Assembly (NCBI RefSeq): GCF_006345805.1
Contig: NC_043016.1
Location: forward strand, 20,150,001 to 20,214,000
Origin: Octopus sinensis
Lineage: Eukaryota
DNA: 64,000 nt
Direction: 5' to 3'
Shown here: piece after piece, positions 1 through 64,000 of the stretch
How the letters are laid out: the number at the start of each line of letters is the position of its first letter
How positions within the stretch are numbered: the stretch's first letter is position 1
The notes under the pieces: generated by a model
Told to the model about the DNA's origin: nothing
Seen by the model: the letters and a program-made list of their open reading frames with translations, nothing else
Databases searched by the model: none
Translations under genes and position numbers: made by a program

Positions 1-344
1 AATATAAGTTTCAAAGAGAAATGATCCAGATTTAACAAAAGAAATAATGACTTATTTCGCATCACTACAAGCCTTCACAGGCGATGGCAATCTGCTTCCA
101 TTTAGTGGGCTTATTAGAGAATCAGCCACTTCAAAGTGGGCTGAGAACCAAACGGACATCCCCACAATGGCTCTGCATAAACAAAAATATTGAAACATGA
201 ATCTATAAAGCTCAAATTGAGCAAAGATGACAGATTTTTTAACATGGTAATTGCTAAATATCTAGCCAACCAGGGAGCTGAATTTATCATAAAAATAAGA
301 ATGTAATCCCACTGGGCTCAAGGAGGATCCAGTTTAATCAAAAA

Positions 345-480
345 GGAATTAGGCTTGATTTTGTTGTAGAGATTGTCTGACAGCCATGACTGGGCTCTCC
401 TGCTTGTGTGGCATTGTGCAGAGTCCTGTTGCCAAACGTAGGGTCTTCCAGCAGCTACCCTCTTAAACCCAGTGTAGCAC
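345..480 (-). mobile_element. Tc1/mariner (maT/DD37D-like) transposase fragment; duplicate at ~9900-10040
   Basis: The minus-strand translation KRVAAGRPYVWQQDSAQCHTSRRAQSWLSDN resembles the (F/W)QQDxAPxH catalytic motif of Tc1-like transposases. Confidence 0.7.
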
Positions 481-489
481 TACCTAATT

Positions 490-790
490 TCAACCAAAGG
501 CTTGTGAGTAAATTTGATAGAAACTGAAAGAAGCCCAGATATATATATATATCTGTGCGTGTGTATTATTATGTCTGTCTGTCCCCTGCCACTGTTTGAC
601 AAGTAGTGTTGTGTTTATTTCTCTGTAACTTAGAAGTTTGGCAAAGGAGATAGATAGAATAAGTACAAGGATTTATAAAAAAACAAAATGAAAAACAAGT
701 CCTAAGGTGGATTCATTCATCTAAAAATTCTTCAAGGTGATGCCGCAGCATGATCACAGTCTAATAACGAAGCCAAGTTAAAGATCTGTT
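490..790 (+). mobile_element. 5'-truncated tRNA-derived SINE (GGCGCAGGAGTGGCTG-head family); duplicate at ~10050-10340
   Basis: It matches the body of fuller copies at 27270-27595 and 55865-56272 (CCAAAGxCTTGTGAGT..ATTTG..AGA..AACTGAAAGAAGCCC, then an AT/GT microsatellite, then the tail). Confidence 0.7.
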
Positions 791-1009
791 TTGCCACACT
801 TGCATGGGTTGGATAGATTTTCCAACACAGGATTTTTGCCACTTTTTGTGAGGTTCAAACTCTTTCTTCTTCATCTTTCACAGTTTTTGTTCATGTGGAT
901 CTTTTGGCATAGCAAGGAAATTGCTAGAAACCATTCAACAGAGCCATTAAAGTCATCTGAAATTGTTCTCTTCCCCACTTATCTGGGAAAATGGACATCG
1001 GAAGTGAGA

Positions 1010-1610
1010 GGCTTACTGCAGAAGGTAGAGGCTTTGGTTGTCGCCAAATGAGATCTCGGTTTTGTAGGAATTGTAACAGCATATGCAGATGACATCACCA
1101 TCATCGTATCCAGTGGCAACCACCTGTGACAAGTGGTGATGTCAAAGGAAGATGAGACAATAGCAGGAGCAAGAATAAACCAGGACAAGTCAGTCGACTT
1201 GCAGCTTGGTACCTGAGAGACAAGTTGATGCCGTCATACAGCATTGTGGGGCGTTGGATGAATGGTCCAGTGAAAATGTTAGGGAAGTTTCTTTTGGTCC
1301 AGAACCCCAAATAGAAACTAGACGAAATAAGGTACCAGCTGAACGCCCTTCCAAATTGTTAGGCGTTGTACTGAAACTTGGGGCAAAATGCTTAACAGCA
1401 GTCAGTTGTCACGTTCTGAGTCCCCCACTGCATTTGAGCCAATATTAATTACCCAAACGCAGTCTGGAAGGCAGCTGTACCTGACAGAGGAGGCAGAAGT
1501 GGTGGCAAACGGTCTCTGTGAAGTTCATTTTTCAGTGAACTGGAACCGTGGATCAAGTGGAGACCCATGCTAGGTGAATGGCATGCAGAGTGCCGTAAGG
1601 CTCTCTGCAT
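1010..1610 (+). mobile_element. Decayed Tx1/L1-type LINE ORF2 fragment (RT core); duplicate at ~10565-11165
   Basis: Encodes VTAYADDITIIVS, AGARINQDKSVDLQLGT, GRWMNGPVKMLG and EWHAECRKAL. These are collinear with the full-length element at 47-50 kb (FVTAFADDITI, AGAKINREKSVGLQLGT, RRWTEGPVKLLG, EWHKECRKAL). Confidence 0.85.
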
Positions 1611-1871
1611 GAGGAATTCAATTTCCTCATTGGCTGTCACAGAAACCATGGGTTGTGACTTGCAGAAACATGTTCCTTTCTCTTAACCCAATTGAATTTG
1701 TAAGACCTAGTGACTTATGTTTATAAAATTTATAAAAAGTTTTTAAAAACAGGAAGAAGCAGACTCCACTGAACCTTAACAAAATAGCTTCTTGACCTCA
1801 AAATTAATCTGGATCTAAGAAAGGAAATAAAAACCTGTAGTGAGACGAGAAGAATTTATGTCTTTGCTTAA

Positions 1872-2665
1872 AACAGTTGAAGGAATCCGGGGTAGAGGTA
1901 GACCCAGGAAGACATGGGATGAGGTGGTCAAGCATGACCTTCGAACATTGGGTTTCACAGAGGCAATGATGACAGACCTGACAAATAATGTGAGTTCATA
2001 GCTGTTTCCTGCACCAGCTTCACATAGAAGCCCCAGCTCTTCCAAAGTGCCTTGGATCACAGGACGGCCTGCAGTACTTTCCTTGTATCGTAGAGCGACC
2101 TGCTGTGCTTGATAGACCTATTGAGTCAAGTACATCACCATAAAAATCAACAGGAAATGGTAGTTGTGATACCCAAGCTGGTGGCTCGTCAAATGCACCA
2201 TTCGTATGTGGCTGATGCCAGCGCTGCCTTGACTGGCTTCCGTGCTGGTGGCACATAAAAGCACCATCTGTACGAGGACGAAGCCAGCACCGCCATGAGT
2301 GGCTCCTGTGCCGGTGGCAAGTAAAAAGCACCGACCAATCGTGGCCATTGCCAACCACCCTGGCACCTAAAAGGGCACCATCCATATGTAGCTGATGTAA
2401 GAGCCACCTTGACTGGCATCCGTGCCAGTGGCATAATAAAAGCACCAACCGATCGTTGACAGCTTCGCCTGGCACCTATGCCAGTGGCACGTAAAAAGCA
2501 CCCACTACACTCATGGAGTGGTTGATGTTAGGAAGGGCATCCAGCTGTAGAAACACTGCCAGATCAGACTGGAGCTTGGTGCAGCCTCTTGGCTTCCCAG
2601 ACCTCGGTCGAACCATCCAACCCATGCTAGCATGGAAAACGGACGTTAAAAATGATGATGATGAT
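1872..2665 (+). mobile_element. RTE-clade LINE 3' end (ORF C-terminus, 3' UTR with ~70-bp internal repeats, (GAT)n tail); related copy at ~11425-12203
   Basis: EGIRGRGRPRKTWDEVVKHDLRTLGFTEAM is a typical RTE ORF C-terminus. It is followed by repeated GTGCCAGTGGCACGTAAAAAGCACC units and a GATGATGAT tail, the same architecture as 38070-38560. Confidence 0.8.
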
Positions 2666-4229
2666 GCTGTGGTACAATTCAGTTGTGCTGTGGATGAATT
2701 CAGCCAAAAGAGCAGCAGGTGTATGAATAAAATGGCAGTGATCAGTCTGAAGTAAAGAACGCCCTACAGCAATAAATGGCTGTTCCAAATTAATTAATGA
2801 ATACAATGCCCAAAAGTAACAGCTCTTTTTTAAAAATGTAAAAAAGTCAACCTCAGAGGAACTTGAACTCAGAATGTAAAGATGGAAACAATGCCGCTAA
2901 GCATTTTTCCCAGTGTGCTAACAATTCTGTCAGGTTGCTGTCTTCTTTTTCTCTTTGGTAGTGACCTGAGAAGGATTTGAACGCTGAATGTAAGAAGTTG
3001 GAAGAAGTACCACTAAACATTTTGTCCAATGGAATAATTAATGATTCTGCCTACTCAGAGGACAGAGATGATTGCAGACTTCTACATTTTGCCAGTTAAA
3101 AGGGACAAACAGACACTGTAAAACTACTACAGAAGAATGGCACGGATGTCAGCAAAGATAGATGGTGAAGGCTCCATTACTTCTTGCTTGTTGGAATATT
3201 TTAATTTGCATTTTTTCTTTCTTTCCTTTCCATTTTCTCCCTCCTCTTTCTCCAAAGAGTAAAAGTCAGGTTTATATGCAGTCCTTCACCAAACTGAAAT
3301 GGAGATCCACAACATTCTGCCTTAACACAGGACAGAGATGCTTGCAGACTTCTACATTTTGCCTGTTAAAATTGACACAGAAACGTTGTAAACTACAGCA
3401 GAATGGCACTGACGTTAGCAAAGAAAGATGGTGAGGGCACTCCTCCTTCTTGCTTGTTGGAACAATTTAAGTTGCATTTTTTCTGTCTTTCCTTTCCATT
3501 TTCTCACTCCTATTCCTCCAAAGGTAGAGTAAAAGTCAGGTTAATATGCAGTCCTGGTCTAAGATGAAAAGCAGATCCACAAAATGGATTTACACAAAGA
3601 AAAACATTGAACAATGAATTTCTAAACTTAAAACGATCTAGAAAGACAGGATTTCTATCAGGAAGTTGAAGATTGTAAACCAGATCCAAGAATAAGCCTT
3701 CACGAGACCTAATTAACATTCCAAGTTTAAAAGAAAAAATGCCAACTCCATGTTGGATGTCGGAGAATACTTGGAGAAACATCCTCCACAAGATCGATTT
3801 AAAGAACAGATGGAATGATGAATTTGTAAAGCTCATATTGAGCAAGAAAAAGAAATTCTCTAGTGCAATATTTGCTAATAATGTAACACGATAGGAGAGT
3901 GCATTTGCCCTCATTAAGAATCCGGATCTAAGAAAGGAAATAAAAGTATTTTCCAGAGTCTTGATTAGTTGCAGATAAATACATGTTTCAATTTTCATTA
4001 AAATACCAATGTCTTCCAATCTTTTTAGTGATCAATTAATGAATGTAAAATTGAGACTGCATTAAAGGCAATGCCTACATAGAATGATTAATACTCTATG
4101 GAACAACGTAAAGCAAACAAAACAGTAACTTCATAGATGGAGAGCATATCAGCTGTATGTGTAGGTTCTTGGTGAAGCTCAATCTAAGATCCACAAAATG
4201 AACTTGCACAAACAAAAATATTCAATTGG

Positions 4230-4720
4230 GAATTTGTAAAGATCAAAAATGAGCAAGATAGGCTTTCTAGTATAGTAGTTGCGAGTTACCTATTAGATCA
4301 AGGAGCCAATTTTCTCCCAAAAAAGAAGAAGCAGATTTCTCTGGAAATATAAGTTTCAAAGGGATATGATCCAGATTTAACAAAAGAAATAAAGACTTCT
4401 TTCGCATCACTACAAGCTTTCACAGGCGATGGCAATCTGCTTCCATTTAGGGGGCTTATTAGAGAATCAGCCACTTCAAAGTGGGCTGAGAACCAAACTG
4501 ACATCCCCACAATGGCTCTGCACAAACAAAAATATTGAAACATGAATCTATAAAGCTCAAATTGAGCAAAGATGACAGATTTTTTAACATGGTAACTGCT
4601 AAATATCTAGCCAACCAGGGAGCTGAAATTACCATAAAAATAAGAATGTAATATCACTGGGTCTTAAGAAAGATCCAGATTTAGCAAAGAAAATAAAAAC
4701 ATTTTTCCAAATTAGAGAAA
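4230..4720 (+). pseudogene. Pseudogenic terminal-ankyrin-repeat modules (Mind bomb-like E3 ligase fragments); representative of many copies in the array
   Basis: Reading through frameshifts gives LSSIVVASYLLDQGANF, MVIAKYLANQGAEF-IKNKN..PL and, in other copies, KKQTPLNL (1753, 16790) and KDPDLxKEIK. This fits the ankyrin pattern xxxLLxxGADxNxKNKxGxTPL and the Mind bomb last-repeat/linker pattern (recalled as [31 protein letters not shown]). Stops and frameshifts occur throughout. Confidence 0.55.
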
Positions 4721-7700
4721 CAGAAAAGTCCAAAGGGGGCTGAGAACCAATCTAAGATCCATAAGATTGATTTGCACAAACAAAAATATTAAATCATTAT
4801 TCTTTAAAGCTCAAACTGAGCAAGAAAGAAAGTCTCTCTGGTATAGCATTTGCTAATAATCTAGTACAATAGGGAAGTCCATTTGGCTTCATGAAGAATC
4901 CGGATCTAAGACAGAAAATAAAAGCATTTGGCAGAGTCAATGAGGACTGCGTACTTCATACAACACTGACCAAAAACAAAGTAGTGAACCTGAAACACAC
5001 CAGCAAAAAATGATCAGTCTAAGAAACACAAGAAGATCCTGCAACAATATGCACACTCCATGTCATACGTCAGAGTAAACTTAGAAAAACATCATACACA
5101 AGATCCACCATATGCATTTATACAAAAATGGAATGGTGAATATGTAAAGCTGGAATTGAAAAAGGAAGAAAGACTCTCTGGTGGAGTATTTGCTAATAAT
5201 CTTATGCAATAGGGAAGTCCATCTTGCCTCATAAAACATCTGAATCTAAGACAGAACATAAAAGCATTTCCCAGATTCAAAGAGGATTGCTCATTTCATA
5301 TATCCACTCCAGCTAGGAGGAGAGAAGTGGATGAAATGCAAGATAAACCTGCAACAGTATGTCAACCCTGTATGTGAAGCCTCTCCGAAAACATCCTGAA
5401 TGTAAAGACGGACAAAATGCCGCTAAGCATATTGCCCAGTGTGCTAACAATTCTGTCAGGTTTCTGCCTTCTTTTTCTCTTTGGTAGAAGTACCACTAAA
5501 AATTTTGTCCAATGGAATAATTAATGATTCTGCCTACTCAGAGGACAGAGATGCTTGCAGACTTCTACATTTTGCCTGTTACAAGGGACACACAGACACT
5601 GTAAAACAACTACAGCAAAATGGCACTGTTGTCAGCAAAGAAAGATGGTGAGGGCACCCTTGCTTCTTGCGTATTGGTATATTTTAATTTGCATTTTTTC
5701 TTTCTTTCCTTTCCATTTTCTCCCTCTTTCTCCGAAGAGTAAAAGTCAGGTTTATATGCAGTCCTTCACCAAACTGAAATGGAGATCCACAACATTCTGC
5801 CTGCTCACTGGACAGAGATGCTTGCAGACTTCTACATTTGCCTGTTAAAATGGATACAGAAACGTAAAACTACTACACCAGAATGACACTGATGTCAGCA
5901 AAGAAAGATGAAGGATTTGAACTCCGAATGTAAGGAGTCGGAAGTGCCACTAAGCATTTTGTCCAATGGAATAATGATTCTGCCTGCTCAGAGGACAGAG
6001 ATGCTTGCAGACTTCTACATTTTGCCTGTTACAAGGGACACAAAGACACTGTAAAACTACTACAGCAGAATGGCACTGATGTCAGCAAAGAAAGATGGTG
6101 AGGGCATTCCTGCTATTTCTTGTTGGAATATTTTAATTTGCATTTTTTCTTTCTTTCCTTTCCGTTTTCTCCCTCCTATTTCTCCAAAGGTAGAGTAAAA
6201 GACAGGTTTATATGCAGTCCTGGCCTAAGATGAAAAGCAGATCGACAAAATGGAATTACACAAAGAAAAACATTGAACAATGAATTTCTAAAGCTCTAAA
6301 TGATCTAGAAAGACAGGATTTCTATCAGGAAGTTGAAGATTGGAAAGTAGATCCAAGAAGATGACTTCACCAGACCTAATTAACATTCCAAGTTTAAAAG
6401 AAAAAATACCAACTCCATGTTGGATGTCGGAGAATACTTGGAGAAACATCCTCCACAAGATCGATTTAAAGAACAGATGGAATGATGAATTTGTAAAGCT
6501 CATATTGAGCAAAAAAAAGAAATTCTCTGGTGCAATATTTGCTAATAATGTAACACGATAGGAGAGTGCATTTCTCCTCATGAAGAATCCGGATCTAAGA
6601 AAGGAAATAAAAGTATTTTCCAGAGTCTTGATTAGGTACAAATAAATACATGTTTCAATTTTCATTAAAACATCAATGTCTTCCAATCTTTTTAGTGATC
6701 AATTAATGAATGTAAAATTGAGACTGCATTAAAGTCAATGCCTACATAGAATGATTAATACTCTATGGAACAACGTAAAGCAAACAAAACAGTAACTTCA
6801 TAGATGGAGAGCTATCAGCTGTATGTGTAGGTTCTTGGTGAAGCTCATCTAAGATCCACAAAATGAACTTGCACAAACAAATATTCAATTGGGAATTTGT
6901 AAGATCAAAAATTAGCAAGATAGGCTTTCTAGTATAGTAGTTGCGAGTTACCTATTAGATCAAGGAGCCAATTTTCTCCCAAAAAAGAAGAAGCAGATTT
7001 CTCTGGAAATATAAGTTTCAAAGGGATATGATCCAGATTTAACAAAAGAAATAAAGACTTATTTCGCATCACTACAAGCCTGCACAGGCGATGGCAATCT
7101 GCTTCCATTTAGGGGGCTTATTAGAGAATCAGCCACTTCAAAGTGGGCTGAGAACCAAACTGACATCCCCACAATGGCTTTGCACAAACAAAAATATTGA
7201 AACATGAATCTATAAAGCTCAAATTGAGCAAAGATGACAGATTTTTTTAACATGGTAATTGCTAAATATCTAGCCAACCAGGGAGCTGAATTTATCATAA
7301 AAATAAGAATGTAATATCACTGGGTCTTAAGAAAGATCCAGATTTAGCAAAGAAAATAAAAACATTTTTCCAAATTAGAGAAACAGAAAAGTCCAAAGAG
7401 GGCTGAGAACCAACCTAAGATCCATAAGATTGATTTGCACAAACAAAAATATTAAATCATTATTCTTTAAAGCTCAAACTGAGCAAGAAAGAAAGTCACT
7501 CTGGTATAGCATTTGCTAATAATCTAGTACAATAGAGAAGTCCATTTGGCTTCATGAAGAATCCGGATCTAAGACAGAAAATAAAAGCATTTGGCAGAGT
7601 CAATGAGGACTGCATACTTCATACAACACTGACCAAAAACAAAGTAGTGAACCTGAAACACACCAGCAAAAAATGATCAGTCTAAGAAACACAAGAAGAT

Positions 7701-8254
7701 CCTGCAACAATATGCACACTCCATGTCATACGTCAGAGTAAACTTAGAAAAACATCATACACAAGATCCACCATATGCATTTATACAAAAATGGAATGAT
7801 GAATATGTAAAGCTGGAATTGAAAAACAAAGAAAGACTCTCTGTTGTAGTATTTGCTAATAATCTTACGCAATAGGGAAGTCCATCTTGCCCCATAAAAC
7901 ATCTGGATCTAAGACAGAAAATAAAAGCATTTCCCAGATTCAAAGAGGATTGCTCATTTCATTTATCCACTCCAGCTAGGAGGAGAGAAGTGGATGAAAT
8001 TCAAGATAAACCTGCAACAGTATGTCAACCCTGTATGAGAAGCCTCTCCGAAAACATACAAAACATCCTGAATGTAAAGACGGACAAAATGCCGCTAAGC
8101 ATTTTGCCAAGTATGGTAACAATTCTGTCAGGTTGCTGCCTTCTTTTTCTCTTTGGTAATGACCTGAGAAGGATTTGAACGCCGAATGTAAGAAGTCGGA
8201 AGAAGTACCACTAAACATTTTGTCCAATGGAATAATTAATGATTCTGCCTACTC

Positions 8255-8395
8255 AGAGGACAGAGAAGCTTGCAGACTTCTACATTTTGCCTGTTACAAG
8301 GGACACACAGACACTGTAAAACTACTACAGCAGAATGGCATGGATGTCAGCAAAGATAGATGGTGGAGGCACCATTACTTCTTGCTTGTTGGAAT
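8255..8395 (+). pseudogene. Ankyrin-repeat fragment (best copy of ~13 in the array)
   Basis: DREACRLLHFACYKGHTDTVKLLQQNGMDVSKDRW, continuing after a frameshift into APLLLACWN, is about 1.5 ankyrin repeats. Other copies start near 3055, 3325, 5540, 5805, 5990, 8525, 12590, 12740, 13015, 13485, 13745 and 13930. Confidence 0.75.
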
Positions 8396-11300
8396 ATTTT
8401 AATTTGCATTTTTTCTTTCTTTCCTTTCCATTTTCTCCCTCCTATTTCTCCAAAGTTAGAGTATAAGTCAGGTTTATATGCAGTCCTTGACCAAGCTGAA
8501 ATGGAGATCCACAACATTCTGCCTTAACACAGGACAGAGATGATTGCAGACTTCTAAATTTTGCCTCTTAGAATGGATACACAGACACTGCAAAAGGTCT
8601 ACACTAGAATGGCACTGATGTCACCAAACATAGATGGTGAAGGCACCATTACTTCTTGCTTGTTGGAATATTTTACTTTGCATTTTTTCTTTCTTTCCTT
8701 TCCATTTTCTCCCTCCTATTTCTCCAAAGGTAGAGTAAAAGACAGGTTTATATGCAGTCCTTGTCTAAGATGAAAAGCAGAGCCACAAAATGTATTTACA
8801 CAAAGAAAAACATTGAACAATGAATTTCTAAAGCTTAAAACGATCTAGAAAGACGGGATTTCTATCAGGAAGTTGAAGATTGGAAACCAGATCCAAGAAG
8901 ATGACTTCACCAGACCTAATTAACATTCCAAGTTTAAAAGAAAAAATGCCAACTCCATGTTAGATGTCGGAGAATACTTGGAGAAACATCCTCCACAAGA
9001 TCGATTTAAATAGACGGAATGGTGAATTTGTAAAGCTTATATTGAGCAAGAAAAAGAAATTTTCTGGTGCAATATTTGCTAATAAAGAAAAACAATTAAG
9101 TGCACTTGTCCTAATGAAGAATCCGGATCTAAGAAAGGAAATGAAAGTATTTTCCAGAGTCTTGATTAGTTACAAATAAATACATGTTTCAATTTTCATT
9201 AAAACACCAATGTCTTCCAATCTTTTTAGTGATCAATGAATGTATTTAAAATTGAGACTGCATTAAAGTCAATGCCTACATAGAATGATTAATACTCTAT
9301 GGAACAACGTAAAGCAAACAAAACAGTAACTTCATAGATGGAGTGAATATCAGCTGTATGTGTAGGTTCTTGGTGAAGCTCAATCTAAGATCCACAAAAT
9401 GAACTTGCACAAACAAAAATATTCAATTGGGAATTTGTAAAGATCAAAAATGAGCAAGACAGGCTTTGTAGTATAGTTGTTGCTAGTTACCTATTAGATC
9501 AAGGAGCCAATTTTCTCCCAAAAAAGAAGAAGCAGATTTCTCTGGAACTAATTAAAAATATAAGTTTCAAAGAGATATGATCCAGATTTAACAAAAGAAA
9601 TAAAGACTTATTTCGCATCACTACAAGTATTCACAAGCGATGGCAATCTGCTTCCGCTTATTGAGCTTATTAGAGAATCAGCCACTTCAAAGTGGGCTGA
9701 GAACCAAACGGACATCCCCACAATGGCTCTGCATAAACAAAAATATTGAAACATGAATCTATAAAGCTCAAATTGAGCAAAGATGACAGATTTTTTAACA
9801 TGGTAATTGCTAAATATCTAGACAACCAGGGAGCTGAATTTATCATAAAAATAAGAATGTAATCCCACTGGGCTCAAGGAGGATCCAGTTTTATCAAAAA
9901 AGGAATTAGGCTTGATTTTGTTGTAGAGATTGTCTGACAGCCATGACTGGGCTCTCCTGCTTGTGTGGCATTGTGCAGAGTCCTGTTGCCAAACGTAGGG
10001 TCTTCCAGCAGCTACCCTCTTAAACCCAGTGTAGCACGACCTAATTTCAACCAAAGGCTTGTGAGTAAATTTGATAGAAACTGAAAGAAGCCCAGATATA
10101 TATATATATCTGTGCGTGTGTATTATTATGTCTGTCCCCTGCCACTGTTTGACAAGCAGTGTTGTGTTTATTTCTCTGTAACTTAGAAGTTTGGCAAAGG
10201 AGATAGATAGAATAAGTACAAGGATTTATAAAAAAACAAAATGAAAAACAAGTCCTGAGGTGGATTCATTCATCTAAAAATTCTTCAAGTGTGATGCCGC
10301 AGCATGATCACAGTCTAATAACGAAGCCAAGTTAAAGATCTTTTTGCCACACTTGCATGGGTTGGATAGATTTTCCAACACAGGATTTTTGCCACTTTTT
10401 GTGAGGTTCAAACTCTTTCTTCTTCATCTTTCACAGTTTTTGTTCATGTGGATCTTTTGGCATAGCAAGGAAATTGCTAGAAACCATTCAACAGAGCCAT
10501 TAAAGTCATCTGAAATTGTTCTCTTCCCCACTTATCTGGGAAAATGGACATCGGAAGTGAGAGGCCTTACTGCAGAAGGTAGAGGCTTTGGGTGTCGCCA
10601 AATGAGATCTCGGTTTTGTAGGAATTGTAACAGCATATGCAGATGACATCACCATCATCGTATCCAGTGGCAACCACCTGTGACAAGTGGGTGATGTCAA
10701 AGGAAGATGAGACAATAGCAGGAGCAAGAATAAACCAGGACAAGTCAGTCGACTTGCAGCTTGGTACCTGAGAGACAAGTTGATGCCGTCATACAGCATT
10801 GTGGGGCGTTGGATGAATGGTCCAGTGAAAATGTTAGGGAAGTTTCTTTTGGTCCAGAACCCCAAATAGAAACTAGACGAAATAAGGTACCAGCTGAACG
10901 CCCTTCCAAATTGTTAGGCGTTGTACTGAAACTGGGGAAAATGCTTAACAGCAGTCAGTTGTCACTTTCTGAGTCCCCCACTGCATTGAGCCAATATTAA
11001 TTACCCAAACGCAGTCTGGAAGGCAGCTGTACCTGACAGAGGAGGCAGAAGTGGTGGCAAACGGTCTCTGTGAAGTTCATTTTTCAGTGAACTGGAACCG
11101 TGGATCAAGTGGAGACCCATGCTAGGTGAATGGCATGCAGAGTGCCGTAAGGCTCTCTGCATGAGGAATTCAATTTCCTCATTGGCTGTCACAGAAACCA
11201 TGGGTTGTGACTTGCAGAACATGTTCCTTTCTCTTAACCCAATTGAATTTGTAAGACCTAGTGACTTATGTTTATAAAATTTATAAAAAGTTTGTAAAAA

Positions 11301-14300
11301 CAGGAAGAAGCAGACTCCACTGAACCTTAACAAAATAGCTTCTTGACCTCAAAATTAATCTGGATCTAAGAAAGGAAATAAAAACCTGTAGTGAGACGAG
11401 AAGAATTTATGTCTTTGCTTAAAACAGTTGAAGGAATCCGGGGTAGAGGTAGACCCAGGAAGACATGGGATGAGGTGGTCAAGCATGACCTTCGAACATT
11501 GGGTTTCACAGAGGCAATGACGAAAGACCGAGACCTCTGGAGATATGCTGTGACTGCGAAGACCTGACAAATAATGTGAGTTCATGGCTGTTTCCTGCAC
11601 CAGCTTCACATAGAAGCCCCAGCCCTTCCAAGGTGCCTTGGATCGCAGGACGGCCTGCGGTACTTACATTGGATCATAGGGCGACCTGCTGTGCTTGAGG
11701 AGACCTATTGAGTCAAGTACATTACCATCAACATCAAAAAATCAAATGGAAATTGTAGTTGTGATAACTGGGCTGGTGGCTCGTAAAGTGCACCATCCGT
11801 ATGTGGCTGATGCCAGTGCCGCCTTGACTGGATTCTGTGCTAGTGGCACGTAAAAAGCAATGACCAATCGTGGCTGTTGCCAGCCTACAGTGGCATCTAA
11901 AAAAGCACCATCCGTATGAGGCCAATGCCAGAGCCGCCTTGACTGGCTGCCGTGCCAGTGGCACGTAAAAACACCTACCGATCATTGCCAGCTTCCCCTG
12001 GCACCTATGCCAGTGGCATGTAAAAAGCACCCACTACACTCATGGAGTGGTTGATGTTAGGAAGGGCATCCAGTTGTAGAAACACTGCCAGATCAGACTG
12101 GAGCTTAGTGCAGCCTCTTGGCTTCCCAGACCCCGGTCGAACCATCCAACCCATGCTAGCATGGAAAACGGATGTTAAAAATGATGATGATGATGATGAT
12201 GATGCTGTGGTACAATTCAGTTGTACTGTGGAAGAATTCAGCCAATAAGAGCTGCAGGCGTATGAATAAAATGGCAGTGATCTGTCCTAGATAATGAACG
12301 CGCTACAGCAATAAAATGGCTGTTCCAAATTAATTAATGAATGAATACAATGCCCAAAAGTAACAGCTCTTTTTTAAAAATGTAAAAAAGTCAACCTCAG
12401 AAGAACTTGAACTCAGAATGTAAAGATGGACAAAATGCCTCTAAGCATTTTTCCCAGTGTGCTAACAATTCTGTCAGGTTGCTGCCTTCTTTTTCTCTTT
12501 GCTAGTGACCTGAGAAGGATTTGAACACCAAATGTAAGAACTTGGAAGAAGTGCCACTAAGATTTTGTCAAATGATCTGATTCTGCTTGCTGAGAGGACA
12601 GAGATGGTTGCAGACTTCTAAATTTTGCCTCTTTTAACGGATACACAGACGTTGTAAAATTACTACAGCAGAATGGTACTGATGTAAGAGGTTTGAAGAG
12701 GTGCCACTAAGCATTTTGTCCAATGGTCTGATTCTGCCTGCTCACAGGACAGAGATGCTTGCAGACTTCTACATTTTGCCTCTTTTAATGGATACACAGA
12801 CACTGTAAAACTAGTACACCAGAATGGCACTGTTGTCAGCAAAGAAAGATGATGAGGGCACCATTACTTCTTGCTTGTTGGAATATTTTACTTTTCAATT
12901 TTTTCTTCTTTCCTTTCCATTTTCTCCCTCTTATTCCTCCCAAAGTTAGAGTAAAACTAGGTTTATATGCAGTCCTTGACCAAGCTGAAATGGAGATCCA
13001 CAAAATTCTGCCTGCTCACAGGAGAGAGATGATTGCAGACTTCTACATTTTGCCTCTTTCAATGGATGCACGGACATTGTAAAACTACTACAGCAAAATG
13101 GCACTGAATTCAGTTGTACTGTGGATGATTTCAGCCAATAAGAGCTGCAGGTGTATGAATAAAATGGCAGTGATCTGTCTGAGGTAAAGAACGCCCTACA
13201 GCAACAAAGTGGCTGTTCCAAATTATTTCATGAATAAAAGGCTTAAAACTAACATTGCATTTTTTAAAAAGGTAAAAGTCAACCTCAAAGGAACTTGAAC
13301 TTAGAATGTAAAGATGGACAAAATGCCACTAAGCATTTTTCCCAGTGTGTTAACAAGTCTGTCAGGTTACTGCCTTCTTTCTCTCTTTAGTAGTGACTTG
13401 AGGAGGATTTGAACGCCGAATGTAAGAACTTGGAAGAAGTACCACTAAGCATTTTGTCCAATGGAATAATGATTCTGCCTGCTCAGAGGACAGAGATGCT
13501 TGCAGACTTCTACATTTTGCCTGTTAAAATGGATACAGAAACGTAAAACTACTACACCAGAATGGCACTGATGTCAGCAAAGAAAGATGGCGAAGGCACC
13601 ATTACTTCTTGGAATATTTTAATTTGCATTTTTTCTTTCTTTCCTTTCTATTTTCTCACTCCTATTCCTCCAAATTTAGAGTAAAAGTCAGGTTTATATG
13701 CAGTCCTTCACCAAGCTGAAATGGAGATCCACAACATTCTGCCTGCTCAAAGGACAGAGATGCTTGCAAACTTCTACATTTGCCTGTTAAAATGGATATA
13801 GAAACGTAAAACTACTACGCCAGAATGGCACTGATGTCAGCAAAGAAAGATGAAGGATTTGAACTCCGAATGTAAGGAGTCGGAAGAAGTGCCACTAAGC
13901 ATTTTGTCCAATGGAATAATGATTCTGCCTGCTCAGAGGACAGAGATGCTTGCAGACCTACATATTGCCTGTTACAAGGGACACAAAGACACTGTAAAAC
14001 TACTACAGCAGAATGGCATGGATGTCAGCAAAGAAAGATGGTGAGGGCACCATTACTTCTTGCTTGTTGGAATATTTTAATTTGCATTTTTTCTGTCTTT
14101 CCTTTCCATTTTCTCCCTCCGCTTTCTCCGAAGTTAGGCTAAGAGTCAAGTTTATATGCAGTCCTTGACCAAGCTGCAATGGAGATCCACAAAATAGATT
14201 TACACAAAGAAAAACATTGAACAATGAATTTCTAAAGCTCTAAATGATCTAGAAAGACAGGATTTCTATCAGGAAGTTGAAGATTGGAAAGTAGATCCAA

Positions 14301-15269
14301 GAAGATGACTTCACCAGACCTAATTAACATTCCAAGTTTAAAAGAAAAAATACCAACTCCATGTTGGATGTCGGAGAATACTTGGAGAAACATCCTCCAC
14401 AAGATCGATTTAAAGAACAGATGGAATGATAAATTTGTAAAGCTCATATTGAGCAAAAAAAAGAAATTCTCTGGTGCAATATTTGCTAATAATGTAACAC
14501 GATAGGAGAGTGCATTTCTCCTCATGAAGAATCCGGATCTAAGAAAGGAAATAAAAGTATTTTCCAGAGTCTTGATTAGGTACAAATAAATACATGTTTC
14601 AATTTTCATTAAAACATCAATGTCTTCCAATCTTTTTAGTGATCAATTAATGAATGTAAAATTGAGACTGCATTAAAGTCAATGCCTACATAGAATGATT
14701 AATACTCTATGGAACAACGTAAAGCAAACAAAACAGTAACTTCATAGATGGAGAGCATATCAGCTGTATGTGTAGGTTCTTGGTGAAGCTCAATCTAAGA
14801 TCCACAAAATGAACTTGCACAAACAAAAATATTCAATTGGGAATTTGTAAAGATCAAAAATGAGCAAGATAGGCTTTCTAGTATAGTAGTTGCGAGTTAC
14901 CTATTAGATCAAGGAGCCAATTTTCTCCCAAAAGAAGAAGCAGATTTCTCTGGAAATATAAGTTTCAAAGGGATATGATCCAGATTTAACAAAAGAAATA
15001 AAGACTTATTTCGCATCACTACAAGCCTGCACAGGCGATGGCAATCTGCTTCCATTTAGGGGGCTTATTAGAGAATCAGCCACTTCAAGTGGGCTGAGAA
15101 CCAAACTGACATCCCCACAATGGCTCTGCACAAACAAAAATATTGAAACATGAATCTATAAAGCTCAAATTGAGCAAAGATGACAGATTTTTTAACATGG
15201 TAATTGCTAAATATCTAGCCAACCAGGGAGCGGAATTTATCATAAAAATAAGAATGTAATCTCACTGAG

Positions 15270-16070
15270 CCTCACCAACCATAAATGCCAGAAAACAAAA
15301 CTGCTTGTTGCATCTAGAGCAAGTATCAATGAGGAAAGATAAGACAACATAGGTCAGGATACATCAAAGAGTGAACCAGAAAACCGTTGAAGATGTCGGC
15401 AATGCAAGAGTCAAACTATACATGTGCAGGAAATGCAAAGTTCCTATGCATGTCAAGCGTGCCTCTATCACAGAATGCAGTCTTAGTGAAGTTTTGGGAA
15501 GAAGTCCTGTGAATCATCTTACATTACATAATAACAGAAAAGAAAAAGGTTAGATTTAGACAGAATGTATATTTTAATGTTTTGTGATATTGTATTATGC
15601 TGTATTACAATGATAATTATAGTTTCAAAGTAAAATCTTCATAAAGGTTTCAATCAGTTCTATAGTTTGTTTAGTTTAATTATTATTTCAAATACTCGGT
15701 CATTCTCATCTAATCTCAATGTTAGCTTTAATTTTCACTAATCCAAATATTTTTCCTAGAAATAGAAAGAATGAGTGTAAAATGCTTCAATTTTATTTGA
15801 ATTAGTAAACATTTTTGATGTAAGATGTTTTGTATAATGATACATTATGTTACCTGTGGCCCACCGTTGCACTAACAAAACATGTACTAGGGCTTGTGTG
15901 CTCACTGTTGCATTAATGTAACACACAAATTTGTAATAACTTCTTACCTGTTAAATAAATTAGGAAAAATAATCAAGTAGTATGTATTAAACATAATTGT
16001 CTACCATATATGTAAAATATAACTGATTCCTAAGACTTCATTGTTTTGTTTTTTATAAGCACATACGGGT
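15270..16070 (+). mobile_element. piggyBac/PGBD-like transposon 3' remnant
   Basis: Across frameshifts it reads R*DNIGQ...RCRQCKSQT-YMCRKCKVPMHVK, the Cys/His-rich C-terminal domain of piggyBac-type transposases. Sub-terminal repeats (CAC.GTTGCA.TAA) lie at ~15862 and ~15903, and the putative end CATACGGG|TGAA at ~16062-16073 would be a degenerate GGG-TTAA. Confidence 0.6.
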
Positions 16071-17370
16071 GAATCAAGCCATTAATTATTACTATTTAAA
16101 TCCACAAGAGGTACATACAGAATCACTGAAAGATGAATTTGTAAAGCTCAATTGAGCAAGAAAGATAGATCTTGTAGCACTGTAGTTGCTAATTTAGCTC
16201 ATACAGAAGTCAAGTTTATTATAAAAACAATAAGAAGCAGACTCCACGGGACCTCATTGAAAGTCTAAATTTAAGAGTAAAATGTATCCCTATCACCATC
16301 AGTATTCATTGATAATGACAATGTAAATATGTACAAATTCTATTGGGTATATAATCATGTTTGTTTTAATTCTAACAATACATTAGACCATCACTAGTGT
16401 CTTCACTGAAGACCATGTGACAATAAAAGAATAAACAGAAAATATAAGGAAATGCAAGATCCTGAGAAGGAATGCCAAAAAATGTATGACATGTTGGCAG
16501 ATTTGAATATATAACAGCCTTTGTGTGTAATGTTAAATGGATATGGAAAACGAGCCACGAACATTTGACTCAAGAACATCTAGGACTTCAACAATATCAA
16601 AATGAAACTATCCAAAATGTTGGTCAAGACAGTTCTGATGTATTATAACTTTCCAAGGTCCACGCGATTTATTTGTACAAACAAAAACATAAATGAATTT
16701 CTAAGGCTCAAATTGAGCAAGAAAGATAGATCTTGTGCTGTAGTTGTGAATAATCTAGAAAATATTGGAGCCAAGTTTATAAAAACAGTAAGAAGCAGAC
16801 TCCACTGAACCTCATTAAGAAAAGAGCTTTGTGGATTTTTTGTTAGATGCTTTCCATTGTTCTTGGCTTTTAACCTCTGGCACCTGACGAAGCTCAACTG
16901 AAGATTCATAAGATGGATTTGCTCTAACAAAACACTGAAAGGGGAATTTGGAAAGACCAAATTGAGCAAGACTAGCACACTCGGCTTTGTCATTGTTGAA
17001 ATAAGAGAAAACAGGAGAATTTGAGTTGAGGAAGTTGGAATTAGAATTTCAAAATGAAACAAAGAAAATGGAAATTGAAAATGAATTATAATTGAAAGAA
17101 ATAGAGTTACAGAGTAGAAAGTTGGACATTCCTCGTGATCAGAAAGATTTTGATGTAGTCCAAATTGAGCAAGAGTGGCTGACTTTCTGATAAAGTATTT
17201 ACGAATAATCTAGGATGTCAGGCAGCAAACTCTACAATAAAAAATATAAATATAAACCCACTGGGTCACATAAAAGATCCAAAGAACCAGCAACTTCAAA
17301 GTGGGCTGAGAACCAAACTGACATTCACAAGATGGATTTGCACAAACAAAAATAATAAATCATTCTTTAA

Positions 17371-17513
17371 CCCTTTAGTGTTTAAACCGGCCATATCTGG
17401 CCCAGATATTCCACATGTTTTATATTCAAACTAGCCAGATCCAGCCTCTCCCATCTAACCTACATTGACATTCTTAATATTACATTTAACAGAATAATCT
17501 GAACACTAAAGGG
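17371..17513. mobile_element. 143-bp piggyBac-type MITE
   Basis: TIRs CCCTTTAGTGTT / AACACTAAAGGG are flanked by TTAA on both sides (17367-17370, 17514-17517). The empty site ATTCTTTAAAG is visible in paralogous array copies (~4799, ~7462). Confidence 0.9.
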
Positions 17514-17939
17514 TTAAAGTGGAAATTGAGCAAGAAAAACAGAATTTGTAGCGTGGTAATTGCTAATTGTCTAGCAGACCAAGGAGCCAAATTTACCATA
17601 AAAATAAAAATGTAATCTCACTTGTCCTCAAAAAAGATACAGATTTAACAAAGAAAATAAAAACATTTTTCCATATTAGTGAAATGGCAACTTCAAAGTG
17701 GGCTGAGAATGAACCTAAGATCCACAAGATGGATTTGCACAAACAAAACAATTCAAACATTATTCTTTAAAGTTCCAACTGAAGAAAGAAAGACTCTCAG
17801 GTGTAGTATTTGCTAATAATCTAGTACAATAGGGAAGTCAATTTGGCCTCATGAAGAACCCAGATCTAAGACAGAAAATAAGAGCATTTCCCAGAGTCAA
17901 AGAGGATTGCTCATTTCATACAACATTGACTAAAAACTA

Positions 17940-18380
17940 AGCATTTGGAGCAGGCATCTTTGCTTTGTAAGTGCTGCAGAAGTGGCCGTCCACTGTGCCA
18001 AAGTCGAAAGAGGTTGGTCCCTTCATGACATGAACAGTCACAGATTGAAGCTTTCAGATTTGAAGGGGTCAACTGTGTAGACACGTCCAATTCTGTCACC
18101 TTTGTACAAGGCTGAATCGAACCTCGTAGAACGGCCTTGTTTTCACTGTTGCCACTGGGAAGATGATTGATTCCATGTATAATAATGTGGCACTTCAGTG
18201 TACAAAATAGACTTTGCAAAGGAGTCAAGTTTGCATGGGTGAAAGAAGGCTGTGAGAGTGGTCTTTGGCAGAGCAGCTGCTTGTTCAATGAGGTTGTCTT
18301 GTGCAAAGTACTTTCACTGTCTATTTCCAACTGAACGCCAAGAGTTCAACAAAAGTTTGGAATCTATTTTGTTGATGTAA
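17940..18380 (-). mobile_element. Helitron Rep/helicase fragment
   Basis: A minus frame reads PKTTLTAFFHPCKLDSFAKSILYTEVPHYYTWNQSSSQWQQ*KQG...IGRVYTVDP. This matches the Helitron RepHel segment TTLTAFF..C....A..LLY.EVP.YY.W....W..RK.G...GRVYTVHP. Confidence 0.85.
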
Positions 18381-21300
18381 CATAACTCAGTTGTGCTGTG
18401 GAAGATTCCAGCCAATCGCTGTTGGAAGCATATGAATAATAGCACTCACTGCAGCAACGAAGAAGCAATTTTTAACTAGTTTGACAATTTCTACAGAATG
18501 GATGTGTTTTTTTTTTCTGTTCTGTTTTGCTAGCTTGTTCAAATCCTAAGTTGTGAATTGTTTTGTATGTTTGTACATTTGTGAAACTGAACTCACTTGA
18601 CAGCTGAAGTTTCACCAAACATGAAAGGATGACCCCTTTGGAGGTGAGTTGCCACCCCATCAGTATGATGGACAGTCTAACATTTTTGTTCGAAACACAA
18701 ATAGCATCTGACAACATGGAAACCATGCTGAGAGAGGAATGTGCCTCCACCTTGTGGAGAGAGAAAGGAAGGGAACCCAGCTGTTTCAATAGCTAATACT
18801 ATCACTGCAAAACTAAACACAATGAACACCAATCACTAACGAAAAAGGGAAAAATACCAAAAAAACATAAAACAGCAGCAGTCGCAGTTTTGCATTGGCA
18901 GCTACAATCAACCAGGAAAAGTTAAATATTTACACTGAAGATTTTAAAAAATTTAATAGCCTTCTAAAACGAGACAGTTGAAATGTAAACAACATTCTGC
19001 CTTCTGAAATAACGCAAAGAATTGTGTGAAAAATCAATATATAAAACGTATGCCCTAAAAAACAAAAAAAACAATTGAACATGCCAGTGGCAAGGGGGAA
19101 AAAATATTTGCCACTGTCGAGGTTTGATTCACTTCAGAAGGAGTAGCCAAAGAACACTCCACAGTGACATTAACAATGACTGAACTACTGCTACTACTAA
19201 CTTATTTGAGAAGATACATGTAAAAAATAAAAATTGGGGAGGTGGAAAGCAGAAGCAGAGACTGATGATATCCTGTCTTCACTTACACTCTGAGACAGAA
19301 AGAACTAATTTGATTCAATGCTCTCAACAAGGACAGATGACGAAATAGGAGGAACACATAGTTGAAAGAGAAATAAATTGGAACACAATACGGAATTGGA
19401 TTACATAATGTCTAAGTTTTCTAATTCATTCATCCTACGATGTCTTGGAACATATCAGAAAATGAAAAATGTAGATGTGGAAAAGTTGGAACATGGAAAC
19501 ATTCTTTTTAACTATTCACTGGCATTGAATACATGGAGACAGTCTAGTCTTTAAGATCATCTTCAATGCTATAAAAAACTAAATTGCTATCAACAGTAGC
19601 AAAAAGCCACTGAAGAACCAGGGATTTCATTATCTTCATGCATTCAGGACAATAGATCCATTTGAAGAAACTTCCTGTAAGCAATTAAAAGTGGAACAGC
19701 TACTGGGAGGTGGCTGCAGATTTACCAGGGTGCCAAGGATTCTTTCCCATTCCAGTTACGAAGAAACTGCATATCATATGGTGAAAATGAAGACACAGGC
19801 TGGAAAGCAGAGCATTTGCCAATCAAATTCAGATGCAGATGATTCATTGGTTGGACAGTGTGAGGAGACTTGTCACTAGGCCTAACTCATCGCAAAAAAA
19901 ATATGAATGATATCCAAACTCCAATGGAAAATGGAAGCCACTGGATTTGATTAAAAAGAAATAAATAATGGCTAGAATATCGAGTGAAACCAGATAACCA
20001 GTTGATCTAGCAAACAGGACCCCATTGGTTTGCAATGTTGCCATCCAGAGGAAGGTCCTGAAACGCCATGCATTTTCAGATGATACCATGAACTTGCTAG
20101 CATCAAATATGCAGAGCTTTCAAGTTGTTTCCAAAAAAGAAAAAGAAAACAAAAAAAAGGGGAAAAAAGAAAGAAAAAAAACAATGGGGGAAAAAAACAT
20201 AACTGAAATCACCTCTGCAAATGGTTTTACCAAAAAAAAAAGAAAAAAGTCTCAAACATTATCACATTTATAATGTGCTTGTGGAATATGTACATGCTTG
20301 TCTAAAACCTTCCAAAAAGAACAAAATAATTGGAAGGATATTTAGATGTTAACATTGCTCCAGTGAGTGAAATTAGCAAGGAGAGTAGATGAAGAAAATG
20401 CAGTCAAATAATATAAAGAAAATAATAAGAAAGTAGAAGAGAGATCTGAATCATTCTTGAGGTATTCTTTTGAAAATAATAAAAAAACTGAACTGACCTT
20501 TTTTTTTCTTTTTGATTGTTGATATTAAATGATAGAAGACAGCCGTTTTGGAGATCTGATGTATGCTCTCAAATGAAATATATAATGGACTGAATGATGA
20601 TCAAGATACGGATGAAACTGTTCGTCAGTCAGTCAAAGCAGAGAGTCTTAGAGCACAGAATCCAAGTCTTATTCTTCAAATGTTGACTCCATCACATCTA
20701 TCTATCTAAGCAGTATTAACCATTTTTTTTTTTAAATAAACATGTAGCTGTACAAATTTATTACCTGTCCAACTGATTGGTTAAATAATGAGACCCCATT
20801 GAAAGCAAAAAGAAATGCAAATATAATCAAACAATGGTTATGAAGCAATGGTTAGTTCATAAAGACAAAACAAAAGACAAAACAAAAATCTACAATCTAC
20901 CAGCACTCACTTGGTCCTCGAGTACTTTTAGCAGAGTCCCTATATCAGCAAAGATTCATAATACAACCCCAACCTCAATATAATTTGGTATCGAAACATA
21001 CAGCTAGGATAGGAAACCTTTGAGTCATGGTTTCTTCCCTTCCTCACTTCTCAGTTTTGCAGACCTTTCTCCTTTGTCAAGGGCGGGGGTGGGGGACATT
21101 GGAAAGTATAAGCATGTATGGGATAAAGACTGACTAGAAACATAAATGCAGGCAAAATAAATGATTGGATGCCTAAATCTCAGTTCACAAAGGACGGTGC
21201 ATAACGTGTCCAATATTGCACACCATAAGTTATATATTCACAGAGAAATTTATGAGTATCAACCTAGTTTAACAGACTGTCTGTTAAGAAAATCACAATT

Positions 21301-21856
21301 CTACCAGCAAAACTGAGTTGAAAATAGTTTCAAATACAATACCTAAGTATTGTTTCATAAAAAAAAAGTATGGTTGTATGGTAAAGATGATTTTTTTTTT
21401 TTTTTTTACAATCATATTGGCACATTGGTATTTCTACTACAGACTTGGGTTGACCGAAATCTTCCAGTGGTAGACCAAAATTAAATGGAAACCCATCTGA
21501 GCATATGGCAAAGGATGTCAGAATCAGTGCATATTTGGTTTTCTCTCCTCTATATCCAATTAACTTTGCTTGATCCTTCACAAAGTTGATAAAAGTAGCA
21601 GCGACAAAGTACAGAAGGTAGTGGTGCTGGTGGCATTGAAATGTTCAACACTTGTGTTACATACTCTCACAAAACACACACAAACATCACTTAAGAAACA
21701 AGGATTTAAATGTTATTGGGCTTATGGAATTTGAACACTTGGACAATTTGTATATGATGAATACACATGTGCATTTATGTAGTGTGTAAACAGCCATAAT
21801 ATAGTTAGGCTGAAATGATAGATGCTATTAAAAGTAATAAGGACACTTGAAAAAGA

Positions 21857-21857
<1 letters not shown>

Positions 21858-21892
<35 letters not shown>
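21858..21892. repeat. (TG)n microsatellite
   Basis: Direct observation; it lies in the presumed Hv 3' UTR. Confidence 0.95.
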
Positions 21893-21895
<3 letters not shown>

Positions 21896-22451
21896 GGATG
21901 CCGTTCCTTAATTGGAGCAAGAAAGAGCCTAGTGGCAATTTTTAGTAACTCAAAGAAAATGGGAGATAATTTAAAATTAATTGGGGATTTTATGTTTATG
22001 TGCTTAGAGAATGGACAGTCAATTATGTACATGTATACATCCACACATGTATGTATGTGTGTGTGATAGATGGAAAGCAAGGAAAGGATAGCATGAGAAA
22101 GAGAAAGTTACTGAATAAAGGATGTGTGTGTGCACGCACATGTGCGTACAATTGCTCAAGAATGAAAGCAAACTGTTGGAAGGGTGAAACAGTAGGGAAA
22201 AAAAAAGTCACAAAATTTGGAAACAGAGGACATACAGATTTCATAAAAATAATAATGTAGAGAAAACATTGGCTCATCTACATTACAAAAAATTTTCATA
22301 CATTTTTGATTAGTAAAGTTTTTGTTTTTTTTTGTTTGGTTTCTGTACAAAGGAAAATCTCGTTGGTGGGAAGTGGATGGGTGGTGGTGGTGGTGGTGGG
22401 GGTTAAGGTTTATCACGTTAAGGGAATAAGAATTCACCGCTGTCATCAGCA

Positions 22452-23035
22452 TCACTTAGTTTGACTGAAATTAGCTGTGGCAGTTTTATCAAGGGTTGTG
22501 GTTGTTTGTATTGGGTGTGGTGGAGTAGGCGGTGTAGTCATGGCTGGTGTTAGTATACATGTTGAAACTGAAGTCCTTGACGGTGATCTGCCGTTATCTG
22601 TGGAAGAAATACTGCTAATTAATATGTTTGGTGCTGTTGTTGCTGTTGTTGTCGTCGTCGTCGCTGCTGTTGTTGTTGTTGTTATAGTTGTTGCAACTGT
22701 TGCTGATGTTGTTGTTGCTGCTGTTGTTGTTATAGTTGTATTACTAGACAAATTTTGGGAAATATTACTTCCATTGTTGTTGCTGTTAAGAATCTGGTGT
22801 TCCACTGGGTTAACTTCTGCAATGACAGCGATGGTACTAACTGAGGGTGGCTGTTCGTGTTTGTCGGCATCAGTAATCCCGTGTTTTCGCAGGAGTCCTT
22901 GCAAGAGTTCTATTTCTCCTTCTTGAGCAGAGCAATATTCACGGAACTTGGACAGTTCCTGTTCACAGGCTTCACGCAGACGGCGTTCTCGCTGCAGCTT
23001 CTTGTCTGCTTGTTTCTTCACAGACATAATAATAC
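22452..23035 (-). CDS. HVCN1: Voltage-gated proton channel Hv1, last coding exon (end of S4, coiled coil, Thr-rich tail, stop)
   Basis: Acceptor TTTGTTTAG|GT at 23036/23035. The phase-1 join with the upstream exon gives RILN-G-IIMSVKKQADKKLQRERRLREACEQELSKFREYCSAQEGEIELLQGLLRKHGI, homologous to the human Hv1 segment RIINGIIISVK...LLRQHG. TGA is at 22454-22452. Confidence 0.92.
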
Positions 23036-23065
23036 CTAAACAAAAGGAATTTGAAAAAGATGAAG

Positions 23066-23073
23066 GAGGGAGG

Positions 23074-23105
<32 letters not shown>

Positions 23106-23139
23106 AAGAGAAAGAGAGAGAAAGAGAGAGAAAGAGAAA

Positions 23140-23209
<70 letters not shown>

Positions 23210-23445
23210 AAGAGAGAGACAGACAGACAAAGAGAGACAGACAGACAGAGAGAGAGAAAGAGAGATAGAGAGAGAGAGAAAGAGAGGGATGGAGAGGGAG
23301 AGAGAGGGAAAGAGAGAGAGGGAGGGAGAGAGAGGGAGGGAGAGAGAGGGAGAAAGAGAAAGAGAGAGAGGGGAGAAAGAGAGAGAGGGGGAGAAAGAGA
23401 GATGGGTGAGAGAGAGAGAAAGAGACAGACAGACAGAAGAACTCA
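23066..23445. repeat. ~380-bp compound (AG)n/(AGAC)n microsatellite (pyrimidine tract on the Hv sense strand)
   Basis: Direct observation. It ends ~30 nt before the acceptor of the last Hv exon. Confidence 0.95.
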
Positions 23446-23714
23446 GTATATATATATAAAAAAAAAAAAACAATGCAATCTTCAGACTCTTGTACCTGAA
23501 TTTTTTTTCAATGTCTTACACCTGTTTATTTCCTCTCCTCAAGCTAGCATGGTGGTGTAGCACAAGTATCAAAACAATTGTGTCTGCAGCTGGGCAGATG
23601 CCTTTTGCTATCTAGTAAACCATTCAAATATGGTAAATAAAGTCTTGCTCAATCAGCAGACTTATGTATTTAATAAGGAACAAAACTGTTTTTAATTTTG
23701 AGTTTGTGGTTGAC

Positions 23715-23993
23715 AGCCAGTGCCGCCTCAACTGGCTTCCGTGTAGGTGATACGTAAAATGCACCAATCCGACCGTGGCCGATGCCAGCCTTGCCTGGCT
23801 CCAGTGCAGGTGGCACGTAAAAAGCACCCACTACACTCACGGAGTGGTTGGCGTTAGGAAGGGCATCCAGCTGTAGAAACATTGCCAGATAAGACCGGAG
23901 CCTGGTGCAGCCTTCTGGCTTCCCAGATCCCCGGTCGAACTGTCCAACTCATGCTAGCATGGAGAACGGATGTTAAACGATGATGATGATGAT
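23715..23993 (+). mobile_element. RTE-type 3'-end fragment with (GAT)n tail
   Basis: GTGGCACGTAAAAAGCACCCACTACACTC..GGAGTGGTTGGCGTTAGGAAGGGCATCCAGCTGTAG...GATGATGAT, same as 2480-2665. Confidence 0.75.
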
Positions 23994-24128
23994 TAGGAAG
24001 GGTACCCAGCTGTAGAAACCATGTCAAATACTGCTATTGGAACATGATGCAGTTACTTCAATCTGCTGAATCCAGTCAAAGTGTGCAACACATGTCAGCA
24101 TAGAACTAGATATGCATATGATACAACA

Positions 24129-24300
24129 GGCGCAGGCATGGCTGTGTGGTTAAGGAGCTTGCTTCCTAGCTATATGGTTTCGGGTTCAGTCCCACTGTGT
24201 GGCACTTTGGGCAGGTGTCTTCTGCTATAGCCCCGAGCCGACCGAAGCTTTGTGATTCAATTTGGCAGGCAGAAGTTACTGCCGTGTATGTGTGTGTAGG
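24129..24300 (+). mobile_element. tRNA-derived SINE, 5' part
   Basis: Head GGCGCAGGCATGGCTGTGTGGTTAAG (A-box-like) and GGTTCAGTCCC (B-box-like). Confidence 0.75.
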
Positions 24301-25839
24301 TGCTTGTGCCTCTCCGAAAGAGAGAGAGAGACTAATCTGTCACCATTCTATGGCCATCATACACATACATACTGAGAAGCAACCATGTTTGAGAAAGAGA
24401 AACAGAATGTTGCTTCTTTGTTGGTATTATCACTATAATTAAGAAATTAAATCGTTTTTTGCTTTGAAGGTTTGAAAGCACCCCTACTCAAGTAGTTCAA
24501 GAAATAATTCATCTCCACACAATGAAAAGATAAATTTCATACTTAAAATATCAAAACAAATCAAGGTTTAAAAAAAAAACCAAAAAAAAAAACCTTGTAT
24601 TTTAAACAGAACTCTAAGTTTATATATCTGCAGTTGTTAATTAGATTTGACTTTCTCATTATGGGCATATACCTGTAACCAGTTTGATAACATTTTCCAT
24701 GGGCCCTCAGACGACTACCTATCTGATTTACTTCATTTTTTTGGTGACAAAGCACACAATTTGGTCAATATTTACATCAACAGAAGCTTCACCGTTATGC
24801 AGTAATCTAAAAATGAATTTTCAGCTCAAGCAGTAGATTAGCATAACTTTAAAAGATAAAAGACAAGTCCTCCACCTCTGATATCATTGGAACTGTATAT
24901 GTATCCCAGCATCCCATGTTGGTTTCCCAGGAATATTTCTGGACTCTCTATCATGCAGAGCTTCAACATACAGCAGTTTTCTGGCATTATGTTTCAATCA
25001 CTATAATCTCAAAATTGTAGACTATTTTACCTCGGAGACCACCATTCACTTTTAATCAGTGCAGATGTTCAAAGACTTAATGTTGTATGTTCCAAAATAT
25101 TTCTTGGTTTGCGCTGATGATGCTTTCTGCAAACTAATTCTCACTAATCACTTTAGAAACCTCCTTGTGTACTAAAATCACACAATCTTTGTGTACCAAA
25201 ATCACACAATCTCTTGTAATTGAGAAACATAACCAAAAGCCAAGATCCTTAAATCTGGCTCATGTGGCAGTTTTTTTTTCCCCATTATTTGACAGCAACA
25301 GCTGTCTCCTGTAGGCTTTCCTTGTTTTATTCTTTTAATTTTTTTTACAAGATTACCATCATTCATGAAATATGGCCTCACAAAATGTTACCATATGCAT
25401 GAATTTCTTTCAACAGTTTTGGTACTGTGTTTTCATTGACTTTTGGATGAATTCCCCTATATCAATCTCTTCCTTCTACTCAATAAGACAGATGACAAGA
25501 CTAACTCAGCATATATGGTATACCGAGACAACCTGCCTTTTTCAATATTTCAGTGTACTGATGTATAACATACATCTTAAACCCTTCTGGTGAAATCTGT
25601 CTTCATTTGTTGATAAAATGACTTATCTGCATACAAGTATAGCAAGAATCATTACAGATACATAGCATGCCAAAGTTTTAAATTCCTGTCTGACCAAATT
25701 TAATTCTCTAACATCTCAAATGCAACTGAAACCTTTGAAATTCTTGAGGTCATCTACATATGGTAGAATGTGTTTTTATAAATCATTAAATTTTCTTTAT
25801 TTTCCGGCATGAATTTACATTCTTATTTGGTGCTATTAG

Positions 25840-26145
25840 GGTTGGAAGAATTGATGGAATGGTTGGCAAGAGCAAATGGAGTGAGGTGGTATGGACATGT
25901 GTTGAGGAGGGATGAAGAGCATGTTCTGAGGAAAGTGATTGCATTTGATTGCGAAAGTGAGATAGACTGAGGAAAAGATGGGGGGGGGACAGGTGGAGGA
26001 GGAGATTGGGAGGGCTGGTTTGAAAAAGGATGCCAACAACTGGGCGAGGTGATGTGAGGGCAGTTGCTATGGCACTGAGGTAGATCTGGCCACCCTTGTT
26101 AATGGGGACAAACCCCAGATTTAAAACACTGGATGATGGTGATGT
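25840..26145 (+). mobile_element. RTE-clade LINE 3' fragment in an Hv intron
   Basis: RANGVRWYGHVLRRDEEHVLRKV (RTE C-terminal RWxGHVxR motif) followed by a GATGATGGTGATG tail. Confidence 0.75.
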
Positions 26146-26186
26146 ATTAAGGTTTTTTTTTTTAACAAATGTAAAATAAAACTTAC

Positions 26187-26685
26187 CATTCAGGATTCTT
26201 GTCATTCTCCATAATCTAAGCACAATTAAAAGACCCACACCATTCTCAGGTCCGTCATGCTGTCTGAATACAATATCCAATACAAACGAAGCTATAACGA
26301 CAACTGCATCAAACATTTCCATCTTATGCCTGAAGAAGTCAAGTCTCAATGCATATAACCGAAGAGCAATTTCCAGCAAGAATATGCCCAAAATAGCTAA
26401 GCTAGCATAGCGCAAGATGAAAGCAACAGCCATTTTGTCATAATCATGTACCTGAAGTATTTGAAGGTCTAGCAGAAGTTCAGAAATTACCAGTAGACAA
26501 TCAAGAAAGACAAGGCAGATAATTCCAATTTGGAATATATTGGTGTTAATCAAGTGGATGACCCGTTCACGGATTGTGCGGAATTCTTGTTTGGTTTCAT
26601 CAGAATCCGTAGTGACTGAACTGTTGGAATCTTCCTTCTCGATAACCTTCTCCAAGTCATCATGGAGTTTATGGAACCCTTCCAT
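26187..26685 (-). CDS. HVCN1: Voltage-gated proton channel Hv1, main coding exon (N-terminus and S1-S4)
   Basis: S1 FQIGIICLVFLDCLLVISELLLDL carries the selectivity Asp (D62, human D112). S2 has F102/E105, S3 is FFRHKMEMFDAVVV, and S4 LRLWRMTRILN is the Hv signature RxWRxxR..N. The acceptor TTTAG lies just upstream (exon starts 26691) and the donor G|GTAAGT is at 26187/26186. Spliced CDS is 499+584 nt = 360 aa plus stop. Confidence 0.95.
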
Positions 26686-27027
26686 CTTGACCTAAATTTA
26701 AAAAATAGCATATTTAAATATACTAAATAAGAAATAAAGAAAGTTATAAAAAAAAATCTACATAAAATCTGCACAATGTTGACAAGGTCAGAGAGATCAA
26801 ATTCGTCCCCTTTTCTGCAAACACACTATCCTTCCCCTAATCATGTAAATTAACTTGAAAAATTTATCGATTCCTAGAAATTATCTCCCCCTTCTCATAA
26901 GATTCAAATATCTGCTGCTAGGATTTTGCCTGTAGCATTCAGTATACCATTCCTTCATTTTACAATGCTTTATATTTCACTTCATACTTTTGTCGTGAAA
27001 TCCTATCAATGTTGCTTTTGTCTTTAA

Positions 27028-27245
27028 CCCTTTCATTACCAATCCGACTGAAACCGGTTCTGGCTCTGAGTATAAATGTCTTGTTTTCATAAGTTTTGAA
27101 TTAAAATCCTCCACCAAACCTTAGTCACAATTTATGTTCCTAACACTAGCTTAATGATGACTAAGTTATTTTACTAAATTCTTTGTTATATTTAAAGTAA
27201 CTGAAAGAAACACAGCATCTCAACAGAAATATGATAACAAAAGGG
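27028..27245. mobile_element. piggyBac-type MITE
   Basis: Termini TTAA-CCCTTTCATTAC ... ATAACAAAAGGG-ATAA (CCCTTT/AAAGGG TIR, degenerate TTAA TSD). Confidence 0.6.
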
Positions 27246-27269
27246 ATAATCCTCTGGAATTAAATTACA

Positions 27270-27595
27270 CAGGCGCAGGAGTGGCTGTGTGACAAGTAGC
27301 TTGCTTACCAGCCACATGGCTCCAGGTTCAGTCCCACTACATGGCACCTTGGGCAAGTGGCTTTTACTATAGCCTTGAGCTGACCAAAGCCTTGTGAGTG
27401 GATTTGGCAGGCGGAAATTGAAAGAAACCCATCGTGTATATATGTGTGTTTACGTCCCTGTAACTTAGCTGTTCGGCAAAACAGACCACTAGAATAAGTA
27501 CTAGGCTTACAAGGAATAAATCCTGGGGTCAGTTTGCTCGACTAAAGGCAGTGCTCCAGCATGGCTGCAGTCAAATGACAAAAGGATAAAAGAAT
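27270..27595 (+). mobile_element. Near full-length tRNA-derived SINE
   Basis: GGCGCAGGAGTGGCTGTGTG head, GGTTCAGTCCC B-box, CCTTGGGCAAGTG core and an A-rich tail; same family as 55865-56272. Confidence 0.85.
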
Positions 27596-27807
27596 AGAAT
27601 CTGCTTTTAATACTAATTGTTCAAATTTGCAGCCAACTAAAGTTTGAAGCTCAAAAGCATTCCAACTATGTATGACCATCTCAACTTATTCAAGTCACTG
27701 CCTGGAATCAAACTTGGAATCTTGAGGTTAGTAGCTTGTGCTCAACCACTACACCATATGCCTGTGGGCAATTATGGAGTGAATTTTAGGGCTTATAAAT
27801 CTAATAT

Positions 27808-28190
27808 TTTCCTATCTTTCTTTAATACCAGTTCCCATATGCTACTCCTATCTGCACTGGGCCTGCTTAAGAGGTTGCTGTCTTCTAGCATATTTACTGG
27901 CTCTTTTAGTTACCATATTTTCCAGTGGTGTCCTCTATTATTTTAACTTTATCCCACAGGGGGATGAAGTTAAAAGGAGATATTGATAAATTGGGAATAG
28001 CTGATCATGTACGGAAAAAATGGAGACCACATCCCTCTGTGGGATGAAGTTAAAATAAGAGACAGAACACAATTGGAATATACAAAAACTAAAAGAGGCA
28101 GCACAAATGCTAGGACATAATAACCTCCTAAGCAGACTGAGTGCAGATATGAGTAGCATATGGGAACTGGTATTAAGGAAGGATAGGAAA
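27808..28190. repeat. Foldback element with ~160-bp imperfect inverted arms
   Basis: The arm at 27808-27966 (TTAATACCAGTTCCCATATGCTACTC...) is the reverse complement of the arm at 28030-28190 (...GAGTAGCATATGGGAACTGGTATTAA). Confidence 0.85.
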
Positions 28191-30322
28191 CGTTAAACAG
28201 GATGAGGACAAATTTCCGTCAAACGTAAATAATGTGTATCTCAACTTATTTTAAGTATACAGTGTACTGAAGACAACAGAAATAAATCTGTTCTACACTG
28301 GGTCAAAATCATTTACAAGTTCAGATTAAGTGGTCCTTGCTCATGTTTATAAAAGGGTGTCATTTATGGGGAATCTGGTTGCTATTTCCAGTACAGAAGG
28401 CTATCACTTTAGCTTGTCTTGAAACTAATTGCTTAGCTTGTAGGTTAGCCTTGATCAAATTAAGGTATGATTGAAGAATTCAGAATATGACTTAAATATA
28501 TACACACACACATATACACTCCGCCGAGTGGTTGGTGTTAGGAAGGGCATGCAGCTGTAAAAATCCTGCCAAAACAGTCACAGAAGTCTGGTGCAGGCTT
28601 GGGCCAGGCTGACTTGTACCACCCCACCCATGCTAGCATGGAACATGGGCATTAAATGACACACACATGCACATATATGCACACATATACAAACATACAA
28701 AGGTGCAGACAATATTTGAGGATAGATTTATGGTTAAAAAAAAAACTTGTATAATAAAAAAAAATTTTTTAATAAAAATAAACGTAAAACCAAATTATCA
28801 ATTTAATAATTTCATTCAATAAAACCACCATAAACATCAATAACTGTCTCTACGCGGTGTCGAAATCATTTGCAAGTTCAGATTAAGTCATCCTTGTTCA
28901 TATTGGATATGACTCAAAGTATGGCAGCTTTCAAAAATCTTTGGTACTATGGGGGTGACCATTGATAATTTTCTCAATGATGCTCCATATATAGTAGTGA
29001 ACAGATCTGGTAGGCAGAAACTGAATGAAGCCCATTGTGTGTGTGTGTGTGTGTAGATGTCCTACCTGACAACCAGTGTTGGTTTGTTTACATTCCCATA
29101 ACTTAGTTTTGCAAAAGGAACCCGTACCAGACCTTAAAAAAAAAAAAATCAAGTACTGGGGGTCAATTTCTCTGATTAAACCCTTCAATATTGCACCTAG
29201 CATGGCTGCAGTACAATCACTGACAAAAGTGAAAGATAAATGTCTGAAATATATAATGAAGCAATTATAGATGTGCGATTCATTTGATATGTTAAGTACC
29301 TATTTCAGCAAGGCTGTTTAATAAAACTTGAGAGGGTGTAGTTAACAGAGAGAGAGAAAGGTTATGATGGAAATTGGACACTAATCACTTGAAGATAGTA
29401 AAGTGTTGGTTATCTTATTTCTAAAATTTTACGTTTTATCTTATCTATTTTATTTACGCATTTAATTCAACTCTAGCACAGCTGCCAATCTGCTGATGAC
29501 CTACTATGCTTAACTGAGTATCAGTTAATCAGAAATTTTTCATTCTTTTTTAATCTGGTGTCAGCCAGAGACAAGAGGTGAGTGGTAGATAAAAGACTGA
29601 ACAGAGAGGTGGATGGACGAATGGGACAGTTCGGTACCATCAAGGATGAAGGAATTATTTAGTTCTAGGTCAGCAGTGCTTGAAACGATATGATTAAAAG
29701 GCATTCCAGCCATGACTACCCCATCTTTTCAAAGTGTATTGCTAACTACATTAATGTATCTGCAACAATTTTTATATATTTATAAGAATTCATTGTGGCT
29801 CTATATAGAGATAGTACGTTTGATGTCTGGCATGTGCACCTTGCCAGGGATGGTCAGGTGGACTGGCATCACCAGTTCTCACTCAACTCTTAATCTCTCA
29901 CTCGATGGCTCAGAGTGCAACACCCTGGTACCCCACTTCAGCTGGTGAGGAGATGGTGTTAACACATCAATAAGCAAGATTCTGGGTAAGTCTTCTCAAG
30001 GAGTCATTGGCTAGGACAGAGGAACCCGCTTAGGACAACTCTCAGGTGTTCAAGTCCAAGACATGTCTCAGGAAGAGGAATATGATTGTGGATAACATCT
30101 TGCATTGGTGACATCATCAACCAATGCCCCAACAACCGCACAGTAAAGGGATAGGAAGGAAGTACATACTCATTCTTCCTTCACCCTTGAGCGGTTAAGT
30201 TCATTTTACAGTCCTGAGATCTTGGGTTCAATACCACTACTTTGCTTTTTGAACAAGTTTTTTTTTCCCCCATACAATGACATTGAATGAAACCTTGTGA
30301 AAGAAATTGTGTAAGCAGAAGC

Positions 30323-30348
30323 AGAGAGAGAGAGAGAGAGAGACAGGC

Positions 30349-30383
<35 letters not shown>

Positions 30384-30396
30384 GAGAGAGACAGAC

Positions 30397-30427
<31 letters not shown>

Positions 30428-30502
30428 GACAGTGACAGAAAGAGAGAGAGACAGAGAGAGAGATAGAAAGAGAAAGAGAGAAAAAGAGAGACAGAGAGAG
30501 AG
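30323..30502. repeat. (AG)n/(AGAC)n compound microsatellite
   Basis: Direct observation. Confidence 0.95.
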
Positions 30503-31719
30503 CATTTAAGCTCATCAGAGGGATTGAATCTGTAATTCAAAAGGATCAACTACAGTTTCTGTATTGATTCAATTTTAGAAGTAGCATGTGTGGAATACTC
30601 AGCCACAAAGACAATCCAAGTGATAAAACACCTTAATACTTTTTTTTTTGATGATACATTCACTGTTCACTTTGTCAGTGCATTATTTTATTTTATGTAC
30701 TATACATGCACTATTGGCTACCTTCTTTGATGAGTTATATTTTACCTGAGCACTGTATACAACGGTTTTATTATTTTAAATGTGCACCGTCACAATTGAT
30801 GGAGGATATCTATATAAAACAGGTGTGTGTGTCATGTCAAAACTTGAGATCCACCCAACTGATTTTAATGAAATTTTACACATGCATTACATGGGGTCCA
30901 TAAAACATGGGGCAGATAAACTGCATTTTTTTTAAGCATTTTCGCAGCATTAAGGCCTACAACTAGAGTATCCAGTTGCTTCTTCCAAATTTGCAACAAA
31001 CATTAATCAGGCTCCTTGAATTGCTGTGGACTAAAAAAGATTCAAATGCCACCTATGTATGCCCCCCACCCACCCAAATGCAGATTAATCAGATTTGAGT
31101 ATACTGCACTGGGTTTTATCTTTGTTTTAGACCATTTTCTGATAATAAAATATTGACACTACTTATGTATTATAAGCAGCATATAATATTTCATGAAAAC
31201 CTTTCCATCCAATTTGGCTGAAGAAATGAGAACATTAAAATTTTTGTCAGTACCCTGTTGATGCTTAATGTTACCATCCGCACACCACCAAGCCATGTGC
31301 ATGTGTGGTGTGGTTGGGTAAAAGCACAACAAACCCATTCATCCATTCTCCAAAAGTACCCTGTTGATGTTTCACGTTAACCAATCCTGTGCAATGCAGC
31401 ATGTCAGCTTTCTATGTCATCCATGTCAGAACTATATAATGCAAAATGTTCATACAAAAAAATTTGCTGTTGTGACTCACAGCTATTTGAGTTTGATTGA
31501 TTGACCACTTCTGGAAGCTACGCTTGCCACCTGCAATTAGCCCCCTCCCCACTTCCTGTGTTCCCTCCCTCGTTTTGTCGGATGAGTAAATACAGAATTA
31601 ATGAGGATTTGAGTGAATTCAGATGCATTGTTTTAAAACTCACCTTTATGTATGTTTATCATGTTTTGTGTGTGTTAAAAGTGTATAAATTTGAATTTAA
31701 AAAATTCTATTTTCATTCC

Positions 31720-32049
31720 TGTTGGACACCTTATTTGTCCACGACAGCTTTTTTTCAATTTGGCAGCAATCATTTTCTTTACCCTCCATCCCAAAGATGG
31801 AACAATCATTCAGCTGAGCATAAAGAACACATTCAGTTAGCAGTCCAGGAGCTAACTCCTGAAATGCTTCAAAATATGTTTCACAATGCTAAGGAGAGAT
31901 TTCAAGTATGCAGGGATACAGACATGTTGAAAATTTTCAATAACAGTTTGATGTAAGATTTATAAATCTGTTTTGGTAATAAACAAAATTCTGTCAGTTT
32001 TAAAATTTGCTCAATTTCATTGAAACAGTTAATTCTGGAACACCCTGTA
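31720..32049 (+). mobile_element. Tc1-like transposon 3' remnant
   Basis: HKEHIQLAVQELTPEMLQNMFHNAKERFQVC resembles a Tc1/IS630 transposase C-terminus. The element ends in GAACACCCTG-TA, a Tc1-type TIR plus TA. Confidence 0.6.
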
Positions 32050-32511
32050 TGGTGTAGCATTGTTAGTTGTGTTGCTCAAATAAAAATTAAAATCAAAAGG
32101 TCATCTCACTGTTAAGAATAAGAATATTGTACCAAGGAGTATATTATTCAAAATGTATCTCCTTTATAGGTGTGGCAGTGAGGTTGAGAAGCTTGCTTTC
32201 CAACCATGTCGTCTTGGGTTCAGTCCCACTGTATGACATGTTGGGCAATTCTTTCATTACAGCTCCGTGCCGACCAAAGCCTCGTGTATTATATAATTGC
32301 CATTACTGTATTGGTATATTAAATAACACATACAACTCATTGTCATATAATAAACAAATTCATGTATGAAACTGATCTTTTCCTGCTTCAATTATTGTTT
32401 TTGTCTTATAAAATACACACATACAAGAGGAGGAAATCTATATAATTTGAATGTGGCCCCCCGAGAAAGAGTAAAAGTAATTACCCGATCAATGACAGGT
32501 ATTACTGCTAT

Positions 32512-32728
32512 TAAGGCGGTGAGCTGGCAGAATCGTTAGCACGCCGGGCAAAATGCTTAGCGTATTTCGTCTGCCTTTACGTTCTGAGTTCAAATTCTGC
32601 CGAGGTCGACTTTGCCTTTCATCCTTTCGGGGTTGATAAATTAAGTACCTGTTACACACTGGGGTCGATGTAATCGACTTAATACCTATGTCTGTCTTTG
32701 TTTGTCCCCTTGTGGGTAATAAAGAAAT
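32512..32728 (+). mobile_element. Full-length tRNA-derived SINE (AAGGCGGCGAGCTGGCAGAA head, Tx1-like tail A)
   Basis: B-box-like GAGTTCAAATTC, tail ...CCCCTTGTGGGTAATAAAGAAAT, and TSD AGGTATTA(C/A)TGCTA at 32497-32510 and 32729-32742. Confidence 0.9.
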
Positions 32729-34132
32729 AGGTATTAATGCTAGTATTCCATAGATAACACTGGTGTGTGGTATTTCTACAAAACCTGTGTGACCACACAG
32801 AAGTCCTCTTAAGAGAATAAAGAGGAAAAAAAAAGTTACAAATTTCCATTTGAAATAACCATACATACATTATATTTAACAGAAAATATTTTTGTTACAC
32901 ACTGACTGGACAGATGTATTACTTGAAGCTTTTGACAAAAAAGAGGATATAGCATCACAATGTGTAGGACAACTGGAGGTTTCTGCAGGACAATCTGTTG
33001 AGGACTACAAGCCAGATCTGTGGCTGGTGCAAAGTCCCCTCTTGACCTAAGGTGACATGATGGAACAATGTAGTTGGCAGGGCCATTGGGGAAAAGAAAA
33101 TGTTCAGTTTGAATGATTGAAAGGATGAAAATACACACATATATATATATATATATGAGGAGGCAGATTAAGTCAAATGCTCAGTACAAAAAGTATGATA
33201 TGCAAGAATAGTGGCAGTAGTTGTAAGCAGAATCAAGTGTGTTAGTTTGAAGTGTAAAAAGCTATCTAGTTCCTTTCTCTACCATCAAATACTCTCTTCA
33301 TAATCCTTTATAAGCAAAAGGATATGCGCCAACAAAGAAACCTCGATACCTCGACACTAGGAAGAAAATTCATTTAGAATATACTTTCATTGTTTGATAT
33401 TCCTTTTTCTATGCCAGCAGGAATTGGATGGTTTTTCTGAATGTTTTATAGTTGGATTGTCACGGATGATAGCTTTCTAGCTAAGAAGGAAAACCATTGG
33501 GGAAGAACGAGTTCTAATATATGCTACTTTTGCCTGTAGACAGGCTCCCACACTTTCCATTAACCAAGATTTACATAGGTCCTTGATTAACTCAAGACTA
33601 TGGCAGAAAGCACTTGTCCCATCTGATAAGCAATGGAATCAAACATGAAGCTACTTGGTTGGGACATGAACCACAACTCAAACTACTCAGCAATGCTGTC
33701 ACTGAAACAAAGTCAAACTAGTAAAAGATTTCCATGTCTTTACAGCAGTGGCTGCCATCATTCTACAGGCAGTATATCGTATTTGAGTCCATGTTTTAGT
33801 TCCCAGTTACCATTTCACATCAGTCAAGGTTTAAGAAAAACAACATTTCTCTCACAACTATAAATGAAATATATGAGCAACAAGATGCTCTCTCTCAGTA
33901 GTCATCAAGCCTGCTGGGAAAAAACAGCCGAATTATACCCTGTCTAAATAACAGATGTATTGGTCAAAATAACTAATAAACAGAAGGTTAGAACAGTGAA
34001 AGATGGATTGGTCAATTAAATCAATCTCAGTATTTTATTTTGCTGACCTTGAAAAGCAGCTACTGGAACATGATAAAGTCTTCAGACAGGTTGGATCTTG
34101 TCAAACCTTCCAACCAGTGCAAACATAAAATA

Positions 34133-34735
34133 TTACCGTTGTGTCTGGGGAGAGTCATTTTCTTTTTGTGCCTTATAATGTAACACACTCACTAGTAAAA
34201 TTTCCACTTTTTTCTTATTTTTATTTTCCTAAAATTTTCGTTGCATCTTGCAACCTTTTGTTTGTTTGTGCACATTTGTGTGGGTCAGTGTGTGTGTGTG
34301 TGACTATACATGCATGTATGTATATGTTTGCATGTGTATGTATTGTATATATGTGTGTATGCATATGTATATATGTACGTATGTGTGTGCATCTGCATGT
34401 ACGTATCCTGCATATTTATGTGCTTGCATGTCCGTGTTTGTGTATTTTCTATGCATGTGTTTGTATATGTGTGCATCTCTGTCTCCTTGTGTGTGCATGT
34501 GTGTGTTATGCAACTTTGTACCATGTTTGTATGTATGGATGTGCATCTTTATATGTGTGGATCCGTGTCTCCATATGTGTGTTCTTAAAGCCTGTATACC
34601 TAGCCGTCTGTATATCGAACTGTTTATTTTCATATCTATATGCTTACATACAGGGAAAAAGTGGAAATTTTACCGGTGAGTGTGTTAAATTATAAGGCAC
34701 AAAAAGGAAATGACTCTCCCCAGACACAACAGAAT
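34133..34735. mobile_element. MITE with ~75-bp terminal inverted repeats and a degenerate (TG/TA) interior
   Basis: GTTGTGTCTGGGGAGAGTCATTT.CTTTTTGTGCCTTATAAT.TAACACACTCAC..GTAAAATTTCCACTTTT (34138-34211) is inverted at 34657-34730. Confidence 0.9.
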
Positions 34736-36315
34736 ATACTTCAACACACGAACTCAAAGAATCTTGCAAACCAAATCCAAAAACAAAATATAAAATATTA
34801 CTGTTGTATAAGAATGTTGGAAAGTAAAGTCGACCACAATAAGATTAGTAGTGAATTATTTAGTCACTAGCGCACACACATAAAATTGACTGAACTGAGA
34901 ACAATGTATGATCTATTTTATTGGCCAATGAAATTACAAAGGTAAAAATTAAGCCTCACAGGATTAGGGCTCAGAACTAAAGGATGTCAACCATAAGTTA
35001 TAAGTGTAACTATTTTAACCCACTGAATCTAATTCAGTGTATTACTAAAACTTAAATTTGTTTATCCAGGAAGGGTTAAATTATCTGAACTATAAAAATG
35101 CTGATAAGCACAATACTTAAAACTTAAGCAGTGGTGATAGTCACTAAACAATATATTTCTGTGTGTGTGTGTGTGTAAAGCAAATATTTCCTATTGTGGC
35201 CTCTGACCTATATTAGAGGAGTGAATTGATTGACTAAACTCTTGAAAGCTACGTTCCAAAGTTTGCTAGTATATTTGATAAAGTCAATCAAGAATGTTAA
35301 AAGTACACCTTTGGTAATGAAAATAATCATTAAATGACTAAGGAGGTGTCTTTAGTAATTGATGACGACAACCACAAACTTTTGTGTCTTACTCAAAGAG
35401 TTATAATTACAGTACTGAATGATGTGGTCAACAGATGATCATGTACACAACTGTTGAACTAATCAATTAGCAATTACAAAAAAAAATCTTTCTTCTCAGT
35501 TACAAAGACGTCTTAAGTGATTGACATCAATAAAAAGAAAAGACCTTTATTTGTATATAGTTTTACCATTGTTTACTAACAAACACATACAGCCACAATG
35601 TTTAGAACTATACAATATACAGAATTAAGAACATTATTTAAATTTTTGTTTTTGTTCTAAAATCTATAACCCATTAACTTGAGTTTTCACAAACCATCGG
35701 TAACTAAGATACACTTAGATGTTTACTTATTTTTCTTGGTGGCTGTGAATGCCACACTTACAATCGAGATAGTTTCATCAAATGGAAATCAATAAAGGTA
35801 TTATGGGTTAATAGATTCACATTACAGTAAACACTTACTAGACAGCTTATATTGTTACAACACAAACACTGTTCCCACTTTTAAGACAATGCTGCTACCA
35901 CAAACTTTCCTGACCACAAAAAGAATGAAAAAAGGCCACCTGATAGGGTTAAAATTGTTCATTCACACACTATAATCTATCTCTATGGCTAACAAACAAT
36001 CTAACTAGTGTTCTTTTGTGTCTTGAAACTGGGTGACCATGTCAGCTCAGCTTGTCACCGGGTATTGTGTCTGGAGGCTTTATGGTTACTTGATTTGCTA
36101 GAAATAACAAGGAATCATGCCACCCACCCGCTTAACAAACTATCAACAATTAACGAACCATCTAACAATTTAATTTAATGCCACGTGTCAAATAAGTAAT
36201 CAATCTAAAATACAGTTGAGAGGTGACAGTGCAATACGACTGTCAGTAATTAATGAGGATGTATAAATTTAAAAGTGCATATTATTTTCTTTGAATAATA
36301 ATTTGATATATTTAT

Positions 36316-36534
36316 AGTGGCGAGCTGGCAGAACCGTTAGCATGCCAGGCGAAATGCATAGCTGTATTTCGTCTGCCGTTACGTTCTGAGTTCAAATTCC
36401 ACTGAGGTCGACTTTGCCTTTCATCCTTTCAGGGTTGATTCAGTACCAGTTATGCACTGGGGTCGATGTAATCGACTTAATCCGTTTGTTCTTGTTTGTC
36501 CCCTCTCTGTTTAGCCCCTTGTGGGTAAAGAAAC
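36316..36534 (+). mobile_element. Full-length tRNA-derived SINE (tail A)
   Basis: Same family as 32512-32728; TSD AATTTGATATATTTAT at 36300-36315 and 36535-36550. Confidence 0.9.
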
Positions 36535-36689
36535 AATTTGATATATTTATGGTAGAGGTGGTACAGGTAGTGAGTAAAAACACAAAGGATAGTCAAGCTG
36601 GAAGTATATGTCAGCTATCCAAATCTACAGTTTATACTGTCATTGATAGTACACTTGGTACTTAAGAATGAGGGACCAGCTACCTGACT

Positions 36690-38560
36690 CAACATTCCTT
36701 GGTAGATAAAACAATTAAGGATATGAAGACAGGGAAAGCCCCAGCCCATCAGGAATCACTGCTGAGATACTGAAAACATCTGGCAGCGTGGGTTATGGTC
36801 TAATCACCTGTATTATAAATCAGGTGGTTCATGAAAGAGTCATACCCAATGACTGGTGGAGCAATACCATAGTCAACTGCTACAAAGGTAAAGGTGATGC
36901 CATAGAAAGAAATAATTACAGAAGTATCAAGTTGTTGGATCAGGTGATGAGAGTCCAACTAACTAGGGAGAGAGTTAGCCTAGATGAGATGCATGGAGAA
37001 GCACCACTGATGCTATATTTCTGGTAAGGCAGTTGCAAGAGAAATACATAGCTAAAGATAAATCTCTGTAGTTGGCCTTTGTTGACATGGAGAAAAGCCT
37101 TTGACAGGGTCCCCCAATCCCTTTTCTGGTAGTCAATGCAGGAACTAGGGATAGATAAGTGGTTGGTGAGAGCTGTACAAGTCGTGTACAGGGACGCTAT
37201 CAGTAAGGTGAGGATTGGCAATGAGTACAGTGAAGAATTCAGGGTACAAGTCAGGGTTCACCAAGGATTGGTGCTCAGCCCCTTTTTATTAGTCATAGTC
37301 CTCCAGGCAATAACAGAGGAATTTAAGAAGGCTCCTCTATGCTGATGACCTTGCTCTTATAGTCAAGTCACTACCAGAACTAGAAGTTCCAGGTATGGAA
37401 GCAAGGTCTAGAATTGAAGTCTTAAGAAGGAAGGCAGACAAATCACAAATTCCTTCAGATAGAGGGCCCTGCTTGATCTGTGGAAAAGGAGTAGGTAGAA
37501 ACTCCATAAGATGCAGCCAATTACAGCAATATCAGAGGAAGAGTAACAGGGAAACTAGCTGTTGTATGTGGAAGATGCACATGTACAATAAATGCTGAAA
37601 ATGTGCAGAAAACAGACTGCATCAACTGCCAGTGGGGCAAGCTAGAGATAGTAGATAGCTTCTGTTATACAGGTGATCAAGTTAGTAGTAGAAATGGACG
37701 CTCTGAGAGCATAGCTGTGAGAAAATTAGGTTGGACAAAAGAACTACCTCTGCTGGCAACAAAGAGCCTCTCTCCCCAGAGTGAAAGGTAGATTGTATGA
37801 TGCCTGTGTGCGAACAGCTATGTTACATGGCAGTGAAATATGGGCTGTGACAGCTAGGGACATACATAGGCTCTGAGAAATGAAGCCAGTATGCTTTGTT
37901 GGATGTGCAATGCCAATGTGCATGTTCGACAGAGTGCAAGCATCTTGAGAGAAAAGTTAGACATAAGAGGCATCAGATGTGGTGTGCAAGAGAGACGACT
38001 GTGCTGGTATGGTCATGTGATGTGTATGGACAAGGACAGCTGTGTCAAGAAGTACCAATCTGCAACTGTGGAGGGAACCTATGGTAGGGGTACACCCAAG
38101 AAAACATGGGACAAAATGGTGAAGCACTTCAAACTGAGCTTCACAAAGGCAATGACTAGTGACCAAGACCTTTGGTTATATGCTGTGCTTGAGAAGACTT
38201 GTCAAGTGAAATCCTAGTCATGGCTGATGTAGGTGTCACATAACTTGCACATGTGCAGGTGGCACGTAAAGAGCATCTATCGAGTGTTGGGCCTCATGGA
38301 GGTAATGACCGAGACCTTTGGCATTGTTATGCTTGAGAAGACTCAAATCAAGTAAAATCGCAGTCAGGACAAATAGTGGTGTCACGTAAATGGTACCTGT
38401 ACTGGTGGTATGTAAAAACATCCATTACACTCTCAGAGCAGTTGGCACCAGGAAGGGCATCCAGCCATAGAAAACCATGCCAAATGAGACTGGAGTCTGG
38501 TGCAGCCTTCCAGCTCTGGTCGAACTGTCAACCCATGCCACAATGGACAATTAAATGAAG
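36690..38560 (+). mobile_element. Decayed 5'-truncated RTE-clade LINE
   Basis: RT motifs IPNDWWSNTIVNCYKGKGDAIERNNYRSIKLL, AFVD.EKAFDRV, VHQGLVLSPFLL, LYADDL, RRLCWYGHVM and GRGTPKKTW, with many frameshifts, followed by the RTE-type 3' UTR. Confidence 0.9.
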
Positions 38561-39156
38561 AAAAGTTGGTGAAATTCTACATTTTTCCAAGCCATTACAT
38601 TATGGTTTTACAAAGTACTTTATATAGCAGTGATAGTCGATTAACCACTTATGAAATCAATTCAGATAAAACTTCTTGTAACTCAACCAGCTCGGTAAGA
38701 CAGTGACCCACCCCCCACCCACTCCAAATTAGCTGTACTGTAAATGAAAACACGACTACAGTGAACTGTCTTTTACCAAGAGCCTTTTTTAAAAATTGAA
38801 AGGTTTTTGTTAATGGTGCCAAACATTTCTACTAGCCAGCATATATGCTTTCTTTGGTTTTATATATATATGTGTGTGTGTATGTTCTTTGGTTATATAT
38901 ATGTCGGCCAGTATACTATTGGTTATGGAATATGTGACAGAATGCCAGATGGTTTTGCACTGACTACTGCACCTGGCAATATTGATGACCACTCAATTTC
39001 TTTAAGACTGCTTTGTTTCTCTGCCCCACCAATCGTGGACATATAGAACAATTACAAATCACTAGTTTTGCCTCAGTGTAACAGTTGACATGAAATTGTT
39101 GGTAACATTCAGTTCATTTATGTTCAATAACCAGTAATATACTGCTTGACTGCCTG

Positions 39157-39189
<33 letters not shown>

Positions 39190-39191
<2 letters not shown>

Positions 39192-39390
39192 TATAAGCGA
39201 TCACAGTGCAATGACTAAAAATAGTCTATTAAAAGGGTGTATAAACCCCTCGACAGAAGAAGGGTTTCCCTGTATGCGTGATATTCAAATCCACATGTCC
39301 CACATGCATTGGAAAACTTTTCCATTGAAGGCTTACACACCCCATTATTAGACTATTTCCTATAGTCATTGCATAGTTATAAGCTTATAA
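39190..39390. mobile_element. Short foldback/MITE-like element next to (TA)n
   Basis: TTATAAGC...TGCAATGACTA...AATAGTCTA is inverted by TAGACTATT...TAGTCATTGCA...GCTTATAA. Confidence 0.6.
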
Positions 39391-39729
39391 AATTCTACAA
39401 CTTAACAGAATTGTAAAAAAAAACCCCAATGTTGCTTACTATAACACATATCTATTGATAGCCTTTATGGCAAAGCTCTCAGTTCACAGATGCAATCCTA
39501 GGAATTTTTCGAAGGGAAGGCACAAGGTCAGAAAGAAATACAGTTCCAGGAGAAAAGGGCACACATGCCCCTCAAGCACACCCTTGGGTCTGCCCTGGTT
39601 CAGTTCACTGGGTATTGTCATGACAAACTGTGCTTCTGAGCATTTAAACCGGAGTGCAATTCTCTCATATATATATATATACATGCATACATACAGAGAG
39701 AGCTGATATGTGAGTGATATTAAAACATG

Positions 39730-39959
39730 TAAGGTGGTGAGCTGGCAGAACCATTAGCATGCCGGGCGAAATGCGTAGCCGTATTTCATCTGCTGTTATG
39801 TTCTGAGTTCAAATTCTGCCGAGGTCGACTTTGCCTTTCATCCTTTCGGGGTCGATAAATTAAATACCAGTTACGCACTGGGGTCGATGTAATCGACTTA
39901 ATCTGCCTGTCCTTGTTTGTCCTCTCTATGTTTAGCCCCTTATGGGTAATAAAGAAACA
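39730..39959 (+). mobile_element. Full-length tRNA-derived SINE (tail A)
   Basis: Same family; perfect TSD GATATTAAAACATG at 39716-39729 and 39960-39973. Confidence 0.9.
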
Positions 39960-40945
39960 GATATTAAAACATGAATTAGGCTTCATAACCTGGAAGCTCA
40001 GGTTATGCATAACCTGGAAGCACAGGCTGTCGAAGAAAAACCTAGTGCCAGCGGCAGCGGTCCAGAAGGCAATGAGTGGAAGAAGAAGTGGTCGTGGTGC
40101 TCTTGGAAGTGGCTATGCATGGGGTAGGGTTATGGCTGGCAAAATGAGTGGTAGCTGTACTGGCATCCGACCCTCATCTTGTGACAGGAATGTACCAGAC
40201 AACTAAGTGGGTTGTGTCGACACTGATTTAAAGAGTTTTTGGTGCTTCATAAAAGTTTGCGAGTCAGACAGGAAAGAAAAATAGATTACAAGGTGCCTAT
40301 GTCGAAGTTGTATCGTCTTGCATGTCCAAATGCCCACCAAAGAATCTGGGTGTACGTATTTTGTATCAACTTGTGGAAACCAAAATAATTAGTTTCGTAT
40401 GCAAGTTTATGTGAATTAGTATATTAATAACAAATGAGAAAAAAACAAAACCTTACAATTTTTTTTTTTTATTAATACTCAACAAAGGGTCGGTCGTTAC
40501 TCAAAGGCTGAAAGTTTCGTTCTTTCTACCGATTATTCAAAAAAAACAAAAAACGTTTTGAGTTTTATTTTTTCCGTCTGCATTACCAATTATATATATA
40601 TTTATATACACACTCGCATACCAAGTATATGTTTAGTAAACTTGTAGAACGCTGTGTTTATTTTCATCTCGGTGACATTCCATCTTTCCTGTGTATTACT
40701 GTCCTGGTGTCAAAATTGAAACCTCATATAGGCTGTACTATTTATTTATAAATGGTCAGTCGACCAGTATAGTTTGGTCGCAAATTGATTCATCAGGCAG
40801 GAGACAACGTAAATAAATCCGAATCTTAAATATTCAGCAGTTTTGTTTACCATAGTCGGAATTCTCTGCATTTTAAATTGATTCAATAAAAGGAAAAATT
40901 GTTATTCACTTAGCTGTCCCATTCATGCAGATCGTGAAGTATAAT

Positions 40946-41076
<131 letters not shown>

Positions 41077-42077
41077 TTCGTGGTAGAATTCGAACCTATA
41101 TATAATGTATTGGTTCGGAGTATAATATATATTAACATTTAGCAGAAGTATGCGTTGGCATATGGGCATAAAAATTATCATGAACAATTTATTTTTTAAA
41201 GAAAGTATTATTCTTGTTAACAAATATCCGTTTTCTTTTTAAAGGAAAAGGCTTCACCTCATAAAAAGCATTCACAGAAATACAATTTTGAAAATAAGTG
41301 TGTGTGTGTGTGTGTGTGTGATTACACAACACAAATAGGCGTATTTGGTTAGTGGCTTGAATGGAATTCGAAAACTGTTCCAAGTTACCTATCGCTCAAT
41401 TAAAGTAATTATAAAGAACTTTTTCGAATTAGATTATAATTTTAGGTCATAAGAAATAATACTATATACATAACGCATATTATATACGAAAGCTTGGTAA
41501 ATAAAAAAAGTCAAATTTTTTATATGCGAAACAAACGATATAGACATTTAAAAAAAACATTTAGCAAGAACCCGACAATGTGTCGGATTAAAACACCCAC
41601 AGCTTTAGTGGAATGTTACAAGCAAAACAAACATTTACCAATATTTACTAAATTGTAGGTACTTGTGTACATACAGAAATGCATATTATTTGCTCCATGA
41701 ACCTATTACAAAATATTTAAAAGAAACAAATAGCAAAAGAATTTAGTCATATAAATAAAACAGTGAAATACAGAAAAAGAATATAAATATACAAACACCG
41801 TTTCTCTTTTTGGAAAGAGTTACGAAGTAATTTGGAAAGCAGCAAAATTATATTCTTCAAAAAAAGAACCAAAATTTTTGGTAAATAGCTTTTATAAACA
41901 GGAACCAGTCTAACTTTTATTTATATATATATATATATAAGTAGATAAATGGTACAACAAGGCACCAATATTTATTTATTTATATATATATATATATATT
42001 TCATATGTTGTTCGTTTCGAGGAATTTACAATGTAACATTTGTCTATTTTAAAAGTAAATAAATATTTACGCCTTAC

Positions 42078-42560
42078 CTTCATTTGGGCAACTTTGAAGG
42101 GAATAATTTCGTAGTGGAAAGAGTTAGCAAAATGAACATTCAGCTTAATAAAATAGATAAGCTCTAGATAAGTGTGTGTATATGTATGTATGTATAGTTG
42201 CCCGCTCTGATGCCACAACAACAGCTCCAAGTGAGAACTGACGGAACGAAAGAAGTGCGTATATCGTTAATGGAAGAAAAGAATTAATGCCGTGGTGATG
42301 ATAGTGATGGTGGTTGTGGGGGACATGGCCATAGACGGAGGGGGGAGAGGAAGCGGCGGCGGAATTGCAGCAGACGTAGAAGAGGTGACGGGGTAGCACG
42401 CAGAGTAGTGGTGACGGTATATACCGTCACAAACAAGGGGAGGAAAGAGGAATGGCTTACACACACGAGAAGCAGGCGGTGGCGGCGGCGTGGCCATACA
42501 GCTTTCACACGCACATGCAAAATAAAAGCGTGCACTAACATGTTCGCCGGAGTTTACAAA
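42078..42560 (-). promoter_or_regulatory. Candidate promoter and first exon of the Hv gene (GC/CpG-rich island with strong donor)
   Basis: This is a conspicuously GC/CpG-rich non-TE segment (GGCGGTGGCGGCGGCG) in AT-rich surroundings. A minus-strand donor ATGAAG|GTAAGG sits at 42078/42077, and the next Hv exon begins with an acceptor at 26691, so an upstream exon is required. Confidence 0.5.
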
Positions 42561-42904
42561 CAAAAGGAGGGGGGGAAAAAAATGTAGTTTATTTATTGTA
42601 GATCTGACTCTATCACTTATCAGATATTACATATTTTCATTTAATTTACAAAAAAAATACAAAATACTATATATATACACTTAGATATATTTATACAAAT
42701 ACACATGGCGTTTAACCCCCGGTCAGGCCCTATTAATCAGAGTACCTCTATGATCAGACAATCCAACGACCACTGCCTGTGGGTTCCATAACCTCATGAG
42801 TACTTCCCATATTTTTTGGTGAGGTAAGGTATATTATTATAACTGTTTAAAGACGGTATGATATATACTGGACTACCGTTTTTAGCATGTGTTAACCTCT
42901 AAAG

Positions 42905-43150
42905 CAGTGGTTGTTAACCATTTTTTTTGCCTACGGGCCCCTTTGATTCCTATTTTACTGAAGGGTGGATCCTCATAGCCAGTCGATGTCTAAAAACTCC
43001 TATTATATTTTTACGATTAAATATTATTAGGTATTATAGAAAATGTTTAAATATTTTGTGTAGAAATATTCGTCATGTAGGCAACATAAGCGGTTTATAG
43101 CACATAAATTTTAATAATAAAATCATATATGGACCCCGGATGAGAACCTA
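42905..43150. mobile_element. Degenerate hAT-like non-autonomous element
   Basis: Starts CAGTGGTTGTTAACC and ends GGACCCCGGATGAGAACC, resembling CAGTGGTTCTCAACC...GGTTGAGAACC termini with internal GGACCCC/GGGCCCC motifs. Confidence 0.45.
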
Positions 43151-44056
43151 GAATCTGCAGACTCACAGCGTCATACGCAATAAACCTTCGAGTCAGCTGC
43201 AGCAAAAGATTTATGTATACGGGAAGAACAATGGACGATAAATATTTCTTGTTAGAAATATTAGTATTTTGCTATATATATATATATTGGATATTTTCGC
43301 TTATATAATTATATTTGTTAAAAGTCTGAGGTTCTAATGGACTTTAATAAGTTAATTTGTAGTATTTAAAACATTTCCCATTTTATCTGCCAAGTTTCAA
43401 TTTTCACATAACTAATTGCAATTGTTATAGTTGTTTAGGCTGCTACACGTCAGCCCTAAAATGCCTCCAAGAATGCATTATTCAATGTTTTCGTCTTTGT
43501 TATTCACCACTACCCCCTTTTTTTTTCGAGGGGGGCGATAAAATAAAGTATCAGTCAAATACTTGGGTCGATGTAATTGACAAACCTCTCCCCCGCCCCC
43601 CAGGTTTCAGGTCTTGTTACTATATAAGAAAGAATTATTATTGTTAAATGCGATAGGGTGAGATTTGAAGATAAGATTGCTGTTTTTAATAGGTCGAACG
43701 ACCATCTGGAAGTCTCTTCGTTTGTACTTACACACATTTCCATTGATAACAATAAACTTTTAACAAATTGTGAGAAATCATTTCTATCATTGGCTTTATA
43801 AAGAATAAATAAATAAAACAATTAAAGTTATTGGTGTTTTTCATTTATATTTGTTTTGTAAAAAAAAATTTGTGTGTAATTTTATTAAATTTATTTATTC
43901 ATTTATTTCATACCACAATTTAATAATTTTTAAAAATCTTTGAAACTCAGAGTTTTATCTTGACTATTGAGTAATGTAACATTATTTTATAGATAAATTT
44001 CCTCCATTTACATAATATTGAGGTCTCTTTCTTTCTTTTGTTATCTTACCGTTTTA

Positions 44057-44122
<66 letters not shown>

Positions 44123-44188
44123 ATACACACGTACACACGCGCGCACCTACATACAAATACCCTATCTAAATTCGTGTTATCGGCACTC

Positions 44189-44221
<33 letters not shown>

Positions 44222-45075
44222 CTATGTATGCGGAATATCTATTGTGTTTGTAAATATAGGGTGCCGCTTAGTTTATTCGTCTACGTGTAACTTATCTAGT
44301 AGCTTACCTTGACAATTGTTTACGTGGGTATGCCTTAATAGATTTTGTACCGACAAATCTTTTGCAAGAGATAAAACGCAAAAATAAATTTTTTTCTTTT
44401 TTTGGTTTAACTGAAAATTGCTGATATATTTTAAAATTAAGTTGTTCGTATTGCAACTTTAGCGAGTTTTGATGTAGGAATTGGAGATTTGTTTAGGCTG
44501 TGTGTCGTTCCCATATAAAACCAAGTTTTCAATTAATCTGTTGTTGCTCGTGTTGTCATTTTTCTCACTGGAAGTCATTAGACCATAGAGCGCTGGGATT
44601 TGCACTTACATAGCAAGGACTGTTGAGCACATTTTATAAAAATGAAACTGCCATGCACACATAAAAAGCAAAAATTAATCCAAATATATTCTTAGTATAT
44701 ATAATGGTGGCAAGTTTTACATCATCTGAAAAGTCATTAGTTGAACTATTAGTCCTCTTGCATTCTGGGGGGTATCGGAGCGTTTGAGTGACATTAGAAC
44801 CCAACAAACGCCCATAAATTAAATGCATCTGTCTGGGCCATGATCGTGACCCGTCGCGCTTTACGTGCTAATGATTACTAGGGAGTGTTTATGTGCCAAT
44901 GTTCGGGTAATAATTTCGCAACACAGAGCAAACATTTGAACATGATTTATTGTACGGTATTAGTATGGAAAGATGTTCAGGAGTGGCAATTAATATAAAG
45001 AAACAGTTGGGTGGAGATAAGTATGTGACCTGCAAAGAAAATGTTTGTTCAAAGTTTAACATCTGGACTGGTTTG

Positions 45076-45387
45076 GAGGGCTAATGCAGTTTCGCACCTC
45101 TCCTGGGAAAATGCTTTTTTTTTTTTTCTTGAAAAAATTTGCTTATTGAATTTTAAAGTTTCAAAATGTGGTTTCATGCATATCCGGAATCTCGTTCATC
45201 TAAAACATAGGGGGGAAAAAAATTCCAAAAAGGTCAAATTTTTAAATGGGTATTAGGAGTGGTGGTTGTTGGGTGTAATAAAAAATTTTTTTTGCACATT
45301 CATAATCTCCAACATCTAAAACGTAGGAAACTGAAAAAAGAAAAAAAAAAACTTTTCAAGGAGAAGCGCGAAGCTGCATTAGCCCTC
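45076..45387. mobile_element. MITE with 29-bp TIRs
   Basis: GAGGGCTAATGCAGTTTCGCACCTCTCCT (45076-45104) versus AGGAGAAGCGCGAAGCTGCATTAGCCCTC (45359-45387), 3 mismatches. Flanks are TGGTTTG / TGGTTTT. Confidence 0.85.
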
Positions 45388-46302
45388 TGGTTTTAACATA
45401 TTAAGCAAATATACAGGTGCCGTGTCATGTCTGCCTCAATCGATATCCTGTTAAAACAGCTTGGGAGAACATGCAGTTCGAAACTTGACCCAAGACACTC
45501 AGAAATTGATGAGAGATGAGTCCATCACACTGGTTCAAACATTTCGAACCTAATAGATGCCTGTATTGATTTATAAGCCTTGCTCATGGAAAGTTCAGTA
45601 AATGATTGCGACAGCTCGTTCTAAAGTGGCAGAGGTAAAACTGAATTTCTCAAGAGTTAGGATTGTCCGTGGTTATGGTCAAGTGGCAGTACTACTAAAA
45701 CTGATGTTTGGAAGTACCAAAGTGGTAGTTGAGTCAATATGTTGTCTACTGACAATGAGACAGTGAGTCTGTAACATTTTCAGCTGGCATAAAACGGTCG
45801 AAGTTGGTTGAGCAGCAATTTGTTGAATTCAGCAGGTTACAATGACAGACTTTGAGTTCCTGTTGCGTGTCTTGGCTGCTATTTCTCAGTTGATTAATAA
45901 ACGCTGTCTGGAGATGGTGTCATAGATGATGAAAAAGTGTGGCAAATTGAAACCCAGTCAGAGATTAAACTGATTCTAATTTCTGACAACAGAGCTTTCC
46001 AGGTGCTGAAAAGATGACTTAAAATATAAGATTAAGGACTTTTGCATAAGTGAAAAAATCATTTTTGGGAACTACACCTGGACTGCAAGACCTTTCACCT
46101 TCACATTGGTTGATTTATGAGACTGGGCTAGATTGAAGGATGTCAAAAATAGAAATGAGGCAAGTGAAGATGAAAAGACACTGGCTGTTATTGAGTTTGT
46201 CAAGGTTGCTAATTATAGCCAGGTTTTTCTGAGTCTTCTGCTATTTCTTCCATTCTTTTACGTTTGGGTTCAGCAAATGTAACTTAGGTTATATGGTTGG
46301 AT

Positions 46303-46456
46303 ATTCCTTTCTACTCTAGGCACAAGGCCTGAAATTTCGGGGAGGTGCCAGTCGATTAGATCAACCCCAGCATGCAACTGGTACTTAATTTATCGACCCC
46401 AAAAGGAAGAAAGGCAAAGTCGACCTCGGCGGAATTTGAGCTCACAACGAAATACC
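46303..46456 (-). mobile_element. 3' part of the host SINE (tail B), separated from its head at 52136-52183
   Basis: SINE body ending in ...CCCCGAAATTTCAGGCCTTGTGCCTAGAGTAGAAAGGAATAT. The outer TSD TTA(T/G)ATGGTTGGAT is at 46289-46302 and 52184-52197. Confidence 0.85.
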
Positions 46457-46824
46457 AATTTCTTTATTACCCACAAGGGGCTAAACACAGAGGGGACAAA
46501 CAAGGACAGACATAGGTATTAAGTCGATTACAATGACTCCAGTGCGTAACTGGTACTTAATTTATCGACCCCGAAAGGATGAAAGGCAAAGTCGACCTCG
46601 GCGGAATTTGAACTCACAACGTAACGACAGACGAAATACCAATTTCTTTATTACCCACAAGGGGCTAAACACAGAGAGGACAAACAAGGACAGACAAACG
46701 GATTAAGCCGATTATATTGACCCCAGTGCGTAACTGGTACTTATTTAATCGACCCCGAAAGGATGAAAGGCAAAGTCGACCTCGGCGGAATTTGAACTCA
46801 CAACGTAACGACAGACGAAATACC
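46457..46824 (-). mobile_element. Two tandem 184-bp headless SINE copies (tail A)
   Basis: Units 46457-46640 and 46641-46824 each run from GGTATTTCGTCTGTCG to ...GTGGGTAATAAAGAAATT on the minus strand. Confidence 0.9.
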
Positions 46825-47073
46825 AATTTCTTTATTGCCCACCGGGGGCCAAACATAGATATGGACAGTACAACTGATGGGATCAGTGAATCGATATGAT
46901 TTTACATAAATGTGACATCAAAAATAAAATACAATACATAAAAATCGAATGGAATACACAGTACAAAAACAATACAAATGAAGCGATGATCAAGTTACGC
47001 TCCGATCCCACAAGCCCCGATCTACCGCTGATACCTTTTTATTTTTCCTTTTTTTTTTTTTTTCCTCGTCTAT

Positions 47074-50000
47074 TCACACGGTTCCTTGCACGCACAACAC
47101 TCGTGCAACATACTTCCATCTCTTTTGGAACGTACACTCTGACAGACACCTCTTCTCCAGCCACAGTTTCCTTTTCAAATGAAAAGAAAAAAGGATCGTA
47201 AATTGTCACCAGAGATAAAGTTGCCTGTCTTAATTCTTTTATCCTAGTATTCCATACAGCCTCTTTTGCTATTGCTACAACCGTGAGAAAACAATTCTTA
47301 CCTTCGTTCGTTAGAACTCCCGGTGGGTCAACAGATGTTCAGCATAAGCCCACATTTCAGTTATCTCCGGACACTGAACAATAGCGTGAGGGACGGTTTC
47401 CCTGTCCCCACCGCATCTTGGACAGGTCGGCGACTGACGTTTACCATGTCTTGCGAGCTTATCCCAAACGGGCAAGGCACCTCTGTAGCATTGCCAGGTT
47501 AAGGACTTTTGGAAGTTGTCCAACGTTCTCAACCCGAATGTACGATGAAACAAGCTGTCCAGTTGAATAAATCCGAGACCTAGAGTCGACCCCAGGCCAT
47601 CGTCGCATTCAGACTCTACCAACCACTATATAAAATCCGTGTGGAACCCCCACCGCTGGCGTTGCCGAGCGCCGGAACAGCAAGAGGGCCTTACGGCACT
47701 CTTTATGCCACTCACTCGACCTCGGTCTACGAGAACACCAGGCTTCCTGTTCGCAAAAACTCTTGAACTCAGGGAACATTTGTCTGGCCAGCGGAGACCA
47801 CACCCGTTCACTATCCAGGAGAATCCAGAGGTGCCTCAACCTCAACGCATGTCTGCGCATCATTAACCAAGGCATCCCTAAACTCCATTTAAAGGCTTTT
47901 GACAGCAGACAGAGCGTTTCACAAGTGGCGACCTGCCCTTCCACAAAAAGCGAAAGAGCTGTCTCTCCAACCTGATCAACCACGAATCCGGACAGGGCAC
48001 GACAGTCAGGCGGTAGGTAATGACCGATGCGATAAACACATTGGCCACTTCCGCCCTCCCTTTCAGGGATAGCCACCGCCAAGACCAAGTCTTGACTACT
48101 GCAGCCACCCTGCTCAATACCTCCGTCCAGTTCTTCTCTATCTGGAGGCCTGGTCCAAACCAGACTCCCAGCAACTTAACCGGTCCCTCCGTCCAGCGCC
48201 TAACAACACTGTCTGAAGGCATCGACTTGCCAACCCAGGTGCCGAGCTGCAAGCCGACCGACTTTTCCCGGTTAATCTTTGCTCCTGCTACCTCCTCGTA
48301 AGCCTCAATAGTCTTACCTACTTCACGTAGGCGTACCACTGTGGTTACACTGATAGTGATATCATCCGCGAAAGCCGTAACAAACTCCTCTAGTCCTGGT
48401 TCTCTCGGGATGTCACTCAACCTTTGCAGTAATGGCTCGAGAGCCATCACATACAAAAGTGGTGAAAGCGGACATCCTTGACGAACCGAGCGTCTGATGC
48501 AGAACGGCTTCGAAAGGAAACCGTTCACCCGAACTATCGAGTCAATGTTGTGGTACAAAGCGATAAACCACCTGAGGAAGCCAAGGCCCAGGCCAAACCG
48601 CGCAAGTACAGTCGCTAGGTATCGATGGTCAACCCTATCAAAAGCTTTAGACTGGTCCAAATGCACCAATGCCCCACCTTTGCCAGATTTATTACCAAAC
48701 CTCTCTATGGTATAGCGAATAAGATGGAGGGTATCCTGAATGGTTCTGCCTGGGATGGCACATGTCTGTGCCTCCCCGACTATACCATTCGCGACACGCG
48801 CCAACCTTTTTGCTAGAACCTTGGCCAAAATCTTCACTTCTGCGTTTAACAGAGTGATGGGCCTGAAATTCTCTAGAACGTCCCCCTTGTCCGGGTCCTT
48901 TCTGACCAACGTCACTACTCCCCGGCGCACAGATCTGGGGATAAACCCATTCTGTTTCCAGTTCGCGTACACGTCAGTCAGTAGTTGCCCGAACAAGTCT
49001 GGCATACATTTATACAGCTCGTACGGAAGACCATCAAGTCCCGGTGACTTACCCGCTTTACAATCGGCCAAAGCCTCCATCACCTCCTCAAGTGTGATTG
49101 GCCCTTCGCAAGACTCCGCATCCGACCCCGAGAGGCACGGCAGCCCGGTAAAAAGTCCTCGAGGGCTCTCCCACCACCAGGACCACCGTCACCCCCGAAC
49201 AGCTGGGCGAAGTACTCCCGAAAGACCTCACACATTTTCTCGGGTTCGTTTATCAAGACACCATTTTGATTCGTCAAAGACCGAATAGAGGAACTATTTC
49301 CTTGCCGAGCTTCCACCACTCGGGCCCATCCAGCGGCTTTGATTCCTTCACTTCCCATTGCACGTAACTTAGCTCTGGTAATACTTCCCATGTGGTGGGC
49401 TTCAAGATGCTGGTTTAACTCCAGTCTTTTCACCCTCGCTTGGTCTGTATTACCAGTCCTCCAGGCTTCTTCTAGTTCCTTAACTAGACCATCTCCTATT
49501 TTACGTCCCTTCTTAGCTAAACTTATGCTAACCTAATAGACTCATATTTGATGGCTCTTTTTAGGGCGTACCACCATTTGTTATTAATGATGGTACCTGT
49601 TAATGCCCTCTGTATTAACATCTTGATCCGCTTTCTGTACTCCTCAATCGCCAAAAGGGACGTATTGAGTTTCCAGTAGCCAGATCCCTGTCTATGCAAC
49701 TTATCTACCGTCAGTTTACAGGTAACCATCTTGTGGTCACTGTAGCTGACTAGAAAAAACTGTGGACACTCAACTATGGACTTATCTTTTTCTCTAATTA
49801 AAATCCTATCTAGATATGTTCTGGTAGACCCGTCACTATTGACCACGTCCACTGTGGAGTGTTCGGGTGCTCCAACCTATATGGATCTGCTAGCTGAAAT
49901 TGACTTAGCAGATCCCGAAAGCCTGTGTTACATTTTCTGTTCATGTTCGAGTTTGAGCCAACACAATCTGTGTGTGCTGCACATATTGTATTAGAGTCTC

Positions 50001-50417
50001 CTAACACTACTAGTGAATGCGACGTGGCTAGGAACTTTCCTAGGCCACAAAAATATTCAGTTTGCGGGCCAATAATGTTTGGTGCATAAATAGCGACCAG
50101 CCTGATTGTCTTGCCACAACTGAATGTCAAGTCGAGAACGACCAGCCTGCCTTCTGGGTCAGAAAAAACCAACTTTTTCTCGGCTACCCGGTTTCTTTTT
50201 AGTAGGACCAACACCCCACCCCCACCTCCCGCCCGACTCGGAGAAACGTATTTCTCGTAGCCGTTCAGGAGGGGAGCAGATCTCTTGGCCCCTTCACCCG
50301 GGTTTCCGTTGCAACAATTACATCCAGATTTCTCGACCTGATGTCATTCAGAAAGCGTCCTTGCTTCCAGCTTGACAACAGGCCATGAACATTTAAACAA
50401 CCAATGTGAATAGCCAT
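47074..50417 (-). pseudogene. LINE ORF2: AP endonuclease, reverse transcriptase and C-terminal CCHC (frameshifted as assembled)
   Basis: Starts MAIHIGCLNVHGL...DVIVATET. APE motifs: AIYAPN, VLGDSN, YLDRIL, YSDHKMV, GYWKLN. RT motifs: GKSPGLDGLP, NFRPITLLN, LDQSKAFDRVDH, SVRQGCPLSPLLY, AFADD. Zinc finger CPRCGGDRETVPHAIVQC; stop at 47076-47074. At least 6 frame changes. Confidence 0.9.
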
Positions 50418-50428
50418 CACTTACCTGT

Positions 50429-51955
50429 TTAATTAGGATTGTCCGGTGGAGGGGGACCCTCCACCTTTTTTTTATCCAGGGTCGGAGGTGGACGGTCTTG
50501 GGAAATAGATTTGTCAAAATCCCGTCTCACCACCGACACAGAATTATCAGGTGGAGGGGGAATCTCCACCTTTTCCTTTTCTCGCGGGATCGGAGCTGGT
50601 AATCCATGAAATATCGACTTGTTAAAATCTAATCTCAATGAAGATACAGTCTTTCTGTACTTATTTTGTAGAATTCTATAAGTCTTATTTGAGACTTCAT
50701 ATATGTCGTAATTGATAAATTCCTCTGAAAGGTTATCAATTTTTTTACAGTCTTTATGAGTTGAATGTCTCTCATGAGCTCAGTATCTTTAGTGTATACG
50801 GCTATTATGCCTTTTTCTTCTTTTTCTCTTCTGGCAGTCTTTTTTGGTCGTTGTTCTGTAGTAGTCGCCGCTCTCGGCTGGGTTGCTGGTTGTATTTTTC
50901 TTTTGTTTGTTGTTTTTTTTCTCATCTGTTTCTTCTTTATCTTCTTCCTCTTTGTCTTTTTTCTCCTCTTCCTCCTCTTCTTCATTTTCCTTGCAGTTCC
51001 TTCGAATGTGGCCTAATTGACCACATAAAAAACATCGAGGTTTTCGGCCCTCAACAAACACCACGAGGTTCTCCTCCCCTACCTCAATTGTCTCAGGAAT
51101 TGTTTGAATTATTTTAGGGTCCGCTTGAATGAGAAGATTAATTGTTTTACCATCCCAGCGTGGGTTTTCCGTAGCGGTAGCCTGGAGGAGAGTAATTTTT
51201 TCTACCTCTTTGATTAGGACTGCCGCCAACAACCACATAGGTTCGACCTCTGGCGGGACCCTTGTAATTTTTATTCGCGACGTCCTCATCCCCATATAAT
51301 AGGGTATTAACTCCACGTCGTTCGTTTTCAACGTTTCCACTGAGTTCTTGTGTGCTATTTCTTTATTGGTGAACCTTACTTCCACCGTTCCGAATTTTTT
51401 TCCTCTCTCAAAATACTACGTCGCCCAATATTGGCTTTAAGCACTTTTCTATTTTCTCTTCTGACATTCTTTCAATTTTTCTATTTTGTAGACATATGTT
51501 TTGAAAATTATTGTTTTTTGCTTTTCTTCCTGTAATAACTTTTGCGGAGGTTCAATTTTCACACTGTTGTCATTTATTTCCATCATTTTGCTGTATTTCA
51601 TAATTTCGCTTTTATTCGTCGACAGTATCTGGGTTCCACCCCCAGCAGCCAACGCAAAACTTTTTTTTCCATTTTTTGGTTCTATCTGGATGCTAGGCAC
51701 ATCAATTATTCTCTTCGACACAATGCCTTTGTTCTCTGGCAAAGTCGGAAACTCTTCTGGTGAAAGTTCTGACGAGCTCTCAGACACATCTCCAAAAATA
51801 TCAAATATATTATCCTCTCTGCTATTCCTTCTTGTAGCGGGGGAAACCCCTATTTCCTTGTCTGTAGTTGGCTCCTCGCCGGACATGTATTTCCTCCTCT
51901 CAACAGGAGAAACAAGTATTTCTGCTCCAACGGTAGGCTCCATGCTAGACGACAT
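50429..51955 (-). pseudogene. LINE ORF1: gag-like nucleic-acid-binding protein (frameshifted as assembled)
   Basis: Zinc knuckle VEGRKPRCFLCGQLGHIRRNC (CX2CX4HX4C) is typical of Tx1 ORF1. It also has an acidic/basic low-complexity tract and a duplicated Pro-rich C-terminus. First ATG at 51955, stop at 50431-50429. Confidence 0.85.
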
Positions 51956-52135
51956 TCTTCCCCCCAAAGGGGGAATGAACAACGCGTGCTACCACAAGCA
52001 CTAAGTGTTTTCAATTGAAAACTCCAACAGTTAAGTTATTCAACAGTTTAACAAGAAACAACAGTTGTTAACAATATTAACACCACGAAACAGCAATTCT
52101 TACTTCACGAACACATGTGCGACAGACGAAATACC

Positions 52136-52183
52136 GCTACGCACTCCACCCGGCATGCTAACGTTTCTGCCAGCTTGCCGCCT
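52136..52183 (-). mobile_element. 5' tRNA-like head of the interrupted host SINE
   Basis: The minus strand reads AGGCGGCAAGCTGGCAGAAACGTTAGCATGCCGGGTGGAGTGCGTAGC, continuing directly into the TSD GGTATTTCGTCTGTCG as in intact copies. Confidence 0.9.
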
Positions 52184-52629
52184 TTAGATGGTTGGATCTT
52201 GCCAAATGTAACTTAGTTCACCAATTATGGCAAGATTTTGCTAGGTGCTTGAATATTTGTTGTTCCCATATAAAATCCCAAGTTACCATCTTAACTTTCC
52301 AATGAATCTGTTGATCCAGCATTGAAAGTCATTAGTGATTATTAGGTGTGGTGGTGGTGGTGGTGAGGTTGTGTGCCAATGTTGCTGGATTATGTTGTTG
52401 AGCAGAAAAATTCTTGTAATTACTTCATAACATTGAGCAAACATTTGAACATGGTTTATTGTGCTGTTTTAGTATGAAAAGATGTCCGTGTATTGCAATT
52501 AATATACAGAAGCAGTAAGGTGGGAACTACTTTTAATATTCTAGCATTCTGTACCTGCATTCGTCATTCTGTCGTTTCTTGTACTGTACTTTTCTAGGTT
52601 CAAATAACTTAACAATATTCTAGGATTCT

Positions 52630-52960
52630 GTACTCTTTTACTCTTTTAGTTGTTTCAATCATTTGGCTGTGGCCATGCTGGAGCACCGCCTTTAGTCGAG
52701 CAAATCGACCCCCAGGACTTATTCTTTATAAACCTAGTACTTATTCTATCGGGTTTTTTTTTGCCGAACCGCTAAGTTACAGGGATGTAAACACAACAGC
52801 ATCAGTTGTCAAGCGATGTTGGGGGGGGGGGACAAATACACACACACACATATATGTGTGTGATGGGATTCTTTCAGTTTCCATCTACCAAATGCACTCA
52901 CAAGGCTTTGGTCGGCCGAGGCTATAATAGAAGACACTTGCCCAAGGTGCCATGCAGTCT
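52630..52960 (-). mobile_element. tRNA-derived SINE, 5'-truncated
   Basis: High similarity to 55865-56272. Confidence 0.8.
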
Positions 52961-53769
52961 TAAATTTTTTTTCCAGGTAATCCTTCTTTTTATTATGAGT
53001 AAGTATATTTACCTTTATAATTTGGGGAAAAAAATGATACTATTGTAAATAGTTTTTAAATAAAGATTTTGTTCAAACTTAGAAATTAACTATGGATTAA
53101 AAGCAGCTTCTGAACACAAATATATATATTTTTTTAAACATTTTTTTAAATATTCTAATTAACTAATTAATAATTATTTTGTTTTTAATGAGTGAATATG
53201 TTAATATTAATATGTTTTTGATATGTACATATTTTAATACTTAAACAGATTGCTAGTTTTAGACATGGTTTTCCCCCAAACTATTTGTGTCAATGAACTT
53301 TTTCTACAAATAACAAAGGATTAATAACAGTATCTGAACACAAATATATTTTTAAACATTTTTTTTTTATAATTCTAATTAAGTAATTTATAACTTTCTT
53401 TTTAATGAGTAAATTTTTCTATTTTAATATGTACATATTATAATGCACAAACGAAACAACAAAAATGATTACAAAAATACAGAAAATCCCAATTTTCCAG
53501 ATCAGTATTTGTTGGTGGGGGTTTTCCCCAAACTATTTGTGTAGATAAGCTCTTTCATTTTAATTTCTTAGAACGAGCACGATTTTTCTGTCAGTTAAAA
53601 CACGTACCTTTTCTGTAGCTAATATTTTTTGATAAGATTTTCATCATGAGATTTCATCTCATAGGGCTCTTTCACTTGAACACAATTGTGTAGTTTGCCT
53701 TTACAATGGCTGAAATATTTTGATTCATAGTTAATTTTGGGGGTTACTTACCATTTTCTTGCTACCTAA

Positions 53770-54184
53770 GAGCACCATACGAGTGAGATCATTGCCAGAG
53801 CAACAAGCTGGCCTTTGTGCCGATGGCACATTAAACACACCATTCAAGTATGATCGTTACCTGCGTCGCCTTACTAGCACTTGTGCTGGTGGCATGTGAA
53901 ATATTCGATCGAGGTCATCGCCAGTGCCGCTGGACTGGCCCCTGTGCAGGGGGATCATAAAAAGCACCATTTGGGCGTGGCCGTTGCCAGTACCACCAAA
54001 CTGGCCCTCGTGCCGGTGGCACATAAAAGCACCCACTACAGTCTCGGAGTGGTTGGCATTAGGAAGGGCATCCAGCTGTAGAAACTCTGCCAGATCAGAT
54101 TGGAGTTTGGTACACCAGACCTCAGTCAAATCGCCCAACCCATGCTAGCATGCAAAGCAGATGTTAAATGATGATGATGATGAT
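53770..54184 (+). mobile_element. RTE-type 3' UTR fragment with (GAT)n tail
   Basis: GTGCCGGTGGCACATAAAAGCACCCACTACA...GGAAGGGCATCCAGCTGTAG...GATGATGAT. Confidence 0.75.
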
Positions 54185-54479
54185 TAAAGCCATACTATTT
54201 CTTTTGTAATTCTTTTTAATAGAGTTTCCATCAGAAGATTCTTTTCAATGAGCACATTCTTTTAAACCCAATTAATGTATAGTTTTTTTTTTAAATAACA
54301 GAGATATTTTAATATTTAAAGTTGATTTTTTGCATTACTCTCCCATTTTTGACCTCCCTTTTTTTATGAACCAAATTTCAATCATTTTACCTCCAAATGT
54401 AGTGTGGGACTGGACCATCACTGCTAAAAAAACCGTCTTTGATTTGGTTGAGAATGGAATTAGTGGTGAAGCCTAGAAG

Positions 54480-54880
54480 TGCTTGTGAGTGATATATCCA
54501 CCCTCTACCATGGATAGAGGTTTGGTGAGCTAGGAGGTCATGTGTTTTTAGAGAACATAATCATGAAGATTGGCATGCATCCACACTTGGGTTGACCTAA
54601 CCTTATGAGATGGCACAGAATCTTGTTGGAAGACATGTGGTCTTCCATTGCATACCCTGTTTATCCAAGGCCTCACAACTTTCTCCAACACGTCTATGTA
54701 GACAGTACCATTGAATCTTAAGCCCTAAAAAGGTGAGGAGAAATGACATTTCCCTCATTGCTGTTGAATCTCAGAACCATCAGAGTTGCTGGGAACTTTG
54801 TATGGCCATTAGGAACCTCATTTGGGTCTGTGCACAACCATCTGTTCTTCATTTGGTTTACCTTTTGGTCCTGATTAAAG
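54480..54880 (-). mobile_element. Tc1/mariner (maT/DD37D-like) transposase fragment
   Basis: The minus strand reads NRWLCTDPNEVP..HTKFPATLMVL...YIDVLEKVVRPWINRVCNGRPHVFQQDSVPSH. Confidence 0.8.
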
Positions 54881-55239
54881 TTTTATTCATTGGAGACAAA
54901 ACATTCCTTTTTAACTTGTTAATCAAGGGCTTTGCACTAATCAGTTCTCTCTTGTCACATCTGACATAAACTGACCCCTCTGCATCACGTATGACTTGTA
55001 CCAGAAACCCTCAAGCATAACTCTTCTGATGCAGTACTCTGAAACTTTGGGGCCCATTGCAATGGCTCTGATTGACTTACCAGGGTTTTTTATCAGTTAT
55101 TTCTAGGGCATTTTGTATACATTTGTGTGTTCTGATGCTATTCGAATGCTGTGCATGTATTTCATGTTTAGCTGCTGATGTTGGATCCCTATCAGCAGCT
55201 TCTAGCCCCTTTCAAACTTTGACAATGAAAGATCATATT

Positions 55240-55540
55240 CTTTGTAAGCCTAGTACTTATTCTATCAGTCTCTTTTGCCAAAACGCTAAGTTACGGGGGA
55301 CGTAGAGACACTAACATCTGTTGTCAAGTGATGGTGTGGGGGACAAACACACACAAACATATACAAACATGTACATACACACGCGCGCACACACATACAC
55401 AACAGGCTTCTTCCAGATTCCATCTACCAAATCCACTTACAAGGCTTTGGTGGGAGACACTTGCCCAAGGTGCCATGCAGTGGGACTGAATCTGGAACCA
55501 TGTGGTTGGTAAGCAAGCTACTTACCACACAGCCACTCCT
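55240..55540 (-). mobile_element. tRNA-derived SINE
   Basis: Head AGGAGTGGCTGTGTGGTAAGTAGCTTGC on the minus strand; same family as 55865-56272. Confidence 0.8.
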
Positions 55541-55864
55541 AAACATATTTTAAAATTATTTTGTCTAGCCCCAACTTTCAGCATGTCTGAAACTTTAATA
55601 TTGGTTTGGAATTCTGGCATAAGGCCTGCAAATTCAGGGTTTGGGTAAGTTGATTACACCGATTCCATTGTCCGCAATACATACGACAAAAACAAATGAA
55701 GAGCTTCCTTTTATTTTAAGTCTAGCAAGTTGTAACATTTGTAGAACTTAGTACAGGGCAAGAAAAAATGAAATGAAATGAAATAATTTCAAACAGGAAC
55801 CAAAAGCGAGTTGCAGAATTCACTTGGTGAAGAACATGAATTCAAAAACTTCAATAAAGGACTA

Positions 55865-56273
55865 CTCTCTTTTTACTCTTTTACTTGTTTCAGTCATTTG
55901 ACTGCGGCCATGCTGGAGCACCGCCTTTAGTCGAGCAAATCGACCCCGGGACTTATTCTTTGTAAGCCCAGTACTTATTCTATCGGTCTCTTTTGCTGAA
56001 CCGCTAAGTGACGGGGACGTAAACACACCAGCATCGGTTGTCAAGCAATGCTAGGGGGGGACAAACACAGACACACAAACACACACACACATATATATAT
56101 ATATATACATATATATGACAGGCTTCTTTCAGTTTCCGTCTACCAAATCCACTCACAAGGCATTGGTCGGCCCGGGGCTATAGCAGAAGACACTTGCCCA
56201 AGATGCCCCGCAGTGGGACTGAACCCAGAACCATGTGGCTGGTTAGCAAGCTACTTACCACACAGCCACTCCT
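55865..56273 (-). mobile_element. Near full-length, well-preserved tRNA-derived SINE
   Basis: Head GGAGTGGCTGTGTGGTAAG, GGGTTCAGTCCC, internal (TA)n(TG)n, and an (AGTAAAAG)n-like tail. Confidence 0.85.
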
Positions 56274-56959
56274 GATTTAAAAAAAAAATATCTTTTATCC
56301 ATTTTATTTATTTGTTTGTTAGTCCAGCTGTTAGGTTTTGAATCACTGCAAGAACTTATTCAAGATACACAATTTGGGTTTTTCCTTTTTTTCTTTTTAC
56401 ATGCATATCATTAAATGTCGTTAGGGCATGGAATCTTAGCTATGTTCTGTCAATTAGTGACTTTAAAAATATTCAATTACTTTTCCTATTGAGTGGCGTG
56501 CTGCTTTTTTTTGTTTTTCAAGAGAAATTCCTGGCATTTCCCCCATTCACCTATACTATATATCTCATATTTCTTCTGTTTTTTTTTTATATGTATGTGT
56601 GTGGTGTTAACGTCACTATCATATTAAACATTGTCAAGGGATGGTTTTCCCCCAAACTATTTGTGTCAATCAACACTCCCATAACACCATACAATTTTTC
56701 AAGTCAGACATAACTGGCACTATTCTATTATTCTTTTATTGATAAATTTACCTTGTAGGCCTCTTTGTAATTAAATACTCAGTATAAATCTAGAACTTTT
56801 TTTTTATAAACAATGTTATACATTTTTCCAGATGGAACTTAAGCAAAAATGATATCTAACTATGCCTTGTAAAAGATGAACTTTAATCCCAAGATTTATT
56901 AACAAACATAAAAAAATTGAGTTTTACTGAAAACTACCACTCTTTGAATATGAAAGGTA

Positions 56960-57524
56960 TCAGGTTGTCTGTAAAGTTTGTGCCAGTTTATAGTAGCTTA
57001 CCTTTCAACTTATTTTAGAACATGGTTGAGTTCATAAAATAGAATTTGACTACACCTCCATTTAGAGCACAGTTTAAGCTATCTTTTTGTGGAAGAAGGT
57101 TTATGTTCCTATAACCTGTGTTAATTCTGTAACCCTTTAAAATAGAAGATAAGGAAGTTCATTTTTGGCACTTGATGCTTTGGGAACCAGACAAAACTTG
57201 CTGCAGCTCGGCTGGGATGTGTTACCCCACCCTCCATATTCACAGATATTGCTCCTTCAGATTTCCACTTATTCAGGTCTCTGCAGAATAGTCTTAATGG
57301 TAAAAATTTCAATTCTTTGGATGACGTAAAAAGATACCTTGATGAATTCTTTGCCATGAAACCACCTCAATTCTGGGAAGATGGTATTTTCATGTTGAAG
57401 GAAAGATGAAGACGCATTATGCAACAAAATGGTTCATATTTGGTTGATTAAAAATGTAATGGCAAGTATTTATTGACCTTTTTCTTTCCTTTAAAAATTG
57501 GCACAAACTTTCTGGAAGACCCAA
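56960..57524 (+). mobile_element. Internally deleted mariner element
   Basis: LPHPPYS.DIAPSDFHLFRSLQNSLNGKNF...FWEDGI..L.ER*RRIMQQNGSY (YSPDLAPSD motif). Imperfect TIRs ...AAAGTTTGTGCCAGTT / AATTGGCACAAACTTT... with TA flanks. Confidence 0.9.
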
Positions 57525-58244
57525 TATTTCTGAGTGAGATGATATCATGGCTACTTTAGGTGTAACAACATCTTCTCCAATCAAAATAGGAGTCTGAATA
57601 ATATGATGTATTAAGCTTTTAATGGCCAGCTTGTGCAGTTACACAACTGAAGTGGATGAAATTCACATATTACCATAACAGTAGCTTTATTTAGATTCTA
57701 AAGAATTAAAAATCTCAAAAATATAATTGACAGCCTCTACAGAATCTGCAACTAAATGTGTAGATTTAAGATTGTATCTTTTGAAATATGATCCAATAAT
57801 TTAACATTTATGGTGTAATAATGATATTTTTGGTGCCAGAATTGACCTTTCAATGATCATGAAAATTTGAGAATACTAATTAGAGGTGTATGTAAATGAT
57901 TATTATTATCAAGAGGTACCTCTTCCAAGTTTCAATAAATTTTGAGCAAATTCTTCAAACAAATTATTATCCCAAAAATGGTTCTCATATTTTTAGTTAG
58001 TTGCATCATTATGTGTCCCAACAAATAAGGTGAATTCAAGCAATAATATTCATTGGAATTACAGGCAAAATACTGTGAAATTCTTATAGTGGTACTCAAC
58101 CCTCTAACTCTTGTGAGTTTCTTAAATTTTGTCTGTTTTATTTCAGAACTCCATAAGCTGTCTTGTTTGCCATTGTGCACACACCCCAAAACAATGATGT
58201 GACACTTCTTTAGTATTTTTCCTATCCCAGATGTTTTGCTAATA

Positions 58245-58450
58245 TTGGTTTCAAATTTTGGCACAAGGCCAGCAAATTTGGGGTAGGCAGTAAGTTGATT
58301 ACATTGACTCCAGTGCTTCACTGGTACTTATATTATTGACTTAAGTGCTAGACTAGTACTTTGGAATTTGATCTTAGAATGTAAGGATAGATGAAAAGCC
58401 ACTAAGCATTTTTACTTGGCATGCTAACACCTTTGCCAGCTCGCCACCTT
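58245..58450 (-). mobile_element. Older tRNA-derived SINE (AAGGTGGCGAGCTGGCA head, tail B)
   Basis: Same head as the tail-A SINEs but ending ...AAATTTGCTGGCCTTGTGCCAAAATTTGAAACCAATATT. Confidence 0.7.
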
Positions 58451-59944
58451 ATACTTTGCTAATATTACAAACTGGTGTGTCATTGTCAACTAGATTCATG
58501 GTCAGTTTGAATGGGTTTTTCTTCTGCAAGTAAAAAACAACAGCAAATACCTGAACAAGCAGAAGCCCAAATTATTTTTTTTCCTGTTGTTTACTTTGGC
58601 AAATGTTTTGCTTGTTCTTGCTGATGCATCAAGGAAAAAAATTTCCTCCCCTTTGATTAAAAAAAAAAATCTTTCTCAAGTATAGTTTTGTAGAATGATT
58701 GTTTTTCAGAAGAAGTTTGGATTCAGTTCACATGTCTTTACAGGTCTTCAAGTGTTGCATGAAAATTTCTTTTAATAGTTCTGTTGTTAAATGATCAACT
58801 TCACAATCATACATTACATGCATACATACATATTATATATATATCATACATTACATGCATACATACATATTATATGTATGTATCTATATGTATATATTCA
58901 CACACACACATTATGTTCATGAATTATCTTTACAACTTCCACTACTTACTCCTGAAACTATTAAAGTTGAGATCCATCAATCAACTTTTACTAGAAACAT
59001 CAGAACATATGGAAGTGGTCTAATGTTTCTCATAAAACTTTGTTTTCCAATAAACTCTGGTGATTTATCTTTATTTTGCATTTTTCCTTAAGTTTTCAAA
59101 TTGTAAAGGTAATTTAGGGACACCCACTATATACATATGTAGTGTGATGGAGGAAAAGGACAACAGAAAAAGAAGCAACGGAAGAAAGAAATACAAAAAG
59201 CCTTACCTCAGCGAAATCAGCGGTCACTCTCACGAATTCAACACGTCTGATCGCTCTGCACTCTTTGCTGGAACTGACCACACATGCTTGCTAACCACAC
59301 GTGCTTCCTGCCCATGCACGCCCCTTTCACTCTTCCGCCAGCCCCTGCAAGCCTTACTTCCGCCCACCTCATCTGTCATCCTCTCCACCAACACCACTTA
59401 GCTCATCACAGCCCATAACACCGCTAACACCACAACATACACAGACACACATGTACATATATATATATATATATAGATGTAAATGGCCTTTATAGACCCT
59501 TCGAGGGTGATGTAGTGAACCCATAAAATGTTTTAATCAGTTATTAGTGAATGAAAATTTGGGTTTTTTAAGAAAAGGGAGGGAACTCTGAAGTCCAAAT
59601 TGGTTAAAACTCGAATGAATTTGGATATCAGTGGCAGAATGAGTTTGAATTTTGGTAACTAAGATCAGAACTTTTGGTAGATTTCTTCATTAAGACAGTC
59701 TATTTCACATTTATAGGACTTTGTTTTGGTGTCTATTTTTCTGTATATGGGTTGGACAGAATTTGGGGAGGCAGATTTTGTCTGACTGGATGCCCTTCTT
59801 GTTGCCAACTCTTACCCTTTTCCAAGTAAGTTAATATTCCCCATGACCAGATATAATTTCTCAGAATATTGGGAATGAAGGACACTGCTTGCATGATGGT
59901 GAAACTCATTTACAGCTATGATGCAATGTCAACGAAAGGAGACT

Positions 59945-60125
59945 CTAACACACACACACACACACACACACACATGATGGAGTCTTTCAGTTTTCGTCAA
60001 CCAAATCCACTCACAAGTCTTTGGTTGGCCTGGGGCTATAGTAGAAGATACTTCCCCAAGGTGACATACAGCAGGACTGAACCTGGAACCATGTGGGAGA
60101 GAAGCAAATTTCTTACCACACAACT
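59945..60125 (-). mobile_element. tRNA-derived SINE 5' part, diverged
   Basis: Similar to the head and core of 55865-56272. Confidence 0.65.
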
Positions 60126-60495
60126 ATGTCTTTGCTTATAGTACAGTAATACTCACTCATTTTGTAATTTAATATAATGACATGGAAAATTACTCAGGGA
60201 TATCTTCTGCATGAAGAGCAAATAGTTAAATGTGGGCTAATGTAATGTAATCTTCATCATCATCTATCATTATGATAAAAGAAAATGGCCATGAGGTTAA
60301 GAAACTTAGTTTGGAACCACATCATATTGTGTGGAGTACTCAGGCTGATGAATGCTTTGAGTGTGAATTTCATTGCAATGAAATGGTGTGGAAGCCTGTC
60401 GTGTGTGTGAGTGCATGTGTGTGTATGTATGTGTGTGTGTGTGTATATATATATATAAAAGCAAAACATTCAAACACTGAGATTTGAAATCATAT

Positions 60496-60526
<31 letters not shown>

Positions 60527-60527
<1 letters not shown>

Positions 60528-60965
60528 AATGTAAAGTATAGAAGCCATCTTATCATGGCTAACCACATTGGGGAGGGGGTGTTACTGTAGCTCTATAGCC
60601 CCAAGAGATCGTCGTCTCTAGCTGGCTTTAGACACAATATCAGTGCCCTTGGAGTATTTGCAAAGGGAGGCCATCCCTTCCTCGCAAGCCTGAGTGATAC
60701 GCTCGAACTAGTTTTGGGATTTTTGTCCCTCGTCAACGGACGGTAACCACCAGGTCGCGATGAAAGTGAAGGCTGCTTTGCAAATATATAAGTTTTTCTA
60801 GTGGCATCTGCCACTGATGTCGAAAAAACGGACAGTAAGCATAATTAAATCTCAGAATGAAGTAACACCCCCTCCCCAATGTGGTTAGCCATGATAAGAT
60901 GGCTTCTAAACTTTACATTATCGAGCGATTACTGTTTCAATCTCATTCTGAGATTTAATTATGCT
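60527..60965. repeat. Insertion in (TA)n with two interleaved inverted-repeat pairs
   Basis: A (60527-60586) is inverted at 60861-60920 with 1 mismatch in 60 bp. B (60838-60860) is inverted at 60943-60965 as a perfect 23-bp match. (TA)n lies on both sides. Confidence 0.85.
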
Positions 60966-63003
60966 ATATATATATATATACTTGGAAATGGATGTGTTGC
61001 TTTCAATTAAATGAAAAAATATATATATACATACATGCATATATGGGTACAGGACGTCACCAACGGTTCAAACAACATGAAATACATAAACAAATGAGAA
61101 AAAAATAGAAATTAGGACAAGTTAATACATCAGTTGTCAACTGTCTCTCTACTCCTCATTTCGAGCATTCAATGACAATATGAGTCTTCAAAGACAGTAG
61201 CGCCCATAAATTCTAAAATAAAATTTTGGATTTATAGAGGGTCAAAGTTAGGGACAAAACCAAGACAGTGGAGACATACAAGGAAACCAAATGAAAACAA
61301 ATATGGAGAGTCATTAGACCAGAATGAGAGGAAAATAGTGAATGCTGGTAGAAACATTTATTTTGAAAAGAGAAAAGTTAGAAGAGAGAGAGAGAGAAAA
61401 ACGCATCAGCTCTTTTAAATATCTGTGAAAGAAAAGATGGTCATATGAGGAAAAGAAAGATGGACGATAGTTACGTGTGAGCAACAAGAGAGAGCGGGAG
61501 CAAAAAAGAGAAAGAGTAGAGAGAGAGAGAGAGAGATCGAAAATGAAGGAGGGAGGGAGGGGGAGAAAAAGAGTATTAGAGAAGAATGGAAGAAGAAAAC
61601 AGTATAGAATAGAGAGTTGCAGCAAAAAGGGGAAGATAAACTTACTTGGAAATGGATGCATCACGCTCAATTAAATAATAAATAATATATAACACACACA
61701 CACACATATATATATATGTGAAAGCGAGTTTGTATATGTGTGTGTTTGTGTGCATATATCTCTTATGCATTCCAAAACCAAGTTGCCGATTTCGATGTAA
61801 GGGGTGTCAAATATTTGCATTACAAAAATTTAACATTGTCGTTTTTCTTTTAGTCACCTATCATAAACGACATTTTATATCACCACCACAATGACAATGA
61901 CGTCACGTTTTTGATATGAGTGCATTCGTGTGTTTATTACCTACATTAGGCTGATGACAGACAAGTATATGCGTGTGATGGTGTATGTGTCTGTCAGTAT
62001 ACATACATTTTTGTGATGACTGATACACACAGGGACAGAAATAGGCTTACGGTGTGCATCAATGTATGTGTGCATGTGTGTGTTAGTTTATGTTTGTAAC
62101 TTTCTCCTGCCCAACAGTGAAGTTCACCAATATTGAATGTTTCGTTGTGGCCAGAAATTTAAACAAATAACAACGTTGACTTTCAAGTACTACCAACATG
62201 AAGATTTTTTTTTTATTTAAGTCCACTCGCAATACTTGCAAATATATCAGTAAAAAAGATATTATTCTGGTTATTATAATAAATTTGGAAACTTGGCAAA
62301 GTAGAAAGCCTCTTCCAATATAATTGCAGAAATGTTATTCCACTCCTTCTAACCAGTTTCAAGATAATTTTTAACAGTTCTCCTAAGCTTCTTCACCACT
62401 GTGAGTATCAACGTCGCACAACCTTTTTTACTGCATCAGTCAGTATTTATTCTACAGCCTATAATGTTACACAGTTAAAAAATATGTAGTAATGTCAAAT
62501 GAATTTATATTTTGCTACATACATCCTTCAGCAAATATTTGAAATTAACGTTCACAACAGTGTCTTCCTTTCTATACACATGGTTCAACGTTCATTTCAA
62601 AATTGTAAAATAGATTATTTTTGTTTGAAAAATTTAATTTTTTTTCTTGGACTTTCACTTTCTTCACCATGATATTCAATTGTTCCAAATAAATGTTGAT
62701 TTTCTATACTTTCTTACATTGGTGACATATACTAACTTTTGCTAAATTGATGACTTTCCATTTTTTTTTCTTTAGCATAACTATGTTACAGAAAGTATGT
62801 CTTGCACCTGTATTGACTACATTTAGTAACTTTTGCTAAATTGGTGACTTTCCTTTTCTTTTTATAGATTTTGTTTCATTTAAACTTCATATGTATACAT
62901 TTTGCTGTTTTCAGTATTATCAGTTCTATAAGTATATGTGTGTGTGTGTGTTTCTGCGTTCCTTATGTCTATAGTAAACTATAGTAATGAACATTTTACG
63001 CTG

Positions 63004-63395
63004 TTTTAATTTTTAATTTTAATTTTTATTTAAATTTAATTTTTTGGCTCAAAAAGCAAAAGCAAGGCCATGTAGGGGGACAGGGAGTTATGTACAGGGA
63101 GGGTGGTCATACAAAGAGTTCAGGCCATTTCTGGTCAAGAGAGACTTTGAACCGAGCGGTCGTCGGCATCTTCACTATCTCGTCTGGCAGCTTATTCCAC
63201 GGATCCGCAACCCGGACGGAGAAAGCCCCTCTCCTTCGATTGAGATGAAATTGTCATAGATAGAGTTTTTCGGAGTGACCCCGCAGCCCATGCTCTGGAG
63301 CAGGAGTGAAGAACAGTTCTTTCGAGAAGTTACACTTTCCGCTTATGATGTTGTGAGTGAGAATGAGATCACCACGGCGGCAGCGTTTATCAAGA
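63004..63395 (-). mobile_element. CR1/L2-like LINE 3' end
   Basis: LDKRCRRGDLILTHNII...LRGHSEKL...RRGAFSVRVADPWNKLP is a CR1-group ORF2 C-terminus, followed by an (AAAATT)n-like tail. Confidence 0.8.
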
Positions 63396-63680
63396 GAAAT
63401 GATCCTACATCTAATGAAGTAGCCATCCTTATCGTTGGTGATCTCCATGAAAATCATGATATTCTTATTTGTGTTCAAGATAACAACCTTAAACATGTTC
63501 CAATGACTCATCCCTCTTATCATGCTCTCCAGTATCCTCTTATTCTGTGGAATGGTCAAGATGGGTATTATTTCAATATTCCATGGATTGAACCTGCAAT
63601 AGGGTAGCCAATTACAAGCAAAAAGGTGTCGTCGTCAAATGACTTCTATTCTTACCAACTGATTTTAAGACCAGAACAAT
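63396..63680 (+). mobile_element. Helitron Rep fragment
   Basis: PTSNEVAILIVGD...HDIL....NNLKHVPMTHPSYHALQYPLILWNGQDGY matches the Helitron Rep motif PT..EVA..IVG...H..YD.LQYPL.F..G.DG. Confidence 0.85.
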
Positions 63681-64000
63681 CAAATCAATTTCACGTGTCA
63701 AATAAACTTTATTTTCATTTACATATTTTCTATGTTACCTTAACAACTAGCTAAATTTATTTCAAATACACTTCTCTAAAACGATCAGGTTTCATTAGAA
63801 AAAGGAAAATTGATTTACTTTCGATTTACCTAAATTACAAAATGTTGCATTACGAGAGTGATGACGTGGGAATAAGGAAAGTAATGTTTCTCTGAATTAG
63901 TCACATCTGCTTATCTATCTACCAAATAAACTATGTTTTTGACTCAACAACTCTTTTTTACAACTAAAATAACCTTGGTAACTAGATTAGGTTGCACAAT

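Follow-up and report, generated by a model that had tools for sequence, protein, structure and literature searches.

In Octopus sinensis, an L1/Tx1-type LINE targets a single base of a SINE that it probably also mobilises

A full-length L1/Tx1-type LINE of Octopus sinensis inserts almost always at one base inside a SINE, into SINE copies that were already in place. A SINE that shares the LINE's 3′ tail (the tail-A SINE) is stacked at the same base in headless units. The explanation that we favour, and hold to be probable, is that the LINE endonuclease sets this base and that the LINE also mobilises the tail-A SINE to it.

The locus lies at 46289..52197 of the window, which is the whole 64-kb stretch of DNA analysed. 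Read along the minus strand, it contains the following features.

52184..52197, minus strand: upstream copy of the outer target-site duplication around the host SINE, ATCCAACCAT(C/A)TAA, 14 nt, with 1 mismatch to the downstream copy
52136..52183, minus strand: host SINE head, the tRNA-like 5′ part, severed from its body by the inserts
52120..52135, minus strand: target-matching 16-mer GGTATTTCGTCTGTCG at the LINE 5′ junction
46825..52119, minus strand: full-length L1/Tx1-type LINE, 5,295 bp, ending in AATAAAGAAATT, 97-99% to 38 other full-length copies
50429..51955, minus strand: ORF1 with a CCHC zinc knuckle, frameshifted in the assembly of this copy
47074..50417, minus strand: ORF2 with APE endonuclease, reverse transcriptase and zf-RVT, frameshifted in this copy as assembled
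46826..46869, minus strand: LINE 3′ tail common with the tail-A SINE, 84-86% over 36-44 nt
46641..46824, minus strand: headless tail-A SINE unit 1, 184 bp, with a rare T junction
46457..46640, minus strand: headless tail-A SINE unit 2, 184 bp, with the T junction of unit 1
46303..46456, minus strand: original host SINE body and tail B, with a 12-nt deletion right after GGTATTTCG
46289..46302, minus strand: outer target-site duplication of the host SINE, downstream copy

The nested structure described in the first-pass annotation was borne out by the coordinates and repeats, the 12-nt deletion in one target copy being an extra detail. GGTATTTCG occurs exactly four times in the 64-kb window, every time at this locus, and AATAAAGAAATT exactly three times, each adjoining GGTATTTCG, which agrees with the earlier claim that all insert 3′ ends abut the same SINE sequence. 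The full 16-mer is present three times rather than four, as the tail-B unit is without the 12 nt after GGTATTTCG. Free SINE copies matching the host head at 84-85% lie at window positions 32513, 36319 and 39731. The junction is not a chance product of this locus, because the same junction recurs genome-wide.

Genome-wide, the target motif directly followed the exact LINE 3′ end in 130 of about 137 cases, and T-[C/G]GTATT followed all of the 30 best LINE 3′-UTR matches. When 100 distinct LINE ends were inspected, 92 were at the fixed SINE base and 3 near it; the 33 older-subfamily ends within this set gave 29 at the base. The SINE head was directly upstream of the LINE in 40 of 40 copies. A target-specific LINE has been defined as one with a single sequence type in >20% of its flanks (Kojima 2015, PMC4494074), and here one SINE base accounts for 92 of 100. 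Tabulation of the downstream flanks of genomic LINE and tail-A ends, which had been proposed as a check, showed enrichment at the SINE site. The 6-mer target motif occurs 93 times in the window and only 5 of these are SINE sites, indicating that the 6-mer alone is insufficient to explain targeting. Two off-target LINE copies lay in another repeat, at the near match GGTATTGC[A/G]TCTG. The SINE head contains a hairpin with the insertion point at its loop edge; structure-based targeting is unneeded, because the off-targets are in plain look-alike sequence and antisense junctions were absent among the 100 matches listed. Young LINE ends comprised 44 C, 22 G and 1 T (67 in all), 28 of the 33 older-lineage ends were G-type, and 97 of 100 LINE ends finished in T; about 47 C were found in SINE heads among 100 matches listed. 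The LINE endonuclease likely nicks [C/G]GTATTTCGTCTG, which would fix the base, and the site specificity could owe part to RNA-DNA pairing.

The order of events was read from pairwise divergence at 31 loci, which was 0.6-0.8% for the LINE, 12.5% for the host SINE heads and 11.7% for the bodies. LINE copies about 0.7% apart in host SINEs about 12% apart indicate separate insertions into older SINEs, and the outer duplications of the host SINE were intact at 10 of 16 loci. At the targeted loci the SINE came first and the LINE later. The same figures bear on whether SINE bodies travel with the LINE without any targeting, by 3′ transduction or as a head-LINE-body composite. Behind the LINE, tail A could plausibly serve as a second priming site, and the units in the window bear the LINE-type T junction. 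However, the SINE bodies that follow separate LINE copies are on average 11.7% apart and at least 2.0%, while the LINE itself varies by 0.7%. Among 112 units none is a near-identical donor for unit 1, the nearest being 3.8% away, and 15 of 16 T-junction loci are without a LINE 3′ end upstream. Such co-movement was rejected on these grounds and is very improbable.

The coding capacity of the LINE was read from an intact copy (L092), in which both frames are unbroken (ORF1 520 codons, ORF2 1134 codons) and Pfam Exo_endo_phos, RVT_1 and zf-RVT were found. Two ORFs, with an N-terminal APE endonuclease, a reverse transcriptase and a C-terminal zinc-binding motif in ORF2, are the features of the L1/Tx1 group. 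The zf-CCHC match in ORF1 scored 22.9-23.9 bits against a cut-off of 20.8, and a CCHC zinc knuckle in ORF1 is a feature of the Tx1 clade. The closest solved relative is human L1 ORF2p (E 1.8e-64), a protein automatically named "Transposon TX1" matched at 30.5% over 773 aa, and the ESM Atlas matches were reverse transcriptase clusters without names. A FastTree tree without the named Tx1 families (Tx1L, Keno, Kibi, Koshi) placed the LINE within a 9-row clade of unnamed proteins. At the GDxN endonuclease motif the young family has Ser (GDSN) and its relatives an aromatic residue (47 of 52 copies read). Four sister families, 56-58% identical in ORF2, have different targets, including (ATT)n and (CTAT)n.

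We then compared the two 16-mer copies that flank the LINE. Upstream and downstream copies showed 43 mismatches in 37 loci, where about 4 were expected. Position 14 of the upstream copy tracked the LINE lineage (permutation p=0.004), and position 14 of the downstream copy did not (p=0.45). A simple duplication of the target would not follow the LINE lineage as the upstream 16-mer does; a leader that matches the target is likely part of the LINE, and the stretch 52120..52135 would likely come in part from the LINE RNA. Pairing of such a leader at 5′ joining would explain why 39 of 40 LINE 5′ ends were intact. Exact LINE ends numbered 99 at 5′ and 137 at 3′ genome-wide. In keeping with a leader, cleanly truncated copies had only 2 (L184), 1-3 (L163) and 11-14 (L020) duplicated nt. 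Against a leader, the two 16-mer copies of one locus (L094) have the same private variant at position 13, which is what a true duplication would give. The LINE 5′ region folded no better than shuffles (z=1.16), and no ribozyme was found in it. The earlier suggestion that pairing with the target occurs at 5′ joining, made for the headless SINE units, is independently supported by the 16-mer upstream of the LINE itself. SINE units are as a rule joined without their heads: 94 head-retaining SINE junctions, many with 13-18 nt duplicated, stand against 31,545 junctions.

Pairing might also choose the site itself. The 3′ SINE flank on a read-through RNA would then pair with a target that an endonuclease of loose specificity had nicked, and each LINE copy would favour targets resembling its own flank. 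This is compatible with the favoured explanation, and we regard it as somewhat unlikely. No poly(A) was present at any of the 100 LINE ends, and AATAAA stands 6 nt before the junction, so RNA cleavage would fall in the target sequence. A LINE subgroup picked post hoc was in C-type targets in 12/12 cases versus 14/26 for the rest (Fisher p=0.007). SINE junctions were nearly all A-GG among the matches listed and free SINE insertions start with GGTA in 14 of 45, both as if the RNA end gave the match, and the GDSN motif is atypical. However, the test of C/G against LINE lineage distance was negative (p=0.95), and the same-tail sister families hold fixed targets of their own, as endonuclease-set specificity predicts (PMC4494074).

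The LINE and the tail-A SINE share a 3′ tail (84-89% over 36-44 nt), and both tails are predicted to take the same minimum-energy stem-loop, which was not better than shuffles (z 0.46 and -1.2). The fixed target site adjoined 31,545 of 102,389 tail-A ends, nearly all headless, in agreement with the view that the SINE serves as a landing pad at the LINE's own target base; the remaining ~69% were at GGTA starts, TA runs and a second head site. Unlike young LINE ends, SINE junctions were G-type in 98 and A-ended in 98 of the 100 matches listed; this difference and the tail-A ends elsewhere count against the favoured explanation. The SINE has flanking duplications and >100,000 copies, and may resemble MetaSINE or the described octopus OK/OR1/OR2 SINEs. 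Its head was recognised as tRNA-like by ARAGORN only at 80% score or lower, with an unstable isotype, and nothing was found at 90%; an Rfam scan of 46000-52500 gave no tRNA and four chance-level matches only.

The LINE family likely mobilises the tail-A SINE, judging from the sequence of the tails. Alternatively, the SINE could have been moved by a sister family outside the sample, or by an ancestor now extinct, and the LINE would only use it as a target. At least three sister families have a similar tail, the SINE is also found at TA runs and GGTA starts, where the targeted LINE hardly inserts, and its copies have a far greater age than those of the young LINE. The SINE tail has an identity of 0.79-0.81 to older members of the LINE lineage and 0.66-0.75 to the sisters, with 0.74 for the young LINE and 0.75 for the (CTAT)n sister. 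Against a sister as mover, the final 17 nt of the SINE agree with the targeted LINE lineage but not with the sampled sisters, and the older lineage members are closest, target the same base and are mostly G-type (28 G/33) like the SINE. Movement by a sister or ancestor is therefore considered unlikely.

The first-pass annotation had the SINE hit three times at one base. The common base was confirmed, and two separate SINE hits are doubtful. Of 184 positions, 10 differ between units 1 and 2; a single 71-nt block in the middle accounts for 9 of these, and the first 76 nt are identical. The T junction that both units carry is rare, with 330 cases among 31,545 such junctions (~1%). The rare T junction and the 76 identical nt point to one SINE insertion followed by local duplication and then the LINE. 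The likeliest history thus starts from a tail-B SINE that received one tail-A insertion; this was duplicated locally once, with partial conversion, before the LINE arrived. An assembly stutter, against which the unit differences had been cited before, is unlikely as the source of the units in view of the 10 differences and the tens of thousands of like junctions.

Elsewhere, 12 of 26 adjacent unit pairs differ by <=5.5%, versus 3.8% of 1,500 random pairs (p=1.6e-5), suggesting that both re-insertion and local duplication build the arrays. If arrays came mainly from DNA-level tandem duplication or unequal exchange of a few seed insertions, the 31% of tail-A ends at the site would say little on SINE targeting. 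This would fit the close pairs, the rare T junction repeated in tandem in several arrays, and the head-only arrays with 65-67-bp units, and SINE-derived satellites of reptiles are a precedent (PMC10702118). On the other hand, the other 14 of 26 pairs are more divergent, many at random-pair level, the tail-B body that often ends an array cannot have arisen by duplicating a tail-A unit, the base at which the LINE inserts also fixes the boundaries of the units, and head-retaining SINE insertions with duplications occur. We consider duplication from few seeds an improbable main source.

Under endonuclease-set insertion, the events may run as follows. The enzyme would nick just before C/G and reverse transcription would start from the shared 3′ stem-loop, after which the second strand would be cut ~13-18 nt downstream. 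The LINE RNA would start with ~15 nt of target sequence, and its cDNA would pair with the cut target, giving uniform full-length 5′ joins. SINE cDNA would be joined at the matching stretch inside its own sequence, leaving headless units, and local DNA duplication would enlarge the arrays further. More tentatively, a closed loop can be imagined: a microsatellite-targeting LINE may have switched to an older SINE site and the SINE captured the LINE tail, such that the LINE, each time it copies its passenger, supplies itself with safe sites to land in, with a host-renewed RNA leader giving near-uniform full-length insertion by an APE-type enzyme.

Known targets of site-specific LINEs are RNA genes, microsatellites and other transposons. 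A LINE with its target inside its own likely passenger SINE would tie target supply to its own activity. Targeting of the SINE helps explain the tens of thousands of stacked SINE arrays in this SINE-rich genome, which repeat annotation would split into false families. That the upstream "duplication" tracks the element and not the target bears on the open question of LINE 5′ joining. The four sister families form a comparison set for specificity switches of APE endonucleases. An enzyme that is compact and inserts mostly full-length copies at a single base may be relevant to targeted gene insertion.

Our search of openly readable papers gave no account of a LINE targeting its partner SINE; prior mention in Repbase/Dfam entries, subscription papers or supplements is possible. 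In crocodilians, Tx1-Mar LINEs and SINEU-3 have one common target inside the interspersed repeat Mariner-N4 (Kojima 2015, PMC4494074). There too a Tx1-type LINE and a SINE use one target and the SINE stacks in tandem, but the target is a third element; the octopus target is inside the SINE itself, thus every SINE copy makes a new site, and the stacked units are headless. Target preference is 13-23% for SINEU-1/2 and 90% for SINEU-3, and that of a SINE can be weaker than that of its LINE (PMC4494074). Other site-specific LINEs are Tx1 of Xenopus in Tx1D, Keno in U2 snRNA, and Kibi and Koshi in microsatellites (PMC4494074). These are also APE-type and sequence-specific, and the (ATT)n and (CTAT)n of the octopus sisters recall the microsatellites of Kibi and Koshi in target type; no SINE is among the targets given in PMC4494074. 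Squamate SINE-derived satellites consist of tandem SINE parts bounded by a single SINE start and a single end, as the octopus arrays do (PMC10702118). These satellites are not known to involve a site-specific LINE, whereas octopus unit ends coincide with the LINE target base. For R2, target sequence kept at the RNA 5′ end was proposed to anneal, giving uniform 5′ junctions (Eickbush et al. 2013, PMC3774820). The R2 RNA carries upstream target (28S) sequence, as the octopus LINE leader probably does. However, R2 has rDNA as its target and works with a restriction-like endonuclease and an HDV-like ribozyme, whereas the octopus LINE has an APE enzyme, and its targets are polymorphic, so that the leader is traceable by variants and the joining of LINE 5′ ends can be tested with natural markers.

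The order proposed in the first-pass annotation, with head, LINE, two tail-A units and tail-B unit nested on the minus strand, was re-read in the window (G000:C20:20150001-20214000; 2.72 Gb of genome searched) and was found as follows.

Both sides of the array, minus strand: outer duplication, 14 nt (sequence comparison)
52136-52183, minus strand: SINE head
52120-52135, minus strand: 16-mer, the target-matching stretch
46825-52119, minus strand: LINE
3′ of the LINE, minus strand: two tail-A SINE units, 184 bp each
Between the tail-A units and the second outer duplication, minus strand: tail-B unit

GGTATTTCG occurred four times in the window, all at the nested locus, and AATAAAGAAATT three times, each adjoining GGTATTTCG; the tail-B unit lacks 12 nt directly after GGTATTTCG. 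The SINE head contains a long hairpin (window 32530-32580 and free copies) that stays paired in GCG..CGT as well as in GCT..GGT, its two common variants, and insertion falls at the 3′ edge of its 4-nt loop. Three free tail-A SINEs (window 32513-32730, 36319-36530 and 39731-39960) have duplications starting with GGTATT, GATAT(A)TT and GATATT, fitting a loose form of the target. Elsewhere in the window, minus-strand exons at 25786-26691 and 22452-23507, a likely coiled-coil exon included, encode a voltage-sensor protein of the ion-transport type (Ion_trans in Pfam, 42 bits), a putative Hv1-like proton channel. Positions 1-18000 hold a large nested tandem region, with higher-order units of ~2.5-2.7 kb made of related 58-300-nt pieces.

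Pfam matches in the window LINE, all in frameshifted frames, cover parts of an endonuclease, RT and zf-RVT, plus a zinc knuckle in ORF1. Four sequencing runs differed from it by single letters at many frameshifts, indicating that these are private or assembly errors. In the copy at locus L092 both frames are open throughout (520 and 1134 codons), and the closest solved relative of its ORF2 is human L1 ORF2p. The element is a putative Tx1 member by its architecture and by a single relative with an automatic name (30.5%). The endonuclease motif (residues 142-145 of the P0001 ORF2) read GDSN in the young family, GDWN in sisters and GDFN in 5 older copies, with Ser in 47 of the 52 copies read.

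A query with the LINE 3′ UTR only was used to collect 40 identical copies (the best 40 of 356 candidates). The SINE head stood immediately upstream of the LINE in 40/40, and the first LINE base was kept in 39/40. T-[C/G]GTATT directly followed the LINE end in all 30 excised copies, with the SINE body next in 29. Genome-wide, exact counts were 99 for LINE 5′ ends and 137 for 3′ ends (29-mer; 1 of 30 matches checked proved to be a SINE whose tail resembles the LINE's), and N[CG]G[CT]ATT followed the 3′ end (28-mer prefix) 130 times. Enrichment at this SINE position, which the first-pass annotation had suggested checking by tabulating downstream flanks, was evident: among 100 distinct LINE ends, from loci selected on LINE sequence with the flank not used (30 mostly for lack of an exact 5′ match), 92 lay at the SINE base, another 3 next to it and 5 outside any SINE, versus a random landing rate of ~7e-5 even granting a generous 400,000 SINE sites. 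Intact target sites by strict pattern numbered 50,519, and the six-base motif marked a SINE site in just 5/93 cases in the window. Among older copies, 75-91% identical to the one in the window, 29/33 ended at the SINE base. Targeting of the SINE base is almost certainly real and genome-wide. In contigs from two other organism labels the LINE continues into the SINE head, and one contig crosses the LINE 3′ junction into the target (X7, X9). Two off-target ends (L174, L175) share one other repeat, where the sequence nearly matches the target 13-mer; one short off-target copy lies in AT-rich DNA and carries a duplication of 15 nt.

Pairwise divergence was compared at 31 of the 40 loci, 9 being excluded because their flanks were rearranged or they were truncated. 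LINE parts differed by 0.6-0.8%, SINE heads by 12.5% and bodies by 11.7% (minimum 2.0%), and an outer duplication of at least 9 nt was still present on the host SINE in 10/16 single-unit loci, indicating that the SINEs preceded the LINE. A composite moving as a unit, or routine 3′ transduction, was rejected because the hosts are far more divergent than the LINEs.

Tail A was 84-86% identical to the window LINE tail. Averaged over 142 SINE tails, identity reached 0.79-0.81 with three older members of the lineage, against 0.74 with the young copy and 0.66-0.75 with three sisters. Tail-A ends adjoined the target site in 31,545 of 102,389 cases (30.8%), whereas head-retaining insertions, sought with a pattern looser at one end, matched 94 times (several of these in runs, and many duplicating 13-18 nt), so headless joining at the target base is the rule genome-wide. 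Against the simple picture speak the junctions, 98/100 G-type (G at target position 1) and A-ended among the first 100 matches listed, the heads, ~47/100 C-type among matches listed, and the remaining tail-A ends, which occupy GGTA starts, TA runs or a second site in the head. A second recurrent junction, tail then AGAAACGTT, falls at SINE head position 17 (L061, L083, L085, L098, L058), and one tail-A end adjoins AGAAC within LINE copy L170. Core diversity was 17.2% in tail B (37 copies; the class mixes tails) versus 9.6% in tail A (159 copies), hinting that tail B may be older; tail-B hosts were frequent among older LINE copies. From these sequence comparisons, the tail-A SINE is quite probably a partner of this LINE lineage.

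Adjacent units differed by ≤5.5% in 12/26 pairs (some loci overlap), versus 3.8% of random pairs, and the other 14 diverged by up to 14.8%; therefore both insertion and local duplication build arrays. T junctions, where the unit ends in T, made up 330 of 31,545 site junctions and formed tandem runs in several arrays; 15 of 16 such loci fetched were without a LINE end upstream. The chance of two independent insertions both having one is ~1 in 10,000. Since both tail-A units of the window have this junction and identical first 76 bases with a divergent middle, one tail-A insertion followed by local duplication and partial conversion appears likelier than two separate insertions. Three independent insertions, as originally proposed, are now unlikely given the shared rare junction and 76 bases. 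Head-only arrays of 65-67-bp units (head plus 16-mer), a mirror image of the headless arrays, were seen in G000 at C1:195358955-195359250, C3430, C7:15322784 and C18:40398940.

Searching with a related protein brought up sister families that are intact and 56-58% identical in ORF2. At least 3 of them lie at G000 loci L202-L225 and share the kind of tail seen in this LINE; one sits at (ATT)n, two others at (CTAT)n, and head-to-tail pairs are common among them. Among 20 sister 3′ ends fetched of at least 50, 9 adjoined (ATT)n and 11 (CTAT)n-type repeats, and 3/3 intact 5′ ends checked adjoined the same repeats. Because the (ATT)n junction T-GATTATT resembles the SINE junction T-GGTATT, a microsatellite-to-SINE target switch is plausible, although on a tree without a tested root the direction could be the reverse. 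These families form a natural set for comparing endonuclease specificity.

At the 5′ side, the 16-mer copies showed 43 mismatches (three one-base deletions counted double) in 28 of 37 loci, versus ~4 expected from a true duplication of LINE age. Position 1 was concordant in 38/38 and positions 2-7 did not vary, whereas target variants at positions 8-16 were mostly not seen upstream (exception, L094). Position 14 tracked LINE lineage in the upstream 16-mer (p=0.004) but not in the downstream one (p=0.45), nor did position 1 by the same test (p=0.95). C-type targets made up 12/12 in one LINE subgroup versus 14/26 in the rest (p=0.007; post hoc split). In cleanly truncated copies the duplications were just 2, 1-3 and 11-14 nt long. 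The 16-mer variants and truncated copies make a target-matching RNA leader on the LINE reasonably likely: the RNA would begin with target sequence, and cDNA from it would pair with the cut target.

In the openly readable papers searched, no LINE targeting its own partner SINE was found. In the accessible text of PMC13282606 and PMC8967140, which deal with repeats of cephalopods, L1-Tx1 and plentiful SINEs are given but not targets; related work includes accessible parts of PMC4758252, PMC4824008, PMC4640811, PMC3747384 and PMC10702118. Tx1 families and SINEU have one target in common within a Mariner element, with SINEU-3 in tandem, according to the available portion of Kojima 2015 (PMC4494074). 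For R2, pairing of element cDNA with the cut target through target sequence is proposed in the accessible part of PMC3774820, and a like pairing may operate at 5′ joining of the LINE here.

What the first reader, a model, noticed from the sequence alone, without database searches (positions are those of the whole stretch)
46825..46900. SINE tail is homologous to the 3' end of the Tx1-type LINE: a candidate SINE-LINE partner pair
Seen: the LINE terminus (element strand) is ...ATCGATTCACTGATCCCATC...TGTCCATATCTATGTTTGGCCCCCGGTGGGCAATAAAGAAATT. SINE tail A is ...ATCGACTTAATCCGTTTG...TGTCCCCTCTATGTTTAGCCCCTTGTGGGTAATAAAGAAAT. Both contain a (G)CCC..GTGGG stem-loop before AATAAAGAAAT and lack a poly(A) run. 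Known: shared 3' ends mark stringent SINE/LINE pairs, usually with L2/CR1/RTE partners, whereas mammalian L1 recognises poly(A). A stringent-type tail shared with a Tx1/L1-group element would be unusual.
Basis: partly seen in the sequence, partly recalled or inferred. Interest (0 to 1): 0.75.

Follow-up and report, generated by a model that had tools for sequence, protein, structure and literature searches.

The report
Octopus SINE shares Tx1-group LINE tail
A short parasitic repeat and a long Tx1-like retrotransposon in an octopus-type genome end in the same small RNA hairpin and land at the same kind of site, which suggests the short one borrows the long one's enzyme through a specific tail rather than a poly(A) tail.

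Summary
Real, and stronger than reported. The last ~42 nt of a young, full-length L1/Tx1-group LINE (52119-46825, minus) are 81-83% identical to SINE tail A (0 of 10,000 shuffles), fold into the same hairpin and lack poly(A). The upstream ATCGA similarity is not significant. The LINE sits inside a copy of that SINE, between its A and B boxes, with a perfect 16-bp target-site duplication, ahead of two head-less tail-A units. All six SINE/LINE insertions tested have ~16-bp duplications; tail-A copies and the LINE share a G(G/A)TAT start. Intact relatives (49-51% protein identity, 39 loci) end in a poly(A)-less hairpin that matches this SINE's second tail (B), though not tail A by sequence. Best reading: stringent-type SINE-LINE partnership in a cephalopod Tx1-group lineage, with shared target choice and self-nesting. 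Limits: one copy of this LINE family, unresolved tree backbone, no mammalian L1 row, no assay. Known precedents: plant/algal L1 pairs; SINEU/Tx1-Mar (shared target, poly(A), no shared tail). New variant.

The parts
46825..52119 (-). Full-length two-ORF non-LTR retrotransposon of the L1/Tx1 group, 5.3 kb, inactivated by frameshifts
   Evidence: Bounded by 16/16 duplication; domains; relatives
50429..51955 (-). ORF1, about 500 codons, short off-frame stretches, one CCHC zinc knuckle
   Evidence: Three-frame translation; PF00098 E 4e-5; 29-30% to ORF1 of relatives L011/L001
47040..50417 (-). ORF2: APE endonuclease, reverse transcriptase, C-terminal zinc finger; in pieces in about eight frame segments
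   Evidence: RVT_1 E 4e-30, zf-RVT E 3e-9, Exo_endo_phos weak E 0.04; frame map
46826..46867 (-). LINE 3' terminal block shared with SINE tail A; hairpin 46859-46829 with inner stem-loop 46849-46837; no poly(A)
52120..52135 (-). 5' copy of the LINE's 16-bp target-site duplication (GGTATTTCGTCTGTCG), inside the SINE head
46809..46824 (-). 3' copy of the 16-bp duplication; also the first 16 nt of SINE unit u1
52136..52184 (-). 5' part of the host SINE's head with an A-box-like motif (about 52172-52162), cut off from its B box by the LINE
   Evidence: 84-85% to heads of intact copies; box assignment is from recalled Pol III consensus; ARAGORN and Rfam find no tRNA
46641..46824 (-). SINE unit u1: head-less, B-box-like motif (about 46799-46787), body, tail A
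46457..46640 (-). SINE unit u2: head-less, tail A of a different subvariant (94.6% to u1)
46306..46456 (-). SINE unit u3: 3' part of the host SINE, ending in tail B (hairpin 46329-46319), which matches 3' ends of related LINEs
   Evidence: top window hit of a relatives-only profile, E 5e-4
52185..52200 (-). Outer 16-bp duplication of the whole SINE nest, 5' copy (partner 46305-46290; 14/16 match)
32514..32729 (+). Dispersed full-length tail-A SINE (internal tail deletion); 16-17-bp duplication with GGTATT at its start
36319..36535 (+). Dispersed full-length tail-A SINE; duplication of 16-22 bp containing GATATA, start ambiguous
39732..39959 (+). Dispersed full-length tail-A SINE; 16-bp duplication starting GATATT
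58247..58450 (-). Older dispersed SINE of the same head and body with a tail-B variant (B1); 16-bp duplication starting AATATT
55598..55660 (-). Tail-B1-like remnant with no recognisable head
   Evidence: weak profile hit E 0.49

Best explanation
The LINE is a copy of the family (or a close sister of the family) that mobilises the tail-A SINE. The SINE took its last ~42 nt from the LINE's 3' UTR; ORF2 protein binds the terminal hairpin (4-bp stem, CYNGU loop, extended lower stem) instead of a poly(A) tail, nicks DNA at a short preferred motif (G(G/A)TAT(T/A)) and primes reverse transcription there, leaving ~16-bp duplications. Because that motif also lies in the SINE's own head between the A and B boxes, SINE copies are targets: this locus is a tail-B SINE into which tail-A units and then the LINE entered at one site. 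Tail B came the same way from a sister LINE lineage. Shown: tail identity, shared fold, nesting, duplications, hairpin ends of relatives. Inferred: protein recognition of the hairpin, direction LINE to SINE, whether target choice comes from the endonuclease or from RNA-DNA pairing, and the order of events.
For: Tail 81-83% over 42 nt, 0 of 10,000 shuffles, inside the 35-61 bp and 72-95% range reported for bivalve SINE-LINE pairs (PMC11481361 section 13). Same fold in LINE, u1, u2 and the 39.9k copy; 4 of 5 LINE-versus-u1 differences in the 31-nt hairpin are unpaired (p 0.017) and the fifth is G-C to G-U. The LINE copy is young: no in-frame stop in the 1308-nt RT frame (P 0.055 at 5% decay, 0.003 at 10%), yet 5 diagnostic substitutions and 1 indel in the tail (P 0.001 at 3% decay). 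Duplications of 16 bp (range 16-22 as scored) at 6 of 6 insertions tested; G(G/A)TAT(T/A) lies in the first 8 nt of the duplication in the LINE and 3 of 3 dispersed tail-A copies, background 0.0009 per position; both tail-B insertions start AA(T/G)AT. Intact relatives at 49-51% identity (39 loci): hairpin motif 590-700 nt after the ORF2 stop in 28 of 33 ORF ends by a strict pattern; of the 5 misses 3 carry a loop variant, 1 has a premature stop with the motif further on, and 1 is an unrelated poly(A) element; 0 of 45 motif-selected junctions have poly(A). A profile built from relatives only ranks the window's three tail-B copies 1st, 2nd and 4th (15.9, 11.6, 6.3 bits; best in 20 shuffled windows 7.9). 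Across 16 tails 62 of 64 stem cells pair, with GC/CG swaps at two positions. These relatives and the window LINE form one clade, 100/100.
Against: Only one copy of this LINE family was available, so the tail could be particular to this copy. The relatives-only profile does not detect tail A or the window LINE's tail, and a covariance model gave nothing significant: homology of hairpin A to hairpin B rests on position, loop motif and stem swap, and the 12 'both-side' cells reflect about three events. Fold stability is not above shuffles for the LINE tail; the tail-B unit u3 and relatives L001 and L017 have a different minimum-energy fold. Units u1, u2 and u3 share a base outside the duplication that 4 of 4 dispersed copies lack, which fits local duplication or conversion better than three separate insertions. 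The target motif was defined after seeing the data and rests on 4 sites. The poly(A)-ending 5S- and U2-inserted elements show that Tx1-group members often differ.
Confidence: 0.75

Rival explanations
1. The 42-nt block is a SINE-derived piece on this copy only: a 5'-truncated tail-A SINE next to the LINE, or a template switch in which reverse transcription began on SINE RNA and moved to LINE RNA.
For: The block abuts a SINE array in which tail-A units end at the very same junction; template switching is documented for non-LTR elements (PMC4494074); only one LINE copy is in hand; relatives' tails do not match tail A by sequence.
Against: The block is 81-83% to SINE copies that are 90-98% to each other, on a LINE with little substitution decay; differences keep the fold; no duplication separates the block from the 3' UTR; even a template switch would need the LINE protein to prime on the SINE tail.
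Confidence: 0.12
2. The tail is homologous but this LINE is only a cousin of the true partner: tail A came from another, older or extinct family of the same lineage, and the co-location reflects a shared target motif.
For: 17-19% tail divergence; at least three tail types (A, B1, B2) on one SINE body point to several donor families; Octopus vulgaris has 80 L1-Tx1 consensus families (PMC13282606 supplement row).
Against: Same junction, duplication length and target start as tail-A copies; the divergence is ordinary for accepted pairs.
Confidence: 0.25
3. The head-less units u1 and u2 arose by unequal crossing-over or conversion between SINE copies, and the LINE hit the SINE head by chance because SINEs are abundant; there is no real self-targeting.
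For: Private base shared by u1-u3; tandem SINE multimers attributed to recombination in bivalves (PMC11481361); the 3 dispersed tail-A copies are not inside SINEs.
Against: u1 and u2 differ at tail positions where each matches a different dispersed copy; the LINE's duplication starts at the same base as the units; dispersed tail-A sites carry the same short motif; relatives form head-to-tail arrays with short family-specific spacers, kept even before 5'-truncated units.
Confidence: 0.25
4. The LINE lineage captured its 3' end from the SINE (direction SINE to LINE), so the hairpin is a passenger.
For: The LINE lands in SINE nests, which offers the chance for 3' capture; its 3' UTR (about 215 nt) is much shorter than the relatives' (about 700 nt).
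Against: Relatives carry the hairpin end with no SINE body: no informative match of head or body in the BLAST output seen (output cut at 5000 characters), and their second hairpin varies in sequence while staying paired in 6 of 6 folds, as expected for a selected LINE signal.
Confidence: 0.07

Closest known systems
SINEU / Tx1-Mar of crocodilians (PMC4494074; read parts 1-4 of 5)
   Same: SINE mobilised by a Tx1-group LINE; shared target inside another repeat; tandem copies sandwiching a duplication (16 nt for SINEU-3).
   Different: SINEU has snRNA heads and poly(A) tails, and the paper found no LINE sharing the SINEU-1 3' end; its target is a Mariner element. Here the head is Pol III-like, the tail is shared and structured, poly(A) is absent and the target lies in the SINE itself.
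Maize ZmSINE2/3 with LINE1-1_ZM; Chlamydomonas SINEX-3_CR with L1-1_CR (PMC3747384; passages and Table 1)
   Same: L1-clade LINE sharing a short 3' end (about 45 nt hairpin in maize) with a SINE; read as stringent recognition.
   Different: Plant and algal, the only 3 L1-tail SINEs among 58 pairs in that survey; none is animal or Tx1; the algal pair ends in poly(A); no target specificity reported in the passages read.
Stringent pairs with L2, CR1, CR1-Zenon, Nimb, RTE (eel UnaSINE1/UnaL2; bivalve pairs in PMC11481361 section 13 and PMC4824008 passages)
   Same: Shared 3' tail of similar length and identity; one SINE body with swapped tails.
   Different: Different LINE clades; the text and supplements searched in PMC11481361 hold no 'Tx1'.
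Target-specific Tx1 families Mutsu (5S rRNA), Keno (U2), Dewa (tRNA spacer), Tx1 in Tx1D (PMC3706591 one passage; PMC4494074 introduction)
   Same: APE-RT-zinc finger ORF2, CCHC ORF1, insertion in a multicopy target. Elements found here in 5S (L039, L042) and U2 (L045) score 218-247 bits to the window RT against 142 for human L1 ORF2p.
   Different: Those three loci end in poly(A) and sit in RNA genes; the window lineage has a hairpin end, a short loose motif and its own long branch. The names Mutsu-like and Keno-like are given here by target only.
Octopus tRNA-derived SINEs (OR1/OR2, tRNA-Core, tRNA-Deu; mentioned in passages of PMC4824008, PMC4758252, PMC8967140)
   Same: An abundant octopod SINE with Pol III-like head and conserved body; the SINE itself is very probably already catalogued.
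   Different: Identity with a named family was not established; no partner LINE is given in the passages read.

Membership tests
L1 group of non-LTR retrotransposons | Two ORFs; ORF2 with APE endonuclease, RT and C-terminal zinc finger | tested here: met
   intact relative L011 has Exo_endo_phos, RVT_1, zf-RVT
L1 group of non-LTR retrotransposons | RT closer to L1 than to other clades | tested here: met
   142 bits to L1 ORF2p versus 78 or less to R2; 61 and 20 bits to the distant loci L046, L047. No CR1, L2 or RTE reference was scored.
Tx1 clade | RT phylogeny places it with Tx1, Keno, Mutsu, Kibi, Koshi to the exclusion of L1 proper | tested here: inconclusive
   218-247 bits to 5S- and U2-inserted elements versus 142 to human L1, but one of these itself scores 207 to L1; tree backbone open, support 63/75 for the split from three outsiders, no L1 row and no named Tx1 row
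Tx1 clade | ORF1 with CCHC zinc knuckle | tested here: met
   PF00098 in window ORF1, below cut-off but present in two relatives; Atlas first hits are CCHC proteins, 0.90-0.91. Not exclusive to Tx1 (own knowledge).
Tx1 clade | Target-sequence preference (many members) | tested here: inconclusive
   One LINE site plus three tail-A sites share a short motif; relatives show family-specific spacers; too few independent sites
Tx1 clade | 3' poly(A) tail (typical, recalled; not strictly defining) | tested here: not met
   None in the window LINE or at 45 of 45 junctions of relatives; present in L039, L040, L042, L045
Stringent-type SINE-LINE pair | Shared 3' terminal sequence | tested here: met
Stringent-type SINE-LINE pair | Conserved stem-loop in the shared tail with compensatory change | tested here: inconclusive
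   Same fold and structure-neutral differences between LINE and tail A, but no double change within that pair and no significant stability; double changes appear only between A and B types
Stringent-type SINE-LINE pair | Tail is the family's 3' end in many LINE copies | not testable with these tools
   No eukaryotic genome collection; SINE motif absent from genome contigs, plasmids and phages. Met for sister families only.
Stringent-type SINE-LINE pair | Tail required for retrotransposition in an assay | not testable with these tools
   Bench experiment
tRNA-derived SINE (SINE2) | tRNA-related head with A and B boxes | tested here: inconclusive
   Box-like motifs visible (consensus recalled); ARAGORN 0 genes, no Rfam tRNA match
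tRNA-derived SINE (SINE2) | Short, dispersed, non-coding, flanked by target-site duplications | tested here: met
   Four dispersed copies of about 200-230 nt with 16-bp duplications
CORE / Meta / Deu SINE superfamilies | Central conserved domain | tested here: inconclusive
   Short body motifs absent from supplements searched in PMC4824008 (one file not searched) and PMC11481361; no domain models available

The most novel reading that the evidence does not exclude
A whole cephalopod lineage of Tx1-group LINEs is of the stringent type, with poly(A)-less hairpin ends, and has repeatedly donated tails (A, B1, B2) to one abundant octopus SINE; each tail brings its own target motif, and the tail-A motif lies inside the SINE's own promoter, so the SINE seeds landing sites for itself and for its partner LINE. 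This would be an animal L1-clade case of specific tail recognition and a SINE that is both parasite and safe haven of its LINE.
Probability: 0.4. Interest if true: 0.78.

Novelty: new variant of a known kind. Interest (0 to 1): 0.63.

Why it matters
Whether L1-clade enzymes began as specific tail readers and later relaxed to poly(A) is an open question argued so far from three plant and algal SINEs (PMC3747384). An animal lineage with structured, poly(A)-less ends, intact multi-copy members and natural stem-swapped variants makes it testable by tail-swap assays. It would also name a driver for part of the octopus SINE expansion (SINEs are 11.6% of the O. vulgaris assembly, PMC13282606) and give a mechanism for nested SINE arrays. 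No description of such a pair turned up in nine literature searches, but Repbase and Dfam entries, the 1994 octopus SINE paper and the 2015 octopus genome paper were not available, so prior annotation is not excluded.

Tried and rejected
Upstream ATCGA homology: rejected. Thermodynamic significance of the hairpin: not shown for the LINE. Covariance model from nine relatives' tails with one 4-bp stem: tail-B copies ranked 2, 4 and 10 of 20, none significant, tail A and the LINE tail absent. More copies of the SINE or LINE family: none in plasmids, phages or genome contigs; viral and metagenome contigs stayed unchecked. A second L1/Tx1-like fragment in the window (1013-1650, duplicated at 10561-11202) lacks its 3' end and cannot test the tail. 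A distantly related LINE at about 36.7-38.1k (22-30% identity) and the rest of the window give no match to tail A other than the SINE copies. tRNA or other RNA-gene targets for the close relatives: none in 15 loci by ARAGORN or in 11 of them by Rfam; only L045 lies in U2. Cluster membership and accession names of unnamed hits could not be looked up. PMC85248 and PMC4795812 were not held. NCBIfam gave only sub-threshold group II intron RT matches. Rfam over the window gave only microsatellite-driven miRNA matches below gathering scores.

Full report
Observation. On the minus strand the element's last bases before position 46825 match the end of the neighbouring SINE. The significant block is 46867-46826: 34-35 of 42 columns are identical to each of three SINE copies (81-83%), and none of 10,000 shuffles reaches the score; the SINE copies are 90-98% identical to each other over the same block. 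A shared tail pattern occurs five times in the window and never in 100 shuffled windows. No poly(A) follows either tail. The LINE, units u1 and u2 and the 39.9k copy fold into the same hairpin, a 4-bp stem with a 5-nt loop on a bulged lower stem; stability is not above shuffles for the LINE (z +0.1) and modest for the SINEs; the 36.5k copy has no stable fold.

The LINE. It spans 52119-46825 and has two ORFs: ORF1 with a CCHC knuckle, ORF2 with a weak endonuclease match, RT and a C-terminal zinc finger. ORF2 is in about eight frame segments, but the in-frame aligned segments hold no stop; the stops seen in two long alignments lie beyond frameshifts. The stop-free 1308-nt RT frame makes substitution decay above 5-8% unlikely. 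The best named relatives are from Argonauta (62%) and a cuttlefish (49%), so the host is most likely an octopod (inference). RT scores are 416-443 bits to the closest fetched relatives, 215-247 to five fish-gut and other poly(A)-type loci including those inserted in 5S and U2 genes, 142 to human L1 and 78 or less to R2. In a 37-row tree the window element groups with Argonauta and two unnamed proteins (100/99), and with the cuttlefish protein and fetched relatives (100/100); the backbone is open and holds no L1 or named Tx1 row. L046 and L044 are long branches; L043 and L047 were left out. So: L1 group shown, Tx1 clade likely, not proven.

Directly upstream of the LINE's 5' end lies the first 49 nt of the same SINE's head, and a 16-nt stretch of the head is duplicated perfectly on both sides of the LINE. 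Downstream follow two head-less 184-nt units, each starting at that same base and ending in tail A, and a third unit ending in a different tail (B); the whole nest has its own 16-bp outer duplication, 14/16. All six insertions tested have duplications scored at 16-22 bp, with 16 the common value. The LINE and three of three dispersed tail-A copies have G(G/A)TAT(T/A) within the first 8 nt of the duplication (background 0.0009 per position); the two tail-B insertions start AA(T/G)AT. The motif was defined after inspection and the sample is small. u1 and u2 each share tail variants with a different dispersed copy, which favours separate origins, but u1-u3 also share a base absent from all four dispersed copies, which favours local copying or a subfamily; the origin of the two middle units is therefore not settled.

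Is the tail the LINE's own? The LINE differs from all three SINE copies at five positions plus one indel; at 3% decay six such differences have P about 0.001, at 8% about 0.1. Four of five differences from u1 in the hairpin are unpaired (P 0.017) and the fifth keeps the pair. No second copy of the family could be found. The indirect test came from a protein-based scan of genome contigs, which returned 47 loci, 39 of them intact relatives (49-51% identity) in eukaryotic contigs misfiled in one MAG. They end 590-700 nt after ORF2 in a pyrimidine tract, a 4-bp hairpin with loop CU(U/C/A)GU, a second hairpin and AATAAA: 28 of 33 ORF ends by a strict pattern, the five misses being three loop variants, one premature stop and one unrelated poly(A) element. 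None of 45 motif-selected junctions has poly(A). A profile made from nine of these tails alone ranks the window's three tail-B copies first, second and fourth (E 5e-4, 0.011, 0.49; best shuffled score 7.9 bits against 15.9, 11.6 and 6.3), and the reverse BLAST of the u3 tail hits only the 3' ends. The same profile does not find tail A or the window LINE's tail, and a covariance model added nothing. Aligned by MAFFT, the A and B hairpins share the closing C-G pair and loop pattern with two stem pairs swapped; 62 of 64 cells pair and no shuffle or slid control matches the score, but this is about three evolutionary events. The two B1 copies fold with a bulged lower stem like tail A; u3, L001 and L017 prefer another fold.

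Mechanism. By established knowledge of target-primed reverse transcription, ORF2 protein nicks the target, binds the template's 3' end and primes from the nick. The evidence fits a lineage that reads a terminal hairpin instead of poly(A) and prefers a short motif, giving 16-bp duplications. The SINE body carries tails from at least two members of this lineage; tail A pairs with the window LINE's family or a close sister. The tail-A motif occurs in the SINE head, so SINE copies are targets; an incoming SINE copy can join to the resident head by homology, giving head-less tandem units, while an incoming LINE splits the promoter boxes (inference). Whether the motif is read by the endonuclease or by pairing with read-through RNA is open. 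The relatives' head-to-tail arrays with short family-specific spacers, kept in front of 5'-truncated units, look like the same behaviour in the autonomous elements.

Comparison with the literature. A survey of 58 SINE-LINE pairs lists only three SINEs with L1-clade tails, in maize, sorghum and Chlamydomonas, none animal or Tx1 (PMC3747384; passages and Table 1). Crocodilian SINEU is tied to Tx1-Mar by shared target, ends in poly(A), and no LINE sharing the SINEU-1 end was found (PMC4494074; parts 1-4 of 5). Bivalve pairs involve CR1-Zenon, CR1, L2 and Nimb with 35-61 bp at 72-95% (PMC11481361; passages, sections 13 and 15, supplement search). Octopus papers list L1-Tx1 families and abundant SINEs without naming partners in what I read (PMC13282606 part 1 of 3 and supplement search; PMC8967140, PMC9115989 passages). 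Passages only were seen for PMC4824008, PMC4758252, PMC5786205, PMC3706591 and PMC11203168; PMC3472496 was seen only in search listings. Nine searches found no report of this pair. Repbase, Dfam and two older papers were out of reach, one supplementary file of PMC4824008 was not searched, and figures are not held, so earlier annotation remains possible.

Verdict. The feature is real. It works like a stringent SINE-LINE pair, with an L1/Tx1-group partner, plus shared target choice and nesting in the SINE's own head. Confidence in the partnership reading 0.75; novelty: new variant of a known kind; interest 0.63, rising to about 0.78 if the lineage-wide reading holds.

Noticed in passing
L001-L038, L043 (records CAXXMW010000002-18): 16 contigs filed in a bacterial MAG are eukaryotic DNA made of head-to-tail arrays of intact two-ORF LINEs, about 6.4-6.8 kb period, several subfamilies, separated by short family-specific spacers; their nearest named protein in the tree is a cuttlefish one. 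Arrays of this extent are unexplained (repeat insertion at one target, unequal exchange, or telomere-like arrays).
   Followed up: partly
L011:6555-6575 and equivalents: Relatives carry a second hairpin after the conserved one, whose sequence varies between families while pairing is kept.
   Followed up: partly
L039, L042 (5S rRNA gene), L045 (U2 gene in a U2-U1-5S cluster): Poly(A)-ending Tx1-group elements inserted in RNA genes, again eukaryotic contamination in MAGs; 5S assignment of L039/L042 is by eye, U2/U1/5S of L045 by Rfam.
   Followed up: partly
window 25789-26691 (minus): Exon encoding a voltage-sensing domain (Ion_trans E 2.7e-10) with an RxWRxxR-type S4 segment, by recall a voltage-gated proton channel Hv1; the LINE nest lies about 20 kb upstream on the same strand.
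   Followed up: no
window 1-15274 and 17515-17941: Complex multi-copy segmental duplication, 85-95% identity, units of 1.4-3.2 kb with internal 150-270-nt repeats.
   Followed up: no
window 1013-1650 and 10561-11202 (plus): Decayed fragment of a second L1/Tx1-like family (42-60% to P0001), 3' end lost, carried within the duplication.
   Followed up: partly
window about 36700-38560 (plus); 2400-2665, 11927-12194, 23716-23995, 53920-54186: A decayed LINE of another clade (RTE-like by recalled motifs) and a dispersed repeat ending in (GAT)n with similar terminal sequence: a possible second, conventional SINE-LINE pair.
   Followed up: no
window 52636-52958, 55236-55541, 55871-56274, 27269-27599: Another abundant dispersed short repeat family with an internal (CA/TG)n tract.
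   Followed up: no
window 47040-50417: ORF2 has about seven frameshifts but no in-frame stop in the aligned segments; some indels may be assembly errors rather than decay.
   Followed up: partly
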